Notes: generated from the sequence alone by a model not told the origin. A stretch of DNA of 64,000 nucleotides from Octopus sinensis (GCF_006345805.1 NC_043004.1:78430001-78494000), one strand, 5' to 3'. Shown: positions 1-64,000, counted from the stretch's first letter. A program made the numbers and translations.

Positions 1-2246
1 ATATAAATTTGGTGATTCAAACAAGAAAAAAACTTAAAACGCAAGTATATATATTGAATATATATATATATATATATATTGAGTATATATATATATATTC
101 TTTTTTAATATAAATAATCAGCACAACTTACAGAGTTACTTGGGGGATGAGAATTTCTTTGGTTGGCACTTTTGAAATTCAGGAAATTCTCAGCTCTTGA
201 GTCACTCTGTAACTTCTGCTGATTATTAAAAATATACATACATATGTATATATATGGGGCATATGTGTATATATTTGTATGTGTGTGTGTGTATATATGA
301 TTTTATCTTTAGATATGTATGTGTATATGAATTAGTGTATGCGTGTGTATGAAATGTAGTTGTAGCTAAAGAATATTGATTAGGTTGTGTAAGTATTAGT
401 TTTTTTTTCTTTGTTCAGATTCTATGTCCTGCCCGCCCCCGCCCCGCCCTCTCTCTCTCTCTCTTTGTGAATTCTCAATAGTTTAGTCTTGCTGCTAGAA
501 CTGCATGTCTTTATCACTTTTTCCCAGATATTTTTCGTTTTATAAATGACAAGTGAAGGTGACATCTCAATCACTGAAACATGTGGTAGCTAACTTATGA
601 ATTATTAGCTCACTGATAACAACAGCAACACTATCATCATCATCGTCATCAACAACAGTAATAATAATAATAATAATAACAATAATAGTAAATGTTTTTT
701 TCTTAAGCACCAGTTGTCATGTTTATAAAGGTAAAGATGAGCTGTAATCTCTGGAAGGTTTCATACAGACTTGCCTCAGTTCATGGCTAATTTGAGGGTA
801 ACATTTAAGGATTTTGCTACTAGTTAACAATAAAAGTCATTTTAATGTCCCCTTTTCCATGCTTGTATGAGTCAGACAGAATCATGTTAAGGCAGATTTT
901 TTTTTTATGCCAACCCTCACCTGTTTCCAAATAAGGTAATATTCCCTAATGGCCAGACATATTTTCATGGTAGATTGGGAATGAAGGACATTGTGTGTGT
1001 GATGGTGGCATTCATTTACAACTACCATGCAATGTCAAAGCAAGGAGACGGTAACATACATGAGAGGCTTCTTTCAGTTTCCATCTACCGAATCTACTCT
1101 CAAGGGTTTGGTTGGCCCAAGGCTCTAGCAGAAGACATTTGCCCAAGGTGCCACACAATGGGACTGAACCTGGAACCATGTGGTTGGGAAGCAAACTTCT
1201 TGCTGCATAGCCATGCCTGCACACACACACACACACACACGCACCAGTTTGTATTGATATATAACCTCAGTATATTAATATATTCTTCCATTTCGAATCT
1301 CATTTAAATGTTAGTATAGTTAAAATCAGTTCTGTTTTTTTTAATGTCAAGTTTGAACTATCAGGAATAGAAAATTATTCTTTCATTTCAGTGGAATCTT
1401 AGTGTGGGATGGTAACTTGTTTACTACTGGAATATCCAGAGTTCTTATGCTAGCTGGATTTTAAACTGTGGTAAATGGAATAGTTTTTATCCTATCCTCT
1501 TTGCTTTTTCTCTCCCACTTCAGGTAAATAAATAAAAATAATAATTATCAGAAAATTGGAGAAATATCAGGATTTGTCTAGAGGTGAAAAGACTCTGAAA
1601 GACAAAGGTGGCAATTGTTTCTGTAGAAACTGATGCATTTGGCATAACGTCTAAACTGCTGTTAAAGAGGCCAAAAGATAATAGGGTTGAGGTTTGCAAT
1701 GCTGACCTGGAGAAAAGGGCCGTCCTATATTCTGCTAGAAGCTTGAAAAAGATACTTGAGATTTGAAGAGATTTGTCATCACCAAACCTCAGGATATAAA
1801 TTAATGTCCGTTTTTCCAAGCTGGCATGAGTTGGGCAGTTTGATAGAAACCAATGAACTAAAGAACTGTACTAGGCTCCATTGCCTGCTTTGGTCTGGTT
1901 TCTGTAACTGCATGTGTTTCTTCACACTAACCAATTTACAGACTGTGTTTCTTTTCATGGTACCAGGAAGGTTGATGAACAGTTGTACTGGTGCTACAAT
2001 ACAGTCATCCCTGCTAACTAAAGTACAATGTTTTTAGCTTAATAATAATAATGGTAAACATTTGATTTTCTTTAAAATCCTCCAAGTTTAGGCTATGATA
2101 TATTTTATATTCAAATGAATCGATAATCTTATTGAAAGTTTTAATATTGGTGTACAAAAATATATTGAGATTAACTCTCTTTATCTAGGGTTTAAAATGA
2201 AATACTAAGGTAGCTTCATGTTGTAAACAAGTCTTTTTTTTAAGAT

Positions 2247-2350
2247 CATCATCATCATCATCATTTAACGTCCGCTTTCCATGCTAGCATGGGTTGGACG
2301 GTTCAACTGGGGTCTGGGGAGCCCGAAGGCTGCACCAGTCCAGTCGGATC
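2247..2350 (-). mobile_element. Short RTE-type 3' tail fragment
   Basis: Reverse complement of 14835-14950 with a (CAT)n tail. Similar fragments at ~23138-23270, 36178-36422 (+) and 36945-37070. Confidence 0.8.
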
Positions 2351-2830
2351 TGGCAGATTAAGAAAATACCTAGCACCAAGCTTTAGCTGTAATGTTTGAT
2401 GTATGAGGTCTTGTTATATCTAGTTAGGTGTTGAGGAGACCAATTAGCCAACCATGTACCACACAGTCCACTGGGAGGTCCTCTTGTATTGTTAAACTCT
2501 TCACATCATTATTTTTTTACCCTTGTAACTTACAACCCTTTCTTGCCCTTATCCCTACTCACCTCTACCTGCAGAAGTTCGGCCCATGAGGGTAGTATCC
2601 CTCCACTTCAGACTATATATATTATATCATATTATACATTTACAAGAGGAGATGTGACACTGACCTCCAAGTTCTGAATTTGCTAACTTTCATCAGATTG
2701 TGGTACATTTGAGTTCCACTGTTACCCACTTCTTATAAAAGCATAACAGAATGTACTCCACCAAAAAGTATTGAATAATCCTTCAGTTTATTGTAAAATA
2801 GGTTTTATTATAATTTAGACATTAAAACAA

Positions 2831-2892
<62 letters not shown>

Positions 2893-3864
2893 AGAGTTTA
2901 CAAAAAAAACAAAAGACAAAGACAGGTGGTGTATATATATATATGCCGGTTAAATTTTAAATTTAAATATAGGATAAAATCTTTATAAGAATTTATCAAG
3001 TGTGTGTATATATGAGTATATATAAGAAAAAAATGATGATGGTTGGCCATCATTGAATTATTTTGTTTTTATGTAAACCTAAGAAGTTAATTAGTTGTAA
3101 CAGTTAGTAATGAGTCTACATTCCTTATCCAAATGAGTATCGACTGTTATGGATTAGACAAGAATACTAACAGGTCATTTTTAGATAAAGTTTTTATTTT
3201 ATTTATTTATTTATTTATTTATTTTTTTAGTGTTGCCGATAACATTTTTTGTGATTTCTTTTGTTAATCTGTTCAATTGATGCCACATATTGACAAGTGA
3301 CAGACGTCTGTGAAATAAAAGATATGAAAAGACACTGCGAATGGACCCATGTTAGTTTCTGAACATACAAAACGAATTAATGTTGTTTATATTTTAGCAG
3401 ATATTGGAGTATTCCTGTTGTAATTCTCCTGTATCCAATCCAGAGACTTTTCCTTCTTCTTCTTCCACCCCTTCATTTTAATTTTAATATTTCCAGGTAC
3501 TGCAATAACAATGACTTTACATATAATTCTTGCCGTTTTCTTAATTACAACCATTATGCGATTCCTCCACACTGTACAATTGGTCATTCTGGATATCAAT
3601 GGCATTCTGCTGTTTTTGTCTTCTTTTTCTTTCTTTCTTTTTTTTTTATTCTTCTTCTGCATTCTGAGAGAGTTCAAATTTTTCCAGGATTGGATGAAGG
3701 GCCAACTTTGCATTACACTCTTCCAGGGACAATAAATCTAACAGTTGTGTTACATCAGGGGTCATTCAACTTTTATCCCTAAAAATAAAATAAAAAATAA
3801 AACTCAAACAAACCAAAAACATGATCTTGTGCCAATGTGTGGGAAATAATTAATGAGGTGATTA

Positions 3865-5010
3865 GCTGGCAGAATCGTTAACACACTGGGCAGAATGCTT
3901 AGCGGCATTTTGTACTTATTAATGTTCTGAGTTCAAATCCAGCCAAGGCTGACTTCGTCTATCATCCTTTCGGGGTCAATGAAATAGGTACCAGTTGAGC
4001 ACTGGAGGTCAATGTAATCAACTATCTCCCTCCCCACAAATTTCAGGCCTTGTGCCGATAATAGAAAGGATCATTTAGGCTGTAAGCTCACAGATTCATT
4101 AGCGAAATTGAATAAAATGCTTAATGGCATTTCTTCATACGCTTTACATTCCGAGTTCAAATTCTGCCGAGGTTAACTTTACCTTTCATCCCTCTAGGTT
4201 CGATAAAATAAAGTACCAGTTATGTACTGGGGTCAGTGTAATTGATTAGTCTCCTCTCTTCTAAACTTGCTGGCCTTGTGCCAAATTTGAAGCAATTAGT
4301 TTATAGCTGGCAGAATCGGTTGAGCGCCAGACAAATGCTTTGCAGTGTTTCTTACAACTCCTTATGTTTTGAGTTCAAATTCTGCTGGAGTTGATAGAAT
4401 TAGTACAAGCCAAGTTGTGGGGTCAGTGTAATTGACTTTCCTCTCACTCCTACTAAAATTGCTGGCCTTGAGCCAAAATTTGAAATTATCATCATCATTA
4501 TGGAATATGATTGTAACTCCTGTGTTCTCAATTTACAAAGAATTTAAGACAACATGAATTGCCAGTTCCAGTTATGTCACTAATACCTTTGGAGCAAGCA
4601 ACAAATATTACATCTCTCTCTCTCTCTCTCTCTCCTGAAAATCTTATGCCCCGTAACAGTCTAAAGAAAGTTATTGTTATACTGTCATCATCATCATCAA
4701 TATTTTTTTTTCTATCTCAACATTTACCTTCCCTTTTCTAGACTACTTACCTCTTCTGTCTGATTATTATTATTATTATTATCATCATCAAAGGCAATGA
4801 GATGGCAGAATGGTTAGCATTGCCTAATAAAATGCGTAGTGGCATTTCATCTGGCTTTACGTTTTGAGTTCAAATTCTGCCGAGATAAACTTTGCCTTTC
4901 ATCCTTCCGGGGTCAATAAACTAAGTACCAGTCATGCGCTGGGGGTCAATGTAATTAACTGCCCCTCCTCCCCAAAATTTCAGGCCTTCTGCCTATAGTA
5001 GAAAGGTTTA
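3865..5010 (+). mobile_element. Cluster of four older family-B SINEs in the same orientation
   Basis: Core repeats at ~3865, 4085, 4305 and 4795. Confidence 0.8.
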
Positions 5011-6415
5011 TTATTATTATTATTATTATTATTATTTCTGTTGTCCATGCCATTTATATTAATATTCATTGTAAAGAAACAAAAAAAAAACCAAGCAAAC
5101 AAAAAAAAAAAACGACAAAACAATTCATAAACTTCATATTTACTTGGTCGTTGGTTTGATAAACTATTTTAGAATTAGTTTGTATATAAATAGGAAATCA
5201 TTTATTATAAAAAAAAAACAAAACCCAAATTCTTTTGATATCCAACAACTAAAGATTTCTTCTTTTCCTGCAAAAAGAAAAAAAAAAAAAACCAATGTAG
5301 AATGAACTGAAGCTTTCATCGCAGACTCGTAGCAGATTAGCTGCAATTTCTGATGCCTCTTGATCAATACTGCACTTCTATCTTGGCTCGAGTTTGTTCG
5401 AGATAGATATAGATCAGGTTAGCGGATGCTACCATTCATATTTTTCTTCTCTTCTCACACAGACCTCTTCCCAAGCCCTGACAGTTTCTTTGGAAAATTG
5501 ATTTTATATTACAGATCTAAGTGTAAATGACAAGGGTTTTTTTTTTGTTTCTTTTTTCCATCATATATATATATATATACACATATATATATTATATTAT
5601 TTATAATCGTACTAGTGTAGAATTGGTGACCAGGGTAGAGGCAGAGTTGTGTGGGAGCTGGACATAGCCTTCTTTAATGCTAAACCCTTAAACCTCCATC
5701 ATAATGGCTACATTCATCGGCTCTCTTTACCAAGATTACATCAGACTGATTACTATGACAACTACATCATATTTCAACTAATGAACCCTCCCCCCCACCA
5801 TCACCATCAATTTTTCTGTCTGTTTGTCTGTTACCGTGTTTCTTTGTCTCAGTCTCTTCTCCCTCCCTCCCTCCCCCCTCCATCATTCTCTCCTCGCACT
5901 AATTAGATGAAGAATGGAAATTCCAAAAAGGCACACACTTGTACAGAACATTTTTTGACGTTTTTCTATGGATTTTTATTTGGTAGTTTATATATTTCAA
6001 GTTTTTGGTAGCACTCCTCTTGCTGGTAACTGCCCCTCAGTAACGGCTCATCAAGCATCTACCATCCACAATGTGCAAATATCCAACAACGTAACCAAAT
6101 TACAATCAGTTTTATCTAATAAAACATTAACAAAAATTCAAAAAATGTCTCAAGACTTCCTCTTTTCTTTCCTTTTTTTTCAGCTCCTCATCAGATTTTA
6201 TTACAGGTGTTATCTCCCTTACATTGCAACAGCGGAGAAAATTGAAGCTTTCCTTTTTGATGAGAAATGTTATACACTTCTAGAACTCAGCAGGGATGAC
6301 TAGCTGAGATGACTGTGATGGAGACGTAAACACACCAACATCGGTTGTCAAGTGATGTGGTGGTGGTGTGGTGGTGGTGGTGGGGGCAACCACACACACA
6401 AATACATGTATGTAA

Positions 6416-7913
6416 CTCATCTCCCTATACCTCGACCGCATCCTGTCCCCCTTAGTCGCAGCCCTCCCATCCCACATACACGACACCAACCACGCCCTCC
6501 GTCTCTTCAATTCCTTTTCCTTCCCTTCCAGCCCCTCACACCTCCTCTTCACTTTAGATGTAAAATCCCTGTACACAGTGATTCCCCACAATGACGGTCT
6601 CCTAGCCCTCCAACACTTCCTCGACCGTCGTCCCGACCCCACCCCCAGCACCCCCACCCTTCTCCGTTGGCCGAGCTCGTCCTCACCCTCAATTGCTTCA
6701 CGTTCGCGGGGAGGGGGGGAAACGTACCAACAGGTGTCCGGGGTCGCGATGGGAACTAGGATGGGCCCCAATTTCGCCAGTCTCTTTCTTGGCTACATTG
6801 AGGCCCAAGTGTTCTCCCAGTTCTCTGGGCCGACCCCCGAACTATACGGTCGCTATATCGACGACTGCGTAGGTGCCACCTCCCTTTCCCGTGAACTTCT
6901 CTGCCAATTCATCTCTTTCCTTTCCAACTTTCACCCCTCCCTTCAATTCACCTCCACCATCTCCAACACCTCTGTCAACTTCTTGACATCTCTCTCCGCA
7001 TCGATCACCCCTCCAGATCTCTCACCACCACCGCCTTTTTTAAACCTACGGATTCCCACCTCTATCTCAACTTCTCTTCCTCCCCCCCTTCCACACCAAA
7101 CGAGCCATCCCCTACTCCCAGTTCCTCCGCCTCCGACGTTTGTGCAGCCGCGACCAGGATTTCGAGACCCAATCTCAATACCTGGCCCGCATGTTCAGAC
7201 TCCGAGGTTACCCACCCATACTCCTCTCTGATGCCCTCACCCGCGCCCGTCGCATCGACCGCACTACCGCCCTGTTCCTTCCCCCGCCCCCACCCCCCAA
7301 CCGCACCCCCTTCCCCCTCCTTTTCCACCCCTCTACCCTACCCCTTCGTCGCAAGATACTACGTGCCTTCCGTCGCCTCCAGCTTGATCCCACCACCCGC
7401 CCATTTTCCCTAACCTACCCCTGTCCTCTTTCAAACGAGCCCGCAATCTGCGTGACCTCCTGGTCCACAGCACCCTCTCTCCTTCCCCCTCAGCCCCACA
7501 CGGATCATTCCTTGCTCTAGATCCCGCTGCAACACTTGCCCTTCATCACCAAACACACCGCTGTCACCGGCTCCAACCTGCACACTGTACGCATTAGGCA
7601 CTCCTTTACGTGCACCTCGTCTGGCCTTATTTACTGCATTAAATGCAACCTATGCGGGATGCTGTATGTAGGACAGACGGGACGCCGGTTGTCCGACCGT
7701 TTCACTGAGCACTTAAGGGACGTTCGCCTACACTCTCTTTCTCCCGTCGCACGCCACTTCCGCTCGGCCGGCCATTCCCTAGATGACATCTCAGTGTTTG
7801 GTCTCGCCCCCCACCAAGGTCGCCCACTTTCCAGGCTCCACTTGGAGCAACGCTACATCTTCACCCTACAAACTACCACCCCACACGGACTTAACACAGC
7901 CCCCTCCTCTTGA
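6416..7913 (+). CDS. Penelope-like element RT + GIY-YIG endonuclease ORF, 5'-truncated and frameshifted
   Basis: LDVKSLYT, GVAMGTRMGP, RYIDD, C-x4-C-x2-C linker (CSRSRCNTC, Neptune-like), LIYCIKC..LYVGQTGRRLSDRFTEH GIY-YIG. Several mostly -1 shifts in homopolymer runs; no in-frame stops seen in the corrected frame. GC-rich against an AT-rich background. Confidence 0.92.
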
Positions 7914-10803
7914 GATCGTTTTTTTTTTTTTTTTTTTTTTTTTTTGCACCACCACCCACACCTACCCACCCACCTGCCTCCCACACGCACACACCCCACC
8001 CACCTACCTCCCACACACACCCAACCACCTACCTCCCACACGCCTGTTCACACACACACATACGCAGACCCATTTACGTACATACATTCACACATTTAAT
8101 CACACACACTTACAGACATACTAGCACACACACTAACATACAAACCACATGCACATACACACACACATACATACATACGCACACACATACATACTTACAC
8201 ACACACACACACACACAGACATACATACACACATACACACACACATACATACGCACATACATACACACACACTCACACACACACACACCGCACGTACATA
8301 CTTCACACACACACATGCAAACATACATGTAGGCACATACATACATACATGCCCACACATGCACACCCTTACACTGAATGCACACACACATACACCTTTT
8401 GCATCCAGGCAGCCCCCCCTCTTTTCTGCTTTCCGGTTTTGGCTGATGGATCCTCGGTTCCCGCGTAGCGGGGGCGTTCGAGGGCCTTTGCGCTCGCGCG
8501 CCTTGGCGCGCGCTGGGGGCTTGGTCGGCCCTTGGGCTTGCGTTGTACTGCTTGTGCGTTGTGTGCGTGAGCGCGCTTGTGCGTGTGGGCTTGCTTCGGA
8601 TGTGCGCGTACGTATGTATGCATACATACCCACACACTCGCATGCATCCCTACCCACATACATACACGCACACCTACTCACACACACACATACACACACA
8701 TACCTGCACACACACACACATACATACATACACATACATACCTACTTCAGACATACACACACACAGACATACACCCATACACTCACACTCACACGCATAC
8801 ACACACACACATACACACGCACACGTACACATACACACACACACACACCTACATACATACATTACACTTGTATACACACACACTTACATTCATACACACA
8901 CACACCTACACAGCCATACCCTCACTCAGACACACACATCTACCTACACACACACACAAACACACACGGACACACACCCATACATACATACATCTACACA
9001 CACACGCCTACACACATACATACACACATACATAAACACACACACATACACATATACACACATACGCACACACACATATACTTATACACATGCACACACA
9101 CACACATACATACATACACCCATATACATACACACACATACCCACATACTCCTATACGCACATACATACACAAAGACATACACACTTACACACTCACACA
9201 AACATACACACACACATACTTACACACACACTCACCTGCACGCGCACACACATGCATGACAAACACCCATACACTCACACTCACATACGCACACACCAAC
9301 ATAAACACGCACACGCACACACACACCTACACTCCCACACACATACACACGCACCTACATACACACACGCACGCATACACACGCATACACACATACATTA
9401 CACACGTACACACACACCCACATACACATGCATACACACACACACAAACATGCACGGACACACCCAGACATACACACATACACCTATATACACACGCCCA
9501 CACACCTACATACACACACATATACACACGCCCACACACCGACATACACACACATACATACACACACATACACGGACACACCCACATACTTACATACATA
9601 CACCTATACACACACGCCTACACACCTACATACACACAATGCATACACACACACACATGTACGCACATACACACACATATACGCACATACATATATACCC
9701 ACACACATGCACACACACACACACATACGCACATGCATGCATGCATGCACACGCGCACACCTACACGCATACACACACACACACGCACGTACACATACAT
9801 ACATACACACACGCATACATACACCCATACACATACATGCATCCGACACACACATACATACACACTCACACATACATACACACACACTCACTCACACACC
9901 TGTATGTACGCGCACACACATGCACATACACACACTTCCCCACACCCACACGTACATACATACACACTCACACACACACCACACACACACGGACATACAT
10001 CTATGCACACACATACATACACACATACTCACATACATTCATCGGACACACTGCCACCCAGACATACACACAGACACACTCACACATCCACACACATACA
10101 TACTTACGCGCATACTCGCAGGCACGCGCACATACGCACTTGCGCCGGCTCGCGTGCATACGCGCCGCATACACCTCGCCCTGGACCTGACGAGACCTCC
10201 CGCCCGTTCCTGGGACCGTCGCGTGTCGTTGGGTTTTCCCACGCCTGTCTCCGCGGTACCACTCTTCCATCTTCCCCTCAGCTGGAGTCCTTTTTCCTTA
10301 ACCCCCCCCTTTTTCGTTACACACACGCGCACACATATACACACCTTGCCTATATATATACATCACTCTTACACACATTCAATCTACTCATTAATACCAC
10401 CACGACACTGGACACACACACACACTACTACTCAACACACGCCCCCACCCCTTCCCCTCCCTCCCTTCCTCCTTCCTTCTTTTTCTTAGTACTGACCTCG
10501 TCTGCTAGCTGACCACTAGTCTCGCCCTACCTCACACGCCTACACACAGACGCACACACTAACACACACATATTTTTTTGTTTTTTCATCTCGCCTCACA
10601 CACACACATACACACACGCACATGCACACACTCACACATACACACACATCTGTTGGGTTACCAACCTTGTCTCCACTCTTTTGCCTTTAAAAACCCACTT
10701 TGCTCTTGTTTTTCACCATGTGCAACTCGTAAACACCAGTCGTCTTTTTTCTCTTTCCCTGTTGCCCGCTCTGGGATCTTTCTTTCCTCTCTCTTCCTTC
10801 TTT

Positions 10804-10842
10804 ATGTTTCCGACGAAGAGCTCCGCTCGAAACGTCATACCT
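10804..10842 (+). ncRNA. Minimal type I hammerhead-like motif, partly degenerate
   Basis: CCGACGA(10810-16; U4C variant of CUGANGA)-A-GAGC/tcc/GCTC-GAAA-palindromic ACGT-GUC site. Stem I only partly paired (ATGTTT/ATACCT). Confidence 0.55.
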
Positions 10843-13337
10843 CCCTGCTTCCATCTCCTGAGCGCCTATTAATAATAATACTGTAATTGTTCCTGTTGTT
10901 GTTGTTTTTTTGTTTCCCTTTTGGATTAAAATTATATATATATATATATGTATTTGTGTGTGGGTGGTTGCCCCCCCCCACCACCACCACCACCTCGCTT
11001 GACAACCGATGTTGGTGTGTTTACGTCCCCATCACTTAGCAGTTCTGCAAAAGAGACCGATAGAATAAGTCCTGGGATCGATTTGCTAGACTAAAGTCAG
11101 TGTTCCAGCATGGCTGCAGTCAAATGACTGAAACAAATAAAAGAATGTATATATATACGACCAGCTTCTTTCAGTTTACATCTACCAAATCCACTCACAA
11201 GTTTTGGTCAGCTTGAGGCTATAGTTGAAGACCCTTACCCAAAGTGCCACACAGTGGTACTGAACTCAGAACCATGTGGTTGGGAAGCAAGCTCCTTACC
11301 ACACAGCCATGCAAAAAATATTTTTAGAGCAGCATATGTATATTTAAAGTAAAGCATATATTTGGGGCAGTAAATTAGTATAATTCATAGACCCTTGGTT
11401 TCCCACCCTATTATATGCTGTGGCCCCTTACATTGTTGCTGATGTGAATTGAACCTTTTATCCTTTCAAGGTTGATAAAATAAAGGACCAGAGAAATTCT
11501 GGAGTACATTTAACCAACTTATATCTTCCCTGCAAATGTATAACTGTCTGCCAATATTGGAATCAGTTTTGGTTAAAATACCAGACAAAATGCCTTATAG
11601 TATTTAATCATGGTCCTTCAAGCTCTGTGTTCACATCCTGCTGAGGTCAAAATACCCTTTTGTCCCTCTGAGGTCAGGGTATAAGTTAAATACTAGAGAT
11701 GATTTAATGATTGACACCCTCCACTAAAATTTCTGGTCCTGCACCTGTCTTAGAAACAGTTATTGTGTATAAGGGATCAGGCAGTGGAACTGGCAGAATT
11801 GTTCGAATCCTAGGCCAAATGCATTGAAACATTTCGTCTGCCTTTATGTTTGGAGTTCAAATTCTACCAAGGTTGATTTTTGACTTTCATCCTTTCGGGG
11901 TCAATAGAATAAGTACCAGCTGAGTACTGGGGTTGAAGTAATTGACTTAACCCTCACCCTTCCCCTAAAATGCTGGCCTTGTGCCAAAATTTGAAAGCTT
12001 TGTAAACAGGACAGCAAAGAAGCAGACATGTAAAGTGTTGGACAGAATAGCTTCATGATAACTAGATGAATGGCTTTGTTTGGAACAATGTGGGTAGTTA
12101 CACAGTGTGTGTGTGTGTGTGTGTGTTTAGCAGCTGTGCACTGTCTTGAATATTTGTATGCGTAATAACCACAGCTTCTAGCGCAGTGGTTCCCAACCTG
12201 TGATCTATAGGCCCCTGGTGGTCTGCCAAGTTTGTACTGGGGGTGGTGGTGGTCCATACCCTAAATTCAAAATTTCATATATATATATATATGTATATGT
12301 GTATGTATGTATATATATGTGTGTATATATATATGTATGTATGTATATATGTATATATATATGTATATATGTATGTATACATGTATGTATATGTATGTAC
12401 GTATATATATGTATGTACATATATATGTGTATGTATGTATATATATGTATATATATTTATGTGTATATATATGTATGTGTATATATATATATGTATGTGT
12501 AGAAGCATGAAGACAGGGAAAGCCCCAGGCCCATCAGGAATTACTGCAGAGATGCTCAAAATATCTGGCAGTGTCGGCTATAACCTAGTCACCCGTATAG
12601 TCAACCAGGTGATACACGAAGGAGTCATACCCAATGACTGGTGCAGCAGCATACTAGTCAACTGCTACAAAGGTAAAGGTGATGCCCTAGATACAAATAA
12701 TTACAGAGGTATCAAGCTGTTGGATCAAGTAATGAAGGTTACGGAGAGGGTCATAGCCCAACTAATTAGAGAGAGAGTTAGTTTAGATGAGATGCAGTTT
12801 GGGTTCGTGCCAGGAAAAAGTACCACTGATGCTATATTCCTGGTAAGGCAGCTGCAGGAGAATACCTAGCCAAAGATAAGCCCCTGTACCTGGCTTTCGT
12901 TGACATGGAGAAAGCTTTTGATAGGGTCCCCCGATCCCTTATCTGGTGGTCAATGAGGAAACTAGGGATAGATGAATGGCTGGTGAGGACTGTGCAAGCC
13001 ATGTACAGAGATGCCGTAAGTAAGGTTAGGGTTGGCAACATGTACACAGAAGAATTCAAAGTAGAGGTTGGGGTCCACCAGGGTTCAGTACTCAGCCCCC
13101 TCCTATTTATCATAGTACTCCAGGCAATTACGGAGGAATTCAAGACAGGCTGTCCCTGGGAGCTCCTCTACGCTGACGACCTTGCTCTTATTGCTGAGTC
13201 ACTATCAGAACTGGAGGAGAAGTTCCAGGTGTGGAAGGAGGGTTTAGAATCAAGGGGCCTTAGAGTCAACCTAGCTAAAACCGAAGTACTAATAAGTAGA
13301 AAGGTAGACAATCCACAAATATTCAGGAAGATGGCCC

Positions 13338-13469
13338 TGCTCGATCTGTAGAAAAGGTGTAGGTAGAAACTCTATAAGATGTACCCAGTGTAAGCTATGG
13401 ACACATAAGAGGTGCAGCAATGTCAAAGGTAGGCTAACTGGGAAGATAGTTTTTGTATGTGGCAGATGC
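13338..13469 (+). CDS. PHD-like C4HC3 zinc finger inside the RTE ORF
   Basis: CSIC-x10-CTQC-KLWT-H-KR-C-x14-CGRC matches C4HC3 spacing. Confidence 0.75.
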
Positions 13470-14208
13470 TCGGGAGCATTAACCTCCGAAAATCTGCAGA
13501 GAAAACAACTTCCGTCACTTTCCAGGGGGAAAAACTAGAAGTAGTTGATAGCTTCCGTTATCTAGGTGACCAAGTCAGTAGTGGGGTGGGTGCGCTGAAA
13601 GTGTAACTGCTAGAATAAGAATAGCCTGGGCAAAGTTTAGGGAGCTCTTACCTCTGCTGGTGACTAAAGGCCTCTCGCTCAGAGTAAAAGGCAGACTGTA
13701 TGATGCGTGTGTACGAACAGCCATGCTACATGGCAGCGAAACATGGGCTGTGACTGCTGAGGACATGCGTAAGCTCGTGAGGAATGAAGCCAGTATGCTC
13801 CGATGGATGTGTAATGTCAGTGTACATACTCGACAGAGCGTTAGCACCTTGAGAGAAATGTTGTACCTAAGAAGCATCAGTTGTGGTGTGCAAGAGAGAC
13901 GATTGCGCTGGTATGGTCATGTGGCGAGAATGGATGAAGATAGGTGTGTGAGAAAGTGCCAATCCCTAGCAGTTGAGGGAATCCGTGGAAGAGGTAGACC
14001 CAGGAAAACCTGGGACGAGGTGGTGAAGCACGACCTTCGAACTTTAGGCCTCACTGAGGAAATGACCAGAGACCGAGACCTTTGGAAATATTCTGTACGT
14101 GAGAAGACCAGGCAGGACAAGTGAGCCCAGCCCACTTATGAATGCCTTCCTCCCTTGGACACAAAGACCGGTTGAGGCAAGCGAAGTCGATATAGAACCT
14201 CATCCGAC

Positions 14209-14666
14209 GACAGACACCCATGCCAACCCCCCATGCTTGCGAAGACATGTTGGGGCAAGCGAAATCGAAATCGAAATCGAAACCGAATTGAACCAGCCAG
14301 GATCCCTGGCCTGGTGGTACGTAAAAAGCACTATCCGACTCGGGGCCGTGGCACGTAAAATACTCCAATGCGACCGTACGACAGGCACCCATGCCAACCC
14401 CCTTTGCTTGTGAAGACATGTTGGGGCAAGCGAAATCGAAATCGAATTGAACCAGCCAGGATCCCTGGTCTGGTGGTACGTAAAAAGCACTATCCGACTC
14501 GTGGCCGTGGGACGTAAAATACTCCAATGCGACCGTACGACAGGCACCCTTGCCAACCCCTTTGCTTGTGAAGACATGTTGGGGCAAGCGAAATCGAAAT
14601 CGAATAGAACCAGCCAGGATCCCTGGTCTGGTGGTACGTAAAAAGCACTATCCGACTCGTGGCCGA
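14209..14666 (+). repeat. Tandem repeat in the RTE 3'UTR, ~2.8 units of 159-171 bp
   Basis: Units start at 14209, 14380 and 14539. Length varies through the internal (GAAATC)n copy number. Confidence 0.9.
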
Positions 14667-15022
14667 TGCCAGCACCGCCTCGACTGGCTTCCGTGCCGGT
14701 GGCACATAAAATACACCAATCTGACCGTGGCCGTTGCCAGCCCCGCCTGGCACCTGTGCAGGTGGCACGTAAAAAGCACCCACTACACTCACGGAGTGGT
14801 TGGCGTTAGGAAGGGCATCCAGCTGTAGAAACATTGCCAAATTAGACTGGAGCCTGGTGCAGCCTTCTGGCTTCCCAGAACCCCGGTCGAACCGTCCAAC
14901 CCATGCTAGCATGGAGAACGGACGTTAAACGACGATGATGATGATGATGATGTGTATATATATATGTATGTGTATATATATGTATGTGTATATATATATG
15001 TATGTGTATATATATGTATGTG

Positions 15023-15053
<31 letters not shown>

Positions 15054-16149
15054 GTATATATATATATGTATGTGTATATATATGTATGTATGTGTGTATG
15101 TATATATATATATATAAAGTATATTAAAAGGGGTCTGTGGGAAACCTCATTTGAATAACAGGTTTGGGGAGCACTGTTCTAAGGGTCTGTTTGTATAACA
15201 TCTGCACTGTCTGGAGTATCTGTGTTTAGCATATGCCCCGTCATGGGCGTCTGTGTGATAGCTCCATCTGTAAAATGTCAGTGTGTAGCACCTAATGTGT
15301 GGGGGAGGAAAATATTTGAGAAGGGGTGGTGACTTTTTGCCAGGTGTAAGGAGGCTAAAATACAATAGATCGACAAGTACAGGTGTTTTGCTATAGAGAG
15401 AAGTTACATGGTTACTCTACATTGTTTAAAGGTGAGAGGGATGTAGAGCTGGAAAGAAAGTAATGGCAATAACAGGGCCAGAGTTAACCCTCAAGGAGCA
15501 AGAAGGTGCGCATAAGGGAATTGAGAGAGAGTGGATTCATAAAAGTGTGAGGAGAGAGTGACAAATGGTTGGAGATGAGGGTAGAGGTGAATGTAGGGTG
15601 TGAAGAACAAGGATGGTGGCAGGGCTGATGGGGAAATAGCAGTATGGAGGGGGCTAAGGTGGTAGAAATAGAAGTGGCTCAGGAAAGATGAGGGGCAAGG
15701 TGTAGGAATGGTGGAGAGATCAAGTTAGATGCAAAAACATTAAACTGAAGGATTAATCAATACATTGTATCAGAGAACATGTTTATTAAACTCTTACAAG
15801 GAGAAATATGTCAGTGACTTCGAAGTTTTAACTTGTTCACCTTTGTTAGACAGTCAAACAGAGGAGAGCAAGCTGAGACTTCGGAGTCACTATCTACCTT
15901 TTCCTTATAAAGACTCAATGAATATAGGTTCAGGCATGGTTATGTAGTAAGAAGTTTGCTTCCCAACCACACAGTTTCAGGTTCAGTCTCACTGTGTAGC
16001 AACTTGGGCAAGTGTCTTCTACTATAACTGACAGCATAGATTACAAACTTGTGGATTTTGTTGTCAAATATCTGTAAATGAAGACAACCACAATCTTATC
16101 CATGAAACTTTCAGACACACGAAGTTTGACCACCAGGATCAAAGAGCAG

Positions 16150-16525
16150 AAGTAGAAAGAAAAAGATTTGCCAATGTTTAATGATGTAAGAACCAGAAAC
16201 CTGAAGTGTTCCAGAGAGCAAGAAAGTGTCTCAGAGAAAGCCAAGATTTGTGAGAGAGCAATGTGTAGAGATGGAATTGCTACTATGTAAAGCTTCTAAA
16301 CATGGAGAATATATGGGGGAGAGAGAGGAATCTCCAAATGTGAACCTGTCAGAGACACCAACCACTCTAGCAGATAGCAGTATAATAGATTAAGCAATTA
16401 AGGATTTGAAAGCAGAGAAAGCTCTTGGTCTATCAGAAATTACCAGAGACTCTTAAAATATCTAGTGGAGTGAGTAGTGGCCATGTTACTTCTATAGTTA
16501 ATCAGGTAGTGGAAGAATGTAGAAT
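16150..16525 (+). pseudogene. Old decayed RTE RT fragment
   Basis: gaaagctcttggtctatcagaaattacc..aaaatatctagtggagtg..atagttaatcaggtag parallels the KAPGPSGIT..KISG..IVNQV stretch of the young RTE. Confidence 0.5.
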
Positions 16526-16634
16526 GGAGAATGTACTCTTGGTTATATCATCTCCGAAAATAATGTAGACTGATTAGAGAGGGAACAGCTTTGAACATAG
16601 GTCAATAATCTCCAGTAACATTTCCTTAGAACTA

Positions 16635-17896
16635 TTGGGTCATCCCATAAATAATGCGTTTTTTTATACTTATTTTATTTTTCAAAATGAAGATAAACAA
16701 AGTTCTTTTTTAATCAAACATATTCTTTCCTTCATTTTCTACAATGTTCTTCCATCTATCTGGTAGACTTCCAAAATTCACTTGTCCATGATGAAAAATA
16801 CTCCCCCAGTACTGTCCTGACCTCTTCTACAGAATTCATATTTCTTCTGTTCAAATGATTTCAAAGACCGAGGAATAAATAATAATCAGATGGGGAAATG
16901 TCCGGTGAATACAGTGGGTGGGGCATCTTTTCCCATTCAAACTGCTCCAGCTTTTGGAATATTATCCTTGCTGTACATGGCTAAGCGTTATCCTGGTGGA
17001 TGAACACTTTTTGTCTTGAAACCAAAGATGGTCAGTTTTCTTCTAGCACCGACTTAAGTTGCACAAATTGCCCACAGTCAATCTCCTTTGTTATCATTTG
17101 GTTAGGGTTTAAATGTTCAAAGTGGACTAAACATTTCATATCCCACCAAACAGATAACAACACCCTACATGGGTGAAGACCTTCTTTAGCCTGGGATACC
17201 AGTGTTTCCCCTTTCCCTACCCACTGTCTTCAGCACTTCACATTTTTATAAAGAACCCATTTCTTGTTACCAGTTACTATTCAGTCCAAAAAAAAATTCA
17301 TTTGTGAGATGTGACAGCAAAGAAGAGCACACATTCACTCTCTGTACATGCTTAAACTCAAAAACCCAGGGACCCAATTTGCTGACTTTTCTAATGGCAT
17401 GCAAGTGTTGATGAATGGTGGAATGACCAAATCAAAGCTTCTCTGCTAGTTCCTCAACAGTTATGATGGAATTTTGTTCCACCAGCTTTTGCAGGATGTC
17501 CTTGTAGAGCTGTACAGATCTTCCAAAATGAGGCTAGTCATCTAGGCTGTAGTTTTCAGCTCGGAATATCTGGAACCATCGTTGACACTATCTTACGCTT
17601 ATTGTCCGATCCCCAAATACTGCATCAACATTCCTCACATTTTCCGTTGCGTTTTTACCTTTATTGAACTCATGAAACAAAATATGCCGAATATGCTCCT
17701 TTGTCACTTCCCTTATAGCCTTGAAAAAATAACTGTTAAAATCGTACTGCACTCTTCAAAACTTGCACTAAGAACAAGGCCAAGGTAGAATTACTACCTG
17801 CTTTTAAAGCAAGTTGATGAGGGTAGTTTATCCCATCCCCCTCCGACTTTTAGTTCATGCAATTGAAAAAACCGCATTATTTATGAGATGACCCAA
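16635..17896 (-). mobile_element. Full-length (1.26 kb) mariner with a decayed transposase
   Basis: TIR TTGGGTCATC(C/T)CATAAATAATGCG at both ends, TA on both flanks. Minus-strand HTH start (..KEHIRHILFHEFNKG) and YSPDISPSDYYLF motif; many stops. Confidence 0.92.
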
Positions 17897-18368
17897 TACA
17901 TTATTTAAATCTAAATTTCAACACAAATAATTAATTAAATTATCAATACAAATAAATAAAAAAAGACATCAGAAAAGCTTTCACCAAATATATTGTAAAG
18001 ACAAGTTCAAATCAGTATAACATTATTAAAGAAATTAAGCAAGATTCATTTAATTTACTTTCTACTAAATTCAGAAATTATTAATATATCTTTGTAGGGG
18101 GTAAAAAAAAAGCATAAACCCCAGACATAATTAAGTTATAACTGATAATGAAATTAAGTATTAGTTACTTTGTTATTAGAAAAATTGACAATAAAAAGTA
18201 TATAAACGACCTTAAGTGGAAACAAATAAAATGACTTATTTAGGACAATGACTAAAGAGTAAGATTTCATTTGAATCTTCCCTAATTGTAATAAAGTGAT
18301 ACACTACAACAAATATTATTCGAACCAAGAAATTTTGAAGATAATGAACTTGTCATGAAATTGAAGAC

Positions 18369-18514
18369 TAGCCTGTATAATTAAGAATTTTATCCAGATT
18401 AGACTGTGTAATTAAGAATTTTATCCCAATTAGCCTATGTAATTAAGAATTCTATATAGATTAGCCCATGTAATTAAGAATTTTATACAGACTAGTCTAT
18501 GTAATTAAGAATAT
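18369..18514. repeat. 31-bp minisatellite, ~4.7 copies
   Basis: Unit approximately TAGCCTATGTAATTAAGAATTTTATCCAGAT. Confidence 0.85.
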
Positions 18515-18929
18515 TACTTCAAAACTACTTCTTGAAATAAATTTCTGGGTAGACATCTTCAGCCATTCATTAAGTTGACCAAAGCCTTGTGATTGAAACC
18601 TAACAGACAGAAACTGAGTGGACATCTGTCAAAGAGAGATTATTTGCTTTTTAAAACCTCCATTTGGTCCACTGGGGCTGAACTGATACCAACTGTTTAC
18701 CTCTTCATTCTTTCCTTCTAATATATATATATATCTACGTGCTCAATGATGATCCACTTATAGCCATTCATTACCATGCAGCTACAACACCACTTTTGTT
18801 GTAGTCCAGAGTTTTAAGTGGTAAGCCTATCTGAGCACTTATTGGACATGCCTGTTACATAATATCATTAGACTCAATTTTATCAGTACTCTGTCTGTCT
18901 GTCTCTGTATATATATATATATATATATA

Positions 18930-19205
18930 TGGGCATGTATTGGGGAGGGATGAGGAGCATGTTCTGAGAAGGGTGCTAGAGTTTGAGTTGAATGGACAGC
19001 AAAAGTGAGGCAGACCAAGGAAAATGTGGAGGGGACAGGTGGAAGAGGATACTGGAAGGGTTGGCTTCAGAAGGGAGGATGCCCCAAAGTGGGCAAGATG
19101 GCAAGATGGTGTATGGGCAGTTGCTATGGCATTGAAGTAGATCCAGCCACCCTTGTTAATGGGGACAAAATGTGGATTCAAAATGATGGATGATGATGAT
19201 GATGA
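18930..19205 (+). mobile_element. 3' end of a second RTE family
   Basis: GHVLGRDEEHVLRRVLEFELNG..GRPRKMW with stops, followed by a (GAT)n tail. Confidence 0.75.
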
Positions 19206-19211
19206 TATATA

Positions 19212-21269
19212 TCTAAATATATCTCTTATTATAAAAGGCAGATTTTATCTGCCTCCTTTTGTCTCTTATAGAAATCTACAATATAGGATTTCTTCAATTA
19301 CAATTTACCTAGCATTTTTAAGAGTAGAATGCATCGGGTCGTGCCAGGTCCAGTTTTTAAAATTTCAATCCCAATTAAGCAAAATTTAGAGAAAACTCAC
19401 ATTGTGGTGTCTAAGTCAAGTGCTTTTCTTAGTGTGGGCTACAGCACACGCACACGCACACACACACAAACGGAGCGAACTGTTTCACTGACGCTATCAC
19501 CCTAATTTCTCCTCCTTTCTCTTTGCAAGTGTGCAACGATTAAAGTGAAAATAATTCACTTTTTGTAGTGAGTGACTCTTTCACTCTGCATTCCCACTTC
19601 CTCTTTACACACATAGACACGCAAATATATAAATAAAATTGTAAGCTAACGTGTTGTGTGTGTGTGCGTGTGTGTGAGTGTGTGTGTGTGCGTGTGTGTG
19701 TGAGAGAGAGTGCGTGTGTGTGTGTGCGTGTGTGTGAGTGTGTGACAGGAAAGTTTTTTAGGACGAATATAAGACCTAAAGTATATCCAAGTAGCAGAAA
19801 GATCGCCCAAAAGTGTATATAGATATTTAAATGTATTTATATATTCATCTATACACAGATGTATGTATAATGTGTGTGTATATATTTCCATAGAGGTAAC
19901 CTTTCACTCCATACAAAGTTTTTTAGGACGAATATAAGATCTAAAGTATATCCAAGTAGCAGAAAGATCGCCCAAAAGTGTATATAGATATTTAAATGTA
20001 TTTATATATTCATCTATACACAGATGTATGTATAATGTGTGTGTATATATTTCCATAGACGTAACCATTCACTCCGCACAAAGTTTTTTAGGACGAAATA
20101 AGATCTAAAGTTATCTCTAAGTAGCACAAGATCGCCCAAAAGTGTATATAGATATATAAATGTATTTATATATTCATCTATGCACACATGTATGTATAAC
20201 GTGTGTGTATATATTTCCATAGAGGTAACCTTTCACTCCATACAAAGTTTTTTAGGACGAAAAAAGATCTAAAGTTATCTCTAAGAAACAGAAATCGCTC
20301 AAAAGTGTATATAGATATTTAAATGTATTTATATATTCATCTATACACACATGTATGTATAATGTGCGTGTATATATTTCCATAGAGGTAACCATTCAAT
20401 CCATACAAAGTTTTTTAGGACGAAAAATTATATATAAAAGAAAGGTTGTGTGTTCTGTCTACTCCGATTTAGATTCCTAACTACTCCCACATTTTGCGAT
20501 GCAGTTTAACCAAAACCGGGTATCTTATAGTCGTGATTCATATCGAGCCCTTCTGGGTATTAACGCGCGTCTACGATGAGTCTATGATTTTACAAATAAT
20601 TTACCATCATTTTTTCCATTTTAATGCATATTTTTTAAATAAAGGGAAGTAACTCTCAAACTTCACACCAATATGCGTGCTCATATGCGACGTATATCAC
20701 ATCAGCAGCATTTCCTCACCCTCCTTGCACTTGGCGAAGGCAAAATACCAGGGGATGAAAATGGTAATATTGCCATCGATTCCATTTGTACCTTTGTTAA
20801 GACGCCTTCTGATCTCAGAGATGCAGTGTTCCCAGATCTACAAGCTAATTATCAGAATATGGATTGGATTGGCCAAGGGCTATTCTGGCCCCGAGGAATA
20901 AAACTGTTCACCATATTAATGATGAAATGCTAAAACTCATTCCTGGGGAAGTCTATGTATATCAGTCTATCGATACAACTCCTGACCCAGAGGACGTCAT
21001 CAACTATCCAATAGAGGTACTCAATTCCTTTGAGCACCCCGGACTACCACCACCACCACACTTCTCAAACTTAAGTTGGTGCCCCTATAATGCTCATCAG
21101 AAATTTGGTTCCCCCAAACAATGCAATGGCACACGTTTGATCGTTAAGTCCTTATCTCCCACAGTAAACTTATATCAATATTTGCCTGAATAATCATCAT
21201 AATTCAGTGCAATCATTAACAGTACTTTCAAGCAATTCAGCCCCGAGCAACGCCGGGCAATTCTGCTAG
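19212..21269 (+). mobile_element. Composite Helitron with a PIF1 helicase fragment and internal tandem array
   Basis: A|TC 5' end (19212 or 19222). 3' hairpin CCCG-AGCAACGC-CGGG then CTAG|T at 21266-70. Helicase pieces at 20673-21190 (AILAPRN..V..IND, NYPIEVLNS, CNGTRLIV). Confidence 0.85.
19751..20425. repeat. ~165-bp tandem repeat, 4 units plus a partial one, inside the Helitron
   Basis: AAGTTTTTTAGGACG recurs at 19751, 19916, 20081, 20245 and 20408. Confidence 0.92.
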
Positions 21270-21704
21270 TCAATTTATAAATTGATGTATAAAAATATAT
21301 ATCAGGAGTGAACACATACATATACGAGTCCAACACAATTTTATCCTCAATTTTACACACACACACACATATGTTAGATAATAAAACAAATGGTTTATAC
21401 CTGGTAGCTTACTGGTGAAGCACGGTCACTTTCGTAGTGTTCGTTATGTATCTGGTTAACGAGAGACAGAAAATATGAAAGTTTTTATTAATCACTGCAA
21501 ATTTTTCGACCCCTCTAGCATTGGTCCCTCATGGGCGGGATACTCAACAACTGGTTCAGGAGCATCCAACGATGGTCAGATGTATCTCTTTGGGTGATAA
21601 ATACAACTCATTAAAATATCAGTTCCGCAACGTATTTTCTCAATTTGTAGAAAAAAAAAGCAGCAAATTAAAGGATTACAGCTTTGTTTATATTCTTTTC
21701 TTCT

Positions 21705-21916
21705 TTTCTTCTTTTACTTGTTTCAGTCATTTGACTGTGGCCATGCTGGAGCACTGTCTTTAGTCGAACAAATCGACCCCAAGACTTATTCTTTGTAAGC
21801 CTGGTACTTATTCTATCGGTCTCTTTTGCTGAGCTGTTAAGTGACAGGGATGTAAACTCACCAGCATTGGTTGTCAAGTGATGTTGGGCGGGGACAAACA
21901 CAGACACACAAGCACA

Positions 21917-21957
<41 letters not shown>

Positions 21958-22130
21958 ACACACACACACATATACGACAGGCTTCTTTCAGTTTCCTTCT
22001 ACCAAATCCACTCACAAAACTTTGGTCAACCCGAGGCTATTGTTGAAGACATTTGACCAAGGTGCTACGCAGTGGGACTGAACCCAGAACTATGTAGTTG
22101 GGAAGCAAGCTACTTACCACACAGCCACTC
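21705..22130 (-). mobile_element. tRNA-derived SINE family A, full-length (octopus OK/OR-type; exact family not assigned)
   Basis: Head GAGTGGCTGTGTGGTAAG..GGTTCAGTCCC (A/B boxes), internal (CA)n, AAAAGAA tail. Other copies or halves at ~1065-1218, 6308-6400, 10945-11125, 11155-11312, 15931-16070, 37130-37225, 40020-40170, 40795-41020, 47075-47290, 50530-50665, 53220-53360. Confidence 0.85.
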
Positions 22131-22659
22131 AGAAAGAATATAATTATTTCTTTATTGCCCACAGGGAGCTAAACATAGAGGGGACAAACAGAGATAGACA
22201 AAGGGATTAAGTCAATATCAATGACCCCAGTGCTTAACTGGTACTTATTTAATTGACTCCGAAAGGATGAAAGGCAAAGTCAATCTCAGCGGAATTTGAA
22301 CTCCGAATCTAACGGCAGACGAAATACCGCTAAGCACTTCGCCCAGTGTGTTAACGTTTCTGTCAGAATCTAATAATAAAATAACATGCAAAAAAGAAAC
22401 GAACATGCAATACAGCAAAGAAAGTATTAAACATAACTGTTAATGGATATGGATGTATAAACGCTCTTGCGTAAGTTGTATGGCACATGTACATTCTCTC
22501 ATACAAGCATCCACAAAGATGCAAGCTTATGCACACATGTGGTTTGGTGCACTCATGTTAACAAAGCAAGTTAAATAGTTACTTGGAATGGTTAAAGCTA
22601 AACTTAATTCATCTTTACATTAAAGTAAATTGTGTTAACAGTTACTCAGATTCATCTCC

Positions 22660-23035
22660 ACTGCATTGTGCGAAAGAACATTTATATGCGTGTAGATATC
22701 TTGAGAGTCTTTCAGAAATTCTATTAATGATCATCTCATTGGCCCACAGAATAGACAGGGATTCCTTGGAGTAGAGTGGCATCTCCTGGAAAGGATATTG
22801 TATGGTTTTGCATGCTTTATTATTCAATTCCTTAAGTCACCCCACTAAATCATCCAAAGCTGTAGAGTGTCTTCTATTGAGTCTCTTGAAGCTGGTCACA
22901 TGGTTGCAATAACGGTTCTTGAATGACTCAGCTGTTGGCCCAATGCAAACATACAGCCCCCTCCCCTTGTGCACCATCAAATGCTCCTGAACCAGTTGTT
23001 GGCTATCCCACCCATGCGGGATTGAGGCTAGATGG
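22660..23035 (-). pseudogene. Decayed PLE GIY-YIG C-terminus from a different clade (Naiad-like motif set)
   Basis: Minus strand: CIGPTAESFKNRYCNHVTSF..STAL, IIKHAKPYNILSRRC, NRISE..SRYLH. Confidence 0.6.
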
Positions 23036-23098
23036 GTTGAAATAATTATAGTAATTAATGAAAACTCTTGTATCTTCTATCTTCTGTTTCTTATTAAC

Positions 23099-23141
<43 letters not shown>

Positions 23142-23314
23142 TCATCATCATCATCATCAGCATCATTGTTTAAAGTCTGTTTTCCATCATGGTGGCATGG
23201 ATTGGACGGTTCAACTGGGGTCTAGGAAACCAGAAGGCTGCACCAGACTCCAGTCTTATTTGGCAGTGTTTCTACATACATACAATGTTTCTACATACAT
23301 ACATACGTATGTAT

Positions 23315-23965
23315 GTCGAGAGATATCCACACCATTATCCTTCTCTTCTCCACTTTTGCCCGACCCCACCTTGAATACTGTTGTCCACTGTGGTATCCCC
23401 ACACAATACAAAGTATCATAAAAGTTGAAGCACCTCAAAGGGCAATCACAAAAACGATAGATGGCATGACAGGCCTCGACTATTGGGGTCGACTAGAAAA
23501 GCTAAAACTTTATTCTCTCCAACGTCGTTGTGAGCGCTACATCATCTGCATGATGTGGAAAATATTCCATCAGCATTGCCCAAATGATGTTGGCATCACC
23601 TTTAGGGTACATCCAAGGCTTGGGCCCCGTGCCATCCGCCCAAAACAAAAATCGCACTCTCATCTCATAACAACAATACGGCACAATTATTTCACGTCAA
23701 TTGGCCCCGCTCTCTTTAACATTACACCAAAACACATTAAAACAGAAACTGACCCTATAGGGTTCAAGAAGTCTTTGGACAGATTCCTTCAAGAAATCCC
23801 GGATAAACCCCCTACACCCGGATATGTCTCTGTAAACAATAACTCTCTACTTGAGTGGGCCATAGTGCCCAAATTCTGACTTGAAAGACTTCACCAGGTG
23901 GTGCTATTAAGTTAGACATGGCCTGGGCCAATAATGGCCGAAACCTATCAAAGTATCAAAGTATA
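23315..23965 (+). mobile_element. CR1/L2-group LINE 3' fragment with an open C-terminal ORF to 23879
   Basis: RPHLEYCCPLW, QRAITK, YWGRLEKLKLYSLQRR, LFN..FKKSLDRFL..IPD. 3' stem-loop GGCC-aataat-GGCC and (TATCAAAG)n tail. Confidence 0.85.
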
Positions 23966-23989
23966 TATATATATATATATATAATATAT

Positions 23990-24119
<130 letters not shown>

Positions 24120-24124
24120 AATAT

Positions 24125-24378
24125 GTGGAGGTACATGGCCTAGTGGTTAGAGCAGCACACTCGGGGTCAGGGGGTCGCAGGTTCGAATCACCGACCAGCG
24201 AAACACCTCAGCTCTACATGGCTCTGGCAGAAGCTAATGCCCAACTTCTGCTGACTCTTTCGCCATAACTTTCTCTCACTCTTTCCTCCTGCATCTTGCA
24301 GCTCACCTGCGACGGACCGACGTCCCGTCCAGGAAGGGAACCTATACGCCAAGGAAACCGAGAAACCGGCCCATGGCT
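24125..24378 (+). mobile_element. tRNA-derived SINE family C
   Basis: A box TGGCCTAGTGG, B box GGTTCGAATC, core GCGACGGAC..CCCGTCCAGG. Relatives at ~27849-28070, 42015-42235 and 62540-62846. Confidence 0.8.
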
Positions 24379-24420
24379 CGAAAAGGAACAAACAAAACAT
24401 CATATATATATATATATATA

Positions 24421-25608
24421 TGTAAATAAAAAATGGGACAAGAACACAAAACACTCAAAGAGACAACACAAAAATCGGACGGGTCTTTCGAAGCCTCTAA
24501 TCTTCAGTAAAGAACCGGATCATCCTCGCAATTTCGGCTGATTAATCTTGAGATCGCTCCGATCCGGCCAGCCCCAAGGAAAAACTAAGCTACGAGCATT
24601 AGATTTCTTGGAAAAAGGATCGAATGTATACGAAACAAGGACAGAAAAACGGACGATGCCACACGAATATAAATACAAAAAACAATAATAGTAATAACAG
24701 GACAAAAACAGCGGGTGTCTTACGACTTTAGACAGTTCAGCTTAGCTTAACTGGCGTATTTGGAAAAAAATGCCTTTATGGCAGACGAAGAAAACGATGT
24801 TGTCGTGGCGGTGGTCAGAAGCCGAAAGGCTAGTTGACCGGCGCTCACGTGAGAGGACAAGAGAGAGAAAAAAGGGGGCAAAGGAATCAAAGAGAGAGAG
24901 AAAAAGAGGGACAAAGGCACCAAAGGGGGGGGAGAAGAGAGAAAGAAGGAATTAAAGAGGGGAGAAGAAAGAGAGCGTGCCAAGGATTTGCTTGGTGACA
25001 GAATCAATCAGATGCAAAGTGAGAAAGACAGAGAAATGTGAGAGAGTGGGGGAAGAGGAGACCACAGAATCAGAGGCAAGAAAAGAGAAAGACAGAGACT
25101 AGTGAAGTATAGAGAAAGTGTGTGTAGAAGTCGTACAATAGTGGAATGCTTACATACATAAGAGAACAAGATATACGTTACGCCGCAATAATATATGTAT
25201 AAAAAATATATATAAAAATACAAAATGGGACAAGAACGCAAAACACTCAAAGAGACAACACAAAAAGCGGACGGGTCATTCGAAGCCTCTAATCTTCAGT
25301 CAAGAGCCGGATCATCCTCGCAATTTCGGCTGATTAATCTTGAGATCGCTCCGATCCGGCCAGCCCCAAGGAAAAACTAAGCTACGAGCATTAGATTTCT
25401 TGGAAAAAGGATCGAATGTATACGAAACAAGGACAGAAAACGGACGATGCCACACGAATATAAATACAAAAAACAATAATAGTAATAACAGGACAAAAAC
25501 AGCGGGTGTCTTACGACTTTAGACAGTTCAACTTAGCTTAACTGGCGTATTTGGAAAAAAATGCCTTTGCGGCAGACGAAGAAAACGATGTTGTCGTGGC
25601 AGTAGTCA
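24421..25608 (-). mobile_element. Pair of ~390-bp direct repeats (24430-24817 and 25222-25608) around a ~400-bp spacer, PLE-pLTR-like
   Basis: Near-identical copies offset by ~790 bp, no long ORF, no PBS or PPT seen. CTGAAGA..CGAAA words on the minus strand do not fold as a hammerhead. Confidence 0.55.
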
Positions 25609-25859
25609 AGAGAGATTATAAGAGCAGAAGAATGATTAGTGTGGGCCTCTTTTGCTTTGGGGCTGTTGCTCAGGACAGACATTGTGGCCACGCTAATTCA
25701 GGGAATATGCTGTTAGACTCTGGCGGGAACCTAATGGCAAATTCCAACAAGGCTCCTTAGCCATTTGTGTGATGTCACTGACTATGCCAATGGTGCATAT
25801 TACACACACACACACATATTTATATACATAAATATTTGTATATCCCTCACCATCACCTC

Positions 25860-25917
<58 letters not shown>

Positions 25918-26827
25918 GAATTAATTCCTAGAATTAAGATTGAATGAATGTGGTGATTGATTTCTTAGGTATATTTATTCTCAAACAACACCTATTGCCA
26001 ACACTGTTGACACCACTGGATTGAGTGGTACTGCCCAGGTGTCGAAACCATAATGATGTCCGTGGGGCAGCTGATGATGGAGGTATATTGGATTGTTGGT
26101 GTAGCTATTATTGTATGTGCGGAATAGTATTATAACACATCCATTTGATATATATACTCACATATATTCATACATATCATCATCAATTTTTAATTTTATT
26201 TTTCTTCAATTCACCCTATGGCATTATCAACTATATATCCATTCAAATCTTGCATATTTTATAAATTTCTTGGCCACACTTCAGTTAAATTCTAAATTTT
26301 CAGGTTCTATATCAACTTTCTAAGGTACCCCCACCTCCACCCCCATTAGCTTTCCCCATCCTTTTTCATTGTTTCTTTTCTCTCTTATGTCTCTGCATGT
26401 CACATTCTAAGGTCGACAGAATGCTTCTGTCAGCTATCATTGCATATCTCCAACCATGACCATCACGTCCCCTTCAGTATTCCTGTTCACACTGCCTCCC
26501 ACCGTCATTTTTATCTTTCATACTATTGTTATCATTATACTAATATTATGATCTTTATTATTAATAATAGTTTTATGATTTTATTTATTGTCTTCCTAAC
26601 ACTCGCTTGTTTGTTGTTGTTATTGTTTTAACTTTCACCTGTCTTTCCCATTTGTTCAATGTCGTTGCTGGCAGTAAACTTAAATTTTTCAGCCATTTAC
26701 CGAAATTTGATACTGGCAACTGAGTACATTATGACCATCCACAAAATTAACCTCTATCATTCGTTCACAAATTTGCTTTCTCTTTTTCCTCGTTGTCCCT
26801 AATTTCTTTTTCTAACGATACATACGT

Positions 26828-27410
26828 ACACCTGTAATTATTGGCACCCTGGGATACGTAACACACTACCTAAATACCAATCTCGAGAAATTAGGCTTCT
26901 CAACACCAGAAAGGAGAAAGCTGATTCGAAGACTACAGATCAAATCCATCACTGGAACTGTAAAAATCTGTAAAACTTTCCAGAAGTTTATCATTTAAAT
27001 ATATATGAGCATGTCTATATATGCAACTATATGCATGAGATTACATACATAAAACATACACATCTGCACATACATACATACATAATACATACATACATAC
27101 ATACATACATACATACATACATACATACATACATACATACACACACATACACACATACATACATTCATACATACATACATACATACATACATACATACAT
27201 GCATACACACACATACATACATACATACATACATACATACATACATACATACATACATACATACATACCCTGTTGTTGATGTTGAAATTCCAATAAAGGA
27301 ACCTTGGATCTAGGCTAGAAACCGATTCTGTATCTATTGGCAAGAAATCTTGAAATAAACTGCATAATGACATACATACACACACATACATAAACACACA
27401 CACTCATACA
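26828..27410 (+). mobile_element. Dong/R4-like (REL) LINE 3' end in a (TACA)n tract
   Basis: TPVIIGTLGYV..LEKLG..LQIKSITGTVKICKTF-stop (26996-98), then a 3'UTR with an internal microsatellite and a TACA tail. Confidence 0.7.
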
Positions 27411-27630
27411 TACATACATACATACATACATTACATACATACATACATACATACACATACATACATACATACATACATACATACAACATACATACATACA
27501 CACACATACACACATACATACATTCATACATACATACATACATACATACATACATACATGCATACACACACATACATACATACATACATACATACATACA
27601 TACATACATACATACATACATACATACATA

Positions 27631-27775
27631 CCCTGTTGTTGATGTTGAAATTCCAATAAAGGAACCTTGGATCTAGGCTAGAAACCGATTCTGTATCTAT
27701 TGGCAAGAAATCTTGAAATAAACTGCATAATGACATACATACACACACATACATAAACACACACACTCATACATA
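27631..27775 (+). repeat. Tandem duplicate of the same LINE 3' terminus, 363-bp offset
   Basis: ccctgttgttgatg...aaactgcataatgac appears identical at 27268 and 27631. Confidence 0.9.
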
Positions 27776-28559
27776 CATACATACATACATACATACATAC
27801 ATACATACATACATACATACATACATACATACATACATACATACACATGGCGACATGTGGCTTAGTGGATAGGGGTGTTGGACTCATGACAGTAAGTTTG
27901 TGGTTTCGATTCCTGGACCAGGCGATGCGTTGTATTCTTGAGCGTGGTGATCACGTTTCAGTTCGCTCACGGGCAAAAATGAGTAATCCCGTGATGGTCT
28001 GATCTCCTGTACAGGTGGAGTGTACAGACACCACAGAAACCAGGAAACCGGCCCTTATGAATCTACACGACTCTGGGAGGAACTTTACTACACACACACA
28101 CATACACACACACGAGAGCCGCAGAGGAGGTCTTGGAGCAAAGTGTTGGGCATTGGTTTCGCAGACGGCTCATCTGGACTCTGCTCTCCAACTCCTTCAA
28201 ATTCAATGGCTATGTCCCCATGGGCAACTGGAGTAGGCTTGGCAAGCTGGAAGCTTCTAGCTCATGAACACACGTTGGCGATGTGCAGGTGATGGTCATT
28301 TTCTCCTTGATGCGAAATTTCAGCGGCGGTCTATGTGTCATGGTTGGCCTATTTAGGATTACTGCAGCGAAAAACAAAATAGGTATTTTGAAAGAAATAT
28401 CTATAAAATTAATTTTTAAACTTCGTATGGCTATGGGGGTCCTCCAGATTGAAATAGTGATCGAAGGGGTCTATAGATAAGAAATGGTTGAGAACCCCTG
28501 GTGTAACTGAAAGGGTGTGCTCGTTGAGAATATAAGAAAAAGAAATAAAAAATTTTAAA

Positions 28560-28950
28560 TCTTTCTATATATAAAGCTGAAGTTGGCTGTGTATGGCAGG
28601 TTTGGTAGCCTTCAACTAACACTATTTCCTCCGAGACCCTGCGGCGCAAGTTGATCAAAATTGAGAGTATGATACAAGAAGGCTTGCTCTTCCTTCCATA
28701 GAAGAAAAGATTCAAATCGGACCATATTAACACCAAACATTATTTACATCAAAAAGGTGCTTTTTTCTATGAAAATCCTTATTTTTTTACGATTTTTTGA
28801 CCGCTCTGTCGCCATTTTTGGTGTATTTCAACCAGAAAAATGTTCACTTAAAGAGAATAACAAGCTACATAATGCACAATTTTTACTTTTCAAAAATTCC
28901 AATTCTAAAGGATCGAAGCAAACCCGAGCAACACCAGGCGATGCTGCTAG
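28560..28950 (+). mobile_element. Non-autonomous Helitron (~390 bp)
   Basis: A|TCTTTCTATATATAAAG start; degenerate hairpin CCCGAGCAACACCAGG and CTAG end. Confidence 0.7.
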
Positions 28951-29782
28951 CGACAAATAAAAATAAGTAAAAGACAATTTTTGTTACTAAGTTCCAGTAG
29001 AGCGAAATTATAGGATCCAGAAATAAAGCAAATATAGTAATAGTGGACTATGGACAATCGATATCATGTAAGTAAAGCAGTGAAAAAATTTGGTAAGTAT
29101 AACTCCATAACCGAGGGAAGAGAAGGTCTGTAGCGGTACTCATGGAAATTCCATGATAAATACGAAATTTTTTAGATGGTTGTAAGTTTGTATAGAACCA
29201 TAAAAATTGGTATTCCTTTATAAATTGTATATTCTGCATTATTTTCACTTAAAAATACCTTCCAGTTCAGGATAAGGTATTGATTGAAAGAGTATAACCT
29301 TCCCATTCTCTCAGCAGTTCAGTGATTTATAAATCTAAGAGCTTCAAAATGATTTCTGAAAACATGTCACTGGTATTGTAACTTTCAACCGTATGTTAAC
29401 ATTTTTTTTAACGCTTTCTCTGATTCCCTTATCTGTTGTAAATACTCACTCTATACTCTTTGATTCATATTTCCCCTCCTACACGCTAATGCTCCCATGC
29501 TTGTTCTGCTTCTCTTAACGTCTTTGCCTTTTTGCAAGCTTATATCGTCTGTTGTCCATAGTTTATAAACAAATATTAATTTTCAAACGAGCAGACGATC
29601 AATAATTGTATGCGTTAAGTGACAGGCGATAAAAAAAAATTTAGTTCAATTAAATTAAATAAAAACTACACTTGTCATTATCCACCCATGACCACCACCA
29701 TCACCACTAGCAGCATCCACGACTATTTTGCAAAATTATTTCACATTCATTGAAAAATCTATCTTACTATCTATGATAAGCC

Positions 29783-29816
<34 letters not shown>

Positions 29817-30362
29817 GAGTGAGAGAGCAGTTCATGCCATCAAAGTGACACTGGGGTAAAATATACGAAGCCCAATATACCCATCATGACTACCCGGGTA
29901 CATCAGGCACATGCATCACAACCATATGTGCGCGACATGGTGATCTCATATCAAGATAAACAGCACATGACCTTGCAGGTGGGGCCCAGTTAGAAATTTC
30001 TTCAGGTTGAGTAGCCCATCCCGCTCAAAAGGTCCCTGAATAAGGGTTGTTTAAGGATGTTGAAAGAACCACCCATGTTTCCAGAGGTGAATTATTCAAA
30101 CCCCAAAGAATCCCTCTCAACACATGGCTATGATGCTCTGCCACTACTTCTGCTCGTGATCAGAGATGGACATATCGTCAGCCACTAAGGGACATGGTCA
30201 ACTGGTTAAGGTCAAACAACTGACAAACAAATCTGTGGTATTGAGCAGAATATTTGCTGTAGCCCATCTTTTATACCAAGACAAAACAATGTACATGATA
30301 ACACTTCCAATCAGTTAAGATCAGAAGCCATGAGAGCCACTGACTGGTACTGCATCAGGGCA

Positions 30363-30415
<53 letters not shown>
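29817..30415 (+). mobile_element. ~570-bp retroposon (LINE 3'UTR or SINE) with (TTA)n tail, copy 1
   Basis: High identity to the reverse complement of 54815-55402; ends GGTACTGCATCAGGGCA(ATT)n. Confidence 0.8.
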
Positions 30416-30416
<1 letters not shown>

Positions 30417-31415
30417 TTAATTTTTATTTTTATTCCTTCGTCTGTTCACCCATCGATGTATTTGTCAATATAAATAGATAGATTAATAGATAAACAGATA
30501 GAAGATATATAAGAAAATTGAATATTAAAATGTTATTGTTTTTGTTACAATAATATATCAAGTCTAAAATTTCTCTCTGCTGAACACTTTATCTCTCCCC
30601 CCTCTCTCTCTCTCTTTCTCTCTTTAACTTCAAACTTCTCTAACCATTCCTCTCTTCACATCGTTACCTTTTCTCTTTCTCATCACCTCTCATTTCCACT
30701 AACCACATGACAGCTTAATGCATCGGCTGGTAATAGCGTCACTACTCTCTTTCCCCTCCTCTCTATCTCTCTCTCTCTGTATACACACACACACACACAC
30801 ACACAAGCGCGCGCGCGCACGCACACGCGCACGAACACACACACACACGCACGCACGCACACACACACACATTTGCATTTCTTTAACCTCATCACCCGAA
30901 CGCCCCCCTCTGCTAAACGTATTTCCAACTCTCTCTCTTTCTCTATATCTCTCCCTTCAACTAACTTTTTACCCACTCAATAAACATTACGCTCCCTTTA
31001 CCTCACGTCGTCGACACCTCTGTCTACGTCTTTATCCTTTTCCCTCTTCCTCACTCTTCACCTTTCTCCTCAACTAATCACGTGATAGCGTAACGCATTT
31101 CGGCCTTAGCGTATTAATTTATAAAGTTGTAACAGAATGGGCATTTGGTTAATTATAATCAAGGAAAGAAGCGTAAGAGACTCTATATGTTTTTTCTCTA
31201 ATTTTTTTCGAGTTATGCCAAATATACTTTTTTGGGTTTTTTTAAAAATCTAAATCCACCCGCACAAGGCGAAACCAATTCTAACTGCCTTCAATAGGAA
31301 GTCTCAACACCAGATTTTTCAGCTGCCGTTGAAGCCAGGCTTTCAGTGGTAGACCAAACTGAGCGCTCATTGTACATGCCTGTTACATTATATCAGTTGA
31401 TGAAAACTCCTTGTA

Positions 31416-33338
31416 CGAAGTTTGGGATCTTTTCCTTTTGAACGGCAGACAATTTCTAGTTAACTAAACACTTTAAAACTTCGTATACTGGTAGAATGTG
31501 TCAAAATAAAAACTTTTTTTCTCTTGGCTTTCTTGAGAAAATTGTAATTTGTTTGTTTAACGTAGTTTAATTTTTCGAATTTTAACTAATCCTATGCTCT
31601 CTTTTGAGCTAAAATCATTTGCTGCGTCTAAAACTGAGACAACATCCTGTAACTAACCCTAACCGTAACCCTAATTTTATTTTCTTAATTGTTAAATTAA
31701 TTTAATTATTACGCGTGTAAAAAACTAAGCAATGGAAAATAATTTAAACAATTAACATACAAAATAATTCTATAATTTTACACGCGTAACAATTAAATTA
31801 ATTTAGCAATTAATAAAAAAAAATTAGGGTTAGTTACAGGATGTTTTCTCAGTTTTAGACGCAGCAAATGTTGTTTACCTAAATGGAGGTAATCGATTGG
31901 TTAAAATTGCCGAAATGCTTGGATTTTCAGACGAAATATCTTACAAACTATAGAATTTTCTCAATAAAACTAAGAGAAAATGATGTTTTATAAACACATT
32001 CTACCAGTATACGAAGTTTAAAAGTGTTTAGTTAACTAGAAATTGTGTTGACAACTGCCGTTCAAAAGGAAAAGATCCGAAGTTTGTAAATAAAGTAATG
32101 AGACTGGGCCTCGTAGCGTTTGATCTGACAACACTGTGGTGTTCCTCTTCCCGGTATTGCCACATCAACGCTCTCTTTGACTTCAGTTCCAGCAGCAGCA
32201 GCAGCAGAAGAAGAAGAAGAAGCAGCCACGTGGCGTTAACAGGTGAACTGTGAGTCCTTGTTTTGCGAAGTGATTTTGTTTTGTGTGTCCTAAAAATGAG
32301 CAAACACAGTTACGAGTAACGCTACGCAATCAAGTGTTGCTTCAAAATCGGACACAATGCCACAGAAACTTGCGCAAAACCTCAACAGATTTACGGGGAG
32401 ACTACCTCATGAAGCGCAAGAGTTTTCAGAAGGTTCAAAGCCTTTTTAGAAGGCTGAGAATCCGTTGAAGATTACCCTCGGTCAGGAAGGTCATCAACTT
32501 CAAGAAATGACGAAAATGTGGAGTGAATCAATGAGTTCGTGCGATCTGACCGTCAGATTGATTGCAAAGAAGCTGAATTTGAACTGCATTAACCGTTCAT
32601 CAAGTTTTGACGAATTGTGAATGAGGAATATTTCTGCGAAAGTTGTCCCCCTAAAATCTCACCCCTGAGCAAAAAGACAACAGGAAGGAAGTGTGCTGTG
32701 ATCTCCTGGAACGGACTGAAAATGACTCAGGTTTTCTCTCAAACGTCATTACTGGTGATCAATAGAAGATTTTTTAGTATGATCCAGAAACTCACTGCGG
32801 CCGGAAAAAAGCGAGAATGAGCAAATCGAAAATGAAAACCATGCTCATTGCTTTTTTGACAGCAATGAAATCGTCCACAAAGAATTCGGGCTTCAAGGAC
32901 GAATCGGCATTTTTACCGTGAATTCATTCCTCAAGGACGAATCGGCATTTTTACCGTGAATTCGTTCCTCAAGGACGAATCGGCATTTTTACCTTGATTT
33001 CTTGAAAGGCTACGGAAACTGATCAAAGATAGCTGGATGCTGCATCATGACAATGCGCCTTGTCACACAGCGCTTTCGATTACAAAGATTTTGGCACAGA
33101 AAAGCATACCTGTTCTCTCTCAACCTCCTTATTCACCTGACCCGAGTCCATGTAACTTTTTTCTCTTCCCCAAACTGAAAATTCACCCCAAAGGACATTT
33201 TGATACGATGGAAAACGAAAAATGGTGTAACAGACAAGATTAAGACCATTCCGGTTTCTGAGTTCCAGCACTGCTGTGAAGAATGCAACGCCCTGTGTGC
33301 TTTCTGAAAGAGTTTCATTATTTTACTTACAGACCTCG
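31416..33338 (+). mobile_element. Mariner with a decayed transposase, left TIR split by a foldback element
   Basis: Left TIR TA|CGAAGTTTG+TAAATAAAGTAATGAGACT and right TIR (reverse complement) TA|CGAGGTCTGTAAGTAAAATAATGAAACT. Transposase from 32296 (RYAIKCCFKIG, EDYPRSGRSSTS, YSPDPSPCNFFLFPKLK). Three 38-bp tandem copies at 32881-32996. Confidence 0.88.
31425..32078. mobile_element. 654-bp foldback non-autonomous DNA transposon with an 8-bp TSD
   Basis: Termini GGATCTTTT...AAAAGATCC; perfect TSD GAAGTTTG (31417-24 and 32079-86); inverted arms along most of its length; internal TAACCC repeats. Confidence 0.92.
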
Positions 33339-34458
33339 TATATAATCTAAACACACACACACACACCTTTGAATGTTGACAGCAAAATAGTTGTGATGTT
33401 TCAGGTTATGAAAGTATTTAACTTTTTACAGACGACCATATAATTATCGACTCAAAATAAAATGTCAATAAAAATATGAAATGCAATAAAACAGAATACG
33501 TAAAGCGTTTCATTATGCAATAAAATTTAATTTTTCTGCAGAATGTTTGCAATTATTTCTTGGGGCAATTTTTTTTTAGAAAGAGACAAATACGTTTTTG
33601 CAATATACTTTTAAAAAATATCAATGAAAGTAAAATATTTTTAATTAATACAATAACTAGATGGTTCAGTTTGAACCATTGCAACATAGATTCAATGGTT
33701 GTCTTTAAAATCTGCAGGCTCAACAAAATATCCATTGCAATATCTTTGCAATGAATATTAGGGTGCTTATATTTGTTTTAGTTTTTTGAAGGGGGAGGTG
33801 AAATCTCATAAAAAAAAAGACATCAAATATGAATGTAATTATCACAGAAGAAAAAACAATGTATAATTATGATTGAGGTATTAAGAAAAACCTGGTCCAA
33901 TAGATTTAAAATTGAAAGTGGGTGGAAACAAATTGTTTTAAAAAGTCACGCCTACACCAAGAAAGATACATTAAGAATTGGAAGAGTTAATGGAAAAAGG
34001 AATATCTGAACGAGGTTTTAGTGTGTATATATTAGTATATATTGATGAGAACAATCATAGAAGAAGGAGTTGGTGCCAAGAGATCTTCAGAAAAAGATCA
34101 TTCCTCAATATCCGATTGACATTCTCTGAAAATTTTCACATAGTTATTTCAAGTGAAGACTAGATTCTCTTCAAGATAATATCTGTAAGTAACCTTCTCA
34201 TTTGTTATCATGGTTCTTATTTTCATTTATTATTCATTTATACACTAATTCACCGCTGATCAAACATACGATCAAAGGTGTTCCAGCAATAATTTATGTA
34301 CCAGTGCGTCTTGGACTACATTGTGTAATGTATTGTGATTTTCTTTTTAAAAAACAAGAGCAGAATTTGAGGGTACAAGGCCTCCCTTTGTTTGCAGCTA
34401 TTTCAAGGATGTAAAGAATAAACGGGCATGTAAAAGTCATGCCAAGCTTTCATTAAAC

Positions 34459-34869
34459 CAGGGACCTGCCGCCTGCGCAGGCAAGGTAGGCAGTGCCTAC
34501 TCTGAATAAAATGGATCGATTGTAACATTTTTCTTTTATGGCAAAATATGCACCAAATTCAATATAATTACGAAGGTTACTCTGATTACTCTACATAGAA
34601 TACAAAATATATATATTTTTTTTGTAGATTAGGTAGGCATAATTCGCTCTTGCCTTTCAATCCCAGTATTTAAGCTACGCATAGTACTGCTGTAGCACAC
34701 ATGCTGCGTACATTCCTACAACAACATTTTCTTTACGTGCTATAAAGGCAGGAGTAAATCTACTTTCCACTCAGTCAAGCACCTGTGTTTCATTTATTTT
34801 TTTTGCATGTTTTACTACATAAACGTCACCAACTGCCTACCCTGAGAAATTACTGACTGTACGAGCCTG
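34459..34869. mobile_element. hAT-like MITE
   Basis: CAGG...GGTAGGCAGT subterminal motif at both ends in inverted orientation; flanks CATTAAAC and ATTAAAAC are an imperfect match. Confidence 0.5.
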
Positions 34870-35100
34870 ATTAAAACATAAGCAATTGTTAATTATATAT
34901 CATAGTGCGCAAATTAGATGCTGCAAGTTCTCTGAAGTTACTGGATTTGATGTGTGTATAAACAGATAGGTCGACCACCAGAGAAACTGGAAAATTTGGT
35001 ATGTTTGTATGGCTACTATGCAGGTTTATATATATATATATATATATATATTATATTATATATATATATATATTATATATAATATATATATATATATATA

Positions 35101-35914
35101 TAAATAATGTAGGATAAAATTTTTTTCCCGAAAAAAATTTTATCAATGGCCAGCATATCGAAAAATACCTTTAAATGTTAAATTTACAAATAATTTACAA
35201 GATAAGGGCAAAAGAAAAATTCTAATGCCAAATATGCCGAAAAAAAGACAAAACTTTTCAATAACCATTATAATTTATGCGTCTCGAAACAAACCGATAG
35301 AAATCTCTAAAAGATTCGTTATTACCGTATTGGTCCCAATTTCGGGGTTAATTAATAATAAATTTTCCCCTCTTCAGCGGCAAATACGCGAGATATAAGT
35401 GAAATACTTACTCATACCCATGGAAAAAGCAAGCACTAAGTCCTGAGCAGAGCTAAGTACCCCAAATATATCCAAAATAGAAAAATCTTCGGCACATCTC
35501 GAGATACGTGTGATTCGAACTAGAAACTTACACAGAATGAGAGAATCCGGAAGTGAACACTATTCTATTTATAAATAATGTAGGATAAAATTTTTTTCGG
35601 GAAAAAGATTTTATCAATGGCCAGCATATCAAAAAATACCTTTAAAGGTTAAATTTATAAATAATTTACAAGATAAGGGCAAAAGAAAAATTATAATGCC
35701 AAATATGCCGAAAAAAAGACAAAAGTTTTCAATAACCATTATTGAAAATTTATTATTTATTAACCCCGAAATTGGGACCAATACGGTAATAACGAATTTT
35801 TTAGAGATTTCTATCGGTTTGTTTCGAGACACATAAATCATAATGGTTATTGAAAAGTTTTGTCTTTTTTTCGGCATATTTGGCATTAGAATTTTTCTTT
35901 TGCCCTTATCTTGT

Positions 35915-35918
<4 letters not shown>
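35101..35918 (-). mobile_element. Non-coding mini-PLE/retrozyme-like unit: 471-bp monomer, partial tandem copy and inverted copy
   Basis: 35101-35270 repeats directly at 35572-35742; 35743-35918 is the reverse complement of ~35190-35365; flanked by TA microsatellites; contains an intact hammerhead. Confidence 0.8.
35320..35386 (-). ncRNA. Type I hammerhead ribozyme with an intact fold
   Basis: Minus strand: TATTTGCCG-CTGAAGA-GGGG/loop/CCCC-GAAA-TTG/GGAC/CAA-TA^CGGTAATA. Stems I, II and III all pair. AUA site; predicted cut between 35328 and 35327. Confidence 0.85.
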
Positions 35919-35944
<26 letters not shown>

Positions 35945-35951
<7 letters not shown>

Positions 35952-36165
35952 AATAATTAAGATTCAGTTGAATTAGGTACTTAAGTTGAAGCACCAAATC
36001 AGTCCGGTATTAAACGCACAGCTCGAAGTAAGGTGAATAAAATCAAAATAAGCTGAATATGGCACAGCAAGTAAATTGATGTAATGATTGCAGTGTTCAA
36101 TTAAATGGAGTCGCTTGAAACGGACGTACTTGATATCCTGTTACTTATTTTGATTTTATATATAT
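35945..36165. mobile_element. PLE-pLTR-like fragment with an internal inversion; same family as 63370-63610
   Basis: 35950-36000 matches 63375-63430 directly; 36060-36160 is the reverse complement of 63470-63560; only the GAAA half of the hammerhead is present. Confidence 0.6.
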
Positions 36166-36552
36166 ACACACACATATATTTTCGAGTGTTGGGCCTCAAG
36201 GAGGCAATAACCAAGACATTTGGCAGTATGTCATGCTTGAGAAGAAGACCCGTGAAGCCGAGCAAAATAGCAGTCATGGCAGATACCAGTGCCACGCAAA
36301 TTGGCACCCGTGTTGGCACGTAAACGCACCCCGGTGTCATGCAAATGATGCAGCCTTCCAGCGTGCCAGCCCAGTCAAACCGTTCAACTCATGCCTGCAG
36401 GGACAATGGGCGTTAAATGATAAGGTGAATATATATACATATGTGTATATATATTATATATATTATATAATATATAATAATAAATATTAGGGAATATATC
36501 CAAATTACAGGGAAAAAAATCAGATTTAGGTAAATTAATCCAATTTTAGTAA

Positions 36553-36865
36553 AATATATAAAATATTATTTGAGACAAAACCACTATTTTGCAAAACAAC
36601 AGGAAAGACTTAATCCATACATAAAATTTATAAATAGTCAAAAAAACCGTACAATCGTTTCTTGTCTTGATGCAATCTTCAGGGGGACTTCCAATAATTC
36701 AGTTACAAATTATAATTTGTAATGAATTATTGGAAGTCACTGAAGATTGTCGATCAAGACAAGAAAACGATAGTGGCGGTTTTTTGACTATTTATAAATT
36801 TATGTATGATTAAGTCTTCCTTGTTGTTTTGCAAAATATGGTTTGTCTCAAATAATATTTTATAT
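36553..36865. repeat. ~310-bp near-perfect palindrome formed by two back-to-back PLE-pLTR-like arms, each with a degenerate hammerhead
   Basis: Centre ~36711. Right arm CTGAAGA-TTGTC/gatcaa/GACAA-GAAA; left arm (minus) CTGAAGA-TTGC..ACAA-GAAA-CGATTG-TA. Confidence 0.85.
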
Positions 36866-37283
36866 ATATATATAATATATATATTATATATATATATATT
36901 ATATATATATATATATATATGTATGTATATATATATACACAGTATCATCAGTATTTCGCAACTCGTTTCCATGTTGGCATGGGTTAAACAGTGTGATAGG
37001 AACTGGCAAGACCAGGATCCATTCCAGGTTCCATTGTCTGTTCTGGCATGGTTCCTACGGCTCGATACCCTTTCTAACACCAACCACTCCACAGAGTGTA
37101 CTGGCTGCTTTTTAGGTGGCACCAGTATCAGTACTCTTTGCAAGACACTTACTCAAGGTACCCTGCAATGGGACTGAACCTGGAATATGTGAATGGGAAG
37201 TAAACCTCTTAACACACAGCCACCCCATTATATATATGTATATATATGTATGTATGTATGTATGTATATATATATATATATAT

Positions 37284-37519
37284 ATATTTCTTTATTGCCC
37301 ACATGGGGCTAAACATAGAGGGGTCAAACAAGAACAGACAAAGGGATTAAGTCGATTACATCGACCCCAGTGCGAAACTGGTACTTTATTTATCGACCCC
37401 GAAAGGATGAAAGGCAAAGTCGACCTCGACGGAATTTGAACTCAGAACGTAACGACAGACGAAATACCGCTAAGCATTTCGCCCGGCACGCTAACGTTTC
37501 TGCCAGCTCGCCGCCTTAA
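37284..37519 (-). mobile_element. SINE family B, well preserved
   Basis: GGCGAGCTGGCAGAAACG..GAGTTCAAATTCCG..CTTTCATCCTTTCGGGGTCGATA core. Other copies at ~11785-12000, 22145-22365, 41150-41345, 42700-43020, 45650-45870, 61585-61670. Confidence 0.88.
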
Positions 37520-37525
37520 ACAGTC

Positions 37526-37556
<31 letters not shown>

Positions 37557-37722
37557 TGTATGTATGTATGTATGTATGTATGTATGTATGCATGCATGTA
37601 TGTATACATAGGTTATGAGAGGTAATGGTGTCAAGAAGACCCAATGGTGTCAGGTAATGCTGAGTAAGTGCTATGGGCGGACTATAGTTAAACTCCTGGT
37701 TCGGTGATTATGCGAATGAGGA

Positions 37723-37771
37723 GTCTACTGATGAAGGGATATATAAAATATTCCGGAAACAGCTGTAAGAC
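37723..37771 (+). ncRNA. Near-intact type I hammerhead in a PLE terminal-repeat fragment
   Basis: GTCTA-CTGATGA-A-GGGATAT/ataaa/ATATTCC-G-GAAA-CAGCTG-TA^AGAC. 7-bp stem II, palindromic stem III, one mismatch or bulge each at the bases of stems I and II. Confidence 0.65.
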
Positions 37772-37822
37772 ATCTTTGTAAATGATCTGAAATCTTTGAC
37801 AGCCTTGAATTTTTTTATCTCA

Positions 37823-37859
<37 letters not shown>

Positions 37860-38540
37860 TGAAAACAAAGAGGAGAGTGGAGATTCATTCACATTGAAAG
37901 CTTTTTCTTAAAACAGTTTTCTACAGCATATATAACAATGACCGACATATGTTTCGACTGCAGCAACTGCACATTGCTCTGTATGCAATTATGCATCCTA
38001 GTCGCTGAAATTTCATCAAGGGTCCATCACTTATGATGTTTTCAAAGTGAACTAATTGAAACAAGCTTCATACGTTGGTATTCAGTTGCAGGTTATAGCG
38101 ATACTTTTTTTTGAAATCAAATTGAATTTTGGCCTTTTAATAAAGTTTTGGATGTGAATAAATCTTCACTCTCCTTTTCGTTTTCAGTTGTATACTCTAC
38201 GGAATATTTGTGAATAGGAACAAGGAATTTCCAACAAGTAGAACTTACAAATCCCAATAACTATTTAGACTTGAGTACGCTGTAATTCCAACGTTGTGGA
38301 TAGCCTGCGTCTATACCATTTTATGAGATAAGTCGCCAGCATAATTTATGCCCTTTTTACTCTTTTCTCCACACACACACACACACACACCACACACACA
38401 CACACACGCACACAAATATATATATTTATGTATATATATATATATAAACTTACTTGGAAATGGATGCGTGGCGTTCAGTCATATAATGATAATAATAATG
38501 ATAATACTATTAATAATAATAATAATAATAATATAGATAT

Positions 38541-38572
<32 letters not shown>

Positions 38573-38764
38573 CACACACACACACACACATACACACACA
38601 CACATATATATATATGCATATATGGGTACAGGACGTCACAAAACGTAAACAACATGAAACCCGAAGACAAACTTGGATATGCGAACAACGAGGGAAACAA
38701 ATGGAAAACAAGACAAGTAACACAAAGAACGACCCTTCATCTGTTGTCGGCTGTCCATCTACTC

Positions 38765-38854
<90 letters not shown>

Positions 38855-38908
38855 CATATACATATACATATATATACATACATACATATATATATATATA
38901 CATATATA

Positions 38909-39003
<95 letters not shown>

Positions 39004-39349
39004 TATATGCAAGTTCTTGTTTCACTATATTCCCAAAAGCTATGTCTAATAACAGAAATCAAATGAAATTGCTGCAATCTGAAGAAATAGAACGATGAAG
39101 AAACATTTTTAAGAAATCAAGAGTTTTGAAGGGAAAATGATGACAAATAAAGTTTTTAATGGCTTGGCCTATATCTTTGGTTCCTTATATCAACCCAAAA
39201 CATGAAGTAGATAATTATCAGGAAGATTTGGCATTGTGAGAGAGTAACTTGCAAGACAATATCCCTCTCGGCTGGTAGTGGCGGATAGTAGTGAGGTTGG
39301 CGGTCGTTTTGTGCCAGTTGATGACAGATTAGAGGTATAGAGGGATAAG

Positions 39350-39681
39350 ACGATTCCCAGACCGGGCGTTGTGAGTGTTTATTGAGCGAAAACACCTAAA
39401 GCTCCACGAGGCTCCGGCAGGGGGTGGTGGCGACCCTTGTTGTACTCTTTCGCCTCAACTTTCTCTCACTCCACTCTTACTTCCTGTTTCTGTTGTACCT
39501 GTATTTCAAGGGGCCGGCCTTGTCACTCTCTGTGTCACGCTGAATATCCCCGAGAACTACGTTAAGGGTGCACGTGTCTGTGGAGTGCTCAGCTACTTAC
39601 ACGTTAATTTCACGAGCAGGCTGTTCCGTTGATTCGGATCAACCGGAACCCTCATCGTCGTAACCGACGGAGTGCTTCCCG
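39350..39681 (+). mobile_element. 5'-truncated tRNA-SINE (family C/E) with a 13-bp TSD
   Basis: TSD ATAGAGGGATAAG at 39337-49 and 39682-94; related to the more complete copy at 63023-63350. Confidence 0.88.
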
Positions 39682-40307
39682 ATAGAGGGATAAGGATATA
39701 AAAGGACGTGCTGTAGAGTAGATACATAAATACTCCAGATGAAAAAGAAAGGAGGATCGGTTAGAAGGGTACAAATCCATTTGGAGTAGATTTGGCATTC
39801 TATGTTCCTGGAAGATGAAATAAATACTAATCAGGTATTTTGGGTTGATTTCATTGATTGAATTCCCAACATCCGCACAAATTGTGTTTTGGTCTTGAAT
39901 CTATGTTAGAAATGTGCCATATTTCATCTGCCATATTCAGCTTAGGCTATCAGTTTTTCTCAACAAAACCCCCCCCCCCCACCTTCACACACAAGGAAAG
40001 AAATATTCAATTAGAAAATGGAGAAAGAAGTTTGCTTCCCAACCACATGGTTCCAAGTTCAGTCCCATTGCATGGCATCTTGGACAAGTATTTCTTCTAT
40101 TATAGCTTCGGGTGCCGAGCAGAGCCTTCTGAGTGGATTTGGTAGACGGAAATTGAAAGAAGCGTGTCGTAACATATATATATTCAATGGCCCGATAACT
40201 GAAGATATGCCGGCGTGGGTTTCCGCCCCAACATCATCCGAAACTCGGAGTTTTATCATGGCTACAGAATAATTGTCACATATTATATTTACATATACAT
40301 ACATACA

Positions 40308-40369
<62 letters not shown>

Positions 40370-43114
40370 GATCACCTATGTTGCGTTAGCTCCTTTTGAG
40401 CATCGACGAAGTCCTACCACAGTATAGCTTGAATGTGGTAACTTACTTGGCATTAAACAATATGCTTGGGGATTCCCATCATCAAGATGGCACGACAGAA
40501 ACATATATGTAGGTTCTTTATTGTTTTTTTTCTATTAATTTTTTTTGAGCTTTCAACTTCCAATCAATTTATTTATTTGTAATGTTTTTTTCAAAAAAAG
40601 GCATCTTCTTACATGCAAATAAATCGGTAATTACATCCATTTATTCTTCGTTTTCTTCTCTTTGTTCCCCCTCTCTATGTATGTGTGTGTGTGTGCGTAA
40701 TGTATATGTATGTTTGTATGTATGTATGTATGTATGTATGTATGTATGTATGTATGTAGGTATGTATACATGTATGTATGTATGTATGTATGTATGTATT
40801 ATGTATGTATGTATGTATGTTTATCTGTGTTTGTTCCCCACCAATGGGTCACCGCCGGTGTTGGTTTGTTTGCATCCTCGTAACTTATAAGTTTAGCTAA
40901 AAAGACCGATAGAATAAGTGCCAGGCATAAAATTTAATAAATACGGGGGGACAATTCTTTTAATTACAATTTCTCAAGTAATGCCCCAGCATAGCCTCTG
41001 TCTAATGACTGAGACAAGTGAAAGATAGAAGATAAATAGAAATGTACCATTCTAGTTAGAAAAGGTGCTGCAACAAACAGTTGCTACGGAAACGAGAGAA
41101 GAAAGTAAGGAGCGGAACATAACTAACAATTTAATCCAAGGTGTAAAGAGAGATCGGTTGGGCGTTGGACAAAATACCTTGGGGTATTTCTTTACGCTCT
41201 GAGTTCAAATATAGCCGAGAGTAACATTGTCTTTCCTTGCCCGGGGTCGATCAAACAAAGTGTAAGTCTAGTGCTGTGAGTCGATCGCACCGACTGATCC
41301 CTTTCCCTTAAAAGTACTGGTTTTTGTGGCTAAATTAGAAACTATTTAATTCTAGATATACAAAAAATATGGGATCGTTAGCGCCTTTTATCTATGATCA
41401 CGATCTGCTGGGTCAAGGCTAATCTGTGGTTAAACAACTCCAACAGCCGGAAACCAATACATTTGATGTCGGTTTACTTCCTCGGTAAGAAATAGAACGT
41501 GAAAATCTGTTGATAAACAATCTCTTGTCTGTACAAAATTTGTCCTTTCGGTTGAACTCTGCCAGTTCGTTTTATAATTAGTAATTATGTTGCAATTTGA
41601 AAAGGGAACATCAATTATTGTGTCAGCGTGGTCGCTGTATTTTGAAGGACACTTACATCAAATAGATAACTAATTTTAGTGTTGTAGATTTATTATCGAC
41701 GCCACTGGGTTTTTATTTTTTTTATCTATTTTTGTAACTATCTTTATTACAAAAACTCGTGTTTTGTTTTGAAATCATATTGAGCCAATCTTACATTTAA
41801 TACCTCTGATGTCCATGAATGATATTCACGCATCATCCTTTTATACTTTACAAACATTTATTTATTAGACTCCACAAATCTACATCTGAAAAGGCACCCC
41901 TTTTATCTCGACAGATGTTAGGTACTTAACACGAGTTTACATAGGAGCCTTGCCATTATGACATGACAAATATTTTACTGTAAGAATTTTTAGGATTTAT
42001 ATACCTGCTGAGGAAGGTACACAGCCAAGTGGTTAAGGTGTTGCACTCACGATTGCAAGATCACGGTTTCATTTCTCGGACCGGGCGTTGCATTGTGTTC
42101 TTCACTAAAACATTTCATTTCACGTTGCTCCAGACCAGTCAGTTGTAATGAGTTATCATGTGATGGACTAGCGTCCTGTCCAGGGGAAACGTTGCGATCT
42201 CATGGAAACGGCCCTGTGAGTGCAAGGGTTCGTAATGATGATGGTAAAGAAGGTTTAGATAGTCTGTGTTCCACGTTGGGTCACCATTTTAGATGGAGTA
42301 GTGTTTGTGTCATGGTTGTGGAGCCATCTGATATGACTCTACACAGAAGGCTGTAATATCATTTGACAGGAACACGGTATAAAGAATATATAAAACAAGG
42401 CTGTAACTTTAAATGTCTTTAATGCTGGCCACATGTATGTCTACAAACTGAATGATAAATGGAAATGGTTTGATGCGTGGAGGTCATGATCTTCTCCTGT
42501 TCGTTACCTCCTGTATGCTAGCTGGTGCGTGGTGTGAGAGAGCCAACTAGATCACGTCTTTACGGTCTGATATCTGGGTGCAAAAAGAGGAAATTCGTAA
42601 GGCCTCGTGTCAGAATCTCACGCTCTAGCGCCATCTAGCTGAGCTTGTTTAAACCTGCTGTCAGGGAGGTAACTGCGCCTACAAAGGTAACGTGGTGGTA
42701 GAATCGTTAGAACGTCGGAATAGAATATTTCCGGTATTTATTCCGATACTTTCTATCCAAGTTCAAATCCCGCCGAGGTCAACTCCGTCTGTCATCTTTT
42801 CTTAAAGCAGTGAACAGGTAGAATCGTTACTGCCTTGGACAAAATGCTTAGGGATATCTCTCCTGGTTCTATACATTCTGAGTTCAAATTCTACCGAAGT
42901 CGACTTTGGCTTTCTCGCTTTTCAGATCGATAAAATAAGTACCCGCTGAGCAATGCGGTTAATGTGATAGACTATCCACCTACTCCTGAAATTGCTGACC
43001 TTCTGCCAAAATTTGATGTAATTCATGTGTCTGCTAAGGACGGTGGATTGGCAGAAAGGTTAATGCATCGAGATATAAAAAAAATGTCTGGCAGTATATT
43101 CTTTTATTCTTTTA

Positions 43115-43372
43115 TTCTTTTATTCTTTTACTTGTTTCAATCATTTGACTGCAGCCATGCTGGAATACTGCCTTTAGTCGAATAAATTTTAATCTTTGAA
43201 AGACTAGTAAGTATTCTATCGGTGTCTTTTGCTGAACCGGTAAGTTACGGAAACGTAAACACACCAACATCAATTGTCAGGCGATGGTGGGGAGACAAAC
43301 ACAGACACACAATTATATACATACATACACACACACACGCACACACACATACATACACACACACACACACAC

Positions 43373-43441
<69 letters not shown>

Positions 43442-43600
43442 GACAGGCTTCTTCCAGTTTCCGTTTATCAAATCCACTCACAAGGCTTTGGTCGACCTGA
43501 GGCTATAGTAGAATACACTAATCCAAGGTGCCACGCAGTGGGACTGAACCCGGAACCATGTGGTCGGCAATTAAACTTCTTAAGACACAGTCACGCCTGC
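43115..43600 (-). mobile_element. SINE family A, full-length
   Basis: Same architecture as 21705-22130. Confidence 0.85.
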
Positions 43601-44297
43601 ACCTATATGTTCTGTTTTTTTTTTACGTCAGTTCTAGTGGTGGTCAGCCTATGCGAACCTTCCCCAACTCTCTCTATACGTACGACCTGTGAGGGCCTTG
43701 CCCTCCTCTGTCGTCGCTAAGTGGATAACTGGAACTTCAGCTGCCCTGAATGAACTCGGGGTGAATAATGAAATGGTTTCCTATTGCCCGTTCCAGGAAG
43801 GTGGGATTTGAACTCAGAATACGGAGAGGCGGAAGATATACCGTAAAGCATCTTTGCCGACATACCAACGATTCTGCTACTCTCCCACCCACAGACTAGC
43901 GTGAAATGAAGTGTTTTGCTAACGACCACAACACGTCACCCGGTCCCAGAATCGAACTCACGATCAGCGATTGTGAGTGCAATACCCTAACTACTAGGTC
44001 ACCCACCTTCACGATTCTTTACGCGCTGAGTTCAAATCTCCCCCAGATCAACGATACCTTTCCTTCTTTCGATACCAGTAATGCACTAAAGTCGATGGTA
44101 TCGATTAACCCCCTCCCCTCAAAACTAATGCCCGAGGCCGGTTCAAGGTACCGGCAACTCGGGCAGTCGTCCGGGTCACCATGTGCTTGGGGGTGCTAAG
44201 GAGCGGGTGACAAAGACAAGGAAATTTCCACGACCGTCAGCTAGTACACGCCCCTCTGCTTAAATATGAAACATGAAACAATGTCTCAAATTTATTT

Positions 44298-44356
<59 letters not shown>

Positions 44357-44539
44357 TCATACTATAACTGTGTCTAAAGGAAGAGTATTTAGTAGACTAA
44401 ATGCTAATATGTTGTATTCGGTATATTAGATACAAAATATGGTCTCACATATGTAATATTAATATAGGGAGTTAGACTGAGGAAACGAGCTGGTAGAATC
44501 GGTAAACAGACCGGAAAACTGCTTCGCATTATTTTATCC

Positions 44540-45340
44540 ATCTTTACGTCACGCGGAAGGGGTGTACCATTATTATTAATTCCCCCATAACACCTCCCTT
44601 TTAAAGTTTTCTTAGGAAGCGTCATTTTATTTAGTAACATTTTTTATTCAACCCCCGCCCATTTTTTTTCGTACAATCTAATATTTTTTGCACTTGGCAT
44701 CTATTTTCAGGAACTTTGAATGTTTTCTTTTCCTGCTTTGGCGTTGGTACTTGGAACGTATCGTACAACCATTCCATTGGTTCCTCCAGCTTCCTTGGTT
44801 CGCTTTCCATGAATCGCTTTTTCAGCTGGTTCCTGTGTCTCTTTTGTATGCCTTTTCTACATTTTACCTAATGCATCGTTTTACCAATGCATTTGGTAAT
44901 TACGCCAACTCTGCTTTCCATTCTTGTATGCCCTCATTTACACCTTTTCACCAACTTTAAAGAATCTTGCTGTGTCTTCCCAGACACTTGTTCTTTTCTT
45001 GCCAGGTAGCAATCTATCAAAGACTGGTTTTACTTTCCTTGCAAACATCGGCTCCGCTGGTGATCTACCTGCTGGTGTATTTGTATTTGGTGTCACGCGG
45101 TACACTCTTAAGAACCTCATCTATTACTTCCTTATTCGATTTTCTAAGGGCTCTTTTGAAGGTGTCGACAAAGCGTTCTGCCTGACAGTTAGTTCTGGGA
45201 TGGTATGGCGCCATAGTTATATGTTCTACCACGAACATTTCACAAAATTTTTAAAATTCGCTAGACACAAAGTGCGTTCCATTGTCAGACACTATCTGCA
45301 CCCACCCTGCCACATCCACCATGTCACACACACACACCTT
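44540..45340 (-). mobile_element. Gypsy LTR retrotransposon 3' remnant (integrase C-terminus, PPT, LTR start)
   Basis: VSDNGTHF, PYHPRTNCQAERFVDTFKRAL, YRVTPNTNTPAGRSPAE. PPT aaaagggagg then TGTTATGGGG starting at 44592. Confidence 0.85.
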
Positions 45341-46638
45341 ACAAGCTAAATGGAATATCTCATTTTCACGATTCCATTAATGACTTTTAATGATTTCGTT
45401 ATTAGTAGTGTTGCTTCTAGTTCTGTGATTCTCAGCTCTCAAAAGTGGTACCCAGGCAATTAGTTATATCACCGAGTACCCCAATAATTGCTACTTTACA
45501 TCTAATGTTATAATTAGGGTATAGTATCTCATTAGGTTTCTCATTTATGTGCCATGGTTTTCTTTTCCTTTCATGTTCATGTCAAATTTCACCAGGGAAC
45601 TAATGTCTGCTACTATACACAGTTTCTTTTCTCATTATGTCTGGCCTGATAAAGCGGCGAGCTGGCAGAAACGTTAGCACGCCGGGCGAAATGCATAGCA
45701 GTATTTTGTCTGCCGCTACATTCTGAGTTCAAATTCCGCAGAGGTCGACTTTGCCTTTCATCCTTTCGGGGTCGATATATTAAGTACCGGTTGCGTACTG
45801 GAGTAGATCTAATCGACTGGCCTCCTCCCACAAAATTTTGGGCCTTGTGCCTAGAGAAGCAAAAGATTATATCTGGCCTGATAATAGGGCGGCGAATTGG
45901 AAGAATCGTCAGTACGTCGGAGAAAATGCCCAGAAGCATTTCTTCTACTTCTTTCTCAGCAATTTTTTTCTATTTCTTTGTCAGCAATTTTTATATAAAA
46001 AACTAAAATATTTTACACAATGAAGACTTGTAACTTCCACATTCATTATCTCTTGTATGGTGTATTCAAATAATTATTGTACATCCATCTTTATTTATCG
46101 CGTGATTTTGTTTCCAAAACAACACCAAGATAAATGAATGATAAAACAGATGGGGAAAATAGGCTTCATTCACAGACCCGAAGTTATTCTGAGTTTTGTG
46201 GATGGTTGCCGGGGGGGGGGGTCATTTTTGCAGCTGGTCAAAGCAAAATCTTTGGCTGTTCGCCGACCCACATTATCACAGATCAATTCATGATGAATGT
46301 AACATGGTTCACAATTCATACTCTGTTATCCAGATCAGTGATAAATAGATCATGGATAAACAAGATAGACGTGAAAATATAAATGCAAATGTTACGAATA
46401 ATAAAAAAAAATATGGAAACTTATACAAATATTAATGATCTCATTCTCGCCTTCACACGTAGCCTACTTAATACTGTGTACTACCAGCGATGGATTGATG
46501 ACTAAGACCCACTAAACTAGCAAGTCGAATAACTAATTAGAAGCTATTTATAGTGAACCTTAACATTTCAATTAAACGTGTTTATAATGTTTAATTCGTT
46601 GATTTTGTTTCATTTTGTCTTTAGAACAGAAACTGAAC

Positions 46639-46835
46639 ATGTACAAGAGAGAAGCCATGTTGTTTGTGATGTTGATGTTGCTGCTCCTGGTAAATCCCGT
46701 GAAACTGTCAGTGTTGTCGAGCGCTAAATGTCCAATACCAATGTCGGAATGTTTGAACGATCCTGGTTGCTTGAAGGAATGGTATCACTGCAACTGTAAT
46801 CCCACTGGCACACTTTCCTTGAATGAATTTTGTAT
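46639..46835 (+). CDS. Coding exon 1 of a predicted secreted cysteine-rich peptide precursor (exon starts 46625, ATG 46639)
   Basis: Acceptor ttttgtttcattttgtctttAG at 46623-24 and donor AT|GTAAGT at 46835/36. Only one frame is open: MYKREAMLFVMLMLLLLVNPVKLSVLSSAKCPIPMSECLNDPGCLKEWYHCNCNPTGTLSLNEFC, a signal-peptide-like N-terminus plus 6 Cys. Ends in phase 2. Confidence 0.75.
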
Positions 46836-47479
46836 GTAAGTAGACATATTGTATCGAAAGTGATACGAATTCAAACAGTTTGTTCAAATATATTTATTCT
46901 CGTATTATCTTTTTATATATTTTACTTATTTCAGTTATTCTGCTGCGGTCATGCTGGGGCACCGCATTCAAGGGATTTAGTCGAGCGAATCGACCCCAGT
47001 ATGTATGTATGTATGTATGTATGTATGTATGTATGTATGTATGTATGTATGTATGTATGTATGTATGTATGTGTGCGTGTTTGTATCTGTGTTTGTCCCC
47101 CAACCACCATCTCTTGACAACCGATGTTGGTGTGTTTGCATCCCCGTAGCTTAGCTGTTCGGCAAAAGAGACTGATAGAAGAAGAACCAGGCTTACAGGG
47201 AATAAGTCCAGAGATCGATTTCTTCGACTAAAGAGTGGTACTCCAGCAAGGCCACAGTCAAATGACTGAAACAAGTAAAACAATAAAAGAATACCAGAAG
47301 ACCGTTCCGTCCACTAAACCAAGAAGGTTCTTTGAATATGTACGATGTATTTTAAGGCTAAACAGTAATTCTGTTTACGTTTGCGTAACTGAGATATTTT
47401 GGTTGGTTTATATAGCTATTGGTTTTACACTTCTTTCTATATTCTGTAACTGTCATATTATAGAAACATTTCTCATGGC

Positions 47480-50400
47480 ACCAGCATACAATTTACAGAT
47501 GCTTACATCTTTTATATTTTCCGTGAAGTTTTCACGGGCCCAGCTAGTTAATCATACACACCGTGGCTTATTTAAATTTAAGCGGTTTCCCTTCGATGTA
47601 TAAGTGGCTCCTTCGATTATTCAGCAAGTAATGGACACAATACCGGGTGATTATGATTTTGCTATCGCCTATTTAGACGGTACCCTAATAAAAAGCGAAT
47701 CACACGAACAACATGTAGGACACATAAAAAGGGTATTCGAAAAGATAAGAGAATACGGCTTCAAAATAAGTGAAGAAAATGCGAGTTCTTTCTGAAAAAA
47801 AACAGACAAACAAACAAAAAACAAACAAACAAACTAAATATTTGGGCCAGATAATAGATAAAAATAAACGGAAACTGGATCCACCTAGAACAACTGAGAT
47901 AAAAAAAAATATGCCCAATCCGAATAATGCGACTATGCTACATACCTTTTGGGATTAGTAAATTACTATCAAATTTATATCCCTGGTATACACAACGCAA
48001 GGGCCCCACTCAGGGATCTATTACAGAAAATGCAAAATGGCGGTGGACTGATAAGTGCCAGACGGCATTTGACAAATTATAAAACATTTTAACATCGAAC
48101 TTATCGTTAACACATTTTGATCCGAAGCTTGATATTATATTGGCTACAGATGCGAGAGATTACGGTGTAAGAACAGTGCTCCTGCACAAATATGACGATG
48201 GAAGTAAAAGGGCTATTGTCCGTGCGTCACGATCATTATTACCAGCTGAAAAAAAGAAGCGTTAGCAATCATATTCGGTGTGAAAAAATTCCATAGATTT
48301 ATTCATGGAAGACGTTTCTGGCTACAAACGGATCATCGCCCACTACTGTCAATATATGGTTCTTAAAAAGGAATACCAACTCACACAGCGAATAGACTAC
48401 AGCGATGGAGCACTGCATTATTCAATAATGATTACAAAATGGAATATTTACCGTCAATATAACTAGGGCATGCGGATGCTTTGTCTAGACTGATACCGAA
48501 ACACTGCGATCCATTCGAAGTTACGGTAATCGCAGCTTTAAGATCAGAAAGAGAAATAAAAAATGTAATATGGAATGTGGTACGAGAATTACCGGTGACC
48601 CTTGAAGACATAAAATGAAATGCAGAAAAAGACAAATTCATAACAGAAATGAAAAGAATACTGTGGACAGGAAAAGTAAATAGGAAGAGGACTGGTGCGA
48701 AACGAAACCAAAACGTGGAACTATACATAGAGTAGTAATAACTGAAACATTGCAAAAGAAAATGTTGAAGGAATTCTAAGTTGGACATCATGGTATTTCA
48801 ATGATGAAAGCTTTTTTAATGCGTAGCTACGTATACTGGCCAAAAAAGGATAGAGAAATCGAAAATTTAGTGAAAGGCTGCAGAGAAACGTGCCCTAGCA
48901 GAAAACGTACCGACGATAAAAAGTGAAGCAAAAATAGATATTCCATGGTTGAGACTACACATCGATTTCGCTGGTCTCTTAAACGGCTTATACTACTCAG
49001 TAGTAGTCGAAAGTTTCTCTAAATGGCAAGAAATTTGTAAATGTGAAAAGCGAACCCCCTCAACTGCGACAGACTTTCTACAAGAGCTGTTTGCGAGATT
49101 TGGCACCCCAGATGTCTGACAATGGAACGTAATTTGTGTCCTTTGAGTTTAAGAAGATTTTCAAAACGTTCACTGTAGAATATGTAACCATCCCAGATCT
49201 AACGGACAAGCAGAACGCTTTGTCGATACGTTCAAGAGAGCACTGAGAAAGTCGAATAAGGAAGTCACGGATGAGGGTTAGGGTTAGGGTTAGGGTTAAC
49301 AACAATTCTTAAGAGTATACCGTGTGGCACCAAATTCAAATACACCAGCAGGCATGTCACCAGCGGAGCTCATGTTTGCGAGAAAAATAAAATCAGTCTT
49401 CGACAAATTACTACCTAGTGAGAAAAGAAATATTACAATGGATGATACAGCAAAATATATCAAAATAGGTGAAAATATATTTGTTAGGGCGTATAAGGAC
49501 GGAAAAAAAAGTTGGGAAGATGGTGTGATTACCAAACGCACAGGAAAAGTGCTATACTTGGTAAAAGGAAGAAAAGGGGTAAACTAGAGACACAGGAACC
49601 AACTAAAAAAAAAAAGGTTCGTTAAGAGCAAACGCAAAAGAATGAAAGAACCAATGGAAAGGCTATATAATACTTACTTCCTTACTACCCACAAGGGGCT
49701 AAACACAGAGGGGACAAACAAGGTCAGACAAATGGATTAAATCGATTAGATCGACCTCAGTACGTAACTGGTACTTAATTTATCGACCCCGGAAGGATGA
49801 AAGGCAAAGCCGACCTCGTCGGAATTTGAACTCAGAAAGAAACTGCAGACGAAATACCTATTTCTTTACTACCCACAAGGGGCTAAACACAGAGGGGACA
49901 AACAAGGACAGACAAACGGATTAAGTCGATTACATTGACCCCAGTGCGTAACTGGCACTTATTTAATCGACCTCGAAAGGATGAAAGGCAAAGTCGACCT
50001 CGGCGGAATTTGAACTCAGAACGCAGCGGCAGACGAAAAACCGCTAAGCATTTCGCCCGACGTGCTAACGTTTCTGCCAGCTCGCTGCCTTCGGTTATAT
50101 GATACTTATCAAGTAGCAACACCACTACAAGTAATTGAACCCAGACGCACAAGCGAAAGATAAAGGAAATGTATGGAGTTCCTGGAAGTGAATGCCAAAC
50201 GAAAAAAATATTAAATGTGTAACTGTATGGAAAGAAAGCGGGGGTGAAGTGAACCAAAAATTTATTGCTAATAAAAAGAAATAAAATTACACTCCCTAAG
50301 AAAAAAAAAAGAAAGACTTAAAGGGCGAGATGTTATGGGGAAAATAGTAATAACGCAATACCCATCCCACGTGACGAGTGGTATTTGATTGTCGCTACAA

Positions 50401-50522
50401 ATACGGTGACGTTGAGCAGTCAGGTGAGATCAGTCGGTCATATAGATAGTCGTGTCTTACTTGTTTAACTATACTGCTATACTGGAGCGGACGTTATACC
50501 AGTCCGACAGAAGATTACAACA
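47480..50522 (+). mobile_element. Decayed Gypsy element: RT-RNaseH-integrase, PPT and 192-bp 3' LTR (50331-50522)
   Basis: THRGLFKFKRFPF, IAYLDG, LATDARDYG, GHHGI..RSYVYWP..C, LHIDFAG, NGQAERFVDTF. LTR TGTT...AACA preceded by AAAGGGCGAGA. Two SINEs inserted at 49676-50092. No 5' LTR found. Confidence 0.9.
49676..50092 (-). mobile_element. Head-to-tail family-B SINE dimer inside the Gypsy element
   Basis: The tail motif tactacccacaaggggctaaacacagagggg occurs twice (~49684 and ~49867); only one complete head. Confidence 0.8.
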
Positions 50523-51233
50523 TACACGCGCGACGGGTTTCTTTCAGCTCCGTCTACCGGATCCACTCAAAAGACTTTAGTCCATCTGAGACAATGGTGG
50601 AAGATACTTATGCAAGGTATCACACAATGGGATTGAACCGGGAATCATGTTTTTCCATACGGCCACGCCTACGTTTCTATATAGCCATTTTCTTCTTATT
50701 TGTGGAATAACATTGCTACCAATGGTTTCATGTGGAAAGAAGGTTTGCAACTTTTCAAGCGATTCACTTCAAAATGTTGATAATCACCATTTCGGAAGAA
50801 ATTCTTTCTGCATGAAACCGTTGGTTGAACTATTTAATCGACAAATAAAAAAATATATGTCCACCAATGTGGTTTTATTGTCCTCGTATTATTTTGAAAG
50901 AATTCGAATTTTGGCATGTCACAGAGTACATATAGAAAACGAAACAAAACACGAAAGATTTATATAAGCTATTTAGTTACACTATCTTAAGTATGCTTCA
51001 ATAATGAAGGAGGATTATTTTTGTTATAATGTAAATTACAAAATCAAGGTATATTGTCAAATTTTTAGAGTCGTATAACTTTAATATGTAACACTGCTGG
51101 ACTTCTAGGCAAATCCTCATCAGTAACCGTGCCTTAACAATTAACATATAATTTGTCTCTAAATTATAGGCATATATATATATGCATGTATGTATCTATA
51201 AATACATGTGTGTGCGTGTGTTTGTGTGTGTGT

Positions 51234-51297
<64 letters not shown>

Positions 51298-51335
51298 ACA
51301 CACACATTTTCATTTTGCCATTTTTCTTTCCACAG

Positions 51336-51378
51336 AATGGCTTCAGTAGTTTTGAAGAATCCACCTACTTGTTGTCCG
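51336..51378 (+). CDS. Coding exon 2 (43 nt) of the same gene
   Basis: Acceptor tttttctttccacAG and donor CCG|GTAAGA. Joining to exon 1 in phase 2 gives (I)MASVVLKNPPTCCP and ends in phase 0. Confidence 0.7.
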
Positions 51379-51515
51379 GTAAGAAAACGATATTTTTTGA
51401 CGTATCTTTTATTTTAGAGTTTTACATTTGTCTGAATAAATTAAAAATAGAAGGAAGAGGATAATATTTATCGATGCTCGTAATATTTATCGTCGTCGTC
51501 GTAATAGTAGTAGAA

Positions 51516-51575
<60 letters not shown>

Positions 51576-52039
51576 CTGATGGTGCTGGTGGTGGTGATGG
51601 ATATTTCTGTTTCTTTCATCTTTCACATACATACATTACATACGCGGATGCAAATATATACATACATATAATATATGTGTGAGTGTGTATACATGTATAT
51701 ATATATATCTACTACATATATGGGAAATTCTGTCTATCGTTTTATCGATTTTGATGAAACTTGACGCGTGAGTAGAACTCATGTCCGGAAACCTCATGGC
51801 ATATTCAGATTGTTGAAAAAAAAAATCGATAATAGGGCCCCTGAAAGGGATACTTATATATTATATATTTCATTTTAACAGCCAAGGGAAATAACCCATT
51901 CATTTTCCAAAATCATTTGGTATAAATCAAATTGAGTATACTTATTTCTTAGTACTTGAACTATTAGAGTTACTTTCGCAATTTATTCAGTACAACGCTT
52001 AAACAAGTAAATAGTATTTTCCTAAACAATAGATCCACT

Positions 52040-52137
52040 TATTTCGGTTAGTGACTTATTTTGGTTAGTGACGAATATACCAACACCAGCGCCGCTGGTA
52101 TATTCGTCACTAACCAAAATAAGTCACTAACCGAAAT
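52040..52137. repeat. ~100-bp perfect hairpin, a MITE-like remnant
   Basis: 41-bp arms ATTTCGGTTAGTGACTTATTTTGGTTAGTGACGAATATACC and its reverse complement around a short GC loop. Confidence 0.85.
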
Positions 52138-52734
52138 GCTCTGGGAACGCACAAAAGCCCCTTTCAGAGTTATTTACTTTGAACTGTTATTATCTCATAC
52201 CTGATTAGCCTGTTATTACGTCACATGCTTCACTATTTTTGTATACATACCTTATTAGTATGCTTCACTATTTTTGTATACATATCTTATTAGTATCTCC
52301 TCATGTGTTCTATATACTCTGGGAACGCATTAAAGCCCTTTTCGGGGCTACTTTATTTAAATTATTATTATCGGGTAACTAATTTCATGTTATTACATAA
52401 CTGACTTCACAATTTGGGTATTCATAACTTATTGGGAATTCTTAAAAACAAGATACTGTGTAAGACAGTTTGGTATTCTTTGTAAATGCACAAAAATCGT
52501 TTTTAGGGCTACATACTCTTTCTTCTGCTGGCCTGCTCGCTTAGCCAGCGGGGTGGCGTGATTCGAAGGCTAAAACAATGCGAACGCATTGTGACCAGCG
52601 ATGTGTAACAACATCTGATGGTCTGGTCGGTCACGTGATATATATATATATATATCCAAATATAGCTGGCTACGTATCAAAGTTAATGCAGATACATCAT
52701 GAAAAAGCAAATTAATTGCAATATTTGCCCGCAG

Positions 52735-52810
52735 ATAATATCTCTTGTGGATGTGCGTTGTCTAAAAACACAAAAATATGTCAGAAGCAGACGAAAATCA
52801 TTCAGCAGCG
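52735..52810 (+). CDS. Candidate coding exon 3 (76 nt)
   Basis: Acceptor taattgcaatatttgcccgcAG and donor GCG|GTGACT (imperfect). Phase 0 to 1, open: IISLVDVRCLKTQKYVRSRRKSFSS. It abuts SINE-derived sequence, so it is less certain. Confidence 0.4.
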
Positions 52811-53052
52811 GTGACTAATCGGTTCCGGTACTTATTTTAAAAGTCGTATTTATTCTATCAGTCTCTTTTGCCGAACAGCTAAATTATAAGTTACAAGGAT
52901 GTAAACAAACAACACCGAAAATACGAAATTACAATAATTTCAATGTCATGATTAGCGAATGCGAAACCGGTCGACAAAGATAATATAAGATATATAAAAA
53001 AATATATTAAAACTATGTAAAATGTGTGCATTTTCCTTCTAACATATATATA

Positions 53053-53120
<68 letters not shown>

Positions 53121-53365
53121 ATATATATATATTGCATTACAATTCATCACGTGGGATAATTGAAATTCCTCCTTTTTTTGTTACTATATGTGTGTGTGTG
53201 TATATATATATATATATAAGGGGTTTTCAATAGTTTCCTTCTAACAAATTCGCACACAGTATTGCTTGGCCTGAGGACATTTGCCCAAGGTGTTCTGCAA
53301 TGGGACTGAACCCGAAACCACAGGTTTCGATGCAACCATCTTAACCACACTGCTATGCCCACACA

Positions 53366-54213
53366 TTGCGTTGCGTCAAAAGTTTTGCAATATTTCGCTA
53401 ACTTTATTCATCACGCTACAGCAAAAGCAGGCAAGCATTCGAAGTAGAGGTCATCGTGTATCACCGTCTGAAGCCACCTATCTGTCAATCCGTTTGATCG
53501 CGCACTGATACCAGTTGTTGTCCTTCGAGGCGAAGAACTCCTTAACTGAAGCTTCTTGGTTGACGAAGCATCGCGAACGCAGGAAATGAGCCATGGATCG
53601 GAACAGATAATAATCCGAGGGAGGTAGGTCAGGACTCTATGTTAGGTGTGGCATTAGTTAGATTCTCTCAGGTTTCTGGGGTTTATTCCGGGTTATTGGA
53701 GCGGAATGAGGTTTTGCGTTTTCTTCGGGATACTGGTTGGCATTGATAGTTCGATTGTCCGGGACGAACGTGTAGTGAATTATCCCCTCATAATTCCACC
53801 AAACGCAGAGCATCTCCTTGTGGTCAAAACGCCCGCGTTTGGCGACAGTTTCCGGAAGCTGGCTCTTGCTAATCTCCTGCTTCATGCACGATGGCATTGC
53901 GGTAAAATATATACCTCTTTCGGATTATCACTTGTTCCGGTCTATGGCTCACTTCCTACGCTTGCGACACTTAGTCAATCAAGAGGAAGTAGAAGCTTCA
54001 GTGAAAGAGTTCTTCATTTCGAAGAGCAAGAATTGGTATCAGTGTGGGATCAAAGAACTGGCAAAAAGGTCGCTTCAGACGGTGCAAAAAAGGTGCAAAA
54101 ATAGAAAGGCGGCTTCAGACGGACTCCATTTTGAATGCTTGGCAGCTTTTGTTGTAATTTAACGAATAACGCAAATAAGTTTCCAATTTATTGCAAAACT
54201 TTTGACTCAACAC
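53366..54213. mobile_element. Two mariner 3' halves joined in inverted orientation, with a TIR at each outer end
   Basis: Minus-strand C-terminus at 53385-53870 (KEMLCVWWNYEGII, SPDLPPSDYYLFRSMAHFL); plus-strand C-terminus at 53905-54150 (SDYHLFRSMAHFL..NWYQCGI); GTCAAAAGTTTTGCAATA at both ends. Confidence 0.8.
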
Positions 54214-54772
54214 TGTTTATTTACAAACTTTTGCTGAGTGGAAAAAATTTAAACATCTACCCTGCAAACAAGCAGTGACATTTATTTAGGGTGTGGAGAA
54301 TAAGTACTCGACACAAGCAAGAATCCTAATCTACAAAATTATATTAAATACATTTATTTAGTAAATTACCTAATTACTATTATCCAATTATTGAATTAAA
54401 AAGAAAACAGGACTTAACCCTTTACATGTTTTGAAGATTGAATTCAGCTGCAGTAATTTACTCATGCAACAGAATTTGCTATACAAAAAATACCAAGAAA
54501 ATGTGATAGGACCCCAATTTCTAATTTACTTGTTGTGTCTGAAGAAAGGGAGCAGAGTCCATGACCCTAGTAAATCCTTTTTGACAACTGTTAATGTTCC
54601 GCTTATCACTAACATAAAATATATTATTGATTCTGTATTTTAGTGTTATAATTAACTTGGTTTATTATTTATTTATTTATTTCTTCATTTATTCTTTTAT
54701 TTGTTTCAGTTGTTGGACAGCGGCTATCTTGGGCCCCTGTATAATTCTTATTGATATCTTTCGCGAACCTTC

Positions 54773-54807
<35 letters not shown>

Positions 54808-54814
54808 AACAATA

Positions 54815-54816
54815 AC

Positions 54817-54868
<52 letters not shown>

Positions 54869-55402
54869 GCCCTGATGCAGTACCAGGCAGTGGCTCTCAT
54901 GGCTTCTAATCTGATTGGAAGTGTTATCATGTACATTGCTTTGTTTTGGTATAAAAGATGGGCCACAGCAAATGTTATGCTCAATACCACAGATTTGCTT
55001 GTCAGTTGTTTGACCATAACCTGTTGAGCATGTTCCCTTGGTCTCTGACGATATGCACATCTCTGATCACGAGCAGAAGTAGTGGCAGAGCATCATAGCC
55101 ATGTGTTGAGAGGGATTCTTTGGGGTTTGAATAATTCACCTCTGAAAACACGGTTGTTTCGTTCAACATTTTTAAACAACCCTTATTCAAGGACCTTTTG
55201 AGCGGGAGTGGGCTACTCAACCTGAAGAAATTTCTAACTGGGCCCCACCTGCAAGGTCATGTGCTGTTTATCTTGATATGAGATCACCATGTCGCGCACA
55301 TATGGTCGTGATGCATGTGCTTGGTGTACCCTTATCAGACGGGTAGTCATGACGGGTATACTGGGCTTCGTATATTTTATCTCAGTGTCACTTTGATGGC
55401 TG
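54815..55402 (-). mobile_element. Same retroposon family, copy 2
   Basis: Reverse complement of 29817-30415, with a similar 5' limit at gccatcaaagtgacactg. Confidence 0.8.
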
Positions 55403-55486
55403 CTTGGTATAAAACCACAAGATCCCTGTTTTTCTAATAAACTAAGAACACGTATTGTATGGATTACATTACCTTCGAGTTTGTTT

Positions 55487-55540
<54 letters not shown>

Positions 55541-55548
55541 AGAGAGAT

Positions 55549-55590
<42 letters not shown>

Positions 55591-55769
55591 AGAATGCGAT
55601 GAAATAATGTAAGAAATATTTAATAAGTCAGTGATTACAATTTAACGAACAAAAGTTACGAAGGAAAATTAAGCAAAAAATATCATAAAACTTACACAAC
55701 TTAGGATTGAAATATGTAAATATAATCAGCGTCGGACAGGAAACCGCCCGGAGGACGGTCTTTCTGCTT

Positions 55770-55860
<91 letters not shown>

Positions 55861-55959
55861 TAACAACAACGATAACAACAACAACAACAATAGTCATAAT
55901 GATAATTTTATCTAACCAGAACAAACTAAAGATTTAAATTTAGTGTTTTATTATTTCAG

Positions 55960-56027
55960 ACTTAGCTGTAGCAGTAGAAGAACTGAAAGAAAGCCAGTTC
56001 CTGTGTCTTTTTGGCTTTGCCTACTAA
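55960..56027 (+). CDS. Candidate last coding exon
   Basis: Acceptor tgttttattatttcAG at 55958-59. In phase 1 it reads (D)LAVAVEELKESQFLCLFGFAY-TAA(56025-27). If exon 3 is skipped it reads T-stop. AATAAA at 56153 and 56159. Confidence 0.45.
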
Positions 56028-56386
56028 ATCTTGAAGACGTCGAGTAAAAGCTCCAATATCTTACATAAGAGTCGAGCAACTTTAAATTGATTTATTTTAG
56101 ATCTGTGTGAACAAATCGATGCTGCAGTTGATTGATTCGAGAAAAAATGAAAAATAAAAATAAATTATTGACGATTGTTTTTGATTTTCATTGTTGCTAT
56201 TGTAATAAATTATCGCATGGAGAATGGTAAAATTGGTGATGCGATGAACAAAGAGTTCTGAGATAAAAGCGCAATTCGAGGATAAGTATTTCTGGATAGG
56301 AGTCCACTTTGCGGCATTGTAGACAAATGTCTTCTGACGAAGACTGTATTCCACCAGCTTTGTGAGCGAGATTTGGGAGACAGAAA

Positions 56387-56809
56387 GGATCTCTTCGGTT
56401 TGACCGGCAGTTTTTAAAAATAATTTCCACGTAACTAAACACTTTTAAACTTCGTATACTGGTAGAATGTGTTTATAAAACATCTTTTTCTCTTGGCTTT
56501 ATTGAGAAAATTCTATAGTTTGTAAGATATTTGTTGTTTTTTTTTCTTCAATTTCTGCAATTTCAACCAATCAATGACGTCTATTGAGGTGAAAACATTC
56601 TGTGCCGTATGAATATGTCCCTCGTTTAAGAAACAGATTGGGTTTATTTACATTTCTGAAGAAAAAAAGATACCCTTCCCCCCAACTAACCCTAACTAAC
56701 CCTATCTCTAACCCCAACCCTAAAATAGATCGATACTAGGGTCATAATTATGGGTGACAATTTCATATGACACCGCTAGAAAAAACTGCCGTTCAAACCG
56801 AAAAGATCC
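56387..56809. mobile_element. Related GGATCT-ended element (423 bp) with an 8-bp TSD
   Basis: Perfect TSD GACAGAAA (56379-86 and 56810-17). Shares the TIR, the taactaaacact..cttcgtatactggtagaatgtg subterminal block and TAACCC repeats with 31425-32078. Confidence 0.92.
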
Positions 56810-56858
56810 GACAGAAATTGTGCAGGGGTTCATCCAATATATGTGTGCGCGTGTGTGT

Positions 56859-56937
<79 letters not shown>

Positions 56938-57479
56938 CGTGCGTGCGTGTGTGTATGGGCTGGTCTGTGGCCATACGGAAGAAAGAAAGTGAGATCAGTC
57001 TCAAAATCAAGAAACGTAAAAAGTAAAATGTGATTCCACAATCTATTTTTATTCCTTATAAAGATTGGCTCCCCCCCCCCACTCTAACACTCACACTCGC
57101 ACACAGAAAGAATTGGGAGAACAAATGAAAGAAAGTAAGTCGTCTCATTTAGTTGGAGTTTTAAGTATTTAATAACAAACATTTAATTCCACATCGCTTA
57201 AAGTTTCGTGGCTACAGAACACGACTATGTCATCAGATCTATAGAGTCAGAGTGAAGTGAATATTTAAAAAAATTAAAAATAGAATGTTGGTGGGAATAT
57301 TTAGGCCTTCATTGATCAGTTCATGTCACGTGCTATCTTCAGCTAATCAGCGACGACAGTTCTTTCATTACAAGTTGCAAGTGGTAAGCAGACAAGATGT
57401 TGGGGTCTATTAGTTGGCATTCTGTAGAGAATGACTTGTTAGATTCAACAATTTTCACCTGAAAAGGTGACTGTGGTGG

Positions 57480-59850
57480 TGTCAATTGCATAAAAAGCCG
57501 GCTGATATTTCACAATTATAATACAAGGAATTAGCAAACATTTCACGACGAACGGCAGGGATTATATGCCCTGAAATTGTGCGCTGACCAGGTAAGCCTA
57601 GGGTAGTATTTCTGAGTTATTAGTGGCTGATGGCTTAAAATTCATTAATAGAGCAAATCTCCGGTGACTGCACTTCCATAAGACGGTTTTGTTATTGATG
57701 AATACTGCAAGCTAGTGGAATATGTACAGTTTTTCACGGAAACAGGTGAGTAAGGAGGAGGAGCCCTGTCAAGCATGCGCTATGAAATGTTAAGAAAATC
57801 GTTTCGATTGGCCTGAAGTTTCTAGATGAGACGAGACAGCAAGGTGGAATGCGTGTGTTGTATAAATCTTTCATTAATATCATTGACTGTTATGCCCGTG
57901 TAGTATCCCACGATGTCATCAGGTGGTATGTGGGAGGCTCTACAAACCACAGCCTTTGAGAGGCAGAAATCTCTCAGTGCGCAATTGGTAGGATTTTGAT
58001 AGTTATAGGTTGGAGTGTTGGGTGAAAACAGTTTGGGTGCATGTTTGCTTCTGTGGCAGCGTGTAATGTTGGCTCTTAGGAATCTGTCGTCATTATTTCT
58101 ACACAAAAATGGTTGGATTCCGAAAATGAATGTTTTGTACCCTTTTTATTTTACATTTCTCTTCTTAATGATTTCAAATCACACAAGAGAGGAAGTGGTG
58201 CTATGCTGATTAAAGGCTACGTACTCTATCTGGTTTTGCTTCTCTGTTGAAACGAATCAGTTTCTTGATTTTTTGTCAAGAATATTAAACAGGAGAAAAT
58301 GAGATTGTGTGGCATTCATACCCTTCTTAAAACCATTGGTGCCATACACAAATGTTTTTAACGAGGTTATAAATGTCACTCAATCTTAACTTTTCTCCTG
58401 TTTAATATTCTTAGCAAAAAAGCAAGAAATTGTAATCGACGTAGAATGTGTAAAAGTTTCCATATCTAAATAAATATGAAGTACAACAAAGAAAGGGGAT
58501 AACTTCAAGGGCACGTTCTTTGACGTTATACAAGGGATACAGCAGATCAATGCTTCCACCAAGCTGAGCGCTTCTGTGCGCACACGTTTTACAACTTCAA
58601 CACGAAGAAAAAACTATGTGCGCACAAAAGGTTTTGAAGCTGAAATAAATCTTTTTAATTGAAAAAGTTAATTGTTTAATTTCATAATAATATCTTAAAT
58701 AATACACACTTAAAATATAGTTGAATTTGGTTAGGCGGTTAATATGGCATTTAAGCGATGCTTACTTCCATGGATGTGTACATACTTTGTAAAGAGGAAA
58801 AATTTGCACACATGCAAATTTAAACTGCTCACTCCCACTGCAAAAATATTAGAGGAAGCGCTGATAAAGACAAACGTAATTTTGTGATAGTTACATAGGA
58901 AAAGTAGTGTTTAAATGTTATGCGATGTATTAATGTAAACAAAGACAAAGAATTTGAGCAATTTTCACCAGATACAAACAGGTGGGGAGAAGGTGAAAAA
59001 ATTTCCCAGATATAACCATAGAAAAACGCAGGCTATGTTTATAAAAAAAAACACATCAATCAAAGAAACAATAACTTTCAATACAGAAAACATTTACAGA
59101 ATTGAAATGAATGTAGGACATAGATGATGATGGCCGTCCACTCGTGACCGAAGAAGACCACTGCTGACCTTTAGGAACATTGTGCACTCTAGGACTAACT
59201 TATATTTTGCATTTGCGGCTCCGTTGTTGGTAGCTAAAGAGCCCCTCTCTTAATAAACATTGCAAACAAAGCTTCCTTCATTCACTATGCTAGCAGTGCG
59301 CTTTCGAGCAGCACGCTTAAATTCTTCATGAAGAATACGTGCTTTTTCAGAATTGAAATGAATGTAGGGCATAGATACAAAGGTAGCATCTAACAACCGG
59401 AAGTCTGATTGGGATAAAAACAAGGAATTTGACTAAAAATATACATACATTATCAGGGCACCCATCAATTCAAATCTACAGAAAATAGTTCTGGGTAGGA
59501 GCAACAGATTTATGATAACGTTGTCCATGGAGGGGAAAATAGCTTCACTAAAATGAATGTCAGATAAATTAAAACCAACAGAATGTTATAAATTGGTATA
59601 ACGACACAGAATGAAGCATTGGTATGTTTGCTATTTGACGGATAGTAGTCCTCTCAGGCAAATAAAGTTTGGGGGAACCAGTAAAAGTATTTACCAAGGA
59701 CTAAGGCGATATATAAAACCGATTGTTTGACCTTCAACGAGCAGAAGAATTCCGTATCCCTTTTGATTTCAGCTAAATTGACGAGAATTTTGAAGTACAG
59801 ACATTCGGTCATCATGACATTTCTACATACACCTGCAGATACTATCCTTG
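57480..59850 (-). pseudogene. Highly decayed PLE (RT thumb + GIY-YIG)
   Basis: NCALRDFCLSKAVVCRA..GYYTGIT..NERFIQH at ~57850-57990 and MPYIHFNS..KR..IVNE at ~59270-59370. Confidence 0.55.
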
Positions 59851-60600
59851 GACACATCATTAGTGTTGTTTCCTAGACTTACCGGATGTTACGAGATCTT
59901 ACAATATTCACCTTCATCTATGTGACCAAACCTAGGTTGTTCAAGTTTAGGTCTGTGTCCCAGCAACATCCTAATGACCTCACAGGTCATCTCTTTTCAG
60001 CCAGAGTCATCTAGATATTTTTTCAGCAGCCTCTATGCTGTTCTTCATGGCTCTTGTACTCATTTGTATAATGACCTCAATTCCATACACCTTATTCATG
60101 GTTTGACCTGCGAGCGCTCGACCAATTAACCTTCATTAACAAACACCCCATTCTCATCACGTCCTCGTGACAGTCCTTCACCAATTCCTGTTACTTGATT
60201 CTCTTCCTCTCTTGAGCTGCTTCCAGCCTTTCCTCTCCAACGCACAGTTAATTCTATCAAGATTAGTTACTTTGTTGCCTCAGAAGCTAGGGTAATATCT
60301 AATCCCAACAAGGTTTTGGTGTACGTGCTGGAAACTTTAGCTTCTTCTGCAGGTCAACTTCCATCAACCAGTCCTGTGTTATGAAAAGTAAACCACCAAA
60401 GCTGTTCTTGAAGTTTTTTCTTCGGTTGCTCTCCATCGTTAACCACGATTAACTTTCTGGCTGTAGTGCTCTCATTGTTCCCCTCACTGACAGACTCAGC
60501 CACAGTTTTGCAGACCTGATCATGTCTCCAGCTGCAGAATTCTTCACCCAGTGCCTTAGAGTAGTTGCTTACGATATGATCAAGGTTCCCTGTCTTAAAA
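59850..60600 (-). mobile_element. Decayed Hero/NeSL-type (REL) LINE 3' end
   Basis: SNYSKALGEEFCSWRHDQV, W.MEVDLQKKLKFP, EAAQERKRIK.QEL. The 3'UTR gctgggacaca...cactaatgatgtgtcc resembles Hero ends as I recall them. Confidence 0.65.
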
Positions 60601-60914
60601 CACAGTAAGTAAAATATATACCAGATATACCAGCAAGGAATTAGTCCGTGCTAGAGGGTTGTTTATACCTAGAAATTATTACCTACAATATAATAGTTGC
60701 TGTCTTATTCAATAAATTAAATGATCGTGAAAACTATCGGTCGTTTGAAACATATAACGAGTTTTCCATCTTTTTCTTCTTTTACCCCAACGGTTCCTTG
60801 TCTTGGTACAGAAATAAACATCTTCTACTCCCAAACACTACATTATAAACTAAAAACTAAAATATCTCTGGCAATATGAACTAAAAACATTTTAGATTCT
60901 TTAATTAAGTCTTT

Positions 60915-61310
60915 CGGCGGCGAGCTGGCAGAATCGGTAGGACGCCGGGCGAAATGCTTAGCGGTATTTCGTCAGCCGCTACGTTCTGAGTTCAAATTCC
61001 ACCGAGGTCGACTTTACCTTTCATCCTTTCGGGGTTGATTAAATAAGTACCCGTTACGCACTGGAGTCGATATAATCGACTTAATTCGTTTGTCTGTCAT
61101 TGTTTGTCCCTTATGTGTTTAGTGCCTTGTGGGTAGTAAAGAAATAGGTATTTCGTCTGTCTTCATGTTCTGAGTTCAAATTGCACCGAGGTCGACTTTG
61201 CCTTTCATCCTTTCGGGGTCGATAAATTAAGTAGCAGTTACGTAATGGGGTCGAGCTAATCGACTGGTTCCCTCCCCCAAAATTTCGGGCCTTGTACCTA
61301 GAGTAGACAA
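60915..61310 (+). mobile_element. Head-to-tail family-B SINE dimer
   Basis: One head and two cores joined at aaagaaataggtatttcgtctg, the same junction type as 49676-50092. Confidence 0.8.
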
Positions 61311-61446
61311 AAATTAATCAATTCTTTCTAAACTGTACATCAACGATGTAATTTTCTTTTAAATGTGTATGATTTCAATGACAAGACTCTCACAGAAACG
61401 AGAGTCCCGTTTGAAGATTTAGTGATATTGTTTTATTTTTCTCAAG

Positions 61447-61572
61447 CCATCGGACTCATAAGGCCGGTTATCCAATTTCCATTGTACACAAGTGACCAAA
61501 AACACCACGTTCCCTCTGAACGGGACGACAATTGGTTGCAGGGTTCAAATCATGTAATTTCGAGACGATGAG
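61447..61572 (+). other. Isolated exon-like segment (126 nt), an alternative coding exon or 3'UTR exon
   Basis: Acceptor ttttatttttctcaAG and donor GAG|GTAAGT. The phase-1 frame is open as (A)IGLIRPVIQFPLYTSDQKHHVPSERDDNWLQGSNHVISRR, with TGA ending 1 nt before the donor. Confidence 0.35.
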
Positions 61573-61984
61573 GTAAGTTGATTACTTCAAACCCAGTACT
61601 TTATTTCATCGATCCCGAACGGACGGAAAGCAAGCCTGACCTCGTTGAAATTTGAACTCAGAACAATGGAGACGTGTTAATGATTCTGACAGGGAAACCA
61701 CCTGAGCAGGGTTATTAAATTCATACAAATAACATTGCTTAATTGTATTTGCTTATCCTTATTTGACAACATTGAAAATAATTTGTGAAGGAAAAAAAAA
61801 AACTTCACCCACCCCACTCTCCTTCACAAAAAGCGGATGAACTGAAAGGCATTCGAGAAGAAAATGAGTTCAATCTTAAACGGAAGAGCGTTCGTCTCCG
61901 CATGATGACGTCATAGCATTGTCAAACCGAGACAACTGTCGAAGACTGTCAATGGAGCTACGTATTCATATCCATACATACGTA

Positions 61985-62322
61985 CAAACATGCACGCACG
62001 CACGCATGCACACATACATACATACATACATACATACATACATACATACATACATACATACATACATACATACATACATACATACATACATACATACATA
62101 CATACATACATACATACATACATACATACATACATACATACATACACGCATACATGCATACATGCATACATACATACATACATACATACATACCTACCCT
62201 CCTACCTACATACATACCTACATACATAGATTCATACATACATACATACATACCTACATACATACATACATACATACATACATGCATACATACATACATA
62301 CATACATGCATACATACATACA

Positions 62323-62356
<34 letters not shown>

Positions 62357-62530
62357 CATACATGCATACATACATACATACATACATACATACATACATA
62401 CATACATACATGCATACATACATACATGCATGCATACATAATACATACATACATATATACATACATATATGCATACATATATGCATACATATATGCATAC
62501 ATACATAGCTAAATGCATACATACATACGT
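61985..62530. repeat. (TACA)n microsatellite, representative of many
   Basis: Other tracts: (TA)n 23965-24117 and 38765-39010, (TACA)n 27065-27845, (GA)n 55489-55588, (TAA)n 55770-55860, (TG)n 51200-51295, 56850-56950 and 62930-63020. Confidence 0.97.
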
Positions 62531-62937
62531 ATATATATATGAAGGTGCATGACTGAGTGGTTAAAGCGTCGGGTTTACAGTCATGAGGTGTGAGTTCGAT
62601 TCCCAGACCGGGTTGTGTGTTGTGTTCTTGAGCAAGACACTTTTTTTCACGTTGCTCCAGTCCACTCAGCTGTAGAAATGCCTTTCCCTTGGATAACCTC
62701 AATGGCGTGGAGAGGAGGAGGCTGGTATGCATGGGTGGCCGCTGGTCTTCCATTAACAACCTTGCACAGACTAGTACCCCGGAGGGTAACTTTCTAGGTG
62801 CAATCCCATGGTCATTCATGACCGAAGGGGGTCTTTACCCATTACCCTGTATATGTGTGCATGTGAGTGCGTGTATGTGTGTGTATGTGCGTGTATGTGT
62901 GTGTATGTATGTCTATGTGTGTATGTGCATGTGTGTG

Positions 62938-63022
<85 letters not shown>

Positions 63023-63503
63023 CGAAGGCGCGTGGCTTAGTGATCAGAGTATTCTGCTTATGATGGTAAGATCATGAGTTCGATATCCAGGCGGTGCGTT
63101 ACGTCCTTGAGCCAGACACTTTATTTCCCATTGCTCCAAACCAGTCAGGTGACAAAAATGAATTGTACCTGTATTTCAAAAGAGCCGGCCTTATCCCACT
63201 CTGTGTCACGTTGAATCTCCTTGAGAACTACGTTAACGGTACACGTGTCTGCGGGTTGCTCAGCTACTTGCACGTTAATTTCAGGAGTAGCTGGCTGTTC
63301 CGTTGATCGGTTCAACTGGAACACTCGTCCTCGAAACCGACGGAGAGCCATTATATATATATATATATATAGGTTCAGTAAAATTTAGATTCAGTTGAAT
63401 ATGGTACTTAAGTTAAAGGCACCAGAATTTAGTATGGTTTTATCCATATGATTCCAAATGGGGTGATTACAATCAAAATAAGCAACAAGGATATCCAGAG
63501 GTA

Positions 63504-63593
63504 ATGCAGTACGATCGTTTCATGCGACTCCATTTAATTGAACAATGCAAATATTACATCATTTTAAAAATGTATAGCAATCTTCAGCTGCAT
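63504..63593 (-). ncRNA. Type I hammerhead with a long loop II
   Basis: Minus strand: ATGCAG-CTGAAGA-TTGC/~50 nt/GCAT-GAAA-CGATCG-TA^CTGCAT. Perfect 6-bp stem I, palindromic stem III, U-U at the base of stem II. Confidence 0.72.
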
Positions 63594-64000
63594 AAAAAAT
63601 AGAATTTAGTTAAATTCAAAGGATTCTTTTGTATAGTTATTCTATTAACTAAAATCACAAAGAGGATAAGTAGATAGACAAAGAACATGTTTTATCAACA
63701 ACATCATAGTTGTAACTGATATTTTTTTCACGGGAAGACACTGCTTATCATTGATTTTAATTTGTTATTCAGATTTACCACGGGGGTGGAGGTGGGGCAG
63801 TTCTAATTTATAGACTAGTTTAACAAGTCTAATGGAAACTAGAATCTATCTTTTATGGATAGAGTAAAAAGACAGTTTAAGTGGCAGTCATAAATCAAGA
63901 TTTCTTTGAAGTAAAAACCAAAGAAAGTTGGTGTAAAACTGGAACAAGAAAAAAAGAAACGAAATCAAGAATTACATCTTCGTTCTTCCCGATAGCAGAA

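Follow-up and report, generated by a model that had tools for sequence, protein, structure and literature searches.

A small spliced gene for a predicted secreted eight-cysteine peptide in Octopus

The pairing of a conserved signal sequence with a hypervariable mature region is seen in cone-snail toxins, in host-defence peptides and in some pheromones. Attractin (PDB 1T50) is a water-borne mollusc peptide pheromone that folds as a helical hairpin; its hallmarks are six Cys residues and an (I/L)IEECKTS motif on helix 2, with IEECKTS as the signature heptapeptide. The secreted attractin peptide of Aplysia is 58 residues long and has three disulfides (PMC3484142). Sequence comparison indicates that the locus described here (gene A), on the + strand of a 64,000-nt window of O. 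vulgaris-like octopus DNA (the whole stretch that was analysed), is a real spliced gene for a small cysteine-rich peptide that is predicted to be secreted, and that at least one tandem paralogue accompanies it in O. vulgaris. This copy, paralogue B, was read in the O. vulgaris sequence OX597821.1 (stretch L001), from which the window diverges by about 1%, and lies about 23.6 kb downstream of gene A. The comparison set consists of paralogue B and two uncharacterised proteins of one other species, O. bimaculoides (A0A0L8IEN1 and A0A0L8IDK4), and each exon was compared with paralogue B by glocal alignment against shuffled queries, scored as z. A0A0L8IEN1 (82 aa, ending SCCED before the stop) is the only full-length family model in databases and aligns over 98% of an 81-aa model of gene A; A0A0L8IDK4 (67 aa) is an exon-1-only model with the same 6-Cys exon 1. 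A two-sequence family profile recovers them at E = 1.9e-25 and E = 2.6e-16, respectively.

How does this family compare with the described systems? Its Cys framework is C-x6-C-x5-C-x6-C-x-C-x11-C-x12-CC, a spacing (6, 5, 6, 1, 11, 12, 0) that is identical in gene A, paralogue B and A0A0L8IEN1, and A0A0L8IDK4 has the first five of these spacings. Four of the attractin Cys share the x6, x5, x6 spacing of Cys 1-4 of the octopus family, and the two short helices that AlphaFold predicts over Cys 1-4 (pLDDT 56-78, in models of low overall confidence, pLDDT 55.7 and 65.9) may resemble the attractin hairpin. However, the octopus family has eight Cys instead of six, and (W/L)Y-x-C-x-C-x-P stands where attractin has IEECKTS. 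Membership in the attractin family was rejected (E = 0.45, hhalign probability 0.8%, no match with a mature-only profile). An EGF-like domain might also be considered: the octopus family has six Cys that include a C-x-C pair, with loops roughly in the EGF range, UniProt has automatically named A0A0L8IDK4 "EGF-like domain-containing", and there is a weak PDB match to the EGF-family protein 4z80 (E = 0.89). However, the N-terminal half is predicted by AlphaFold to be helical, not beta. This candidate was rejected as well, no Pfam EGF model being matched by the four members at E = 10, and the PROSITE EGF_1 and EGF_2 patterns matching none of them. The likeness to the conotoxin superfamilies is one of analogy: these too are small, secreted, disulfide-rich peptides with a conserved signal, a hypervariable mature part and fixed Cys, encoded by duplicated genes in which long introns divide the CDS among a few small exons. 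On the other hand, the octopus family has no similarity to any curated family and no evident propeptide, and to our knowledge its CC-ending framework matches no conotoxin framework.

Database searches gave no significant match for the family in Pfam, among PDB sequences or by Foldseek. (The four members retrieved only a chance TrbK match from Pfam at E <= 10, and Foldseek against PDB, with the low-confidence AlphaFold models as queries, returned zero matches.) When 1.84 billion representatives were searched exhaustively with HMMER, A0A0L8IEN1 and A0A0L8IDK4 were the only relatives found, and the 8-Cys family has so far been seen, at the sequence level, in Octopus only. A preliminary description of this DNA had held that the Cys framework matches no nameable family, and this agrees with the lack of a curated match and the invariance of the spacing within the family. 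Its view of the precursor as unrecognised is accurate with respect to curated families, but exon 1 was already contained in a hypothetical protein, CAI9727362.1, and the two relatives were already held, uncharacterised, in UniProt.

The proposal that a multi-exon gene for a cysteine-rich precursor lies buried at this locus is upheld, since three of the exons (1, 2 and the terminal one) are conserved in paralogue B. The individual sequence features that had been listed are also all present: AG acceptors and GT donors accompany each of 46639-46835, 51336-51378, 52735-52810 and 55960-56027, the coding segments of 197, 43, 76 and 68 nt give phases 2, 0 and 1, and the four segments joined make exactly the 127-aa ORF that was quoted, with 10 Cys, RSRRK and AATAAA downstream; without exon 3 the product is 81 aa long and ends TCCPT before the stop. 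Exon 1 (46625..46835; acceptor tttag/AACAG, donor TAT/GTAAGT) begins with a 5'UTR segment of 14 nt, followed by the ATG at 46639 and a CDS (46639-46835) of 65 codons plus 2 nt that codes for the signal peptide and Cys 1-6. Its product matches residues 20-84 of O. vulgaris CAI9727362.1 at 100% identity. In paralogue B, the counterpart (L001 70252-70465) shows 86% identity across the 5'UTR and signal region and retains 6/6 Cys, and the mature part aligns at z = 3.1. A TATA-like motif (TATAA in cgtRtttataatgttt, 46583..46587), 52 nt before the ATG, may be part of the proximal promoter; the motif and its flanks are kept upstream of exon 1 in paralogue B (L001 70197-70201).

Exon 2 (51336..51378), which is 43 nt long and is entered in phase 2 and left in phase 0, codes for (I)MASVVLKNPPTCCP, and the CC pair within it constitutes Cys 7-8. 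In paralogue B, its counterpart (L001 74366-74408) is also 43 nt long, has an identical 15-nt acceptor (tttttctttccacag), keeps the donor (G/GTA) and shares the (V/P)PTCC ending, PTCC being followed by a TAG stop. The alignment of exon 2 with paralogue B gives z = 10.9 (0/300 shuffles as good), and the segment is covered by A0A0L8IEN1 (...LTSGLALGMVPSCCED). The terminal exon, numbered exon 4 in the preliminary description (55960..56185, the 3' end near 56185 being placed from the AATAAA positions), matches paralogue B (L001 76205-76429) at 140 of 211 positions (66%; z = 5.2, 0/300 shuffles as good), and both its acceptor and its poly(A)-signal block are conserved there. When exon 2 is joined to it directly, ACT TAG specifies Thr and a stop (55963-55965), and the remainder is 3'UTR. 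In phase 0, codon 2 of the terminal exon is a stop both in gene A (TAG) and in paralogue B (TAA), in agreement with the tail of A0A0L8IEN1 (...CCE/D, then stop). Two AATAAA signals overlap in series at 56153-56158 and 56159-56164, and the block AAAAATAAAAA(T/C)AAA, with AGTTGATT before it, is conserved in paralogue B. In both genes, an intron in phase 2 thus follows Cys 6, the CC exon is 43 nt long, and most of the terminal exon is 3'UTR. Gene A differs from the O. vulgaris reference by two synonymous and no non-synonymous changes, although at a divergence of about 1% this comparison has no power to detect constraint.

Which exons make up the product? Full-length members of the family stop 0-2 residues after CC (A0A0L8IEN1 at 82 aa, paralogue B at 80 aa), and exon 3 is unsupported; therefore, the best model joins exons 1 and 2 to the terminal exon. 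It is likely, with a probability of roughly 0.75, that gene A is intact and has three coding exons, encoding an 81-residue prepropeptide (MYKRE...NPPTCCPT, then stop), and that exon 3 lies outside the conserved product. An 81-aa, 8-Cys peptide made by skipping exon 3 had been put forward earlier as a secondary suggestion, and it fits the family members that end at CC. The primary proposal had been that all four exons are used and that a furin-type cut at RSRR(K) divides the 127-aa precursor, leaving one chain of 9 Cys and one of 1 Cys that could be linked by disulfides. Such a product might be the main isoform or a regulated alternative one. The ORF is indeed open and the phases are compatible, exon 3 (52735..52810; 76 nt, IISLVDVRCLKTQKYVRSRRKSFSS) is unique sequence outside the repeats, and its splice sites rank well in a crude scoring, with 14/260 acceptors and 7/252 donors as good. 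However, the intron in which it lies contains 414 open phase-0 AG..GT segments, of which 0.6 would be expected by the same crude scoring to have both splice sites as good as those of exon 3, and one is seen, namely exon 3 itself. Paralogue B has no exon 3 counterpart in the 9.8 kb searched (by tblastn and blastn; glocal z = -1.1 and -0.7). At its acceptor the pyrimidine tract is poor, and 6 nt past the donor begins a fragment (52817..52917) of a dispersed, SINE-like repeat; this repeat recurs, as copies or fragments with 75-97% identity, six more times in the window and at six non-orthologous places in L001. Read in the frame that follows from exon 3, the terminal exon differs between the paralogues, giving LAVAVEELKESQFLCLFGFAY and then a stop in gene A but an unrelated 50-codon ORF in paralogue B; other members end directly after the CC pair, and the four-exon chain is alone in requiring an odd number of Cys per chain. 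Since exon 3 is at chance level, the 127-aa chain, RSRRK and Cys 9 and 10 all depend on a chance-like exon. RSRRK is found in exon 3 only, and the rest of the family lacks any basic cluster beyond the signal peptide. A two-chain precursor of the furin or prohormone-convertase type, with its R-x-x-R site, was accordingly rejected: exon 3 is missing in paralogue B and does not exceed chance. The cleavage into 9-Cys and 1-Cys chains, being wholly dependent on exon 3, is likewise unsupported, and the use of all four exons is distinctly improbable. At most, exon 3 may be a lineage-specific cryptic or alternative exon.

A distinctly improbable alternative is that the reference model is right, with the exon-1 donor joined to an exon that lies some 25 kb further on, outside the window at its downstream side, to give the 103-aa hypothetical protein CAI9727362.1, and with exon 2 unused. 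The reference models were produced by an evidence-combining pipeline with Iso-Seq and RNA-seq (PMC10700109), so that some evidence may underlie the junction, and the protein is held in both NCBI and UniProt. On the other hand, the model ends inside the 5'UTR of paralogue B (AAC AGA AAC TGA, L001 70252-70263) and therefore looks like a read-through or chimeric join of the tandem genes. It also loses the conserved CC exon and has an odd number of Cys (7), and A0A0L8IEN1 favours the join of exon 1 to exon 2. At the other end, an annotated upstream exon (29050..29092; MDNRYHVSKAVKKF, donor G/GTAAGT) is spliced to 46625 and would put 19 extra residues ahead of the signal peptide; if real, this exon is thus probably 5'UTR. 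(Both A0A0L8IEN1 and A0A0L8IDK4 begin at the exon-1 Met.) The neighbouring annotated model has an out-of-frame start within exon 1 of paralogue B, and the reference annotation mis-joins both paralogues.

It is very improbable that exon 2 is the last exon, being read past its donor to a poly(A) site at AATAAA 51435-51440 and yielding a 92-aa product that ends ...TCCPVRKRYFLTYLLF before the stop. The AATAAA lies 57 nt past exon 2 and the read-through frame is open for 13 codons, but paralogue B keeps both the donor and, further downstream, a terminal exon that has a poly(A) block of its own, and it has no AATAAA at the equivalent place; the hydrophobic, basic tail is without counterpart in A0A0L8IEN1. 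Equally hard to credit is a reading of the locus as a duplicate that is silent or decaying and lacks a functional product: no identical 81-aa or 127-aa transcript-derived protein occurs in a collection of 5.8 billion proteins and no mention of the locus was found in the literature, but small genes are often absent from such collections, the ORF is intact with 8/8 Cys, the splice sites and poly(A) signal are kept, and the differences from the reference are synonymous only.

What would the product of the three-coding-exon gene look like? The precursor would consist of a signal (MYKRE, a 13-residue hydrophobic core and a c-region ending ...SSA), an 8-Cys domain of about 52 residues and a tail of 0-2 residues. 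After removal of the signal peptide in the ER, four disulfides would form, and the compact peptide would presumably be secreted and act extracellularly. A classical secretory signal combines a charged n-region, a hydrophobic h-region of 7-15 residues and a c-region with small residues at -3/-1. By inspection, the putative signal here reads MYKRE, then AMLFVMLMLLLLV, then NPVKLSVLSSA/K; family members start with MYKRE or MLQRE, and conservation covers the n- and h-regions of every member but not the c-region, and the cleavage site has no obvious conservation. Divergence is lower in the signal region (pS 0.36, pN 0.16) than in the mature region (pS about 0.8, which is saturated, and pN 0.44), and amino-acid identity is 64-87% in the signal against 22-35% in the mature part outside the Cys. 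Because the mature region varies almost freely save for the Cys, as in toxins and defence peptides, an externally directed ligand (an exocrine, defence or chemical-communication peptide) is favoured by analogy over a conserved hormone. A broader reading is put forward tentatively, as possible though doubtful: that these genes represent a new, octopus-restricted class of secreted 8-Cys peptides with their own disulfide framework and fold, which would have diversified in the manner of conotoxins, by tandem duplication and with a conserved signal and a hypervariable mature peptide. Their role would be that of exocrine toxins, defence peptides or chemical signals (waterborne or by contact). It is less likely that, in addition, gene A has acquired an extra, lineage-specific exon and with it an alternative isoform processed by a convertase. 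The mature part varies in net charge from -3 to +6 across the family, and the segment at Cys 4-5 reads LKEWYHCNCNP, SSLWYKCKCSP, SIAWYNCQCSP and VKDLYRCKCKP in the four members.

The gene in the window, here called gene A, most probably has three coding exons, and its peptide of about 52 residues would be secreted, carry four disulfides and, in its most likely role, be an externally directed ligand. The gene is a member of a family that is restricted to Octopus, duplicated in tandem and diverging fast. We give this reading a probability of roughly three in four. Sequence comparison shows the gene structure and the family, while secretion, the pairing of the disulfides and the role are inferred. 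All four coding segments of the preliminary description are present on the forward strand exactly as quoted: exon 1 (coding part 46639-46835, 197 nt, donor TAT/GTAAGT), exon 2 (51336-51378, 43 nt, acceptor tttttctttccacag, donor CCG/GTAAGA), exon 3 (52735-52810, 76 nt, acceptor ending in tatttgcccgcag, donor GCG/GTGACT) and a terminal exon (55960-56027, acceptor ttattatttcag), with AATAAA poly(A) signals at 56153-56158 and 56159-56164. Joined together, these segments give a 384-nt ORF of 127 residues with 10 Cys and an RSRRK cluster; when exon 3 is omitted, the product has 81 residues and the C-terminus TCCPT.

The structure can be judged against a second copy, paralogue B, which lies in tandem downstream of gene A and is known from locus L001 on the Octopus vulgaris reference (OX597821.1, GCA_951406725.2). 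L001 is collinear with the window, with many indels and a substitution divergence of about 1% over 11.7 kb, a level that gives the window-to-reference comparison no power to reveal constraint. The window DNA therefore comes from O. vulgaris itself or from a very near relative. Exon 1 of B (L001 70252-70465) has the same acceptor as A, a 5'UTR identical at 13 of 14 nt, a protein that likewise begins MYKREAMLF, and six of six Cys with unchanged spacing. Exon 2 of B (L001 74366-74408) follows about 3.9 kb downstream; it is also 43 nt long, has a 15-nt acceptor identical to that of A, and encodes (L)TSWAVLNQVPTCC, then TAG and a GT donor. When exon 2 of A with 15-nt flanks was aligned glocally to the 9.8 kb past B exon 1, the best placement was exactly this exon (50/73 identical, z = 10.9, 0/300 shuffles). 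The terminal exon has its counterpart at L001 76205-76429 (140/211 identical, z = 5.2, 0/300 shuffles), where the acceptor and a AGTTGATT...AAAAATAAAAA(T/C)AAA block are conserved. For exon 3, tblastn returned only the orthologous site, blastn found no match in B, and glocal alignment against B gave z = -1.1 with flanks and -0.7 alone. The upstream 5' exons of A and B have no detectable similarity to each other.

Where does the protein end? The product of B is 80 aa long, its stop falling at the last exon-2 codon. A two-sequence profile brought up the O. bimaculoides protein A0A0L8IEN1 (82 aa), whose alignment covers 98% of the 81-aa model and whose C-terminus is VPSCCED. If exon 2 is joined straight to the terminal exon, in phase 0, the stop is the second codon in both A (ACT TAG) and B (CTT TAA), which agrees with the single residue (D, after E) and stop implied by the end of A0A0L8IEN1. 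Thus, as far as sequence comparison goes, gene A has the 81-aa form as its conserved product, not the 127-aa form; what the preliminary description offered as a secondary, exon-skipped product fits the B protein, A0A0L8IEN1 and the codon-2 stops alike.

The 127-aa precursor, in which a furin-type cut at RSRRK would yield an insulin-like or toxin-like two-chain molecule, is unlikely. Its ORF and splice sites do exist, but exon 3 is absent from B, its splice-site quality is at the level of chance, and in the frame that it imposes on the terminal exon the A and B peptides are unrelated. The 4.6-kb intron contains 260 AG and 252 GT sites, which form 414 AG..GT segments of 30-300 nt open in phase 0. 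Scored with a crude generic matrix built on metazoan consensus frequencies, 14 acceptors and 7 donors do at least as well as those of exon 3, and the expected number of segments in which both sites reach that level is 0.6, against one seen, exon 3 itself. Exon 3 may be an alternative exon that is rare or confined to this lineage, although there is no support for this. Setting the two-chain reading aside leaves an orphan peptide specific to its lineage, useful, but no surprise to a specialist. (SINE-like dispersed repeats, found many times over in both the window and L001, occupy 46999-47300, 49669-50042 and 52817-52917 in introns 1 and 2; the second consists of two tandem 184-bp copies, and the third adjoins the exon 3 donor, starting 6 nt past it.)

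It is quite unlikely that the reference annotation is correct instead. Among database proteins the model matches just one, CAI9727362.1 (A0AA36B5J9), an O. vulgaris entry of 103 aa labelled "hypothetical predicted protein", which is 100% identical to the model over exon 1 alone. The annotation is backed by Iso-Seq and RNA-seq (PRJNA718058, PRJNA791920, PRJNA547720, E-MTAB-3957; PMC10700109), but this protein looks like a read-through chimera. It comprises an upstream exon at 29050-29092 of the window, forward strand (MDNRYHVSKAVKKF); exon 1, also forward, entered through the acceptor at 46624/46625 (46625-46835); an intergenic exon about 25 kb further on, outside the window (L001 54394-54447); and 12 nt, AAC AGA AAC TGA, at L001 70252-70263, which are the first of B exon 1 and belong to its 5'UTR. 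The next annotated gene (76 aa) begins at an out-of-frame ATG within B exon 1; it is not an out-of-frame reading of B exons 1, 2 and terminal, since that gives 79 aa. The O. vulgaris reference thus has faulty models of both tandem copies (L001 10001-70263, and 70424 onward), and the true 80-aa product of B has no annotation there. In genomes that are large and rich in repeats, no gene class is overlooked or wrongly joined as often as that of small secreted peptides, and with both copies affected, corrected models are of direct use. A TATA-like block, cgtRtttataatgttt, is found at 46577-46592 (TATAA at 46583-46587), with a counterpart in B at L001 70191-70206. It is conserved 5' of exon 1 in both copies, 52 nt from the ATG in A and 65 nt in B, so exon 1 may have its own proximal promoter; the 46624/46625 acceptor, entered from the annotated upstream exon, perhaps serves read-through transcripts only.

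A transcript ended by the AATAAA at 51435-51440, 57 nt past exon 2, is very unlikely: this signal offers a possible alternative 3' end, giving a product that finishes in TCCPVRKRYFLTYLLF, but B has no counterpart of it. It is just as improbable that the gene is a silent duplicate.

Exhaustive searching of 1.84 billion representative proteins with HMMER returned three credible relatives: CAI9727362.1, A0A0L8IEN1 and a second O. bimaculoides protein, A0A0L8IDK4, a 67-aa exon-1-only model whose last residue is a read-through Leu. Three further matches (E = 7.6e-5 to 5.6e-4), to a 3420-aa repeat protein, an EF-hand-like protein and a Cys-repeat protein, were judged to be chance. A third word-indexed protein search added no relatives, and the 66-aa exon-1 read-through product has no database record. 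In the protein collections available today, the family is restricted to Octopus. Relatives with conserved cysteines, called for in the preliminary description, do exist, B and A0A0L8IEN1 sharing the full spacing with A. Within the family, the spacing is strictly 6,5,6,1,11,12,0; identity is 64-87% in the signal peptides and 22-35% in the mature regions with Cys set aside, and the mature part varies in net charge from -3 to +6. This fixed scaffold, the fast-diverging remainder and the Octopus restriction make the family a reasonable candidate in the hunt for toxins, host-defence peptides or chemical signals of cephalopods.

Divergence between A and B is strongly uneven inside one exon (46588-46835 against L001 70215-70465). 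The upstream flank, 5'UTR and signal peptide have about 86% DNA identity (86% across the UTR and signal portion of exon 1), and identity is far lower beyond, where the mature part is saturated at synonymous sites and only the Cys codons are kept. Between A and B, pS is 0.36 and pN 0.16 in the signal region, and pS is about 0.8 (saturated) and pN 0.44 in the remainder. Faster divergence of the mature peptide could account for this pattern, as could gene conversion at the 5' end, and two copies do not separate these readings.

The earlier view that the Cys spacing matches no known family has held up, with no significant sequence match in Pfam or the PDB. The Pfam scan of the 127-aa model and four family members gave nothing beyond a chance TrbK match (E = 0.37). 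Against PDB sequences, the full-length profile had only non-significant matches (attractin, 0.45; EGF-family, 0.89; zinc finger, 5.9), and the mature-only profile had none at E <= 10. Four Cys of Aplysia attractin are spaced x6, x5, x6 as in the family, which is the basis of its alignment; homology was rejected, given the E value, an hhalign probability of 0.8%, loss of the match with the mature-only profile and absence of the signature motif. An EGF-like domain was likewise rejected, with no Pfam EGF match and no fit to the PROSITE EGF patterns. AlphaFold2 models of A0A0L8IEN1 (pLDDT 55.7, 4-sequence alignment) and of the exon-1 mature domain (65.9), both weak, have two short helices over Cys 1-4, and neither had a Foldseek match in the PDB. 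A literature search for the accessions and peptide strings found no paper mentioning them.

Besides gene A, no protein-coding evidence was seen in the window by Rfam, tRNA and Pfam scans: it has no Rfam family at gathering score and no tRNAs, and six long ORFs (154-217 aa) outside the main microsatellite tracts had no Pfam match. A 1.4-kb CA-rich microsatellite tract at 8655-10100 gives rise to long but spurious ORFs, the longest being 787 aa, and no Pfam domains were found in the neighbouring ORFs. The surrounding region, 6000-16000, has a raised G+C of 0.43-0.54 and a strong C-over-G skew. Long-unit tandem repeats are found at 14272-14665 (159 bp, 2.5 copies, 97% matches) and 19750-20425 (165 bp, 4.1 copies, 93% matches).
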